Part shown: one piece after another, positions 1 to 64,000 of the stretch
How the letters are laid out: every line of letters starts with the position of its first letter
How positions within the stretch are numbered: the first letter of the stretch is position 1
Source of the DNA: an uncultured Eubacterium sp.
GTDB taxonomy: Bacteria > Bacillota > Clostridia > Peptostreptococcales > Anaerovoracaceae
Length of the DNA: 64,000 nt
Direction: 5' to 3'
NCBI GenBank assembly: GCA_937900695.1
Contig: CALCFD010000051.1
Coordinates: 1,953 to 65,952, forward strand
Position numbers and translations under genes: made by a program
The notes under the pieces: model-generated
Databases searched by the model: none
What the model was told of the DNA's origin: nothing
The model's input: the letters and a program-made list of their open reading frames with translations, nothing else

Positions 1-158
1 TAATCTTCTAACCAATGAAAATATTTACTTATAGTCTTTCTACTCATTACCTTATTACCTTGACTGTCAGTCATTTCTCTCTCAATGTTAGTAAACTAAC
101 ATTTCTTTTTTTCAATCTATCTATCTCGACTATGTAAAGTCACTCTTTCTGAATTACA

Positions 159-377
159 CTATAACCAAGCATACAATAAATCACAATAATTCTTTTCACT
201 TGTCACTTCTCTTCTACAAGGCATTTGCCTAGTATCAAGTTCATCTGGACTACGTTTCATTACTATTCCAATCCTTTCATTCTTAATTCTATTATATAAT
301 AAAAATCCAGATAAATCAATTATTTGTCCACGACCAGAAAATTTAGACCAACTATCAGAAATTTTTGGACAACTCAT
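159..377 (-). CDS. Hypothetical small protein; only minus-strand candidate, weak
   Basis: 72-aa ORF from the track. No recognisable domain and every other gene is on the + strand. Confidence 0.2.
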   Translation of the reverse strand: MSCPKISDSWSKFSGRGQIIDLSGFLLYNRIKNERIGIVMKRSPDELDTRQMPCRREVTSEKNYCDLLYAWL

Positions 378-444
378 TAGAAAAAAACGGACAACTCATT
401 AGAAATTTTTGGACAACCATTAGAAAATTTTGGACAGATTTACC
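339..444 (+). repeat. Iteron-like direct repeats, about 3.5 copies of a ~21-bp unit TTTTGGACAAC(T)CATTAGAAA
   Basis: Tandem near-identical units at 363-384, 385-405, 406-426, 427-444 and a degenerate copy at 339-361. A related copy, aaattttggacaacaatagat, lies at 63897-63917. Confidence 0.6.
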
Positions 445-659
445 TGTATGTCCAACAATTTATTACACATTTCTAAGATTTGTTACAGATCCTCAAAGCA
501 CGATATATTTTTCTACGTACATATGAAATTTTACCTCAATTTTTTACCCTTTCTGTTATTTCAATCTTTGTGCGGGATTGCCAATTTTCTTACCTAAAAA
601 ATTGCCAATCCGCATCCTAAACCGTACTTTTCGTTTACCTTCCATATCCTTTTGCATTA

Positions 660-714
660 TAACATTAAAAATGATATAATAAATATAGAAAGAATAAGAA
701 AGGAAGTTATGTAA
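660..714 (+). promoter_or_regulatory. Conserved phage promoter (extended -10 TGATATAAT) plus shared leader and RBS AAGGAAG
   Basis: tgatataat at 672-680, then atatagaaag..aaggaagtt. This motif recurs about 20 times in the window. Confidence 0.55.
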
Positions 715-906
715 ATGGATATGCCTTTCCTCGCATATACAGGTTCTTTTGAACTCGCGGCTAGAGAACTTGCAAGAACTCCTTTAGCAAGCGAGAACTA
801 TGAACTCCAAGACCTCATCTGCCGCAAATATGGAGTTTTTCTCGATAACTTAACAGATGACGAAGTCATCATGCTTTCTCGAATGATTGAAGAGTATGCT
901 AATTAA
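715..906 (+). CDS. Hypothetical protein (63 aa)
   Basis: ORF directly after the promoter/RBS motif. Confidence 0.5.
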   Translation: MDMPFLAYTGSFELAARELARTPLASENYELQDLICRKYGVFLDNLTDDEVIMLSRMIEEYAN

Positions 907-922
907 AGAAAGGAAGAATAGA

Positions 923-1468
923 ATGATTGGAGATATTATTACCGTAAAAGGAGTAAAATGCGTCGTCCTTGACGAAATTAATAGTAATCCCTTCGTCATT
1001 GCTCTTGATTTGGACATCGAATCTCCCTTCGGAGACTCTAATAACTATAAGAAAAGTAATCTGCGGAAGCGCATCGAAGCTTGGTTTGAAAAGACTGGTA
1101 TCAAGGCTATTGCCCGTGATGTCGACTTAACAGCGATGGACGGATATAAAGGATATGGAGCACTCAATACTGTTGTTGCACCTCTCACTTTCGATGAATA
1201 CCGCAAGTATAACCATATTCTCACTCCTCATATCAAGAATTTGTTTTGGCTTGTTACACCTTGGGGCTCTCCTGAGAAAGATAATTGGGCCTCGAACTAC
1301 GTTTGCTCTGTCAACTACGGTGGATCTGCGGACCGCGACATCTACTACGGCAGCGATGGGCTCGCGCCGGCTTTTATCCTCGATAGAAACCAGTGTTTTA
1401 ATAAGTCTCTTGGTGACTATACCAATGAGGAGCTTATTGCCGAGCTTAACAAGAGACTGAAGGTGTAA
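923..1468 (+). CDS. Hypothetical protein (about 181 aa)
   Basis: ORF track 887..1468. RBS aaggaag at 907-913 precedes ATG 923. Confidence 0.5.
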   Translation: MIGDIITVKGVKCVVLDEINSNPFVIALDLDIESPFGDSNNYKKSNLRKRIEAWFEKTGIKAIARDVDLTAMDGYKGYGALNTVVAPLTFDEYRKYNHILTPHIKNLFWLVTPWGSPEKDNWASNYVCSVNYGGSADRDIYYGSDGLAPAFILDRNQCFNKSLGDYTNEELIAELNKRLKV

Positions 1469-1472
1469 ACCT

Positions 1473-2354
1473 ATGTATATTCTTAATTCAAGTCTTATAA
1501 ATGCTATTCTTACTGAATATACCGAAAAAGTTAAATTCGGTTATAACAAAATCCCGTATGATTCGTGGCGAACCCTAAAAAAGCTAAGTAACACTAATAC
1601 CGATTATATAGTCAAAATAGAGATTACAGACGAAAACTCTATTCTTTACTTAACTGATACCAAAACTGATATTACCAGCGAAATTTTTGTAACAGATGGA
1701 TTCGCTTATCTTGTTAAAGAAAGGACTATTCACATGGTTGATACTAATTCTAACATCAGTGCGCCTATGCCCAACAAGAGCGATAGCGTTTCTCGCAAAG
1801 GCTTTAATATGAACTTTGATTTTGGCCCTTGCGGGGACGAGGTGGCCTTCTCCCCTTATGGCTTGGCCATTCGCAATTCTAAGGGTGAATATTTTACCTA
1901 CAATCCTGCTACTAAGCAGACTATTGACGTAACCGGCTTTACCTTCTTCTTCCAGAATATGGTATATCGTATGCCCGTTGCAGCTTCTGCCGTTAAGGAG
2001 GGCGATATGATTATCCATAAGCATCATCCTATGTTCATATCTGCGGTCGATGGTAGCAATATTGAAGTCGTAGACATTCTGGAATCTGAGGTTAAGACTG
2101 TAATTCCTACTTCCAATCCCTTCGGCTTTAACTTTATTACCAAGATTATGCCTATTGTCAACTTTGGCAATACCGCACCTTCTCCCGATCAGCCTTTCGG
2201 AAATCTCATGCCTATGATGATGGCTAACATGGTTTTCGGTGAAGACGGCAACAATAACGACATGGGTAAGATGTTTATGCTCTCCGCTATGATGGGCAGC
2301 TCTAATCCTTTTAGTTTTCTCGCGGGCGGCGAGGTAGGTAGCACCTCTAAGTAA
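1473..2354 (+). CDS. Hypothetical protein with Met/Gly-rich C-terminus
   Basis: 293-aa ORF, terminator immediately downstream. Confidence 0.5.
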   Translation: MYILNSSLINAILTEYTEKVKFGYNKIPYDSWRTLKKLSNTNTDYIVKIEITDENSILYLTDTKTDITSEIFVTDGFAYLVKERTIHMVDTNSNISAPMPNKSDSVSRKGFNMNFDFGPCGDEVAFSPYGLAIRNSKGEYFTYNPATKQTIDVTGFTFFFQNMVYRMPVAASAVKEGDMIIHKHHPMFISAVDGSNIEVVDILESEVKTVIPTSNPFGFNFITKIMPIVNFGNTAPSPDQPFGNLMPMMMANMVFGEDGNNNDMGKMFMLSAMMGSSNPFSFLAGGEVGSTSK

Positions 2355-2369
2355 GATTATACTCTAAAA

Positions 2370-2406
2370 TAGGCGAGGTTGGAGAATTTCTGACCTCGCC
2401 TTTCCG
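2370..2406 (+). terminator. Rho-independent terminator-like hairpin
   Basis: ggcgaggt..acctcgcc inverted repeat followed by a T-rich run. Confidence 0.5.
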
Positions 2407-2437
2407 CGATCCCTTTATCTTCTTGCTCTTGTTGCAA

Positions 2438-2495
2438 TTATATAATAAATATTGTATCATAAATATAGAAAATAGAAGAAAGGAAGTTATGCTAT
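2438..2495 (+). promoter_or_regulatory. Conserved promoter/leader motif variant
   Basis: tataataaatattgtatcataaatatagaaaatagaagaaaggaagtt upstream of the gene at 2496. Confidence 0.45.
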
Positions 2496-2723
2496 ATGAT
2501 TGCTATTATTTCTTGTTCTATCGAAGGTAAAAACTTTACAACTAAGTTTTCTGTTAACAAAACTACTCCAGAATATATTGTAGCAGATGAAGCTTATCGC
2601 TTAGCTATCATCTTTGCTCAAACTCAATATATCGCTAAATTTGGATACCTTTCTTCTAATCATGACTTTGGCATTTTCCTTAAAAACCTTGACTATACTT
2701 ATAAAATCGAGGAGGAAAAGTAA
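2496..2723 (+). CDS. Hypothetical small protein
   Basis: 75-aa ORF after the conserved promoter. Confidence 0.45.
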   Translation: MIAIISCSIEGKNFTTKFSVNKTTPEYIVADEAYRLAIIFAQTQYIAKFGYLSSNHDFGIFLKNLDYTYKIEEEK

Positions 2724-2962
2724 TGAATGATATTTATGTAGTTTACTACTGGCCAGATTTTGAAGATTCTCCTGAGGTTATTTGTGTGGTAACTTCTGAA
2801 GTAGATGCACAAGAGCTAATTTTTTCTTTCTGGGAGAATGCTGCATACGACAACTATCTTTCTGGCTTAACCTGGGATCCAACCGCTAATCCAAGAGATT
2901 ATTGGGACGACAATGTCTACGCTCTTGATTTTGGCTACTATCAAACTCATATTCTTAACTAA
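2723..2962 (+). CDS. Hypothetical small acidic protein
   Basis: 79-aa ORF whose start overlaps the upstream stop (ATGA). Confidence 0.45.
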   Translation: MNDIYVVYYWPDFEDSPEVICVVTSEVDAQELIFSFWENAAYDNYLSGLTWDPTANPRDYWDDNVYALDFGYYQTHILN

Positions 2963-2993
2963 GAGCTTCTTTAAAGGAGCTCTTTTTCTTTTG
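2961..2993 (+). terminator. Rho-independent terminator
   Basis: agagcttctttaaaggagctct hairpin followed by ttttcttttg. Confidence 0.5.
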
Positions 2994-3052
2994 CAAAAAT
3001 TAAAAAATAATGATATAATAATTATAGAAGATAAGGAAAGGAGATAAGAAAC

Positions 3053-3274
3053 ATGAAGAACTACTTTGAATACGAGGTTAAAGTTTGGGAAGACGAAGAT
3101 GAAGAGACTTATTATGGAGTCACTTATGGCGACGATTTTGCCGAAGCAGTCGATAATCTTGTTCAGTTCTTCGGTGAAGCAGACCTTCTTTCTCTAAAGA
3201 TTGAACCTTGGGACTGCGAAGGATGCCTTATCATGAGTAAAGAGGCTCTTGACGAACTGCGGAAGTTTATCTAA
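3053..3274 (+). CDS. Hypothetical small acidic protein
   Basis: 73-aa ORF after tgatataat at 3011-3019. Confidence 0.45.
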   Translation: MKNYFEYEVKVWEDEDEETYYGVTYGDDFAEAVDNLVQFFGEADLLSLKIEPWDCEGCLIMSKEALDELRKFI

Positions 3275-3288
3275 AGGAGGAATAAATC

Positions 3289-3768
3289 ATGCCTGTTGCC
3301 CCTTCTTTCCAGAATTTTACTCGACTGTCCGAGCCTTTCTTTAAGAATGGCAAGACTTATATTAAGGTAAAAAACCCTTCTACAGGAACGGAACGAGAGG
3401 TTCGTTGGTATAACGATAGCGAATATGCCAAAGCCTATGGTAAAAAGATCTCCGATCATAAAGATGGTTGGGATGGTCTTAAACATGCTCGAGGTTTTGA
3501 TAATGGACCTATCCTTGTAATTCGAGGAAATAAAGCCGCAGATGAAGAATGGTTGCGGACTTCTGTAGCCCGATATGCCGTAGGGATTGGATGGTATATC
3601 GCTTCAACTGATGTTTTTCCTGATGATGCTCCTGAACATCTGAAATATCTCCTGCTAGGTTGGGATGAATTCCGCGATGGAGATGATCGCCACATGAAGA
3701 AACCTGCGGATCTTTCTACTATTCTTGACCGTAAAGCAAGAGCAAAAGAGTGGGTGAAAATGAAATAA
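3289..3768 (+). CDS. Hypothetical protein (159 aa)
   Basis: ORF with RBS aaggagg at 3274-3280. Confidence 0.5.
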   Translation: MPVAPSFQNFTRLSEPFFKNGKTYIKVKNPSTGTEREVRWYNDSEYAKAYGKKISDHKDGWDGLKHARGFDNGPILVIRGNKAADEEWLRTSVARYAVGIGWYIASTDVFPDDAPEHLKYLLLGWDEFRDGDDRHMKKPADLSTILDRKARAKEWVKMK

Positions 3769-3898
3769 GCGTTGCTTATTTCATTTTCCAAACATTTAGT
3801 TGGCATAAAAATTACCACTTCAGCCTAGAAATCGGTTTGCAAAAAACAAAAAAATAAGTTATAATGAATATAGAAAGTAGGAAAGGAGATTTCTTGTA

Positions 3899-4207
3899 AT
3901 GAGTGTTAATTATTCCACTGAAATCGTCTATGGAGTACTTCTTACAAGCGATGAAATTGACGCTTTAAATCAAAAGGATAATGAGTTTTGGGAACGAAAC
4001 TGTGATTTTATCCACAGAGCTGATTACTATATTGCTGATGGAGACATTGTAATTGGCATTCAAGTAAACGATAGCGTTGAAGAAGGCACAGCTAGAGAAG
4101 TTACTTTCTCTAATGACGATCTTGAAACCAGCGAACTGAAAAACATTTTGAGTGCGTTAAACATTACGCGAGAACCAAAGTGGTATGTAGTTCATTGTGT
4201 TTCGTAA
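3899..4207 (+). CDS. Hypothetical protein (102 aa)
   Basis: ORF after the promoter/leader at 3857-3898. Confidence 0.45.
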   Translation: MSVNYSTEIVYGVLLTSDEIDALNQKDNEFWERNCDFIHRADYYIADGDIVIGIQVNDSVEEGTAREVTFSNDDLETSELKNILSALNITREPKWYVVHCVS

Positions 4208-4340
4208 AACACAAGAAATTTTCTTGACTTTACTCAAAAAATATCTTATAATATAAGTACAATAAAACAAGAAATATTGGTCATTTTTATATCATTGAAA
4301 TAAAATAATCTTTATTATTTTATGAAAGGTGGTAATAAAA

Positions 4341-5259
4341 ATGAAACTTGCAGACCTAAAAGGTAAAAAATTTGACAAACTTCTTGTTTTAGGTATCGAC
4401 GAAAACAACAAGTATAATGCTAGTGGTAAAATTCAGTGGAAATGTTAGTGCGACTGTGGCAATATAGTATATAAAACTTCTGATTACTTTTCTCGTAAAA
4501 CACAGTCATTAAAGGCTTGTAGCAAGCGTTGTGGCAGTTCAATACCTGAAGGAACTGTTTTTGGTAGATTGACAGTTCTAAAACTTGTAGTAGACGAAAA
4601 AGGTCATTCAAATTATTTATGTAAATGCAAGTGTGGAAATGAAGTTGTTGTCGCCGGAAATAAGTTAAAAAATGGAACAACAAAAAGTTGTGGCTGCTAC
4701 AGAAAAGAAAAAATGCAACAATTAGGCTCTTCTGGAATGAATGATATTACAAACCAACGTTTTGGGAAATTAGTAGCATTAGAACCAACAGATAAAAGAT
4801 AGAATAAATCTGTTATTTGGAAATGTAAATGTGATTGCGGTAATATTCATTATGCCTCATAGCATAATTTAAAGAACGGAGATGTAACAAGATGTAATGA
4901 CTGTAAAATAAAATCTAAAGGCGAAGAGAAAATAGTATAGTTATTGCAAGAAAATGGCATCTCTTTTGAAAGAGAAAAAACCTTTGAATCATGTAGGAAT
5001 CCTAAAACTAACAAGTTATTAAGATTTGACTTTTATGTAAACAATTCATATTTGATAGAATTTGATAGTAAACAACACTATTCTGATACACTTTTCTTTA
5101 GCGAAAATTTCAGTTTAGCTGATTAGTAGTATAGAGACAAATATAAGGAATGGTGGTGTAAAGAAAACAATATACCATTAATTCGCATACCATACACAAT
5201 ACTCGATATCCTGTCTTTTAAAGACATTGATATAAATAATAGTAAATTTATTTTAAGAT
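4341..5259 (+). CDS. Homing-endonuclease-like paralog: three Zn-ribbon repeats (W-x-C-x-C-D/E-C-G-N ... SCGC) plus C-terminal restriction-endonuclease-like domain (RFDF..IEFDxxQH..RIPY); read through multiple in-frame TAGs
   Basis: Frame-3 continuity across ORFs 4569..4802 and 4944..5126. TAG 4446-4448 falls inside the WKC-Q-CDCGN motif. Paralogs at 28104, 35694, 39403 and 63965. Confidence 0.55.
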
Positions 5260-5277
5260 AAAAAGGAGAAAAATACA

Positions 5278-5718
5278 ATGACTAATAAGACACCTAAGGT
5301 TACTAAGAAAGCTAATTATGCCGCTATCGTTGCCATCCTGAACGCCGCTGAGAGCAACGGCCTTGAGCTTGATGGTACCGAGATTACTTATGATAGCCTC
5401 CGTGATTTTGTCGATCACGAAGTTGAACTGCTTGATAATAAGGCCGCTGCAGCTGCAAAGCGTGCCGCCGCTAAGAAGGTTGAGGGAGACGCTCTTCGCG
5501 AGAAGATTTATGATGTACTTACCGATGAGCCTATGACTATCAATGAGATTGTGAAGGCTCTGGATGACGAGGATATTTCTGCCCAGATGGTTACTGCTCG
5601 CCTGACTCAGCTTGCTTCTCCTGAAGTGAACCGTGTTGTGAAGGAGACTGTAACTGTTCCCGCTTCTAGCGAGGGTGGTAAATCTAAGAAGCTCAGTGCT
5701 TATCGTCGCATTGGCTAA
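5278..5718 (+). CDS. Hypothetical protein (146 aa), Ala/Lys-rich middle
   Basis: Strong RBS aaaggagaaaaa. Terminator downstream. Confidence 0.55.
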   Translation: MTNKTPKVTKKANYAAIVAILNAAESNGLELDGTEITYDSLRDFVDHEVELLDNKAAAAAKRAAAKKVEGDALREKIYDVLTDEPMTINEIVKALDDEDISAQMVTARLTQLASPEVNRVVKETVTVPASSEGGKSKKLSAYRRIG

Positions 5719-5732
5719 TTGAAACCTTTAGA

Positions 5733-5767
5733 AAGGTAGCTACGAAGAGTAGCTACCTTTCTTTTTA
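5733..5767 (+). terminator. Rho-independent terminator
   Basis: aaaggtagctacgaagagtagctaccttt hairpin followed by cttttt. Confidence 0.6.
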
Positions 5768-5924
5768 ACCACAATTTAGTACAAACTGCAAATCCAGTTG
5801 GGCCGCCTGGAAAATCAATTATATAGCATACTATATATACTATAACAAGAGCAAGAATAGATAGAGGAACCATTAATTTCACCTTCTTTTATTTATATAT
5901 TTATTATAACAAAAGCAAATAGAA

Positions 5925-5975
5925 TTGTCAATCTGGTAATTTTATCTCAAGATTGACAGTCTTTACATTATATGC
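5925..5975 (+). promoter_or_regulatory. Sigma70-type promoter (TTGACA, 17-nt spacer, TATAAT) overlapped by an inverted repeat ttgtcaatct..agattgacag (operator-like)
   Basis: The only canonical -35/-10 pair in the window; contrasts with the -35-less extended -10 promoters elsewhere. Confidence 0.45.
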
Positions 5976-6007
5976 TATAATAAATATATAAGCAAAGGAG
6001 GCTTTAT

Positions 6008-6788
6008 TATGATTTTTAGTGTAAGCCATCATTCTAATAAGATGAAGTAGGCAGGCGAAATACGCTGTCCTTATAATCAATTAGGAACAATAATTAAATT
6101 TATTAAAGAAAATCCTTCAAAAAGATATAATATTATTATTCCTGATGATTTAACTTAGATACAATTAAAAAAATTAGCCGAGCAAGTTGATATAGTTAAA
6201 ACAATAGCAGAAGACTACACCATTCAATGTGGAAATATCTTGCAACTAAGAGACTTAAAAGATATGGGATATAATAGATATTTGCGGTTTCCGGTTACCG
6301 ATTGGGAGACTCTGGAAGAATTGCGGGAAGCCGAGGTTAGTGACCTCTATATAGATGGCCCATTGGGATTTCAAATGGATGCAATCGCAAAGATTAAAGG
6401 AGATATGAAGATAAGAGTATCACCAACTATCTCCCCTAATATCTCTATTTCCGCAAATAGAAAGCCTTCAAGTTTCTTTATTCGCCCAGAGGATTTATCG
6501 CTATATTCTCATGCTATTGATATTATAGATTTTAAAGAAAGAGATCAAGATAAAGAAGATACTCTATTTGCAATCTATAATAGAGGAACTTTTAACTACG
6601 ATGTTAATCTCTTAATAGATGGTCTTCCCGTGAGAAATAATCTTTTATTTGGCGATAATTTTGCTAAAAAGAGATTAAATTGTGCTCAAAAATGTAATAT
6701 TCCTGGTCATCAATGCCATTACTGTGATACCTATTTTTCTGTAACTCTCAAAATGGGAGAATTAGCTAAATCTAGCGCAAAGAAATAA
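6008..6788 (+). CDS. Hypothetical protein with C-terminal Cys/His cluster, contains in-frame TAGs
   Basis: Frame continuous from ATG about 6008 into ORF 6240..6788 when TAG is read as sense. Start position uncertain by one nt. Confidence 0.4.
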
Positions 6789-6853
6789 TTAGATTTTATT
6801 ATTTATATATATTATAATATAAATATAAAGATAATAAAGGAGTGTTTCTAAAG

Positions 6854-7567
6854 ATGAAATGGTCAGAAATTCTCCCTCAAGAAGCGTTAGATTTAAGTGT
6901 TCAACTTGAAAACCATGCTTTAGAAGAGCGCTCTAAGGGGAAAGTTCTATTTCCAGAATAGGACAAAATCTTTAGAGCGCTTAATCTTACGCATCCAGAA
7001 GATGTAAAAGTATGTATAGTTGGTCAAGATCCATACCATACACCTGGAGCGGCAAATGGTTTAGCGTTTTCTATTTCGAATGGTAGTCCTATTCAACCTT
7101 CATTAAGAAATATTTTTATCGAACTTAATAGCGACTTAGGGCTACCAATTCCGCGATCAGGAGATTTAACTCCTTGGGCAGAAAAAGGAGTTTTATTACT
7201 AAATGCAAGTTTAACAGTGTATGAGCATCAAGCAAATAGTTGTGTAAATTGGGGATGGAATAAGTTTACAACAACTGTATTAAAGGCCGCGACTACACTT
7301 CCTCAACCTATTGTTTTTATGTTATGGGGAGCAAATGCGCAGGCTTTATTAAAGGATTTAAATTCAAGCCCTATGGTTTGGGATAATCCTGGTGTGGCTA
7401 GAGAGAATTTAATTAAGAAAGCGTATATTCTTTCTTCTCACCCAAGTCCTTTTAGCGTTAGTAAACAATGTAAAGGAACTCCATCTTTTAAAGGAAGTAA
7501 ACCATTCTCAACAGCGAATAATTTATTAGTATCAATGGGAGGAGAACCTATTGATTGGACTTTATAA
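6854..7567 (+). CDS. ung: Uracil-DNA glycosylase (family 1)
   Basis: Motifs VLFPEQDKIF..GQDPYH..LLLNASLTV..HPSP. One in-frame TAG about 6958 sits at the position of the conserved Q in LFP-E-Q-D. Confidence 0.7.
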
Positions 7568-7583
7568 AGATAGGGGTTAGTAG

Positions 7584-8885
7584 ATGATAGATTTAAAGAA
7601 AATACAAAGTGATTTTGAATCTATCCTTGTTCATTCTCAAGATTATCCGTTTTATCTCAATGCAGAGAATACAATTAAACAATGGTTTGAAGCAAAAGAC
7701 GACATAATTTCTAAGTTTTGCGGCGAGCTTATTGTTAGAAGTAAAACTCCTGTTCGGATAGATTTAACCGAAGAACAAAGAAATAAAAGATTTGAGGAGT
7801 TTATTCATACTCTTGATGAAAATGGAATTTTAACTGAAGAATTTGAATTATTTCTTCGAGATAATAAAGGAGGATTTTTTGATAATAGAGTTTTGTTACC
7901 TTATCCTTCTTTCAATATCCCGCTTGGCTCTAAGTTATCTAAGTCATTCAAAAGATTTTTGAATAATGCGGAGACAATTAGATGGGTGCAAGATACCGCT
8001 TCTCGATATATTCAAGAAAACAAGATTGAAGGATACTTATATCTTTCGGTTCATCCTATTGATTTCCTGACTTTATCTGAAAACAACGAAAATTGGTGGT
8101 CTTGTCAAACTCTCGACGGAGATTTTAGAGCAGGGAATTTAAGTTATATGGTAGATAAAACTACTATCGTTGCATATCTCTCTAATGGAAAACAAGAGGA
8201 AATGAGATGTTTACCAAGAGGAATGAAATGGTATAGTAAAAAATGGAGAATGCTAATTCATACAGACAGAGAGAATAATATCTATTATAATCGACAATAT
8301 CCATATGAATCGAGAGATTTACTTGAAAAAGTTCATAATATGATAACGCAATTCATTCCTGTCGAGATGTCTATGCCTTTAGATTATGGTTTTAAGGTAA
8401 TTCAAACTCAATGGGGTGGAGGTCAATTATCTTATAATCAGATAAACGCGGGCGGCAGGATACATGACACTAGAGACACGATTGATGTAGAAGATTATCT
8501 TGGTTATTCAGATTTAATTCAATCAAGTACATATGCCCCAATTATCTCGGTAAACGCTGAAAAATATCAAGATTATGCTAATATGTGTGACGATGGCAAA
8601 AGCGCAGAAGAGGCTTTCTTTAATAGGGTATTTAAAATAAAGATTGGAGAAAAGCCAATTTGTCCATGTTGTGGCACAGAGCATATCAATAGGGAGAGTT
8701 CTTTCCTCTGTGAATATTGTATAGCAGAGAAAGAGGCAGATGAAGATTTTTATTTGACTTGTGATAGTTGTTATCATAGAATATATGATGAAGATGAAAT
8801 TTATTGGATGGATGGCAGACCTTATTGTAAGAGTTGCCATAGTTTAATGCAACAAGAGGATAGATATATTGAGGAGGAAGAATAA
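7584..8885 (+). CDS. Hypothetical protein with C-terminal multi-Cys zinc-finger cluster
   Basis: 433-aa ORF with no TAG; CPCCGTEH..CEYC..CDSCYH..CKSC. Confidence 0.55.
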   Translation: MIDLKKIQSDFESILVHSQDYPFYLNAENTIKQWFEAKDDIISKFCGELIVRSKTPVRIDLTEEQRNKRFEEFIHTLDENGILTEEFELFLRDNKGGFFDNRVLLPYPSFNIPLGSKLSKSFKRFLNNAETIRWVQDTASRYIQENKIEGYLYLSVHPIDFLTLSENNENWWSCQTLDGDFRAGNLSYMVDKTTIVAYLSNGKQEEMRCLPRGMKWYSKKWRMLIHTDRENNIYYNRQYPYESRDLLEKVHNMITQFIPVEMSMPLDYGFKVIQTQWGGGQLSYNQINAGGRIHDTRDTIDVEDYLGYSDLIQSSTYAPIISVNAEKYQDYANMCDDGKSAEEAFFNRVFKIKIGEKPICPCCGTEHINRESSFLCEYCIAEKEADEDFYLTCDSCYHRIYDEDEIYWMDGRPYCKSCHSLMQQEDRYIEEEE

Positions 8886-9196
8886 TGGCTAAAAGAGGAG
8901 ACGCAGCACGTCAGTCTGTAATGGATACAATTTGTAAGGCTTTCGGAGATAATTTTGTAGGTATTCAAGATAAGAAAGCCTATGTGTTTGCCCAGGATGG
9001 AGTAAATGGAGAGCGGATTCAATTTGCAATTTCTATTACTATGCCGAAAACACCAATTGCGGGCGGGGGAGATAGTATGCCCTCTACAGCAAGCTCTGAA
9101 GCGCCGGCCGCAACTAATTTTACTCCAACAGAGTTGGCTCCAGAGGATAAGGCCAAGATTGAGGAATTGAAGCAGCGACTCGGTATTGTTGATTAA
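8885..9196 (+). CDS. Hypothetical protein (103 aa)
   Basis: ORF overlapping the upstream stop (ATAATGG). Confidence 0.45.
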   Translation: MAKRGDAARQSVMDTICKAFGDNFVGIQDKKAYVFAQDGVNGERIQFAISITMPKTPIAGGGDSMPSTASSEAPAATNFTPTELAPEDKAKIEELKQRLGIVD

Positions 9197-9319
9197 AAAT
9201 TTTGGGTATGGAAGTTTAAGATATTCAATATAAAGTTTAATAATAGTACAATCTCCTTACTTATTCAAGAGAGGTATAGAAGATTTAATCAGGCTTTATA
9301 TCTCTCTTGAAAATATTAA

Positions 9320-9345
9320 AAATAAATGATATAATATTTATAGAG
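9320..9345 (+). promoter_or_regulatory. Conserved extended -10 promoter driving the first tRNA sub-operon
   Basis: tgatataat at 9328-9336. Confidence 0.45.
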
Positions 9346-9511
9346 GGTAAGGAAAGAAGAGTTTACAAACCTCTCCTACCGATAATTTGAAAATTAAATA
9401 TAAATATTATATAATATTTATATAAGTTATCGACAGTAACTATAAATAACTGCGTTGGTAAGGCGTGAGTGAGGCTGATATGCGTTAAATAAAATACTCA
9501 CTTATATATAT

Positions 9512-17318: not shown

Positions 17319-17395
17319 GGGCGAGTAGCTTACGCGGTCGGAGCGCTGGTCTGAAAAACCAGAGGATGGTGGTTCGACACCACTCTCGCCCACCA
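17319..17395 (+). tRNA. tRNA-Phe (GAA)
   Basis: Acceptor gggcgag/ctcgccc, anticodon stem ctggt/accag, loop ctgaaaa, A73, CCA encoded. Confidence 0.65.
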
Positions 17396-17499
17396 GCCGA
17401 GAAATCGGCAAACTATCTTTTCTATTTTTTTACAAGACCCTCTATGGTTATAGAGTCTAGAGTTCGATTCTTTCTGCAATAGATAGAGGGTCGCTATAT

Positions 17500-17830
17500 G
17501 GGGATGCGTAGGTTCGACGGGGTAATGAGAAACTAGGATACACGGGTAGGCATACCGCCTTAAGGAGCAACAAAATTAAACGACAACGATTATTTTTCTA
17601 ATAACATCGCAGCTTGAGCATAGCTCGCTGTTTTAATCCCTTGGATTTCTCTATTTTCCTTTAATTAAATAGAGTGGTGGAGGCAGAGTACAACTGGTAC
17701 TGCTCTATGGTTATTAGTAGTTTCAGCTAAAACTCCATTTATAAAAGTTTAAAGTGAAACTATCGTGTAATAATATTCTAGTTATGTAGTTATTTCGGAC
17801 ACGGAGTGCGACTCTCCGTCATCTCCACCA
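17500..17830 (+). ncRNA. ssrA: tmRNA (SsrA) with tag-peptide reading frame
   Basis: 5' end ggggatgcgtaggttcgacgggg matches the tmRNA 5' consensus (GGGG..GGAUUCGACGGG). 3' end ggacacggagtgcgactctccgtcatctccacca forms a T-arm-like stem plus acceptor with G3-U70 and CCA. Internal frame gca aca aaa tta aac gac aac gat tat ttt tct aat aac atc gca gct tga at 17567-17617 encodes ATKLNDNDYFSNNIAA. Confidence 0.7.
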
Positions 17831-17916
17831 AGAGTTTCTTTCTTCTCTTAAAAAGAAAGTGGTGGATAATCGAAACCCAATTCGGCTCCATATATAACAT
17901 ATGTGGAGGAATTAAT

Positions 17917-18315
17917 ATGACAGAATTAGAAAGAGGATATTTGGCTGGCATTATTGATGGTGAGGGAAGTATTACTCTCACCAAGGATAAATAGTTTAGG
18001 TATCCAGTATTAGAAGTGTCTAGTACAACATCTCAAATTGTAGAATATCTTAAAGAGCATTTTGGAGGAGTTATTTCCAAGAAAAATGAGCGTAATCCAA
18101 AATGGAAACAGGCTTATATTTGGAAGATAGAGCGGAGAAAGGCTATTTCTTTGTTAGAAGAGATTGTCAGTTATCTTAATGAACCAAAGAAAAAAGCTAG
18201 AGCTTAGTTAATAATTAAAGACTATATACGCTTAACTCCTAGAAATGGGAGATATTCTGAAGAAATAAAATAGCAAAAACTTAAATTTGAAGAAGAATTT
18301 TTCAAGATAGAATAA
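17917..18315 (+). CDS. LAGLIDADG homing endonuclease (single-motif type), TAG-containing
   Basis: MTELERGYLAGIIDGEGSITL, with RBS ggagga. In-frame TAGs joined in the same frame as ORF 18016..18207. Confidence 0.7.
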
Positions 18316-18342
18316 TTTACATAACAAGAGGAAAGGAAGTTT

Positions 18343-18798
18343 ATGATGGAGATTGAAAGAAAGTGGATTCTTCAAAGAGTTCCAACAGAGTTTCGATTAG
18401 TTAGAAATGCTCAGGTAGAGCAATTCTACGTTTCAACAAGTCCTGAAGTGCGCTTGAGGCACAATCCCGCAAGCAACGAGCCTTTTAGAATTACAATTAA
18501 GGGCGAAGGAACTCTATCAAGAGAAGAGATTGAAACAAAGATTTCTGAAAACTTCTATAATCAAGTCAAAGAGTTCGTGAATAAAACTCCGATTAAGAAA
18601 GATTATTCTATCTTTAATTGCGGCGGGTATCCACTCGCGGTTTCTGTAGTAGACGATGGAGCTTTTATCTACGCAGAGGCCGAATTCGAATCGGAAGAGC
18701 AGGCCCGCGACTTCCAACTTCCTATTGATGATGCAATCGAAATAACTGAAAATACAGATTATAAGATGAAGAATTATTGGTTACGCACTCGTAACTAA
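18343..18798 (+). CDS. CYTH-domain protein (triphosphate tunnel metalloenzyme / CyaB-like)
   Basis: N-terminal MMEIERKWIL matches the CYTH E-x-E-x-K signature. 151 aa, no TAG. Confidence 0.5.
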   Translation: MMEIERKWILQRVPTEFRLVRNAQVEQFYVSTSPEVRLRHNPASNEPFRITIKGEGTLSREEIETKISENFYNQVKEFVNKTPIKKDYSIFNCGGYPLAVSVVDDGAFIYAEAEFESEEQARDFQLPIDDAIEITENTDYKMKNYWLRTRN

Positions 18799-18873
18799 AT
18801 TATAGGCTCATTCAGCAAATACCGCTTATTAAGCACCTAGCTGTTAACTGGGAAGAAAAAGAGCCTAGTATAT

Positions 18874-18950
18874 GCGCCAGTAGCATAATGGAAAGTGCAC
18901 AGGGCTACGGACCCTGGTTTGTGGGAGTTCGAATCTTCTCTGGCGTACCA
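18874..18950 (+). tRNA. tRNA-Arg (ACG)
   Basis: Acceptor gcgccag/ctggcgt, anticodon stem caggg/ccctg, loop ctacgga, CCA encoded. Confidence 0.6.
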
Positions 18951-18953
18951 TAT

Positions 18954-19047
18954 GCAGGAGTGGCCGAGCCTGGTTTATGGCGTCCGCCTAGAAAGCGGAA
19001 GACGGCAGCGATGTCGTCCGTGGGTTCAAATCCTACCTCCTGCGCCA
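18954..19047 (+). tRNA. tRNA-Ser-like, class II, anticodon read as AGA
   Basis: Acceptor gcaggag/ctcctgc, anticodon stem tccgc/gcgga, loop ctagaaa, long variable arm gacggcagcgatgtcgtc, G73, CCA encoded. Confidence 0.5.
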
Positions 19048-19050
19048 TAT

Positions 19051-19124
19051 AGAGGACGTAGTGTAACGGTAACACTCTCGCTTTGGGAGCGAGCATCGCG
19101 GTTCAAATCCGACGTCTTCTACCA
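19051..19124 (+). tRNA. tRNA-Pro (UGG), irregular T-stem
   Basis: Anticodon stem ctcgc/gcgag, loop tttggga. Acceptor register is ambiguous by one nt. Confidence 0.5.
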
Positions 19125-19324
19125 TCTCGCTTAAATAGCGAGAATATGTATCACTCCTTTCCTATACATATAAGACTCAATACAGCAAATAAATGTAACA
19201 ATACTTGTAAGTAACATCTGGCTAAGATATATTTCTTTTACAAGGGAAGTCAAGAAATATTAAGCTTTTAGACAAGCCCTTTTGAGTCTAGTTTTTTAAA
19301 ACTTTTGAAAATATTAAAAATAAA

Positions 19325-19366
19325 TGATATAATATTTATAGAAAGTTTGAGAAAGGAAGTTATGAA
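19325..19366 (+). promoter_or_regulatory. Conserved promoter/leader
   Basis: tgatataatatttatagaaagtttgagaaaggaagtt. Confidence 0.5.
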
Positions 19367-19561
19367 ATGAAAAATACTTATGTAGGTATGGGATGTTTTT
19401 ATCACGCAAATCCTTATGGTCTTGTAAAGACTATTTGCCGAGGCTTTGATTCTCAATCGGGAGATGCTATGATTGCCTATGTTCAGGTACAGAAAGGCGG
19501 ATATGCGGGTGATATTTTCTTTATGCCAGAAGAGGAGTTTAAAAATACTTTTCTCTCCTAA
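19367..19561 (+). CDS. Hypothetical small protein
   Basis: 64-aa ORF after the promoter/leader. Confidence 0.4.
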   Translation: MKNTYVGMGCFYHANPYGLVKTICRGFDSQSGDAMIAYVQVQKGGYAGDIFFMPEEEFKNTFLS

Positions 19562-19568
19562 TTAAAAT

Positions 19569-19646
19569 GCCGGAATAGTTTAACAGGTTAAAACACTCGG
19601 CTTACATCCGAGAGACGTCTGAGTTCAAGTCTCAGTTCCGGTACCA
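19569..19646 (+). tRNA. tRNA-Val (UAC)
   Basis: Acceptor gccggaa/ttccggt, anticodon stem ctcgg/ccgag, loop cttacat, T-arm ctgag-ttcaagt-ctcag, CCA encoded. Confidence 0.65.
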
Positions 19647-19651
19647 AATAA

Positions 19652-19708
19652 AGCATCTGAAATAAAAAATATTTCAGATGAACAATGGGAACTTATCTAA
19701 GTTCCCTA
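19652..19708 (+). terminator. Two consecutive hairpins (catctgaaata..tatttcagatg and gggaacttatctaagttccc), possibly terminator or processing signal
   Basis: Perfect inverted repeats between tRNA-Val and tRNA-Gln. Confidence 0.4.
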
Positions 19709-19711
19709 TAT

Positions 19712-19785
19712 AGCCCAGTCGTATAAAGGTAGTATAGCGGTCTTTGACACCGTTGAAGTTGGGTCGGTACCAACCTGGGCTGCCA
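19712..19785 (+). tRNA. tRNA-Gln (UUG) with non-canonical T-loop gtcggta
   Basis: Acceptor agcccag/ctgggct, anticodon stem gcggt/accgt, loop ctttgac, G73, CCA encoded. Confidence 0.55.
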
Positions 19786-19788
19786 TAT

Positions 19789-19862
19789 ACCGTCTTAGTC
19801 TAATGGCAAAACCTTCGGCTCTGACCCGAATGTTGGTGGTTCGAGTCCATCAGACGGTGCCA
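19789..19862 (+). tRNA. tRNA-Gln (CUG)
   Basis: Acceptor accgtct/agacggt, anticodon stem ttcgg/ccgaa, loop ctctgac, T-loop ttcgagt, G73, CCA encoded. Confidence 0.6.
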
Positions 19863-20110
19863 TACTCCTATAACCATCAGGGCTTTCTTAGTTGAAAGAC
19901 ATAACCCGCTTGTGGGTAAAACGCAAGCAGTCTTTAAATAGACGACACTCTGAGATGGCAGAGATATAGGAGAGTCAGGATGTAGGATTGAAAGCGTCCA
20001 CCATTTAAAGAGTGGCGGGTAGACCTGCAGGACTCGCCTTTGGCGTAGTAGCACACTGACAAGGTTCACGATTAACCTTACACAAAATCGTTTTTATAAT
20101 TTAATAAAGG

Positions 20111-20272
20111 AGGTAAGAATATGAGAGATTGTCCTTAGAACTGTACCGTTTGTGAGTTTGAAAATTCTTGCGATAGCGGTATGTATATGGATGGATGCAG
20201 ATTTTATCCTCCGATAAGAAGAGTATCCATTACAAAAGCAATTATCACTTCTTTGAAGGAACTATTTAAGTA
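20111..20272 (+). CDS. Hypothetical small Cys-rich protein with one in-frame TAG
   Basis: MRDCP-Q-NCTVCEF..; weak call. Confidence 0.3.
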
Positions 20273-20314
20273 ATAAACTTAAATAGTCCAGAGGCTTAAC
20301 AGCCAATTTTATAT

Positions 20315-20430
20315 GGGGAGTTAGCTCAGTTGGTAGAGCGCGTTATAGTTGGGTCTTGACAAAGACCATAACAGCAATCGTACTTTGCTTAGGGTGCACG
20401 ATGTCACAGGTTCGAGTCCTGTACTCCCCG
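20315..20430 (+). tRNA. Aberrant tRNA gene with ~40 nt of extra structured sequence between D-arm and T-arm; identity unresolved
   Basis: Canonical acceptor ggggagt/actcccc, D-arm tagctcagttggtagagc and T-arm acagg-ttcgagt-cctgt enclose 66 nt. These include a 33-nt hairpin gttat..ataac and a 17-nt hairpin agcaa-tcgtact-ttgct. Confidence 0.4.
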
Positions 20431-20484
20431 ATTCATTAAAGAAGAAAAATGAGAAGCATAACTCAGCATAAAAATGCGCAATAT

Positions 20485-20570
20485 GTCACTGTGGTGAAAG
20501 TGGTAAACACTGCGGTCTTAAAAACCGTTGAACTGAGTTCTTACGGGTTCGAGTCCCGTCAGTGACACCA
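20485..20570 (+). tRNA. tRNA-Leu (UAA), canonical class II
   Basis: Acceptor gtcactg/cagtgac, anticodon stem gcggt/accgt, loop cttaaaa, long variable arm, T-loop ttcgagt, A73, CCA encoded. Confidence 0.65.
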
Positions 20571-20778
20571 TTAAAGCAAGATAGAATAGAGTAATTAACT
20601 ATTCGACAAGGGTATAGCTCCTCCCTTCTTGCTTTTCTTAATTTAGGAGCTAATTAATAAGGAGCGTTTTAAAATGACTAGAGGGAGAAAATTTTAGTAT
20701 AATCCTGGAGATATTATTTCTCACTATGAGATGGTCCCGGCAAATAAACAATAGGAATAAAATCCAGCGCTTTTATAT

Positions 20779-20866
20779 GGGCCAGTAAACTGTTAAAGTA
20801 GGCAGTCCAGTCTGTAAAACTGGCGCTTTCGAGCTCGAGTGGGTGCGATTCCCTCCTGACCCACCA
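20779..20866 (+). tRNA. tRNA-Tyr (GUA), class II, atypical T-loop
   Basis: Acceptor gggccag/ctgaccc (one mismatch), anticodon stem ccagt/actgg, loop ctgtaaa, long variable arm, CCA encoded. Confidence 0.5.
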
Positions 20867-20895
20867 AATACAACAACAGGAAAGGAAGTAAAAAG

Positions 20896-22026
20896 ATGAA
20901 TATTGTAAATGCTGGCGCTCGCTATCAAGTTTATGGCGAAGATGTTCAGACATATAAAGAGCTTCCAGTTGCGACTTATACGATTGGCTATCATCCTCAA
21001 ATGGGATTTTGGCTAGTTAAACATACTAATCTTGAGATTAATGAAGAGCGTATTTATGGTTCTCATTCAAGACGAGTAGACAAGATTTTTAAATCTTTTG
21101 ATATTAGTGATAGAAACTTTGGAGTTATTCTTTCTGGAAAGAAAGGAATTGGTAAGTCTCTGCTTGCGCGTATGATTGCGGACCGGGCGATTGAGCGAGG
21201 TCTACCGGTCATTATAGTGGACACCGCAATTCCAGGTATCAGTAACTTCTTAGGTTCTGTTGACCAAGAAGTAGTTATTATCTTTGACGAGTTTGAAAAA
21301 ACTTTTGCTAGAATTGGTAGCGATAACCCCGATCCGCAAGTAGAAATGCTAAGCCTGTTTGATGGAACAGATAATGGTAAGAAACTTTTCATTATTACTT
21401 GTAATGATACCAGAAAATTAAATGAGTTTCTTATTAATCGCCCTGGTCGTTTCCACTATCATTTTGAGATTGGATGTCCTACAAGCCAAGAAGTAAGAGC
21501 TTATCTCGAAGATAAACTCGATGGAGATTATCAAGAGGAAATTGAAAAAGTAATCAAGCTTTCGCAGATGGCTGATATTACTTATGATAGTTTGCGCGCT
21601 ATTGCTTTTGATTTGCGGCAAGGCTACCCTCTAGAGGAGACTCTTCTTGATTTGAATATCAACTATGAGAGAGATACATATTTTGACATCACAGTTCGTC
21701 TTACTAATGGTTGGGCTTTAACCACATATAATAAAAAGATTGACCTTTATAGTAGAGAAGATGAAGTTGTCATCTTTTACAAGAATGACATTGGAGGTAG
21801 AATTTTCCTTCGCTTTAATCCTAATAAAATCCGACTAGTAAACAATGTTCTGACACTAAAAGGAATTGATGCTAGTGTTGATTGTGATTGGGACTGTTGG
21901 GATGGTAAAATGTCCGATGAAGAGGCAGAGAGAGAGCGAAAGAATTTCAACGATAATGTCAGAGTAGAGAGTGCGACTTTTACTAAAGTTATGACATATA
22001 ACGTCAGCAAATATGTTGATGTTTAA
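20896..22026 (+). CDS. AAA+ ATPase
   Basis: Walker A GKKGIGKS, Walker B IIFDEFEK, sensor motif NRPGRFHYHF. 376 aa, no TAG. Confidence 0.6.
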   Translation: MNIVNAGARYQVYGEDVQTYKELPVATYTIGYHPQMGFWLVKHTNLEINEERIYGSHSRRVDKIFKSFDISDRNFGVILSGKKGIGKSLLARMIADRAIERGLPVIIVDTAIPGISNFLGSVDQEVVIIFDEFEKTFARIGSDNPDPQVEMLSLFDGTDNGKKLFIITCNDTRKLNEFLINRPGRFHYHFEIGCPTSQEVRAYLEDKLDGDYQEEIEKVIKLSQMADITYDSLRAIAFDLRQGYPLEETLLDLNINYERDTYFDITVRLTNGWALTTYNKKIDLYSREDEVVIFYKNDIGGRIFLRFNPNKIRLVNNVLTLKGIDASVDCDWDCWDGKMSDEEAERERKNFNDNVRVESATFTKVMTYNVSKYVDV

Positions 22027-22027
22027 A

Positions 22028-22050
22028 TTTAAGGAGCGAAAGCTCCTTAA
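22028..22050 (+). terminator. Hairpin ggagcgaaagctcc after the AAA+ gene
   Basis: Short GC-rich stem-loop. Confidence 0.35.
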
Positions 22051-22052
22051 TA

Positions 22053-22128
22053 TAGCAGCTAGGGCAAGCGGTTAAGCCACGGCCTTCATACGGCTTGAGG
22101 ACTGAGTTCGACTCTCAGAGTTGCTACC
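22053..22128 (+). tRNA. tRNA-Met/Ile2 type (CAU)
   Basis: Acceptor agcagct/agttgct, D-arm ggcaagcggttaagcc, anticodon loop ttcatac, T-arm ctgag-ttcgact-ctcag, CCA encoded. Confidence 0.5.
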
Positions 22129-22215
22129 ATTCATCGTTGCAGCGGTGTTTATATATATTCTTATAAGTGTATATGTATATTGCCTTGAGGCTCTGCAAAG
22201 CTTCGGCACAAGCGT

Positions 22216-22250
22216 AGAGCGCTCCTTTTGGAGCGCTCTTTTTTTTTTAT
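22216..22250 (+). terminator. Strong rho-independent terminator
   Basis: agagcgctcc ttttgg agcgctct followed by a T10 run. Confidence 0.7.
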
Positions 22251-22387
22251 TCCTTGGGTAGTTTATATTAAACTTTCTATCTATAATCTTATTGTATAAA
22301 GAGAGAGAAAACAATAGGCTAAAGTAGTTAAATGAAAAATAACTAACTCTTATATAATGTGAGAGTTTTAAAGAAAGGAGAATAAGT

Positions 22388-22690
22388 ATGATTACTGTTG
22401 GTAAGAATATGGATAATAAAGCTATATATGGAACTGTAAAGTTCCTTTGTGATTACCAAAGTGATGTTGCTAATCTCCCTAATAACCGCAAACCAGGTAG
22501 TACGGCTTATGTAATTGAAAACGGCAATAGATATATTCTTAACTCTAATAAAGAGTGGGTATTGCAGCCTGCGGGCGGTGGTGGAGGCGTGTTACCTCCA
22601 GATGATACCACTATTATCTATGACGGTGGAGAAGTTACATTAGATGATCCCGTAGATACCATCGTATATGATGGTGGACTGATTGGTTAA
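22388..22690 (+). CDS. Tail-fibre module protein (Gly-rich C-terminus)
   Basis: 100-aa ORF with RBS aaaggagaataag. Confidence 0.4.
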   Translation: MITVGKNMDNKAIYGTVKFLCDYQSDVANLPNNRKPGSTAYVIENGNRYILNSNKEWVLQPAGGGGGVLPPDDTTIIYDGGEVTLDDPVDTIVYDGGLIG

Positions 22691-22702
22691 GGAGGGAGCA
22701 TT

Positions 22703-23065
22703 TTGGCTGAGGTAACTTATAAAACTATATTTCAATTAAAGCGAGGTACTCTTGAAGCTTGGAATACAGTTAATCCAATCTTGAGACAGGGTGAACCAGG
22801 TTTTGCTTATGATGCTAATATCTTGCGAATTGGCGACGGAACAAGAGCATGGAAGAATTTACCAGATATTGCGGGAGGCGAGTATTCAGTCTCCGCAGAT
22901 GGTGCTAGTGTAATTCTTACAGGTAGCGTATTATCGCTATATGGCTACGCTTCCGCAAGTGAAGGCCAAATTCCGCAAAAAGGAGCAAATGGCCTGGTAT
23001 GGATTGATAAAGATATTCCAATGACGGAAGAAGAAATTCTCGATACTTTATCATCAACTGAGTAA
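22703..23065 (+). CDS. Tail fibre N-terminal domain protein (KRGT..NP.L..GEPG..I.RIGDGT.AWKNLP motif)
   Basis: Motif typical of phage tail-fibre/hyaluronidase-like N-termini. Confidence 0.5.
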   Translation: MAEVTYKTIFQLKRGTLEAWNTVNPILRQGEPGFAYDANILRIGDGTRAWKNLPDIAGGEYSVSADGASVILTGSVLSLYGYASASEGQIPQKGANGLVWIDKDIPMTEEEILDTLSSTE

Positions 23066-23080
23066 AGGAGAGATTGATTC

Positions 23081-23643
23081 ATGGCAAAGGTTCTTGATCA
23101 AGCTGGTCTTTCTATTTTATGGAATAGAATTACAGATAAATTTAATAACTTGAGTTTGCGCAGGGATAATGATTACAATTATTTAAGTACATTTATTCCT
23201 AAAGATGGAGAAGTATGCTTTGTTGATACATCAAGAGATGGATTAAGAGTTAAAGTGGGCGACGGTGTTACTTAGTTTGGTTCTTTACAATATCTTGATG
23301 AATAGAATAATATAATCATAATTGGTTATTTTTATAATAATCAATTTTATTATGACTTAGAACACGTCAATGTAATGATTGGATCTACTAAAAAGATTTA
23401 TGTAGATAAACAAACAAGTGTACTTTATCTATATAATGGAACAGAATATATAGAGGTAACTCAATCTATTCCTATGGCAAACAGTTCTTAGGCCGGAACA
23501 TTAAAACTTTATTCTGTTCCAGGAAAGAATGAAGATGGTACAATGACTCAAAAAGTAATTACTGAATTACTCAATGAGAAAGCTGGAATCTCTCTTGATG
23601 AAACCTAGAATGAGGTTTTAATTTTTACAACTGTTGATTAAAA
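23081..23643 (+). CDS. Tail-fibre-associated protein, read through three in-frame TAGs
   Basis: The frame of ORF 23081..23275 continues to TAA about 23641 when TAG is sense. Confidence 0.45.
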
Positions 23644-23660
23644 ATGGAGGTAAATAATTT

Positions 23661-24938
23661 ATGGCTCAAACTTATACTAACACACCTGTTCTTTCTAAAG
23701 TAAAGATTGGCGAACAGACCTATTGGTTAAAAGACGCTGATGTACGTGCCATTCTTGATACTTTTGGAACTATTGTAACTTATAATGTTTCTACCAGCGC
23801 TCTTGATGTTAATGAGAGTATTCCTAATGCTGGTCAGATTAAAGCTTATTTAGAGTCTCAAATTCAGGGCTTGACTGGTGCTATGCACTTCGCTGGTGTA
23901 GTTACTCGTGAAGGAGAAGAGAACGACCTTGAAGCTCTTGCTAGAAAGTTCCCAGATGCAAAATCCGGCGACGTAGCCGTTATGCAGGATAACAAGAAAG
24001 AGTATGTTTATGATGGAACCACTTGGAGAGAGCTCGGTGATGAAGGTCTCTATTTAACTAAAGCTGATGCTGAAGCTACTTATGTTCCTAAGACTGCTAC
24101 TATTGCTGGCGTTGATCTCCAGGATAACATTGAAGCTAACGAATTAGAGACTGCTCTTGGTCTTGGTGATCTTGCTAAAAAGGATAGCGCTACTACTACT
24201 TTAACCGATTATGCTAATGGTATCACTGGAGCTTCTTATACTCCTGCTGGTACTGTAAGTGTAACCCTGTCTTAGACCGCTACTAAGGTAGCTTCCGCAG
24301 GTAAATTTACTCCTGCTGGCACCGTTGCAGGTAATGTGACTGCTACTGGTACAGTTGCTATTGCAGCAGATAATGAGAATGGCTTCCAAGTAACTGGCAC
24401 TGTTGCTGCTCCTACTGTTACCGTAACTCCTCAAACCGTTGAGATTAGAGGTATTACTGGAGTGGGTACTCTTCCAAGTTATACAGCGGCTCAGTATACT
24501 GCTCCTAGTGTGACTGAAAGCAAGAGCGCCTTTGCTACTGCTGGTATGGTTGCTGCTGTTGATGGTACTGATACTGAAATGCTCGTAATTAGTGCTGCTG
24601 GTACCGCTGAGGCTCTTACTTCTACTGGATTTAATGCTGGTAGCTTTACCGATGGTCAGTTCAGCACTGGTACTCTTCCAACAATGGCTGAACCTACTGC
24701 TGTAATGACTGGTGCTACTGCTAGCGCTAGCGCTCCTACATTTACTGGTGGTAAGATTGCTGCTACATTCACTGGTACTCAAGCTGCTATTAGCGCTACA
24801 TTTGCTGGTACAGAGGGTGATGTAAGCGTAAGTGGTAACTATGATAAGGCTGGAGTTCAGACTTCTACCTTCTCTGGTACTGAAGCTACTATTACTCCTA
24901 CTCTTAAAACTGGGAACAAGGAAGTTACTGTTCAGTAA
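23661..24938 (+). CDS. Tail fibre protein with Thr/Ala/Gly-rich repeats, one in-frame TAG about 24276
   Basis: ORFs 23661..24275 and 24336..24938 share a frame. N-terminus KIGEQTYWLKDADVRA is tail-fibre-like. Confidence 0.55.
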
Positions 24939-24969
24939 TTTCTAATATAGAATAAAGAAGGTGACGTGA

Positions 24970-25438
24970 GTGGCAGATCTTTCTAAAATTAAACTCGGTA
25001 GCACCACTTACTCACTTAAAGATACTGAGGCTAGAGCGGCTATCCAAGCTCTTTAGACTGCTGTAGCCTCTTCTTTAATTTTCAAAGGTGTTGTTTCCAG
25101 TGCTACTGATATTACCTCATTGATTAACTATGAAATAGGCTGGACTTATAAAGCATCTACCAATTTCACTATTGAAGGTTTAGGTAAAGTAGAAAGCGGA
25201 GATATGATAATATGTACATCTAGCTATAGCAATGCTTTCAATGCAACCGACTGGACAGTAGTATAGAATAATGTAGATGTAATGGAAGGCGCTTCTGATA
25301 GTTCTGGAGGCGTAAAAGGGCTTGTTCCAGCTCCCGTTCAAGGGGATAATAATAGGTTCCTTCGTGGCGATGGTACTTGGTAGTCTCCTAGTGTTGAATG
25401 GGGTCTATTTTCTGAGTTAATAATATAAGAATAAAGGC
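24970..25438 (+). CDS. Tail fibre-like protein (GTG start, MADLSKIKLGSTTYSLKDTEARA..), several in-frame TAGs
   Basis: RBS aaggtga. Coordinates within about 2 nt. Confidence 0.45.
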
Positions 25439-25442
25439 TCGT

Positions 25443-25478
25443 TTAGGCGAGCCTTTATTTTTTTTACCTGTTATATTG
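25443..25478 (+). terminator. Rho-independent terminator
   Basis: aaaggctcgtttaggcgagccttt followed by a T8 run. Confidence 0.65.
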
Positions 25479-25546
25479 GGAATTTGAAAAATCAAAAAAA
25501 TTATTATATAATATATATAGAAATTAAGGAAAAGGAGATTTTGAGT

Positions 25547-25879
25547 ATGTTCCCGATTGACAAATACCGGTTCTATCAGACTAAGAATAAGATGATTGCT
25601 GTTTCCACTTATGCAGGTAAGACTGTAAAGGGCGTTGCTAAGTGTGACCCCAATGATACTTTTTCTGTTGAGAAGGGTAAGGAGCTTGCGGCGGCCCGAT
25701 GCGCTCTAAAGATTGCTAATAAGCGTCTTAATCGTGCCATCCGCAAGGAGAATGAGGCTAACGATGCTTTCTATCAAGCTCGGTGTCATTTGGATAAGAT
25801 GACTACTTATGCTTCTGATGCTTGGGATGCCAAGTATGATGCTGAGGATTATCTTGCTGAAGTCCTCGCTGATATGTAA
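25547..25879 (+). CDS. Hypothetical protein (about 110 aa)
   Basis: ATG 25547 after the promoter/leader and aaggagat. Confidence 0.4.
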   Translation: MFPIDKYRFYQTKNKMIAVSTYAGKTVKGVAKCDPNDTFSVEKGKELAAARCALKIANKRLNRAIRKENEANDAFYQARCHLDKMTTYASDAWDAKYDAEDYLAEVLADM

Positions 25880-25902
25880 AGGAGCTTATGCTCCTTTTTT
25901 AT

Positions 25903-44685: not shown

Positions 44686-45934
44686 AGATATTCGGTTCTA
44701 TGATACTTGTTCTCTTTTATTGGCAGGAGAGAGCTTGTTCGATAGAGAAGAAAAATTTGTAGTATCTTCTATTACTTTTAAAGAACTTGAAAGAATAAAG
44801 ACTGCAAGCAACAAAGATCCAGATATAAAGTATTCTGCTCGACTATTATTGCATTTATTTGAGAATCATCCAGATATGTATGATGTTGTAGTACATCAAG
44901 TAGATTATGAAGATGTAATTTCTAATATGTCTCTTGATATAACGGATGATACAAGAATTTTATCCGATGCTATTTGGTATAATAATAATCAACGAGTGGA
45001 CGAAACTATTTTTGTAACTAATGATTTAAGTTTGAAACATATAGCTAATTTATTCTTTGGATCAAGTATGATTGAAAGTGTACAAGAAGACATTGATGAT
45101 TATAAAGGCTATAAAGAAATAAATGCAAATGATAAAACATTGGCCGCTTTTTATCAAGATCCAAGCTTTAATCACTATAATCTTCATATTAACGAATATC
45201 TAATTATCAGAGATGTTGATGGATAGATTGTAGATCTAAGAGTATGGACTGGAAATGACCATAGATATTTAAATTATAATGACTTTAATTCTATCTGGTT
45301 CGGCAATATAAAACCCTATCGTGGAGATGTCTATCAAAAACTTCTTTTTGACAGCTTAAATAATAATAAAATTACTTTAATTAAAGGGCCTGCTGGCTCA
45401 GGAAAAACTATTATTAGTTTAGCTTATCTAATGTCAAAATTAGATAAAGGAGATTTAGATAGAATTATTGTATTTTGTAATACTGTAGCAACCGCAAATA
45501 GTGCTAAGTTAGGATATTTACCTGGAACAAGAGATGAGAAATTATTAGACTCTTAGATCGGAAATCTGCTAATTTCAAAATTCGGTGGACGAGATGGAGT
45601 AGAATAGCTAATTGAAGAAAATAAATTAGTTTTATTGCCTATGTCTGATATTAGAGGATATGATACCTCTGGAATGAAAGCTGGAATCTATATCTCTGAA
45701 GCTCAAAACTTAGACCGTGCATTAATCAAACTCGCTTTACAAAGAGTAGGAGACGATTGTGTTTGTATTATCGACGGTGATGAAAAAACTCAAGTCGATG
45801 ATGTACACTTTGCAGGTAATAGTAATGGTATGAAAAGAGTTTCCAAAATTTATAGAGGCCATGATATATATGGAGAAGTTGAACTCCGAAATATTTATAG
45901 ATCGAGAATCGCGCAAATAGCTGAATATATTTAA
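44678..45934 (+). CDS. phoH: PhoH-like ATPase with N-terminal PIN-like domain (YlaK-type), three in-frame TAGs
   Basis: MDKDIRFYDTCSLL (PIN-like), then LIKGPAGSGKT (Walker A). Frame-2 continuity from ORF 44606..45226 through TAGs at about 45227, 45554 and 45605 into ORF 45635..45934. Confidence 0.6.
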
Positions 45935-45979
45935 TTAAAACCCAGCCTATATAGGCTGGGTTTTATTATTGGAAGGAAG

Positions 45980-46839
45980 ATGAAAATGAAATATAGTATA
46001 AAAAAACATAACCTCTATCCTTATGTTTAGATTGTCACAATACCGTTTGTAAATATTGAAAAAATTGATTTTGCCCTATGTAACCAGCCGACAGAAACTC
46101 CAGATTCTTACTATAAAAGGCAAGTCAATAAACCCGATATTATAACTAATGGAGGATTCTTTGCCATGAATAATGGAAATACTTGTTTTAGTTATAAAGA
46201 TGAAGGAAGTATTATTCAATCTGATTTTCGTCATGGAGTTGCAATTAACGGCAATAAAACACTTTTGTATACTACACTAAAAGATCATAATACTGCCAGA
46301 GATTTTATTGCAGCTTATCCTGCATTAGTTGTAGATAATAAAAAAGTAGTTATTGAAGATGGGAAAGAATTAGATTATAAAGCCCGTAGAACTTGTATCG
46401 GTTGGGATACAAATAATTATTATATTGTAACAGTAGACTCTCCAGGCTTAGCATATAAAAGTTTATAGGAAATCTTTCTTGAACTGAAAGTATAGTATGC
46501 TATTAATTTAGATGGAGGAGGATCTACTAGATTATTAATAAATGGAAAAAGAGAAACTTCTCAAATCTATGCAAGACCTGTTGACAATGTAATGTGTGTA
46601 TATCTTAAAAAAGAACAAAAAAAGATTTTTTATCGAGTTCAAGTTGGAGCCTTCGCGTCTAAAGCAAACGCAGACAAATTATTGAAAGAGTTAAAAGAAA
46701 AAGGTTTTAGTGGCTATGTTAGAAAAATAGGACTTTTTTATAAAGTCTAGCTAGGTGCTTTTTCTGTAAAATTAAATGCAGAAAGACTAAGAGATAAATT
46801 AAAAGCTGCTGGATATAATTCTTTTATTACTACGAAATA
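45980..46839 (+). CDS. Phosphodiester-glycosidase-family protein with two C-terminal SPOR repeats; cell-wall-associated, lysis cassette
   Basis: ..TNGGFFAMNNG..AYPALVVDNKKV..CIGWDTNNYYIVTV..NLDGGGSTRLLINGK.., then YRVQVGAFASKANADKLL and YKV-Q-LGAFSVKLNAERL. Several in-frame TAGs. Confidence 0.5.
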
Positions 46840-46844
46840 AAATG

Positions 46845-48017
46845 ACTAACGCACAAATTATTTGGGAATATTTTAAGAATAAAGGCTTTAGTAATTGCGG
46901 GATCGCAGGCTTAATGGGAAATCTTTATGCAGAAAGCGGTCTCATTCCAACAAATTTATAGAACTCGTATGAAAAAAAATTAAAAATGACTGACTCTGAA
47001 TATACTTATGCAGTAGATAGCAAAAGATATAAAAACTTTATAAAAGATGGAGCAGGATATGGGTTGGCGTAGTGGACATTTTGGACTAGAAAACAAAATC
47101 TTCTTTAGTTCTGTCAAAATAAAGGTAAGTCTATTGGAGATTTAAATACACAATTAGATTTTTTATATTAGGAGTTAATTACAAATTATCCTAATTTAGT
47201 TCAAATCTTAAAAACTGCCACTTCTGTTGAAGTGGCATCTACTGCTGTACTACTTTAGTTTGAACGACCGGCTGATCAAAGCTTTGCAGTTCAACAAAGA
47301 AGAACTAATTATGGCCAATAGTATTATAATAAATTTGTTAATACTTTAAATATAGTTGAAGGAGGTAATAAAATGAAATACAACAATAGCAATAAACCAC
47401 TTCAATGCATGATGACAAATAGTACCTGTTATAAACAAACTCGTACAATGTAGATTAAGGGAATTTTATGGCATAGTACAGGTGCAAATAACCCTAATTT
47501 AAAAAGATATGTCTAGCCTAGTGAAAACGATCCTAATTATAATAAGTTAATAAATAAATTAGGAAAAAATACTAGTGGAAATGATTGGAACCATATCTCT
47601 CATTAGGCTGGTTTAAACTGCTGGATTGGGAAACTTGCAGATGGAACAGTAACAACTGTTCAAACCATGCCCTGGAATTATAGACCTTGGGGATGTGGAT
47701 CAGGCTCTAAAGGCTCTTGCAATAATGGATGGATCTAGTTTGAAATTTGTGAAGATAATCTAAACAATGCAGATTATTTTAACAAGGTATATGAAGAAGC
47801 TTGCTAGATTACAGCTTATTTATGTAAAATGTATAATATTAACCCTTTAGGAACTACTACTTTAAATGGTATTAAAGTTCCTACTATTTTATGTCATGCA
47901 GATAGTCATAAACTTGGTTTAGGCTCTAATCATGGAGATGTAAATCATTGGTTTCCAAAATTTGGAAAAAGCATGGAAACAGCGAGAAAAGATGTCTATA
48001 ACTTAATGACAATTTAG
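46845..48017 (+). CDS. Endolysin: N-terminal lysozyme-like (phage tail-lysozyme type) domain plus C-terminal N-acetylmuramoyl-L-alanine amidase domain; possibly two genes with an internal start at 47373
   Basis: CGIAGLMGNLYAESGL..GYGLA-Q-WT, then ..GILWHSTGANNP..ILCHADSH..GDVNHWF. Frame 3 stays open across multiple TAGs. An internal GGAGG RBS precedes ATG 47373. Confidence 0.55.
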
Positions 48018-48032
48018 GAGGATGATGAAGAT

Positions 48033-48248
48033 ATGACTGATGAAAAATTTGCTGAACTTATGAATAATTGGCTAACAAATAAAGCTAATGAAAAAGAAAC
48101 TTGGGGCTCTGATAATCTTAAATGGGCAAACGATAATGGGATTATGGCAGGAGATGCTGCTGGTAGAATGATGCCTAATAAGTTTTGTACTAGACTTGAA
48201 ACAATAACTATGCTAAGAAGATTAGCTGAAAAGTTGGGATTAAAATGA
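48033..48248 (+). CDS. Hypothetical small protein
   Basis: 71-aa ORF. Confidence 0.35.
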   Translation: MTDEKFAELMNNWLTNKANEKETWGSDNLKWANDNGIMAGDAAGRMMPNKFCTRLETITMLRRLAEKLGLK

Positions 48249-48580
48249 AAAAATTAGAATTTTCTAAAAAACTAATAAACGATATTCGTTTATTATTATG
48301 GATTATAACTATAGCAGGTATCCTTTTAGCATTTATGTGTATTGGTATGGGCTATTTAGGAACCTTGCCTTGGATCAGTGCTCTCATAGGTTTACCATGG
48401 AGTGCTCATGGAATAGTTTGTTCATTTTATTTAAATATGGCTAAATCAGATCATAAAAAAGGTGGAATTACATATGATTTAGCTTTAAGAGAAGCAGAGT
48501 CGGTTTCTATATATGACAATTAGGCTGAAGATTTCTCTGCTCTTGATGATATTCCTGTTGACCTTAATGGTCCTATTTAA
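48245..48580 (+). CDS. Holin-like small membrane protein (two predicted TM helices), one in-frame TAG
   Basis: LLLWIITIAGILLAFMCIGMGYLGTLPWISALIGLPWSAHGIV. Extends through TAG 48521 to TAA 48578. Confidence 0.45.
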
Positions 48581-48583
48581 TTT

Positions 48584-48628
48584 AAAGGCTTAATAAGTTT
48601 TAACTTATTAAGCCTTTTATTTATTTGT
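48584..48628 (+). terminator. Rho-independent terminator after the lysis cassette
   Basis: aaaggcttaataagtt ttaa cttattaagccttt followed by a T-rich run. Confidence 0.65.
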
Positions 48629-48769
48629 AGTTTGATTTTTTTTAAAATATATGGTATCATATATTTAGAAAATAAAAGAAAAGAAATAGAAAGGATTAAA
48701 GCGATTAGAAGTTTATGAAGAATATAAAGATATATACTCTCTAAGTGGCTTTAATAAGGTGTGGTATAA

Positions 48770-49234
48770 ATGATTAGCGTGTATGTTGACGGATCTTGTC
48801 GTGGAAATCCTGGTCCAGGAGGCTTTGGAGTTATCGTTGTAGAAGATGATAAAGTAATTGCAGCATATCAAGAGCAGCATAGTTCTACTACAAACAATAG
48901 AATGGAGATGTCTGCTATTATCTATGCGCTTGAGAATTATGGCGCTAGAGAAGGAGATTTCTTTGCTCCTATTGTTTATAGCGATTCTTCATATTGCGTG
49001 AATAGCTTTACTAATTGGATAAATGGTTGGAAAGCTAATGGATGGAAGCGAGCAGGAAATAAGAAATTAGAAAATCTTGACTTAATTCAAACTTATGATA
49101 TGTTAAGACAAGAATTTAAGATTGATTTACGGAAAATTAAAGGTCATGATGGAATACTTTATAATGAACTTGCTGATGGTTTAGCTACTGGACAAATTTC
49201 CGTAGAAGATGTTTTAAGAGAGTATGGTGATTAA
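48770..49234 (+). CDS. rnhA: Ribonuclease HI
   Basis: VYVDGSCRGNPGPGGFGVIV and NNRMEM motifs. 154 aa. Confidence 0.7.
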   Translation: MISVYVDGSCRGNPGPGGFGVIVVEDDKVIAAYQEQHSSTTNNRMEMSAIIYALENYGAREGDFFAPIVYSDSSYCVNSFTNWINGWKANGWKRAGNKKLENLDLIQTYDMLRQEFKIDLRKIKGHDGILYNELADGLATGQISVEDVLREYGD

Positions 49235-51130
49235 ATGGCTGGAAAGTTATATGATGAAAAGAGTATCGAATCATTAAGCCCTTTGGCTTTTACAAGACTC
49301 CGTCCGCAAGTATACGCAGGCGATTGTTCCTATTCTACGCAATTGGTTGTAGAAATTATTTCCAATGCTGTAGATGAATTTAGACTTGGACATGGTAATT
49401 TAATTAATGTAACAATTAAAGACACTACTGTAATAGTAGAAGACTTCGGACAAGGGTTCTTGGTTAATTCAATAAGAGAAGATGGTAAAACTATTTTAGA
49501 GGCAGCTTTTAGTGTTCTCAATACTTCTGGTAAATATAGAGAAGATGGAACATATGAAGGTACTTCTTTAGGTAGTTTTGGCATTGGTAGTAAAATTACT
49601 ACTTATTTAAGTCATTGGCTTGAAGTTATTACTCATAGAGATGGACAATATGAACATCTTTGGTTTAAAGAAGGCGAATTTAATAAACGAGATATTGGTA
49701 AATGGGATAACAAGGAAAATCCATCTGGAACTTTAGTTCAATGGCAAGCAAGTGAAGAGTTCTTTGCTGATCCAAAACCGGAGATTGAAAAATTAAAGAA
49801 ACTATTTAAAACTATTGTCTGTCTTTGCCCCGGCTTAACTATTAAATTAGACGATAATGGGAAGAAGATTGAATTTTTCTCAAAGAATGGTCTTATGGAT
49901 CTACTGGACGATGGTGTAAAGGGAAAAGAAATTCTAAAAAATCGTTTTTCAATTAATTTTTCTGAAGGCAAAAATAAGATAGATTTAGCTCTAACTTATA
50001 CAAATAATTATTCTTCTATTATTGTTCCATATGTAAATACTGGATTAACTGAAGCTGGACCACATATTACGCAAATTAAAACTCTATTAACAAGAGAGTT
50101 TAATAAATTCTTTCGTGATAAAGGATGGTTAAAAGAAAAAGATGATAACCTAACTGGCGATGACTGTCAAGAAGGAATGTATCTAGTCTTTAATATTACA
50201 GCACCAAATGTTGGATATGATGCACAGGTAAAATCTCGTGTTACAAAGCTCGATATGAAACCGTTTACACAAGCAATAGCAGAAGAACTACAATATTGGT
50301 TTGCGGCAAATGAAAAAGAAATTAAAGGAATTGCGGATAAGGCGCTTAACGCTCGTAAAGCTAGAGAGGCTGCTCGTAAGGCAAGAGATGCCGCAAGAAA
50401 TGTAAAACCAAAAAAAGAAAATGGATTAAAAGCTAAGATGCAAATTAGCGATAAATTCATTGATTGTAAAAATAAAAATCCTAAAAATCGTAACCTACTC
50501 TTAGTAGAGGGTTTATCTGCTGGCGCCTCTGCAGTTGAAGCTCGTAATCCAGAAACAGACTGTATCTATATGCTAAGAGGTAAGATCGTTTCTCCCCTCA
50601 AAACAGCAGTAGATAAAATTCTTGCTAATCAAGAAATGTCTGATGTTATTAGAGTAATTGGGGCTGGATTTGGTTCTTCTTTTGATGTTACAAAGATGAA
50701 TTTTGATAAAATTGTAATTACTTCAGATGCTGATAGTGATGGCGCAGATATTGAATTAATGTTAATTACATTCTTTTTTACTTATATGCGTCCTCTTGTT
50801 GAAGAGGGAAAACTATATCGAGCTGTAACTCCCCTCTATATTATTCGTCAAAAGGGAAATGAATATTATTGTTACTCTGATGATGAACTCGCAGCATGGA
50901 AAGAAAATCATAGTGGTAGTTATGATTTAATTAGAGCTAAAGGTTTAGGAGAGCTAAATCCAGAGGATCTTCAAAAGGTATGTTTCTTAAATGAAAGATA
51001 TAAGCGTATTACTATTTCTGATGCAGAAAAAACAACTAAGTTACTTGAAACTTTAATGGGTAGTGCAGTCGAACCTCGTAAGCAATATATTTATGATAAT
51101 GCTAATGAGCTTGGTTTTAATTTTGAATAA
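49235..51130 (+). CDS. Type IIA DNA topoisomerase, ATPase/Toprim subunit (GyrB/ParE-like; T4 gp39-like)
   Basis: GHKL motif EIISNAVDEF, Toprim motifs LLVEGLSAGAS and SDADSDGADI. 631 aa, no TAG. Confidence 0.7.
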   Translation: MAGKLYDEKSIESLSPLAFTRLRPQVYAGDCSYSTQLVVEIISNAVDEFRLGHGNLINVTIKDTTVIVEDFGQGFLVNSIREDGKTILEAAFSVLNTSGKYREDGTYEGTSLGSFGIGSKITTYLSHWLEVITHRDGQYEHLWFKEGEFNKRDIGKWDNKENPSGTLVQWQASEEFFADPKPEIEKLKKLFKTIVCLCPGLTIKLDDNGKKIEFFSKNGLMDLLDDGVKGKEILKNRFSINFSEGKNKIDLALTYTNNYSSIIVPYVNTGLTEAGPHITQIKTLLTREFNKFFRDKGWLKEKDDNLTGDDCQEGMYLVFNITAPNVGYDAQVKSRVTKLDMKPFTQAIAEELQYWFAANEKEIKGIADKALNARKAREAARKARDAARNVKPKKENGLKAKMQISDKFIDCKNKNPKNRNLLLVEGLSAGASAVEARNPETDCIYMLRGKIVSPLKTAVDKILANQEMSDVIRVIGAGFGSSFDVTKMNFDKIVITSDADSDGADIELMLITFFFTYMRPLVEEGKLYRAVTPLYIIRQKGNEYYCYSDDELAAWKENHSGSYDLIRAKGLGELNPEDLQKVCFLNERYKRITISDAEKTTKLLETLMGSAVEPRKQYIYDNANELGFNFE

Positions 51131-51144
51131 GTGGTGGTGAAATA

Positions 51145-53511
51145 ATGAGTTTAATTACTGAAGTTGATATCCTTGATGAGGCAAAAGATAATTTCTTAAC
51201 TTATGCAGAAGAAGTTCTTACCGACAGAGCTATCCCCGCCGCAGAGGATGGTTTACTTAGCGCACAAAGAAAAATTTTATGGACAATGGAAGATTATCTA
51301 AAAATGGACAACAAGAGCAAAACAAAAAAATGTAATGCTATTGTTGGTTCAACATTGGCTACTTCTTATTTTCATGGAGATATTGCCTGTTATGGAGTGC
51401 TTAGAAAAATGGCGCAGTCTTTCTTAATGCGTTATCCTTTAATTACTGGCCAAGGCCAGTTAGGTACTCAAGAAAGTAATGATATGTTTTCTTCTTCTCG
51501 TTATACAGAAGCCAAACCTTCTCAATTCGCAGATTTGATGATGAATGACTTTAAGAAAGAAGTTGTTCCTGTAAAAGAGACATATAATGGTGAATTTATG
51601 GAACCTGTTGTATTACCATCTTTATTCCCTAATGCAATTTGCAATGGTCGTCAGGCTATCGGAATTTCTATGGCTCATAACTCTGCTCCACATAATTTAA
51701 CAGAGGTATGTAATGCAGCAATAGCCATGATTGAAAAAGGAGATCTAACTATTGATGAATTATTATCTTATATTCCAGGGCCAGATTTTCCCCTCGGCGG
51801 AACAGTATTAAATATAAAAGATGTGCGGGCTGCTTTTGAGACCGGTAAATCTAAGGTTTCTTTAAAAATTCAGGGTGATTATGAGATTAATAATCAAACT
51901 ATTACCTTTACAAGTATTCCTTATAGGACTTATAGAAACAAGATAAAAGAACAAATTGAAAAAAATATCGACATTTTTAGTGAACTATTAGAAGATTTTG
52001 ATGATGAGTCTAATATTGGACAAAACAAACTTGTTTTTCATGTAAAGCCTGGTATTTCAATTTCAAAAGCTCTTAATTCTTTATTTCTATTAACTGATTT
52101 GCAGTCAACTCTATCTTATAATATGAATTATATTGTAAATGGGACTCCTAAATTATGTTCAATGAAAAATTTACTGCATGAGTATATAAATCATCAAGAG
52201 CAAGTTCTTATTAAAGCTACAGAGTTTGATAAAAATAAAGCAGAAGCAAGAGCACATATTCTTGAAGGTTTAATTGCCGCGGTAGATAAAATTGATGAAG
52301 TCATTACATTAATTAAACAATCTGCCGGAAGAGCGGATGCTAGATCTCGATTGATAGAATTTTTATCTGTTGACGAAATTCAAGCAAATGCAATCTTGGA
52401 TATGAAACTAGGGAAATTAACTAAAATTGACAAAGAAGAATTAGTTAATGAACTACAAGAAAAAAGAGAATTTATTGCTCGGTGTATAGAAATTTTAACT
52501 AAGCAGGATATAAGAAATAACAAACTAATTAAGATAATTACTGAACTTAAAAATAAATATGGAGATGCTCGTAGAACTAAACTAACAAACACTGAAATTC
52601 CGAAAGCTACAAAAGAACAGCCAGTTATTGAAGCTAAGGATTGTGTAGTAATAGTAACTAAAAAGAATACTATAAAAAGGATTGATATTAAGAATTTTAA
52701 ACCTCAAAAAAGAAATACTACTGGGGTAAAAAATAATGGAGATATTATAGTATTCTCTCAGAAAACTAATACTCAAGATACATTAATGGTATTCTCTTCT
52801 AAAGGAAAAATGTATCGACTGTTAGTTGATAGCATTCCAGAAGGAACGAATACCTCTATCGGTGCTCCAGTTTCTAGTTTTATTGAATTTGAAAATGGAG
52901 AAACTCCTATGGCTTATACTACTTTAACTAGAGATACAGATAAGAAATTTGTATTTTTTGCTACTAAAAACGGCATTGTGAAAAAAGTTCCATTAAATGA
53001 ATATGATGCTATGAAAAGAACTGGAATTGTAGCTATTAAGCTTAAAGACGGAGATGAGTTAGCAGCAGCAACCTTTATAAATCAAGAGGAAATGATGTTA
53101 ATTACGAAAAATGGAATGTCTATAAGATTTCCAACCGCAGAAATGCCAATTTCTTCAAGAACCGCACAAGGGGTAAAAGGTATGAATGTTGATAACGAAG
53201 ATCAAGTTATTGCTGCTTTACCTATTTCAAATCCTGCGAATTGTTTATCTGTTGTTTCCATTGACGGTTTAGGAAAAAGAACAGAATTAAAAGAATTTAA
53301 TAGTCAAAACCGTGGAGGTAAAGGTCTTTCTTGCTACAAAAATCCAATTGCCGGAGCTGAGTTGGTCGCAGAGGATGATTTGCTCTTAATTTCTGGAAAT
53401 AAAACCTCTATTGTAGTTAAAGCAACCGAACTACCAATGTTAAATAGAACTTCACTTGGTAATATTATGCTGAAGAATAATGAGAAAGTAATTTCAATGT
53501 CTAAGATTTAA
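51145..53511 (+). CDS. Type IIA DNA topoisomerase, DNA-cleavage subunit (GyrA/ParC-like; T4 gp52-like)
   Basis: EDGLLSAQRKILW, and catalytic Tyr context SSRYTEAK. 788 aa, no TAG. Confidence 0.7.
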   Translation: MSLITEVDILDEAKDNFLTYAEEVLTDRAIPAAEDGLLSAQRKILWTMEDYLKMDNKSKTKKCNAIVGSTLATSYFHGDIACYGVLRKMAQSFLMRYPLITGQGQLGTQESNDMFSSSRYTEAKPSQFADLMMNDFKKEVVPVKETYNGEFMEPVVLPSLFPNAICNGRQAIGISMAHNSAPHNLTEVCNAAIAMIEKGDLTIDELLSYIPGPDFPLGGTVLNIKDVRAAFETGKSKVSLKIQGDYEINNQTITFTSIPYRTYRNKIKEQIEKNIDIFSELLEDFDDESNIGQNKLVFHVKPGISISKALNSLFLLTDLQSTLSYNMNYIVNGTPKLCSMKNLLHEYINHQEQVLIKATEFDKNKAEARAHILEGLIAAVDKIDEVITLIKQSAGRADARSRLIEFLSVDEIQANAILDMKLGKLTKIDKEELVNELQEKREFIARCIEILTKQDIRNNKLIKIITELKNKYGDARRTKLTNTEIPKATKEQPVIEAKDCVVIVTKKNTIKRIDIKNFKPQKRNTTGVKNNGDIIVFSQKTNTQDTLMVFSSKGKMYRLLVDSIPEGTNTSIGAPVSSFIEFENGETPMAYTTLTRDTDKKFVFFATKNGIVKKVPLNEYDAMKRTGIVAIKLKDGDELAAATFINQEEMMLITKNGMSIRFPTAEMPISSRTAQGVKGMNVDNEDQVIAALPISNPANCLSVVSIDGLGKRTELKEFNSQNRGGKGLSCYKNPIAGAELVAEDDLLLISGNKTSIVVKATELPMLNRTSLGNIMLKNNEKVISMSKI

Positions 53512-53513
53512 AG

Positions 53514-53542
53514 ATAAAAGTGGTTTAACCACTTTTATCTTT
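53514..53542 (+). terminator. Hairpin terminator
   Basis: aaaagtggtt taa ccactttt followed by atcttt. Confidence 0.5.
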
Positions 53543-53610
53543 AGTTGATTTTTCTTATATATTATATTATAATAAATATAAAGAGATAAAGAAAGGATAA
53601 AGTTATATAA

Positions 53611-54717
53611 ATGTATCCTGAAGCTAAAATGATAGATGCTATGAAGGTATGGAAATTACCAGCAGGTAAAGAATCTATGCTTTCTGAAATTTGTCAATCT
53701 GGAGATTATTTCCTTGAAGAAAAGATTGATGGATATTGGTATGAATATGAGAAAACAGATAACTATAGCTATCTATTCTCTCGTAATACAAGTACAACTA
53801 CTGGTTTACTTTCAGAAAAAGGGGCTAATGTTCCTCATATTATGAAGGCTCTTGATTGTATGCCTAAGAATACTATTCTCATTGGAGAGATTTATTATCC
53901 TGGTGGTACGTCAAAAACGGTTAGTACTGTAATGGGGTGTCTCCCAGAACTTGCAGTTAAGAGACAAGAAAATAATCCTATTCATTACTACTTACACGAT
54001 ATTATTGAATATGATAATATCAATCTAAGTAATTTAGGTGCGGAAGACAGGTATAAAATTCTAGTAGGCGTGTGGAATAAACATAATCTATCTCAATATG
54101 ATTTTCTTAGACTCGCTCAAAAGGTAGACGAAAATCTTGAAGAAGAGATTTCAAGAATTTTAAAGTCTGGTGGAGAAGGAGTTGTCTTAAAGAAAAAGGA
54201 TTATCCGTATGCTCCTGGAAAACGTCCTGCTTGGTCTACAGTAAAAGTAAAGCAAATGGATTCTATTGATCTAATTTGTATGGGATTTTGTCCTCCTACT
54301 AAAGAATATACAGGTAAAGAATTAGATACTTGGGAATATTGGGTAATAGAGAAACAAGATGAAAATGGAGTATGGAGAGAGCAAGAAAAAGTATGCCCAT
54401 ATAAAGCGATTAAATCTCCAGAATATAGAACTTTACCTATTAGTCGTTATTATTTTTATGGATGGAATACTGCAATTAAAGTTGGTGCGTATGATAACCA
54501 AGGAGAATTAATCGAATTAGGCACGGTAAGCTCTGGATTAACAGATGATATGAAGCGCGATATGACTGAGAATCCGCAGAATTATCTTAATAAAGTTGTT
54601 TCTCTTGACTGTATGTCTATTGATAAAAAAGAACATACATTAAGACATCCAGTATTAAAGTCTTGGAGAGCAGATAAAGATGCAAAAGATTGCATTATAG
54701 ATGAAATTTTCCAATAA
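53611..54717 (+). CDS. ATP-dependent DNA ligase
   Basis: Motif I EEKIDGYW (K-x-D-G), OB-fold-like C-terminus. 368 aa. Confidence 0.6.
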   Translation: MYPEAKMIDAMKVWKLPAGKESMLSEICQSGDYFLEEKIDGYWYEYEKTDNYSYLFSRNTSTTTGLLSEKGANVPHIMKALDCMPKNTILIGEIYYPGGTSKTVSTVMGCLPELAVKRQENNPIHYYLHDIIEYDNINLSNLGAEDRYKILVGVWNKHNLSQYDFLRLAQKVDENLEEEISRILKSGGEGVVLKKKDYPYAPGKRPAWSTVKVKQMDSIDLICMGFCPPTKEYTGKELDTWEYWVIEKQDENGVWREQEKVCPYKAIKSPEYRTLPISRYYFYGWNTAIKVGAYDNQGELIELGTVSSGLTDDMKRDMTENPQNYLNKVVSLDCMSIDKKEHTLRHPVLKSWRADKDAKDCIIDEIFQ

Positions 54718-54786
54718 TCCATTTGACACTAAAATAATTTTATTATATAATAATTATGTAATTCAAAGGGATAAAGGATATAAATT

Positions 54787-54990
54787 ATGACCCGAAAACA
54801 AATGAAAAAGCTCGCTAAAGAACTTTATAAATGTGAGCAGATTCATCAAAGTGACTCTTCCTCAAAGGAAGAAAAATCCCAAGCTGATAATCGTATTATG
54901 CAAATTACAAATCAGATTATGGCATTAAATGATGGGATTAATATTATGCTAGAAATTGACGTTATGGTTCAAGATTTAGCAACTAAATGA
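54787..54990 (+). CDS. Hypothetical small protein
   Basis: 67-aa ORF. Confidence 0.35.
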   Translation: MTRKQMKKLAKELYKCEQIHQSDSSSKEEKSQADNRIMQITNQIMALNDGINIMLEIDVMVQDLATK

Positions 54991-55015
54991 ATAAATAATT
55001 AACATTAAAAGGAGA

Positions 55016-55291
55016 ATGTCTATTATGGCAGCTATGAAAGAAAATACTCGTAAGGTTCTAGATTATTTAAAGGAAAATAATGATAATAATTTAACTGCGG
55101 CAGAGGTTGCTGAAGCACTTGGGCTTGAGAAGCGTCAGGTTGATGGCATTTTTACTTCTGCGTTTCAACGTAAGGGATATGGTGAGCGCATTCCTGATGA
55201 AGTAACTCTTGAAGACGGTTCCCATCAAAAGGTGAAGTATCTTCGTCTCACTCAAATGGGCCTTGATCTCGATCCTGACGCACAAGAGTAA
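55016..55291 (+). CDS. Hypothetical small protein
   Basis: 91-aa ORF with RBS aaaggagaatg. Confidence 0.4.
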   Translation: MSIMAAMKENTRKVLDYLKENNDNNLTAAEVAEALGLEKRQVDGIFTSAFQRKGYGERIPDEVTLEDGSHQKVKYLRLTQMGLDLDPDAQE

Positions 55292-55296
55292 TTAGT

Positions 55297-55331
55297 ATCG
55301 GGAAGAGTTTAATAACTCTTCCCGAATTTTT
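55297..55331 (+). terminator. Rho-independent terminator
   Basis: cgggaagag tttaataa ctcttcccg followed by a T6 run. Confidence 0.6.

Positions 55332-64000: not shown

Follow-up and report, generated by a model that had tools for sequence, protein, structure and literature searches.

About 29 copies of a predicted host-type promoter with a conserved start region in a large, uncultured, TAG-recoded phage

The early promoters of the phages T5 (e.g. PN25) and T4, which the sigma-70 holoenzyme of the host reads, feature many near-consensus copies of a -35 element, a 17-bp spacer and a -10 element, which are spread over the early region, stand before tRNA clusters as well and are conserved past the -10 element. 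A T5-derived cassette, which we take to be PN25, serves here as a point of comparison for the transcript start. In this cassette the transcript begins ATAAATTTGAGAGAGGAG (PMC9303389), and the T5 early promoters have the discriminator ATATT in common (PMC7472727). Composite promoter-terminator motifs of T4-type phages, known as PeSL, combine a stem-loop with a near-perfect sigma-70 early promoter and recur many times between small orphan ORFs, whose set changes from one close relative to another (PMC2839356, PMC4122927). Gram-positive sigma-A promoters, including clostridial ones, have a TTGACA-like -35 element, (TR)TGnTATAAT, an A/T-rich discriminator and a start at A; for instance, the native promoter motif described for a clostridial species is ATCATTGACAW-N12-RTGNTATAATAAWADHA with A at +1 (PMC13340025). 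Moreover, the initial transcribed sequence has been argued to be a promoter element in its own right (PMC5961368).

The stretch of phage DNA analysed here (64 kb, hereafter the window) carries a repeat that resembles all three systems. It shares with T5 and T4 the abundance of near-consensus copies, their placement before tRNA clusters and the conservation beyond the -10 element. Unlike in T5 and T4, a TRTG/TGn element at -16 is frequent, and the likeness is one of design alone, with no sequence homology; the promoters of the window are known from their sequence and their temporal class is predicted. The T5 transcript start ATAAATTTGAGAGAGGAG and the form AGAAAGTTAAGAGAGGAG, common in relatives of the window, match at 14 of 18 positions by our count, which points to convergence on one design. 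As in PeSL, a stem-loop may be followed by a near-perfect sigma-70 promoter, and the units recur among small orphan ORFs, which may likewise vary from relative to relative, but an adjacent hairpin accompanies only about a third of the copies and the phage lineage is a different one. The window copies share the Gram-positive sigma-A features named above, with a predicted start at A, whereas they are far more uniform than the bacterial promoters and carry a fixed AGAAAG block that is absent from the chromosomal contigs examined.

The window has a GC content of about 36%, and nearly all of its genes lie on the plus strand. It encodes 28 tRNAs, one of them with a CUA anticodon, and a tmRNA. Family searches identified gyrase B and A, an ATP-dependent DNA ligase and RNase H, together with an RNA ligase, a polynucleotide kinase and a phosphatase that look like an RNA-repair set. 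With TAG read as a sense codon, ORFs resembling a DnaB-like helicase, a primase, ThyX and uracil-DNA glycosylase, as well as several homing endonucleases, were recognised by eye. In the left 37 kb, the first gene behind most promoters is an orphan of 56-110 aa. Judged by their contents, the genes downstream of the repeat (small orphans, tRNAs, gyrase, ligase, RNase H, helicase/primase-like and RNA-repair genes) would constitute an early/middle phage set.

The repeat far exceeds chance. The 9-mer TGATATAAT has 13 exact matches in the window, all on the plus strand, against 2.47 expected, and none of 100 dinucleotide shuffles of the window attains 13 copies. A position weight matrix (PWM) trained on 18 copies, from -30 to +39 around the 9-mer (69 positions, 51 bits), gives 28 plus-strand matches with scores of 12-68. 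Of its three minus-strand matches, two are palindromic shadows of plus-strand sites and one (5911) is genuine, divergent from the plus-strand promoter at 5953 (PWM match at 5973). The top score in 30 first-order Markov randomisations was 6.2, with none above threshold. A generic sigma-70 scan contributes two extra sites, 4224-4252 and 27332-27360, and all of its plus-strand matches of 11-12/12 within 1-60 kb belong to the repeat, which totals about 29 sites, all intergenic (Table 1).

The first-pass annotation had listed such a motif at 20 places, and inspection of 75 nt upstream found a copy ahead of an ATG or a tRNA cluster at every one of them, with the ATG listed at 36550 shifted to 36549 and the 9-mer listed at 9328 beginning at 9327. 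Several copies are variants, with the -10 blocks AGTTATAAT at 3857, TGGTATTAT at 30457 and TATTATAAT at 53565. For ATG 2496, it is TTGCAA-N17-TATCAT (2432-2460), rather than TTATATAAT at 2438, that lines up with the leader, and the copy at 10044 has no ATWTAT block between the -10 element and AGAAAGG. Copies at 6810, 11468, 40933 and 48652 on the plus strand and at 5911 on the minus strand were added to the list.

Table 1. Predicted promoter copies in the window, with their sequence elements, upstream hairpins, downstream features and PWM scores
Positions	Strand	Feature	Sequence elements	Upstream hairpin	Downstream feature and remarks	PWM score
652-714	+	promoter + leader	TTGCAT-N17-TGATATAAT, AAATAT-AGAAAG..AAAGGAAGTT; AGAAAGAATAAGAAAGGAAGTTATGTAA downstream of AAATAT		ATG 715 (63-aa orphan ORF)	48.7
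2432-2495	+	promoter + leader	TTGCAA-N17-TATCAT, AAATATAGAAAA..AAAGGAAGTT leader		ATG 2496	31.5
2991-3052	+	promoter + leader	TTGCAA-N17-TGATATAAT	2961-2984, 6 nt before copy	ATG 3053	62.0
3837-3898	+	promoter + leader	TTGCAA-N17-(AGT)TATAAT, no TG		ATG 3899	14.6
4224-4252	+	promoter	TTGACT-N17-TATAAT, 11/12; start-region match weaker		upstream of TAG-containing endonuclease-like insert 4329-5261	
5874-5931	-	promoter + leader	TTGACA-N17-TGTTATAAT		ATG 5873; sole minus-strand copy	30.0
5953-6008	+	promoter + leader	TTGACA-N17-TGCTATAAT, 12/12 + TG		ATG 6009	36.6
6790-6853	+	weak copy	TAGATT at -35, TATTATAAT		ATG 6854 (uracil-DNA-glycosylase-like ORF, by eye)	19.0
9307-9435	+	tandem promoters 80 bp apart	TTGAAA-N17-TGATATAAT; TTGAAA-N17-(TTA)TATAAT		tRNA-Ile 9512, tRNA-Leu 9666	67.6, 51.2
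9760-9826	+	promoter + leader	TTGAAA-N17-TGATATAAT		ATG 9827; 8-nt tandem duplication in leader (AGAAAGTA twice)	59.2
10024-10071	+	promoter	TTGAAA-N17-(TTA)TATAAT fused to AGAAAGGAAGTT, no discriminator block		ATG 10072	12.5
11021-11069	+	promoter before tRNA	identical to 9780 copy from -35 through start region		tRNA-Asp (11157)	51.7
11448-11516	+	promoter before tRNA	TTGAAA-N17-(TTG)TATAAT		tRNA-Ala (11517)	15.7
14737-14799	+	promoter + leader			ATG 14800	61.6
19305-19366	+	promoter + leader	spacer identical to 9327 copy		ATG 19367	66.4
25484-25546	+	promoter + leader		terminator 25427-25462	ATG 25547	56.3
26461-26502	+	promoter	TTGACA-N17-TGATATAAT, 12/12; leader only 7 nt		108-aa ORF 26503-26829, then suppressor tRNA(CUA) 26916-26990	45.2
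27332-27360	+	promoter	TTGCAA-N17-TATAAT		tRNA-Leu/tRNA-Cys pair 27761-28029	
30437-30496	+	variant copy	TGGTATTAT, poor -35	terminator 30390-30424, 12 nt before copy	ATG 30497	23.3
33249-33310	+	extended -10 copy	TTTATT at -35, on hairpin T-run	33224-33250	ATG 33311	60.9
36487-36548	+	extended -10 copy	on hairpin T-run	36455-36489	ATG 36549	62.8
40138-40198	+	extended -10 copy	on terminator T-run	terminator 40112-40146	ATG 40199 (NinI-like phosphatase)	58.9
40913-40960	+	promoter	TTGATA-N17-TATAAT		ATG 40961 (polynucleotide-kinase-like)	16.8
43885-43944	+	promoter + leader		terminator 43777-43804	ATG 43945	47.8
48632-48769	+	promoter, 103-nt leader	TTGATT-N17-TGGTATCAT	terminator 48584-48617	RNase H / GyrB / GyrA unit	34.6
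53545-53610	+	promoter	TTGATT-N17-TATAAT	terminator 53508-53544, abutting	ATG 53611 (DNA ligase)	19.2
54723-54786	+	promoter	TTGACA-N17-TATAAT, 12/12		ATG 54787	44.7
57149-57205	+	promoter	TTGACA-N17-TGATATAAT, 12/12 + TG		ATG 57206	59.4
60361-60425	+	promoter	TTGATT-N17-TGATATAAT		ATG 60426; upstream of helicase-like and primase-like ORFs (by eye)	54.6

The core of the repeat is that of a complete promoter. TTGnnn lies exactly 17 bp upstream of the -10 element at 24 of the 29 sites, in the forms TTGAAA, TTGACA, TTGCAA/T, TTGATT/A and TTGACT, and no site with a TTG -35 has any other spacer length. In 70 non-redundant copies from other phages, the bases T/T/G/A of the -35 element are present in 68/67/63/64. 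The -10 element is exactly TATAAT at 26 of the 29 sites and TATCAT (2452, 48652) or TATTAT (30457) at the others. A TGn extension is found at 16 sites, 12 of which also have a TTG -35; TG is combined with a poor -35 at only four (30457, 33269, 36507 and 40158), the last three being located on the T-run of a terminator. TG is present in four of the five sites without TTG, and a TTG -35 in 11 of the 12 scored sites without TG, a trade-off that follows the usual sigma-70 compensation rule. Additionally, ten copies carry the full Gram-positive TRTG motif at -16, a rule for sigma-A promoters that Voskuil and Chambliss reportedly described in 1998.

The first-pass annotation is thereby partly supported. 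Its proposal of sigma-70-family promoter sequences ahead of phage transcription units, tRNA sub-clusters included, agrees with these counts. Its assignment to the extended -10 class, i.e. TG without a usable or even recognisable -35, is wrong for the repeat as a whole, with just four sites fitting that description. With a -35 element, a spacer of 17 +/- 1 bp and a -10 element, the copies fall into the housekeeping (sigma-A) class, and T(-1)A(+1)G(+2), 7 nt after TATAAT, is compatible with a predicted initiation 6-8 nt downstream of the -10 element. The elements thus described read as full-consensus housekeeping-sigma promoters, consisting of TTGAAA/TTGACA, N17, (TR)TGnTATAAT, ATWTAT and a putative A(+1)G(+2) start. 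As the native clostridial promoter motif is alike, the core and the A/T-rich discriminator would match the preference of a Firmicute housekeeping holoenzyme (PMC13340025), and the host is probably a Firmicute.

The window most likely holds some 29 near-consensus promoters of the host housekeeping sigma factor, from which the unmodified host polymerase would transcribe the early/middle region as short co-oriented units. That they are instead read by a sigma factor or an RNA polymerase which the phage itself encodes, and whose specificity is sigma-A-like, is highly improbable. The rarity of the extended motif in bacterial chromosomes would suit such a factor, but housekeeping sigma factors have exactly these hexamers, this 17-bp spacing and this TG/-35 compensation, and no sigma factor or RNA polymerase is found among about 30 proteins searched in the 64-kb window. 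Moreover, the repeat-promoter units would have to fire first, because they stand upstream of orphan early-type genes.

The shared leader of the copies is made of two parts, a start region AGAAAGTWAAGA and a ribosome-binding site GAAAGGAAG/AAAGGAG. The consensus after TATAAT is ATWTAT-A-G-AAAG-TWAAGA. Were initiation to occur 7 nt past the -10 element, the start would be A, preceded by T(-1) and followed by G(+2). In a test set of 178 non-redundant TTGA-N15-17-TGnTATAAT promoters from loci of other phages, from which the exact downstream block had been excluded, ATTTATAGAAA is still evident, with A in 75% at position 1, T in 85% at position 6, A in 83% at position 7, G in 50% at position 8 and A in 78-84% at positions 9-10. 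The 21 non-redundant promoters that directly precede tRNA genes have the consensus ATTTATAGAAAGT, and their start block is at least as strong as that before a Shine-Dalgarno sequence and ATG (n=254). Since the start region is equally conserved before tRNA genes, it forms part of the promoter, namely discriminator and initial transcribed sequence, and is not a translation signal. The first-pass annotation had also suggested that a phage regulator or RNA-binding protein might recognise the leader. The first 12 or so transcribed bases are just as conserved before tRNA genes, and in unrelated-looking phage contigs, which points to a role at the level of RNA polymerase.

The second part of the leader belongs to the protein-coding units. 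At most of these the ATG lies 31-38 nt past the -10 element, behind a long Shine-Dalgarno sequence, GAAAGGAAG(T) or AAAGGAG, and the leader measures 25-32 nt at most sites. The leaders fold weakly, with a mean of -3.2 kcal/mol versus -5.8 kcal/mol in random windows; owing to this weak folding, and to Rfam matches in the window being confined to tRNAs and the tmRNA, a structured RNA was rejected. In T4, RegA and RegB act on the ribosome-binding sites of early mRNAs, and the purine-rich leader (AGAAAG...GAAAGGAAG) might likewise be an RNA element for a phage translational repressor or endoribonuclease. Promoter-proximal genes indeed often use GAAAGGAAGT, with 8 of its 12 plus-strand copies within promoter leaders, unlike internal genes, whose Shine-Dalgarno sequence is mostly AAGGAGG or AAGGAGA. 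The sequence is typical of 5'-proximal cistrons, including two behind tRNAs without a promoter. Such an RNA element is nonetheless very unlikely: GAAAGGAAG also precedes the promoterless post-tRNA ORFs 11911 and 20896 and matches extended anti-Shine-Dalgarno pairing with the 3' end of 16S rRNA, conservation of the first 12 nt extends to copies upstream of tRNAs, which are not translated, and the window proteins searched include none resembling RegA or RegB. Positive support was found neither for a translational regulator that binds the leader nor for a sigma factor of the phage.

Among cultured relatives in the GenBank phage collection, the only nucleotide match was the tRNA-His of phAss-1, the paper on which does not mention promoters. 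The closest GyrA in that collection has 36% identity, and a 56-nt consensus query returned generic weak promoter matches only; no report of TATAATATTTATAG was found in a literature search. IMG/VR, on the other side, contains 64 loci with a GyrA 51-86% identical, on contigs of up to about 165 kb. In the 1.18 Mb around gyrA of these 64 relatives, the window-trained PWM gives 207 matches on the gene strand versus 8 on the opposite strand. Downstream of gyrA, where the window has the terminator-promoter pair at 53508-53610, most relatives have a hairpin immediately followed by TTGAC/TTGAT, a -10 element, ATTTATATAA or ATATATAGAA and a Shine-Dalgarno sequence; a PWM match above 19 is found there in about 36 of 60 loci, and these relatives differ in the sequence of the hairpin and even in the gene that follows.

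The exact 21-mer TGATATAATATTTATAGAAAG occurs, among the matches listed, in more than 120 IMG/VR stretches. Those listed reduce to 70 non-redundant flanks, in nearly all of which TTGA is correctly spaced, and their loci contain 365 co-oriented PWM matches versus 4 opposite ones. Across bacterial and archaeal genomes totalling 596 Gb, the 21-mer is present in only 30 stretches, 16 of which have promoter context. At least 8 of these 16, on MAG contigs that are short or of phage size, have 3-7 copies in the same orientation within 8 kb, which marks them as phage DNA in bins, and one of these phage-like contigs (L150) is a relative of the window. The other 14 stretches have no -35 and fit chance, with about 9 expected by a rough estimate at the composition of the window. 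Bacterial chromosomal rRNA or tRNA promoters were considered as sites of the 21-mer and rejected, since promoter-context matches lie only on phage-like or short MAG contigs. The full motif is a phage signature that is not found at ordinary chromosomal promoters, and the same design extends throughout a large uncultured phage clade.

The block TATAAT-ATWTAT-AGAAAG in particular is essentially absent from genuine chromosomal contigs and common to a very large clade of uncultured gut/rumen Firmicute phages. Its discriminator/start portion is more uniform in the phages than the host consensus alone predicts, an excess that could come from selection for maximal strength or from a reader specific to the phages. 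That the block is more than an optimum for the host polymerase, namely a dedicated control element by which a conserved phage factor times or shuts off early transcription as gpT5.026 of T5 does, or else a homology patch for PeSL-like cassette shuffling, seems unlikely. Quite unlikely, too, is a more specific proposal in which the core is of host type and ATWTAT-AGAAAG labels the promoters as one temporal class, so that a phage-encoded factor binding RNA polymerase, DNA or RNA could shut them off or boost them later in infection. In its favour, the block is phage-enriched and more uniform than sigma-70 rules need. T5, for which such control has been proposed, offers a precedent, as its late promoters differ from the early ones mainly at the shared ATATT and gpT5.026 loosens the contact that RNA polymerase makes with the discriminator (PMC7472727). 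Within the window, the discriminator ATWTAT is conserved, and a promoter-like site at 22350, before a TAG-containing, tail-fibre-like cluster, has no -35, TG or start block. However, the block obeys the general rules of strong promoters (a pyrimidine just before a purine start, G as the second base and a purine-rich initial transcribed sequence), so that a general optimum would explain it without a dedicated reader, and no candidate for a factor reading it was identified. A second promoter class was not definable within the window, late promoters lying outside it; the late-class candidate GTATAAAGAGAGA at 22294 (22295), although kept in four relatives, is single-copy and was rejected.

About 9-10 of the 29 copies have a hairpin upstream, and a strict hairpin finder places one at 21% of promoter copies versus 6% of random positions. 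Roughly a third of the copies thus stand directly behind an intrinsic terminator, which would insulate the units from each other. The same arrangement raises the question of whether these terminator-promoter-leader units also act as PeSL-like recombination cassettes, with exchange between copies swapping small genes, which would be compatible with a promoter role. Such a function is possible but doubtful. Besides the hairpins that abut the copies, two pairs have identical 14-nt spacers (9780/11041 and 9327/19325); column-shuffled spacers, however, already give 12/14 identities. Spread of the copies by recent duplication was rejected on these same two grounds, identical spacers being limited to the two pairs. 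Homology to relatives breaks at or near promoters at 10053 (relative L052), 48695-48788 and 53574, but breakpoints are expected in intergenic DNA anyway, and several others are homing-endonuclease insertions (57568-58308, 4273-5301 and 13293-14263). Furthermore, the gene behind the conserved gyrA terminator-promoter differs among relatives, yet the post-gyrA insert in L151, L157 and L167 does not lie between two promoter copies; it is a small membrane ORF with no second promoter, and insertion of a cassette between two copies was rejected there. Among the junctions compared, no cassette with a copy on either side was seen.

Under the preferred reading, recognition by the host polymerase, the unmodified host holoenzyme would fire these promoters, which are predicted to be strong, upon phage entry. 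Each copy consists of a -35 element TTGAAA/TTGACA, an A/T-rich spacer of 17 bp with (TR)TG at its end, TATAAT and ATWTAT, and transcription would start at A, 7 nt past the -10 element, continuing with G(+2) and the purine-rich, weakly structured AGAAAGTWAAGA. The uniform discriminator, A+1/G+2 and the purine-rich initial transcribed sequence may have been selected for fast open-complex formation and escape, and the short unstructured leader with its long Shine-Dalgarno sequence for efficient translation.

The repeat is real but ordinary, a known design in a form that is typical of phages and shared across the clade; as the pattern is already known from T4, T5 and SPO1, its interest lies in its use more than in any surprise. 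Contigs of this clade that are mis-binned into bacterial MAGs can be found cheaply with the 21-mer and the weight matrix as markers. The cassette of promoter, start region and ribosome-binding site is also a candidate for strong expression in gut Firmicutes. For the biology of the phage, which is uncultured, TAG-recoded and roughly 100-165 kb in size and carries tRNA, tmRNA and gyrase genes, the sites provide a ready map of about 29 predicted transcription units. One of the putative promoters, at 26461, lies about 400 nt upstream of the amber-suppressor tRNA that is needed for reading the recoded genes.

TAG seems to serve as a sense codon in this phage. When TAG is read through, gaps of the standard ORF map are filled by long, protein-like ORFs with up to 15 in-frame TAGs, and a tRNA with a CUA anticodon is encoded at 26916-26990; the promoter copy at 26461 precedes this suppressor tRNA by about 400 nt. 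In-frame TAG is absent from the first gene behind every promoter detected with the position weight matrix, the gene at 43945 being counted only if its TAG is a real stop. Homing-endonuclease-like ORFs, assigned by eye from translations, are numerous in the window (four GIY-YIG-like, one LAGLIDADG-like, and three paralogous proteins combining a zinc ribbon with an endonuclease fold), and TAG codons are abundant in most of them. At least three, starting at 4329, 13348, and 57633, are missing in close relatives and are therefore recent insertions.

Coordinates of ORFs, tRNA matches, and divergent promoters in the window
Feature	Position	Basis or detail
Zinc-ribbon + endonuclease-fold ORF	4329-5261	TAG read-through; by eye
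Promoter of divergent pair	5903-5931	minus strand
Promoter of divergent pair	5953-5981	plus strand
tRNA-Ile(UAU)	9512-9602	91 nt
GIY-YIG-like ORF	13348-14151	by eye
GIY-YIG-like ORF	16455-17216	TAG read-through; by eye
LAGLIDADG-like ORF	17806-18315	by eye
tRNA match	20315-20430	116 nt; Rfam; not called by ARAGORN
Zinc-ribbon + endonuclease-fold ORF	28104-28841	TAG read-through; by eye
Zinc-ribbon + endonuclease-fold ORF	39403-40113	TAG read-through; by eye
TAG-containing ORF	44606-48248	TAG read-through
GIY-YIG-like ORF	55337-56245	TAG read-through; by eye
GIY-YIG-like ORF	57633-58301	TAG read-through; by eye

Additionally, the phage encodes a tmRNA at 17500-17830 (Rfam RF00023, 69.9 bits), which was not reported by ARAGORN and at whose 3' end the LAGLIDADG-like ORF begins. 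Both tabulated tRNA matches are longer than usual and may harbour introns or be mis-calls. Cargo unusual for a phage was also observed at 28878-33215 and 42245-43771. One protein (809 aa) combines an SPFH domain with shoulder and repeat domains of the major vault protein, a second (501 aa) is of the DUF7788/DUF2828 type, and a third (508 aa) is SPFH/flotillin-like; the gene for the flotillin-like protein is replaced in close relatives.

Within 5871-5981, two perfect-consensus promoters stand back to back. The minus-strand member would drive the sole unit on that strand in the window, which consists of a small ORF of about 52 aa with its start at 5873. A different promoter type could be represented by GTATAAAGAGAGA at 22294-22306, upstream of the TAG-containing, tail-fibre-like gene cluster 22388-25428. 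This motif is single-copy throughout the sequences examined; its position is kept in four compared loci (L050, L065, L068, L069), and the surrounding intergenic DNA is not conserved.

Rearrangements are also seen at two of the promoter copies. The leader at 9795-9818, behind the 9780 promoter, carries an 8-nt tandem duplication (AGAAAGTA twice) that is lacking in relatives, and the 10044 promoter (10044-10071) has lost its discriminator block, a deletion coinciding with the exact end of homology with the compared locus L052. Moreover, several contigs in bacterial genome bins (L126, L139, L149, L150, and others) hold 6-7 co-oriented promoter copies inside 8 kb. Their bins are Lachnospiraceae, Treponema, Erysipelotrichia, and Oscillospiraceae MAGs, and these multi-copy contigs probably come from phages and were wrongly placed in bacterial bins.

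Follow-up and report, generated by a model that had tools for sequence, protein, structure and literature searches.

Transfer-messenger RNAs (tmRNAs) and SmpB have been described in large phages (Al-Shayeb et al., 2020; PMC7162821). Phage G carries a tmRNA of 308 nt with the tag AKLNITNNELQVA (PMC12484599), and both the huge-phage and the phage G tmRNAs were detected with ARAGORN (PMC7162821, PMC12484599). A separate precedent concerns the inheritance of stable-RNA genes in phages: in T4, the homing endonuclease SegB, encoded within a tRNA cluster, causes the tRNA region to be inherited preferentially (PMC2330249).

Here we describe a locus that resembles both. It lies in a 64,000-nt stretch of DNA from an assembly of an uncultured Eubacterium sp. 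(GCA_937900695.1, contig CALCFD010000051.1), referred to below as the window. At positions 17500–17830, the window quite probably encodes a one-piece tmRNA that is carried by a phage. The class of phage tmRNAs is established, and the window gene is a divergent member of it.

Phage setting and TAG recoding

All genes in the window are on the + strand, and its G+C content is about 35%. Reading through TAG lifts ORF coverage of the + strand from 0.60 to 0.78, and the ORFs defined in this way include 125 in-frame TAGs, their stops being TAA (75) or TGA (15). A lysin (lysozyme/amidase) with 12 TAGs gives full-length Pfam matches, and domain matches also span TAGs in a PhoH/PIN protein, in three GIY-YIG endonucleases and in a LAGLIDADG ORF. 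Database proteins are 99% identical to the lysin translated with glutamine at TAG, and their genes fail to translate under the standard code. The lysin alone has thousands of metagenomic relatives. Judging from the many in-frame TAGs together with a tRNA whose anticodon is CUA, the phage reads TAG as a sense codon, in a code-15-like manner. This tRNA has U1·U72 and G73 when read from the sequence, features that we take to be Gln-like, and we infer that glutamine is inserted at TAG.

17319–17395, + strand: tRNA-Phe(GAA), the array member nearest the tmRNA gene (ARAGORN, Rfam)
26916–26990, + strand: predicted suppressor tRNA with anticodon CUA, reading TAG (ARAGORN; Rfam tRNA, 59.3 bits)

The tmRNA gene is inside an array of 28 tRNA genes, all on the + strand, that extends from 9.5 to 28 kb. 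The replication module is of phage type (a Sak4-like annealing protein, a DnaB-type helicase, a primase and a DNA ligase), and the window also encodes an RNA ligase, GyrA, GyrB and a phage tail lysozyme; neither a capsid nor a terminase gene was recognised within it. The phage-type replication genes, the tail lysozyme and the presence of related contigs among the viral contigs of IMG/VR bear out an earlier suggestion, made from the letters alone, that the tmRNA is phage-encoded. The best protein matches in the phage database were to the uncultured huge phages LR756500, LR756501 and LR756503, with genomes of 462–735 kb. The longest contigs of relatives cluster at 142–150 kb (for example, a scaffold of 147,091 bp), so the genome of this lineage is probably about 147 kb, below huge-phage size (>200 kb).

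Detection of the tmRNA gene

The sequence-only reading had proposed a tmRNA gene here on the basis of a near-universal 5′ motif and a tRNA-like 3′ end, and had pointed to the Rfam tmRNA models, ARAGORN, the P2 helix and the pseudoknots PK1–PK4 as means of checking it. An Rfam scan of the whole window matched the tmRNA model RF00023 at exactly 17500–17830, covering model positions 1–374 with 69.9 bits (E = 3.6e-25; the gathering score is 47 bits). The proposed gene is thus recovered end to end above the gathering score, and the 5′ motif, GGGGATGCGTAGGTTCGACGGGG, is present at 17500–17522.

17500–17830, + strand: one-piece tmRNA (ssrA-like) gene with CCA encoded, 331 nt (Rfam RF00023)

The gene recurs in about 7–10 relative contigs (in the fuller count, four from IMG/VR and six from a metagenome scan, under several record prefixes), which were recovered by pattern scans and by a search with a neighbouring ORF. 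Two sequence types were found. Type A, the window's type, is 331 nt long (L001, L002, L019, L022, L023 and L024); seven positions in all vary between its members and the window, none of them in L024. Type B is 321 nt long (L005, L006 and L016, identical to one another) and is about 70–75% identical to type A. No third sequence type was found in the IMG/VR and metagenome scans. Three DNA-pattern scans of IMG/VR returned only four contigs, all from one metagenome, and the metagenome scan returned six added loci and five further matches by chance. A scan with the type B 3′ end gave only 3′ tmRNA fragments resembling attachment sites (L026–L028). There was no match to the locus in a blastn search of 50,697 phage records, and no tmRNA within 4 kb in six contigs with more distant relatives of the neighbouring phrog_6660 ORF (L007–L012). 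Between the two alleles, the tmRNA is about 70% identical, compared with 84% for the phrog_6660 ORF.

RF00023 scores range from 69.9 to 72.4 bits in the type A relatives and reach 76.8 bits in type B. The score of about 70 bits for the phage gene is well under the roughly 130–182 bits of bacterial tmRNAs, and posterior probabilities are low through the pseudoknot region of the RF00023 alignment in both alleles. The ARAGORN check came out negative: the program called 28 tRNAs and no tmRNA in the window, and no tmRNA in type B. In silico deletion of a single nucleotide, U17819, led ARAGORN to call a tmRNA, and changing G55 of the T loop to U alone did not. U17819 belongs to an extra T-stem pair, which we considered as the cause of the miss and rejected: bacterial tmRNAs with the same 6-bp T stem are called by ARAGORN, so the miss of the phage gene reflects cumulative divergence. 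A two-piece (permuted) tmRNA was also rejected. The corresponding model, RF04321, gave only partial matches, whose 43.1 and 22.5 bits fall short of the gathering score (47), and the gene is colinear and one-piece.

Secondary structure and covariation between the alleles

We placed one set of helices on five distinct sequences. The structural features are listed below, with tmRNA numbering in brackets (tmRNA numbering plus 17499 gives window coordinates).

17500–17506, + strand: 5′ strand of the acceptor stem P1, GGGGAUG, pairing with 17820–17826 and including G3·U70 (P1, 1–7/321–327)
17507–17518, + strand: D-loop analogue CGUAGGUUCGAC, aligned to the Rfam consensus AucuGGaUUCGAC
17518–17544, + strand: 5′ strands of the P2 connector, namely P2a 17518–17526, P2b 17531–17539 and P2c 17540–17544 (P2a, 19–27/290–298; P2b, 32–40/276–284; P2c, 41–45/265–269)
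17547–17562, + strand: short hairpin UAGG/CUUA at the usual PK1 site, the sole helix of the region common to both alleles
17610–17630, + strand: P5 hairpin around the stop codon, from the minimum free energy (MFE) fold, with a shorter hairpin at the same place in type B (111–131)
17649–17674, + strand: P6-like hairpin CUCUAUUU/AAAUAGAG in the usual PK2 region, 8 pairs, 2 of them double-changed in type B (150–157/168–175)
17677–17708, + strand: hairpin Hc, from the MFE fold, with weak support in type B (178–183/204–209)
17717–17763, + strand: long 3′ hairpin Hd in the usual PK3/PK4 region, 14 pairs, 5 of them double-changed in type B (218–226/256–264 and 231–235/247–251)
17764–17797, + strand: 3′ strands of P2, namely P2c 17764–17768, P2b 17775–17783 and P2a 17789–17797
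17801–17819, + strand: T arm with a 6-bp stem, ACGGAG/CUCCGU, and the loop UGCGACU, from alignment to type B and the Rfam consensus (302–307/315–320)
17820–17830, + strand: 3′ strand of P1, CAUCUCC, then the discriminator A and CCA, from the sequence, the Rfam alignment and the comparison with type B

Of the cells of the 72 proposed pairs, 97.2% are paired, and in 14 pairs both sides have changed between the alleles, compared with 41–46% paired and 0–2 double changes in slid controls; none of 500 shuffles reached the observed values. All of these covariation counts come from one comparison, type A against type B, the only two diverged sequence types. P2, the helix whose presence had been left to be checked, is clearly there, with 23 pairs, 95.6–100% of cells paired and double changes in 5 pairs in type B. 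All seven pairs of P1 are kept in type B, where A5–U becomes C–G, and one T-arm pair is compensated between the alleles, from G–C to A–U. By this comparison of sequences, covariation supports P1, P2 and the T arm. Two polymorphisms within a type, G38A in P2 and G180A in Hc, turn a G·U pair into A–U and so preserve pairing; a third, G189A, breaks both of its alternative pairings.

The pseudoknot domain is less regular. Downstream of the tag there are three hairpins, P6, Hc and Hd, with covariation in P6 and Hd. With regard to PK1–PK4, then, hairpins do occupy their sites, and canonical pseudoknots with conserved partner stems were not found in the two sequence types. A manual and enumerative search of both types gave no second stem for PK1 in either allele, and for PK2–PK4 gave candidate partner stems of 3–5 bp whose register is not conserved. 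The UAGG/CUUA helix at the PK1 site is 4–5 bp long, and the RF00023 alignment is poor there. Of the pseudoknots, PK1 is the one considered important in E. coli. E. coli tmRNA does not require PK2–PK4 in vitro (reviewed in PMC3985003), so a reduced pseudoknot domain is compatible with function.

The tRNA-like domain

The 3′ end reads GGAC-A-CGGAG-TGCGACT-CTCCG-T-CATCTCC-ACCA, finishing at 17830. All features of an alanine-type acceptor are present: a 7-bp stem, G3·U70, A73 and CCA. The T-arm-like stem and the acceptor with G3–U70 and CCA that had been recognised from the letters (GGGGAUG/CAUCUCC followed by ACCA) are therefore both found, with the same end at 17830.

The phage T arm departs from the canonical form, a 5-bp stem and a UUCRANU loop, in having 6 bp and the loop UGCGACU. 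Relative to type B and to the Rfam consensus, the type A T stem has one extra nucleotide on each side, A17801 and U17819; the E. coli tmRNA T stem presumably lacks these extra nucleotides as well. A17801 and U17819 are complementary, so the T stem is 6 bp long and the stack of acceptor and T stem 13 bp. In the loop, G17808 occupies position 55, replacing the near-invariant U55. The T arm of type B is fully canonical.

We looked for 6-bp T stems in bacteria by scanning one genome per species, 185,579 species in all, with the pattern GGAC-N6-TTCRANT-N9-CTCCACCA at fixed spacing. At least 120 bacterial species representatives match, mostly Chloroflexota among the matches listed, and all six T-stem pairs are perfect in 120 of 120 among the matches listed. 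Seven of the eight loci tested are tmRNAs by Rfam (132–182 bits), and the same seven are called by ARAGORN. The occurrence of this stem at 120 or more bacterial loci points to a natural variant, presumably compatible with function, and not to a defect.

The tag reading frame

17576–17581, + strand: putative determinant UUAAAC upstream of the resume codon (U at −5, A at −4)
17582–17617, + strand: predicted tag ORF, GAC...GCU UGA, encoding DNDYFSNNIAA, with the stop UGA at 17615–17617

The sequence-only reading had given the gene a tag of 16 codons, ATKLNDNDYFSNNIAA, in the frame 17567–17617 and ending in Ala-Ala. Its letters and its GCA GCT TGA end hold, and its length does not. When either allele is aligned to RF00023, the consensus resume triplet falls on GAC 17582, and the posterior probability there is high. 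For the variant lacking U17819, ARAGORN gives attaaacgacaacgatta as the resume consensus and DNDYFSNNIAA* as the tag. In type B, the frame of the longer tag reads GCG ACU UAA AAA UUA ACU GAC, and a UAA stop, brought in frame by a 3-nt insertion, therefore lies four codons upstream of GAC. Taken together, these three observations indicate that translation would resume at GAC 17582. The best-supported tag is one of 11 codons, DNDYFSNNIAA, with the frame and the C-terminus of the 16-codon version, so that the Ala-Ala ending (...IAA) is unaffected.

The sequence around the predicted resume codon is conserved. The two alleles share AAAAUUAA upstream of GAC, U(−5) and A(−4) being the same in each, and we take these two positions to correspond to U85 and A86 of E. 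coli tmRNA. The type B tag, DEDYFENYLAA, is in the same frame and shows synonymous differences (UUU/UUC, GCA/GCU), giving the shared form D-x-D-Y-F-x-N-x-(I/L)-A-A-UGA. The UGA stop is inside the P5 hairpin in both alleles. Among the bacterial tmRNAs of the 6-bp T-stem set that ARAGORN called, some tags end in AIAA and one starts with Asp.

Adjacent homing endonuclease genes

16455–17216, + strand: predicted GIY-YIG homing endonuclease gene upstream of the tmRNA (PF01541; 4 in-frame TAGs)
17436–17493, + strand: structured upstream element, a 10-bp outer stem around a T-arm-like hairpin (−21.9 kcal/mol, z = −3.4)
17917–18315, + strand: predicted free-standing single-motif LAGLIDADG homing endonuclease gene (132 codons, 3 in-frame TAGs)

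A LAGLIDADG gene had also been noted 87 nt downstream of the tmRNA, and this is what we find: the ATG is at 17917, counted from base 17830, the end of the tmRNA, and across the TAG at 17992 the ORF matches PF14528 (26.1 bits) and PF00961 (25.9 bits), each scoring higher than the cut-off of its model. Type B loci lack the gene and have tRNA-Lys(CTT) in its place. The domain matches and this pattern of presence and absence among colinear relatives place it in the LAGLIDADG family as a predicted endonuclease. No Rfam intron match at E ≤ 10 was found for a group I intron around it, and that possibility was rejected. The upstream GIY-YIG gene is missing at that position in L019, and in type B a GIY-YIG ORF overlaps the first 33 nt of the tmRNA. 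The structured upstream element is conserved in the type A loci and absent from type B; it has no Rfam match, and we rejected its identification as a tRNA.

Type A genomes diverge by about 1% over approximately 17434–18400, a block that holds the upstream hairpin, the tmRNA, the spacer and the LAGLIDADG gene, compared with 7–18% in the flanks. L024 matches the window exactly throughout the block and differs from it outside. A cassette recently spread by recombination would be expected to look like this: a unit of about 1 kb (upstream hairpin, tmRNA and LAGLIDADG gene) has apparently moved between related phages in the recent past, endonuclease-driven gene conversion being the probable means. 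We rejected the low type A divergence as evidence of purifying selection on the tmRNA because the whole cassette, including the endonuclease gene, is equally conserved, and recent spread can explain it.

The two alleles may have a further relationship, which we put forward tentatively and regard as doubtful: rival cassettes would compete over the tmRNA gene, each endonuclease cutting the other allele. The type A cassette would comprise the upstream hairpin, the tmRNA with its extra T-stem pair and G55, and the LAGLIDADG gene; the type B cassette would consist of a canonical tmRNA, the GIY-YIG gene that overlaps its start, and tRNA-Lys(CTT) after it. The oddities of the type A tRNA-like domain would then be an immunity change, one that must still preserve tmRNA function.

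Another reading, in which the tmRNA is mainly cargo or a target of homing endonucleases, its oddities (the extra T-stem pair, G55 and the 25–30% divergence from type B) amount to cleavage resistance and the RNA is perhaps only weakly functional, seems to us unlikely. It would account for a homing endonuclease gene adjoining both alleles (LAGLIDADG 87 nt downstream in type A, GIY-YIG with a 33-nt overlap in type B), for the contrast between the type A block and its flanks and for a tmRNA that diverges more between alleles than the phrog_6660 ORF, and T4 SegB offers a precedent (PMC2330249). However, the 14 compensated double changes in the helices and the kept tag frame suggest that the RNA itself is under selection, a 6-bp T stem is normal in many bacterial tmRNAs, and the cleavage site is putative. 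Being carried by an endonuclease can, moreover, coexist with being a functional tmRNA.

Proposed function

The gene is homologous to tmRNAs, and its secondary structure and tag frame are conserved. By these three lines of evidence, a function in trans-translation is probable, and we infer from them that the phage tmRNA is charged, uses SmpB and tags proteins.

We propose that host tRNA-processing enzymes would cut the tmRNA from the transcript of the tRNA array, and that alanyl-tRNA synthetase would charge it with alanine via G3·U70 and A73. With SmpB and EF-Tu, the tmRNA would enter ribosomes stalled on broken or stop-less mRNAs. The ribosome would switch to the internal frame at GAC 17582, add Ala-DNDYFSNNIAA and terminate at UGA, a stop codon retained by the TAG-recoded phage. 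The ribosome would thereby be freed, and the hydrophobic ...IAA end would mark the product for proteolysis.

SmpB would presumably come from the host or from elsewhere in the phage genome. A tblastn search with E. coli SmpB as query found no SmpB in the window or in the fetched loci. The query was confirmed by a PF01668 match of 194 bits and by 100% identity to IMG/VR records. Scanning IMG/VR with the same query returned only enterobacterial prophage ends and is uninformative.

The tmRNA sits with 28 tRNAs, the TAG-suppressor tRNA and an RNA ligase, and its most likely role would be to keep ribosomes available during infection. A private tmRNA could possibly be of special use to a TAG-recoded phage, in which ribosomes may stall at TAG if the suppressor tRNA is limiting.

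The same RNA might instead act as a decoy or inhibitor that binds SmpB, AlaRS or EF-Tu of the host but leaves trans-translation incomplete, either shutting down host ribosome rescue or shielding phage proteins from tagging. The G55 T loop, the reduced pseudoknot domain without an evident PK1 and the lack of SmpB in the window would all suit such a role. We nonetheless consider it very improbable: type B shares the architecture, and its T arm is entirely canonical; the tag ORF and its stop are kept, with synonymous differences between the alleles, a conservation for which a decoy would have no use; and the ...IAA and ...LAA endings are like those of ordinary degradation tags. A functionless decaying pseudogene or remnant of host DNA (a piece of an attachment site, for instance), to which the low covariance score, the negative ARAGORN result and the phage contigs carrying only attachment-site-like 3′ tmRNA fragments (L026–L028) might point, is scarcely credible for a gene that is full length, with its 5′ end, tag region and 3′ CCA, that is present in up to 10 relative contigs from several record prefixes, and that keeps 97% of its pairs, with 14 double compensations, between two diverged alleles.

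Comparison with known systems

Read as a probable functional tmRNA, the gene represents a tmRNA family in an abundant TAG-recoded phage group that is invisible to ARAGORN, the standard route of phage annotation, and surveys of phage-encoded ribosome-rescue genes therefore undercount. It amounts to a natural experiment, in which a tmRNA has G55 in its T loop and its pseudoknot domain is reduced, and to a clear case, at the level of sequence, in which a homing endonuclease gene and a stable-RNA gene travel together. Knowledge of trans-translation itself is unchanged, since phage tmRNAs and 6-bp T stems both exist already.

Like bacterial SsrA (RF00023, for example that of E. coli), the phage gene has an acceptor with G3·U70, A73 and CCA, a D-loop analogue, GGUUCGAC, a T arm and a long P2 connector, along with an A-rich leader bearing U(−5)A(−4) and a short tag ORF that ends in (I/L)AA and has its stop inside P5. 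Unlike E. coli SsrA, it is 331 nt rather than about 363 nt long, its reduced pseudoknot domain shows hairpins only, as far as demonstrable, with no evident second stem for PK1, its predicted resume codon is GAC (Asp) rather than GCA, and its T stem has 6 bp, with G55 in the loop. It is also phage-borne and has no adjacent smpB.

With the bacterial tmRNAs that have a 6-bp T stem (mostly Chloroflexota among the matches listed), the phage gene shares the extra basal pair, the arrangement GGAC-N6-loop-N6-N3-CUCCACCA and the 13-bp stack of acceptor and T stem, as well as the AIAA tag ends seen in some of them and the initial D seen in one. The bacterial genes differ in being chromosomal, in scoring 132–182 bits, in having the canonical UUCRANU loop and in being called by ARAGORN, and the sequence relationship between them and the phage gene is at the level of the family only.

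The genomic arrangement is like that of T4 segB: among the stable-RNA genes of a phage array stands a free-standing gene for a predicted homing endonuclease, and the sequence pattern is consistent with co-conversion of adjacent RNA genes. The predicted endonuclease is of the LAGLIDADG family (GIY-YIG in type B), unlike SegB, and its neighbour is a tmRNA.

Like the tmRNAs of huge phages and megaphages, the gene is phage-encoded and stands among a large set of tRNAs and other translation genes, and like the phage G tmRNA, which has a non-canonical tag, it is short. It differs from the huge-phage tmRNAs in being missed by ARAGORN and in belonging to a lineage whose genome is apparently about 147 kb rather than >200 kb, in which TAG is a sense codon and homing endonuclease genes flank the tmRNA.

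Recoding of TAG and gene content

TAG serves as a sense codon in the phage represented by the window. In-frame TAGs number 125 across the whole window, and genes end in TAA or TGA. TAGs are particularly frequent in the lysin (lysozyme/amidase) and homing endonuclease genes, with few or no TAGs in the replication genes. The window also carries a suppressor tRNA(CUA), whose U1·U72 and G73 give it a Gln-like look.

Features of the window (coordinates; description)
4341-5261, 28104-28841 and 39403-40113; three paralogous Cys-rich repeat proteins
16455-17216; GIY-YIG homing endonuclease gene
17436-17493; stable hairpin element (-21.9 kcal/mol, z = -3.4)
20315-20430; long tRNA, 116 nt (Rfam tRNA, 49.4 bits)
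26916-26990; suppressor tRNA(CUA)
28878-30383; DUF2828/DUF7788 protein gene
30786-33215; gene for an 809-aa protein (domains: major-vault-protein shoulder, Vault_3 repeat)
42245-43771; SPFH/flotillin-like protein gene
46842-48248; TAG-rich ORF (12 TAG)
55337-56245; GIY-YIG homing endonuclease gene, a TAG-rich ORF (15 TAG)
57639-58301; GIY-YIG homing endonuclease gene, a TAG-rich ORF (9 TAG)

Selfish and repeated genes are densely packed in the window, which holds the three GIY-YIG homing endonuclease genes, a LAGLIDADG gene and the Cys-rich paralogues, among which only the one at 28104-28841 matches DUF2726, and weakly. The DUF2828/DUF7788 gene adjoins the gene for the 809-aa vault-domain protein, and this adjacent pair is vault-like, which is unusual in a phage.

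RNA elements around the tmRNA gene

The hairpin element, an outer stem of 10 bp enclosing a T-arm-like inner hairpin, lies just upstream of the tmRNA, whose 5' end begins 6 nt past it. It is kept together with the cassette of the window's tmRNA allele (type A), is absent from loci carrying the diverged type B allele, and matched no family in Rfam. Further downstream, the long tRNA has an apparent insert of about 45 nt past the D arm and was not called by ARAGORN; it is also kept in four related phage loci (L005, L006, L019 and L023). Two of these, the close relatives L019 and L023, encode a ROOL RNA that follows the tmRNA at a distance of about 2.9 kb (L019 8823-9418 and L023 11064-11660; RF03087, 350-360 bits), for which no match in the window reached the gathering score.

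Type B tmRNA has its own surroundings. In the type B relatives, such as L005, the tmRNA 5' end is overlapped by the final 33 nt of a GIY-YIG homing endonuclease ORF (L005 2830-3611; PF01541), and a tRNA-Lys(CTT), not present in the window, follows 5 nt downstream of the tmRNA. Three other IMG/VR contigs (L026, L027 and L028) contain just the final 25-40 nt or so of a tmRNA, with the same sequence as the 3' end of type B; these pieces resemble fragments of attachment sites rather than tmRNA genes.

Six-base-pair T stems in bacterial tmRNAs

In the contig scan, a perfect T stem of 6 bp, rather than 5 bp, was found in the tmRNAs of at least 120 bacterial species representatives (L111-L190 and further loci). 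Among the matches listed, the majority are Chloroflexota, including Dehalococcoidia, Chloroflexia, Limnocylindria and Ktedonobacteria.

Follow-up and report, generated by a model that had tools for sequence, protein, structure and literature searches.

Glutamine-reading TAG codons are strongly partitioned among the genes of a recoded phage, which we analyzed over a window of 64,000 nucleotides: genes fed directly by host-type promoters are nearly free of them, and lysis, endonuclease and some nuclease genes are enriched 20- to 50-fold over the replication genes. This partition recurs across about 60 related IMG/VR contigs and coincides with the layout of promoters and terminators. It is best explained, we think probably correctly, by a purge of TAG from promoter-fed genes and a gating of the TAG-rich class by a suppressor tRNA. 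The window would form part of a phage of ~130-150 kb with a Firmicute-type host, code 15 and its own tRNA-CUA; all features described below lie on its plus strand.

Genetic code and the suppressor tRNA

Judging from its gene content and alignments, the phage is recoded, with TAG read as Gln and TAA and TGA kept as stops (code 15). A predicted suppressor tRNA with the anticodon CUA, expected to decode TAG, is encoded at 26916..26990 (ARAGORN; Rfam tRNA 59.3 bits). It displays a U1.U72 mismatch and G73, and comparison with the phage's own tRNA-Gln genes recovered no close copy. Its Gln identity is suggested by alignments: among ~1,515 orthologue positions aligned to TAGs of the window, 513 are Gln codons and 244 are TAG, the next commonest residues being Glu, Lys and Arg. 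Likewise, for the conserved Gln of the paralogue motifs G-Q-[RK]-F-G and D-G-x-Q-H three copies use TAG, and others use CAA/CAG. ORFs containing TAGs remain open over 220-470 codons despite the AT-rich genome. All 71 called plus-strand genes (16,197 codons) end in TAA, by a large majority, or TGA, which is true by construction of a gene calling that admitted these two stops only; the orthologues, too, virtually never have TAG as their first stop.

The transcription unit with the suppressor tRNA is preceded by a consensus sigma-A/sigma-70-type promoter (TTGACA-17-TG-TATAAT, 26461..26489) whose hexamers match at 12 of 12 positions, whose TG extension is present, and which scores 36.7 bits with a position weight matrix (PWM), against a shuffle maximum of 12.8. 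Because this host-type promoter lies only ~430 nt upstream of tRNA-CUA, the suppressor is probably made early, from the start of infection, which speaks against the late-appearing suppressor that an earlier, sequence-only reading of this DNA had implied. Any delay would therefore have to stem from accumulation or from other layers of control, and a suppressor-limited delay may be short.

Distribution of TAG codons and the TAG-free genes

The 71 genes contain 92 in-frame TAGs, whose spread is far from uniform (X2 = 339 versus 70 expected; 0 of 100,000 multinomial simulations as high), in agreement with the unequal density by functional class that the sequence-only reading had put forward. The non-uniformity persists when conditioned on Gln-type codons (X2 = 179 versus 58; 0 of 20,000 simulations as high), when the endonucleases are left out (p = 1e-5), and when the lysis genes are left out as well (p = 0.0013). 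Per 1000 codons there are 0.98 TAGs in replication genes and 0.27 in RNA-repair/vault/SPFH genes, against 22.2 in endonucleases (Fisher test versus replication genes, p = 1e-16), 19.7 in lysis genes (p = 3e-10) and 49.7 in the gene at 55337. The +1 nucleotide after TAG presents an ordinary context, with nothing special about it. The partition had first been tied to positions 49235-53511; it is real, but that range covers the two topoisomerase genes only, and the pattern is window-wide.

These two genes encode the GyrB-like (49235..51130, 631 aa; Pfam DNA_gyraseB, Toprim, DNA_gyraseB_C) and GyrA-like (51145..53511, 788 aa; Pfam DNA_topoisoIV, E = 4e-105, and DNA_gyraseA_C) subunits of a type IIA topoisomerase. 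They have 16 and 26 Gln codons, respectively, none of them TAG, and 30 and 28 off-frame TAG trinucleotides; the in-frame absence is therefore frame-specific. TAG is equally absent from the genes for an AAA ATPase (20896-22026), an RNA ligase (38063-39343), a DNA ligase (53611-54717), a DUF2828/DUF7788 or "TROVE-like" protein (28878..30383, 501 aa; Pfam), an MVP-like protein (30786..33215, 809 aa; PDB MVP match, E = 1e-14) and a CAG-rich flotillin/SPFH protein (42245..43771, 508 aa; Pfam Band_7, Flot). Both topoisomerases and all of these except the DNA ligase had been named as TAG-free, and the counts bear this out. For the MVP-like, DUF2828 and flotillin genes, however, the zero is confounded by composition, as they have high GC3 and prefer CAG (11 and 24 CAG versus 1 and 4 CAA in the DUF2828 and MVP-like genes); in these, and in the genes of the first 4 kb, the TAG pattern may have a compositional or historical origin.

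In the related phages TAG is absent from 57 of 57 GyrB, 61 of 63 GyrA and 48 of 48 ligase orthologues, and is present (1-11 copies) in all 26 endolysin orthologues. Small genes with no assigned function behave as consistently: those at 40961, 55016 and 57206 are TAG-free in 33-59 orthologues, and the 67-codon gene at 54787 carries TAG in 30 of 36. A division into replication and late genes is nevertheless too coarse, because some DNA-metabolism genes are TAG-dense in the closest relative (RecJ-like, 9 TAG in 394 codons; RuvC-like, 7 in 159).

Genes rich in TAG

Tail and lysis genes had been described as TAG-bearing, and they are. The lysis cassette comprises a cell-wall protein with NAGPA and SPOR domains (45980..46840; Pfam; 4 TAG in 286 codons), an endolysin with Phage_lysozyme2 and Amidase_2 domains (46842..48248; Pfam; 12 TAG in 468 codons, amounting to 50% of its Gln codons), and a small transmembrane protein (48245..48580; 1 TAG, 0-4 in its orthologues), which we call holin-like from its position and hydrophobic segments only, as it matches no family. 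Immediately 5' of the cassette lies a terminator-type hairpin with a T-run (45937..45964; -21.8 kcal/mol, z = -5.1), with no sigma-A-like promoter between the two. The hairpin is kept with compensatory changes in the related loci L001 and L017, and a hairpin plus T-run also lies upstream of the endolysin orthologues of L003 and L020. A further terminator, with a 15-pair stem and T-run (48584..48617), closes the cassette. Two tail-fibre-like genes (23081..24938; weak Mtd_N match; 4 and 1 TAG) are similarly situated downstream of a terminator (22216-22239) with no intervening sigma-A-like promoter.

The most TAG-dense gene (55337..56245) has 15 TAGs in 302 codons, where about 14 had been estimated, and combines a transmembrane helix, a Gln-rich coiled coil and a C-terminal GIY-YIG domain (Pfam GIY-YIG; TIGR01453 domain E = 2e-18). 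The suggestion that it is a selfish homing endonuclease is not supported, since 54 of 64 related loci have it in synteny as a core gene, with this membrane and coiled-coil N-terminus fused to the nuclease. A terminator hairpin (55298..55325; 12-pair stem and T-run, -20 kcal/mol, z = -5.7) abuts its start codon, and no Shine-Dalgarno sequence is visible before it. In 12 of 13 inspected orthologues a hairpin and T-run occupy the same place, with differing but compensating sequences; they are absent in L036. The orthologues carry 0-24 TAGs whose sites turn over as the gene-level density is kept: those at ~59% identity have 12-14, 3-5 of them at sites where the window also has TAG, and that of L032 has 9, all at other sites.

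Free-standing endonucleases form a second TAG-rich group. The GIY-YIG + NUMOD1 gene at 57639..58301 (Pfam) is TAG-dense as claimed, although the estimate of about 12 was an overcount: it has 9 in 220 codons, making up 90% of its Gln codons. Its distribution is sporadic, given only 5 distant matches in the 64 related loci. The Zn-ribbon/HNH-like paralogues, expected to have 5-8 TAGs each, are indeed dense, with 6 (4341..5261; PHROG 374/559/9084 and paralogue alignment), 5 (28104..28841; PHROG; the last directly before TAA) and 5 (39403..40113; PHROG). A fourth, split over two frames (35680..36472; paralogue alignment and ORF list), has 5 in the called ORF 35710-36006 (98 codons) and 4 in the frame 35969-36472. 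Other members are a GIY-YIG enzyme in the tRNA array (13348..14151; Pfam, PHROG; 2 TAG, one directly before TAA), another GIY-YIG enzyme (16455..17216; PHROG; 4 TAG) and a LAGLIDADG-type enzyme (17917..18315; PHROG; 3 TAG).

Genes with a single TAG

DnaB helicase (60934..62487; Pfam; codon 98), a primase-like protein (62793..63896; NCBIfam PRK08624 and dnaG domain; codon 183), ThyX (56526..57152; Pfam Thy1; codon 25) and uracil-DNA glycosylase (UDG; 6854..7567; Pfam UDG; codon 36) each have exactly one TAG, as had been counted. The proposal that such a codon acts as a timing valve fails, because those of DnaB, primase and UDG are unconserved in every orthologue examined. The DnaB site is CAA (21), GAA (11), CAG (3) or another codon, and TAG in 0 of 42; the primase site is CAA or CAG in 21 of 21 orthologues, which lack TAG altogether; and the UDG site is CAA in 2 of 2. 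These three look like recent sporadic substitutions. The ThyX TAG is common to 4 of 7 close orthologues.

Transcription-unit layout

The window has 29 sigma-A-like sites matching TTGAnA-N17-TGATATAAT-ATTTATAGAAAG. A sigma-A-like promoter directly 3' of the terminator that ends the lysis cassette (48624..48675; TTGATT-17-TG-TATCAT, PWM 31.8 bits) feeds RNase H, GyrB and GyrA. Non-endonuclease genes fed by such promoters have 11 TAGs in 11,760 codons (0.9 per 1000), against 42 in 2,680 (15.7 per 1000) for genes behind a terminator hairpin without a sigma-A-like promoter. The resulting odds ratio of 17 (gene-label permutation p = 5e-4) derives from a partly hand-picked terminator list; repeated in a fully automatic way, the comparison shows a 4-fold contrast in the window and one of about 10-fold in most close relatives, with the trend reversed in four more divergent loci. 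A simple test restricted to the gene that comes first after a promoter reaches only weak significance (permutation p = 0.086). At the level of translation, predicted ribosome-binding-site accessibility is lower in genes with at least two TAGs (median 0.39 versus 0.52, p = 6e-4; endonucleases 0.34), the one clear case of a sequestering hairpin being that covering the Shine-Dalgarno sequence of the endonuclease at 39403 (-18.8 kcal/mol, z = -5.3). Such a coincidence with unit layout is expected if the TAG-rich genes form a separately regulated class, which is probably late; here "early" and "late" are predictions from promoter and terminator motifs and gene function.

Functional interpretation

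We favor the following scenario. Purifying selection would keep TAG out of the genes needed while translation follows the host's standard code. These lie in units directly downstream of strong host sigma-A-type promoters and comprise replication, nucleotide metabolism, the RNA-repair/vault-like cluster and small early ORFs. A second class, in which TAG would be tolerated and its gene-level density maintained, takes in the lysis cassette, the tail-fibre-like genes, the membrane-anchored GIY-YIG nuclease, other nucleases and free-standing homing endonucleases inserted inside early units. Full-length TAG-rich products would be possible only when release factor 1 loses the competition for TAG to the suppressor tRNA; as each added TAG would multiply the block, TAG would be both a translational gate and an attenuator. 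Beneath this gate would lie further layers of control: terminators directly before the TAG-rich genes other than endonucleases, and hairpins at the ribosome-binding sites of the endonucleases. The control of homing endonucleases in T4 (PMC2988022) is a precedent. The code, the partition, its conservation and its match to the promoter and terminator layout are observed, whereas the order in time and a limiting effect of TAG itself on expression are inferred. The earlier proposal of suppressor gating of late and selfish genes is partly supported: recoding, partition, clade conservation and unit layout speak for it, and its late-appearing suppressor is not supported.

A less probable alternative, to which we nonetheless give real weight, is that TAG limits dose and not timing: with incomplete suppression against release factor 1, yield would fall multiplicatively with TAG number, and TAG would be selected or tolerated in toxic or few-copy proteins (nucleases, homing endonucleases, PIN-PhoH, lysins, the holin-like protein) and purged where quantity is needed. 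Nearly all TAG-dense genes do encode nucleases or cell-wall/membrane-active proteins, and the maintenance of density per gene through site turnover fits, as does the 55337 gene, whose terminator, lack of a visible Shine-Dalgarno sequence and 15 TAGs would all lower its amount; the early-type promoter of the suppressor tRNA also weakens a pure timing model. Dose alone, however, leaves unexplained why TAG-rich non-endonuclease genes stand behind terminators without host-type promoters, and the toxicity of the tail-fibre-like genes is not obvious. The two models are compatible with each other, and sequence data alone do not separate them.

That the partition is a by-product without regulatory role appears unlikely. 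Under AT pressure after the code change, CAG would mutate to TAG, which would reach high frequency by drift only where constraint is weak or evolution fast (homing endonucleases, accessory genes) and in genes swapped among recoded phages; genes under strong constraint and recent acquisitions from standard-code donors would stay TAG-free. Composition does follow this course: genes with GC3 <= 0.26 hold 90 of the 92 TAGs, TAG density correlates negatively with GC3 (rho = -0.59) and CAG density (-0.42), and CAG is almost absent from TAG-rich genes. Further, codon usage is least typical in the endonucleases, the 55337 product is fast-evolving (59% identity against 80% for GyrA), the lone TAG of each of DnaB, primase and UDG is specific to the lineage, and TAG loads are graded from zero upward across related lineages. 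Yet GyrB and GyrA, with the lowest GC3 of all genes (0.18-0.20) and 42 Gln codons, have no TAG, and only two among roughly 120 orthologues; the small genes named above hold their TAG status across orthologues; the endolysin, an essential conserved enzyme, has TAG at half its Gln codons; and drift does not predict the link to promoter and terminator layout.

Finally, the notion that TAG is still a stop, so that interrupted frames are pseudogenes or sets of short genes and the partition separates intact from decayed genes, draws on the truly frame-split endonuclease paralogue and on three genes in which a TAG directly precedes the terminal TAA, and is practically untenable given the tRNA-CUA gene, the Gln alignments in orthologues and paralogues, Pfam domains extending across TAGs, long TAA/TGA-free ORFs unexpected by chance at 36% GC, and an endolysin that would fall into 13 pieces in each of 26 relatives.

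This kind of partition is already known from other phages with recoded stop codons (Borges et al., bioRxiv 10.1101/2021.08.26.457843). The pattern itself is not new; the phages considered here are a new clade for this phenomenon, in which the TAG-rich genes would form a separately regulated class gated by the suppressor tRNA.

Reassignment of TAG to glutamine

The window has a GC content of 35.8%, and nearly all of its long open reading frames lie on the plus strand. With TAG as a sense codon, ORFs of at least 100 codons on the two strands add up to 1.16 times the length of the window, compared with 0.82 times when it is a stop. With only TAA and TGA as stops, 71 plus-strand genes were called, most ending in TAA and a few in TGA, and these were annotated using Pfam, PHROGs and NCBIfam. 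In-frame TAGs are found in 25 of the 71, and Pfam and PHROG domains run across them. At the approximately 1,515 ortholog positions aligned with TAGs of the window, 513 are CAA or CAG and 244 are TAG, together about half; the next most common residues are glutamate, lysine and arginine, the usual neighbors of glutamine. Likewise, the conserved glutamine of the G-Q-[RK]-F-G and D-G-x-Q-H catalytic motifs in the Zn-ribbon endonuclease paralogs is encoded by TAG or by CAA/CAG depending on the copy. The C-termini of orthologs end in TAA or TGA, with TAG as the first stop in at most one gene per locus. Judged from the sequence, these open frames, the alignment with glutamine, the presence of a tRNA-CUA gene and the lack of TAG as a terminator characterize a phage in which TAG is read as glutamine (code 15); TAG as a true stop is excluded. 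Genes in such genomes have to be called with code 15, or those for the endolysin, nuclease and endonucleases fall into fragments.

Three genes have TAG as their final sense codon, immediately ahead of TAA (those starting at 13348, 15835 and 28104; TAGs at 14149–14151, 16321–16323 and 28839–28841), against about 0.4 expected (Poisson p = 0.008). These ends may be relics of a former TAG stop backed by TAA, or may belong to genes that terminate correctly under both codes. The base following TAG does not differ from that following CAA/CAG (p = 0.19), hence no special read-through context surrounds TAG.

The window encodes 28 tRNAs, one of which (26916–26990) has the anticodon CUA, G73 and an unpaired position 1–72. 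It was rejected as a recognizable copy of the phage tRNA-Gln(UUG/CUG) genes, to which it bears no close resemblance, and we therefore infer its charging with glutamine from the codon alignments. A perfect TTGACA-17-TG-TATAAT promoter is situated about 430 nt upstream, and the ORFs on both sides are TAG-free. This context appears compatible with the standard code and of an early type, suggesting that the tRNA is probably transcribed by the host polymerase from the start. The tRNA array also contains a full-length tmRNA gene (17500–17830, plus strand; Rfam RF00023, 69.9 bits) that was missed by ARAGORN. Additionally, a 116-nt Rfam tRNA match (20314–20431, plus strand) resembles tRNA-Lys(CUU) in the ARAGORN intron mode, its anticodon loop being interrupted by an insertion of 41 nt; it may be an intron-containing or a disrupted tRNA.

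Distribution of TAG among functional classes

The 71 genes comprise 16,197 codons, including 92 in-frame TAG, 306 CAA and 155 CAG. The sequence-only reading had claimed that TAG is strongly partitioned by functional class, and this is upheld by the counts: non-uniformity across genes is far above expectation (X2 = 339 versus 70; 0 of 100,000 simulations as high), also when conditioned on the number of glutamine-type codons in each gene (X2 = 179 versus 58; 0 of 20,000 simulations as high). Heterogeneity persists after removal of the endonucleases (p = 1e-5), or of both the endonucleases and the lysis genes (p = 0.0013). As had been stated, TAG is entirely absent from the GyrB-like (49235–51130) and GyrA-like (51145–53511) topoisomerase genes, the major vault protein (MVP)-like gene (30786–33215), the DUF2828/DUF7788 gene (28878–30383; the "TROVE-like" gene of that reading), the flotillin gene (42245–43771), and the AAA ATPase and RNA ligase genes; the DNA ligase gene also has none. 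Out of frame, TAG trinucleotides occur 30 times in the GyrB-like gene and 28 times in the GyrA-like gene, indicating that the in-frame absence is specific to the reading frame. DnaB, primase, ThyX and UDG have exactly one TAG each, again as reported. The estimates for the dense genes were less even: the gene at 55337–56245 has 15 TAGs (about 14 claimed) and each Zn-ribbon endonuclease paralog has 5–6 (5–8 claimed), but the GIY-YIG/NUMOD1 gene at 57639–58301 has nine, about 12 having been an overcount. The endolysin gene (46842–48248) has 12.

Expressed per 1000 codons by functional class (some of the classes being coarse), TAG stands at 49.7 for the 55337 gene, 22.2 for homing endonucleases, 19.7 for lysis genes and 8.2 for tail-fibre-like genes, compared with 0.98 for replication and nucleotide genes (four TAGs in 4,091 replication codons) and 0.27 for the RNA-repair/vault/SPFH group. 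TAG constitutes 0.49 of the glutamine codons of lysis genes versus 0.03 in replication genes; the lysis genes thus prefer the recoded stop over the standard glutamine codons. In the TAG-dense genes the first TAG lies, as judged by eye, about where a uniform spread would put it.

The density of TAG correlates negatively with GC3 (rho = -0.59) and with the density of CAG (rho = -0.42), and 90 of the 92 TAGs are in genes with a GC3 of 0.26 or less. The MVP-like, DUF2828/DUF7788 and flotillin genes and the small genes of the first 4 kb prefer CAG and have a higher GC3; the absence of TAG from them could stem from their origin or from codon bias. Composition does not explain the scarcity of TAG in the topoisomerase, ligase, RNase H, DnaB and primase genes, because their third positions are as AT-rich as those of the TAG-dense genes.

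The MVP-like protein matches the major vault protein in PDB (E = 1e-14) and the Pfam MVP_shoulder and Vault_3 domains. Its gene lies, within 28878–33215 (plus strand), about 400 nt downstream of the DUF2828/DUF7788 gene (PHROG 850, "RNA-binding protein"), with one small ORF between them. A PDB sequence search gave no link of the latter to Ro60/TROVE, and "TROVE-like" was no more than the label of the sequence-only reading. They are followed (33836–43771, plus strand) by an RNA-repair-like set comprising a nucleotidyltransferase, three metallophosphoesterases, an RNA ligase, an AAA_33 kinase and a flotillin/SPFH protein. Like the two genes before it, this set is TAG-free and CAG-rich. The presence of a vault-like module in a phage deserves a look of its own.

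Conservation of the partition in related phages

A search with GyrA recovered 64 related IMG/VR loci (51–85% identity) on contigs reaching about 165 kb, most of the longest measuring 130–150 kb; many of the loci are near-duplicates, and counts among them are not independent owing to shared phylogeny. No TAG is found in 57 of 57 GyrB, 61 of 63 GyrA and 48 of 48 DNA ligase orthologs, and for the small genes starting at 40961, 55016 and 57206 nearly every one of the 33–59 orthologs lacks TAG. All 26 endolysin orthologs have 1–11 TAGs, members of the 55337 family have up to 24, and the 67-codon gene at 54787 has TAG in 30 of 36 orthologs. In the approximately 30 closest loci, replication genes have 0–4 TAGs per approximately 3,500 codons, lysis genes 3–14 per 540–865 codons and the 55337 family 8–15 per approximately 290 codons. 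Across all 64 loci the replication class is TAG-free in about 45 and has at most four TAGs in any. The partition is conserved across the clade.

The individual sites are not. Orthologs of the 55337 gene at about 59% identity have 12–14 TAGs, only 3–5 of them at the positions seen in the window, and the ortholog in one locus (L032) has nine, none of which is shared. TAG sites turn over while density is kept at the level of the gene. Eight more distant loci (L040, L042–L044, L048, L056, L060 and L061; GyrA identity 54–60%) lack in-frame TAG in all orthologs and occasionally have TAG as a first stop. They look like standard-code or barely recoded sister lineages, and would be useful for dating the code change.

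Walking the contig of the closest relative (IMGVR_UViG_3300045988_075249) in search of capsid and portal genes, which would have told "late" from "low-expression", reached no recognizable capsid module. It did reach a minus-strand protein block and four genes whose identities were read from sequence rather than by family search: downstream of the primase, a RecJ-like gene (L068, 11955–13139) with nine TAGs in 394 codons and a RuvC-like resolvase gene (L121, 15261–15740) with seven in 159 codons; a PolIII-alpha gene (1300 aa) with one TAG; and an NrdD gene (726 aa) with none. The replication machinery is translatable in the standard code, the exceptions being the single TAGs of the window and the RecJ-like and RuvC-like genes of this relative.

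Single TAGs in replication genes

The sequence-only reading had also proposed that a single TAG in a replication gene might act as a timing valve. This is not borne out by the orthologs: codon 98 of DnaB is CAA, GAA, CAG or another codon in 42 of 42, codon 183 of primase is CAA/CAG in 20 of 21, none of which has TAG anywhere in the gene, and the UDG site is CAA in both of its two orthologs. Only the ThyX TAG is held in common with relatives (four of seven close ones). These single TAGs look like recent sporadic substitutions, with TAG creeping into early genes, and not like conserved regulators. The result is negative and corrects an idea that was appealing but lacked support.

Endonucleases and the 55337 gene

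Homing endonuclease domains were detected in the products of the genes at 57639 (GIY-YIG and NUMOD1), 13348 and 16455 (GIY-YIG) and 17917 (LAGLIDADG), and those at 4341, 28104 and 39403 match PHROG HNH/homing endonuclease families. Each has only 3–7 distant matches among the 64 loci, a sporadic distribution as expected of mobile genes. The combination of a nuclease domain, a DNA-binding module and a sporadic, non-syntenic spread identifies these as free-standing homing endonucleases; no Rfam group I intron was matched in the window. Seven of the eight endonuclease genes lie inside promoter-fed units (see below). Compared with other genes, their ribosome-binding sites (RBSs) are predicted to be less accessible (median 0.34 versus 0.52, p = 6e-4), and in the gene at 39403 a strong hairpin covers the Shine-Dalgarno sequence. 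Hairpins at 13322–13341 and 5' of the gene at 57639 were dropped as signals, being no better than shuffles (z ~ -1.6). In the loci L027 and L062 a GIY-YIG gene (9294–9990) separates the two topoisomerase subunit genes, GyrB-like and GyrA-like, a position typical of homing. A fourth Zn-ribbon endonuclease paralog extends over two overlapping frames (35680–36472, plus strand), representing either a frameshifted pseudogene or programmed frameshifting.

The gene at 55337–56245 had been grouped with the selfish endonucleases, an assignment that does not hold. It occupies the same syntenic position in 54 of the 64 loci, and is a core gene, unlike the mobile endonucleases. Its product contains an N-terminal TM helix and a glutamine-rich coiled coil, with the catalytic GIY-YIG domain as its sole match and no DNA-binding module. 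In recoded lineages the gene has no visible Shine-Dalgarno sequence; two non-recoded lineages (L042, L060) have one.

Promoters, terminators and TAG load

A plus-strand motif, TTGAnA-N17-TGATATAAT-ATTTATAGAAAG, occurs at 29 sites with scores of 20–50 bits versus a shuffle maximum of 12.8 (e.g. 9299, 9752, 11013, 14729, 19297, 33241, 36479, 40130, 57141 and 60353), and is usually followed by a strong Shine-Dalgarno sequence of the AAGGAAGT type. It is a predicted promoter of the textbook extended -10 sigma-A/sigma-70 kind, which fits Firmicute phages, the nearest cultured relatives. The ATTTATAGAAAG segment is conserved downstream of the -10 element.

As a rule, a terminator-like hairpin has one of these promoters right behind it (2961, 30390, 40112, 43777, 48584 and 53508), and these junctions are very regular. 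The hairpins with no promoter after them mark exactly the starts of the non-endonuclease TAG-rich genes: 22216–22239 before the tail-fibre-like genes, 25878–25897 before a PD-(D/E)XK nuclease, 45937–45964 before the lysis cassette (45980–48580) and 55298–55325 before the 55337 gene. For the last two, predicted folding is much better than that of shuffled sequences. A GC-rich hairpin with a T-run at the start codon of the 55337 gene (55298–55340 in the window) is found in 12 of 13 inspected orthologs (L001, L003, L014, L017, L020, L027, L031, L032, L041, L042, L049 and L060, not L036), with different, compensating stem sequences. The endolysin orthologs of other lineages are likewise preceded by a hairpin and T-run.

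A test of whether the first gene after a sigma-A-like promoter is TAG-poor was weak (Fisher p = 0.02–0.03; gene-label permutation p = 0.086), and we therefore used the nearest upstream signal instead. Among the non-endonuclease genes, those fed by a promoter have 11 TAGs in 11,760 codons versus 42 in 2,680 for those fed by a terminator (odds ratio 17, gene-label permutation p = 5e-4, with a partly hand-picked terminator list). A fully automatic rerun gave 4.3 versus 17.5 TAGs per 1000 codons in the window, and about 0–3 versus 7–22 in most relatives whose GyrA identity is 66% or more; in the same rerun weakly recoded lineages showed no signal and four loci showed a reversed trend.

Comparison with known systems

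The closest precedents are the crAss-like (TAG-recoded), Agate (TGA-recoded) and other gut phages of Borges et al. (bioRxiv 10.1101/2021.08.26.457843, later Nat Microbiol 2022). According to the portions of that study drawn on here, the reassigned stop is preferred in lysis and structural genes, replication genes often stay in the standard code, the most heavily recoded families of Agate phages include a homing endonuclease, and suppressor tRNAs may switch the code during infection. The present phage resembles them in its suppressor tRNA, in having in-frame stops in only part of its genes, and in the existence of close lineages with little or no recoding. It differs in belonging to a distinct clade with genomes of about 130–150 kb, in its numerous free-standing endonucleases, and in that no release factor or tRNA synthetase gene was found by Pfam within the window. 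The link between TAG and promoterless terminators, and a membrane-anchored GIY-YIG protein as the top TAG user, were not found in those portions.

The best cultured relatives are SPbeta-like Bacillus phages (DnaB 39% identity). INPHARED offered no near match, with none to the topoisomerase region by megablast, and all tblastn matches of GyrA and DnaB were below 40% identity, leaving no annotated close relative that could be used. The human-gut phage phAss-1 of the proposed Phassvirus group (PMC10607447) has a genome of about 136 kb, many tRNAs and tRNA-CUA suppressors; it reads TAG as glutamine, and TAG interrupts 28% of its ORFs, including characteristic phage genes. GyrA and DnaB of the window have no match above 40% identity in the phage collection, and that paper gives no per-class TAG statistics. 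For crAss-like phages, proteomics has provided peptide-level proof of glutamine at TAG (PMC9523058).

In phage T4 the homing endonucleases I-TevI, I-TevII, I-TevIII, SegB and MobE are under translational control, and RBS-sequestering hairpins prevent endonuclease genes that lie within early or middle polycistronic units from being expressed until late (reviewed in PMC2988022). Similarly, the endonucleases of the window lie in promoter-fed units and have less accessible predicted RBSs, with one strong hairpin covering a Shine-Dalgarno sequence. Unlike in T4, which uses the standard code, the in-frame TAGs would add a second, suppressor-dependent block; no late promoter was identified here.

In phage lambda, the lysis genes lie directly behind a terminator that polymerase passes only once antitermination has set in (Q, pR' and tR'). 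The lysis cassette here is comparably placed, right behind a strong terminator-like hairpin with no host-type promoter, in a layout conserved with compensatory changes. As neither an antiterminator protein nor a late promoter was identified here, the likeness to lambda is positional.

Functional implications

Taken together, these observations lead us to favor, with some reserve, the view that TAG has been purged from genes translated in the host code and maintained in late and dangerous genes, a class under regulation of its own, as a block or attenuator until suppression works. Selection would keep TAG out of genes that need translation under host-code conditions, and TAG in the late or dangerous genes would block or attenuate translation until suppression becomes effective. 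A later production of the TAG-rich genes draws indirect support from the contrast between terminator-fed and promoter-fed layouts. As the tRNA-CUA is probably transcribed from the start, a gate set by suppressor availability would open through its accumulation and competition with RF1, and terminators and RBS structures might add further delay or attenuation.

A version in which TAG limits the amount of product is compatible with these data, and at the sequence level looks the same as the timing reading. A purely neutral model, with drift and history alone distributing TAG, accounts for the association with GC3 and for the sporadic single TAGs, but fails for the TAG-free yet AT-rich replication genes, the family-specific conservation in small genes and the link between TAG and terminators.

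We tentatively raise the rather doubtful possibility that a promoterless terminator, a weak or hairpin-masked RBS and a gene-specific amber load, maintained by selection despite turnover of sites, are stacked on the same genes as a quantitative gate for dangerous proteins. Such a gate would determine both the timing and the yield of lysin, of the membrane-anchored GIY-YIG nuclease and of homing endonuclease. The selfish endonucleases in early operons might have adopted the amber gate of the phage, being expressed once harmless to it.

The window apparently represents a further, undescribed clade with an already known phenomenon. To this it adds that TAG coincides with promoter and terminator layout, that genes keep their TAG load despite turnover of sites, that the gene richest in TAG is a core gene for a membrane-anchored GIY-YIG protein, and that the valve proposal for single TAGs is not borne out. 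That TAG load tracks promoter and terminator architecture, with density kept while sites turn over, is a new kind of support for the use of stop-codon recoding gene by gene, not genome-wide, in an independent Firmicute-type phage clade.
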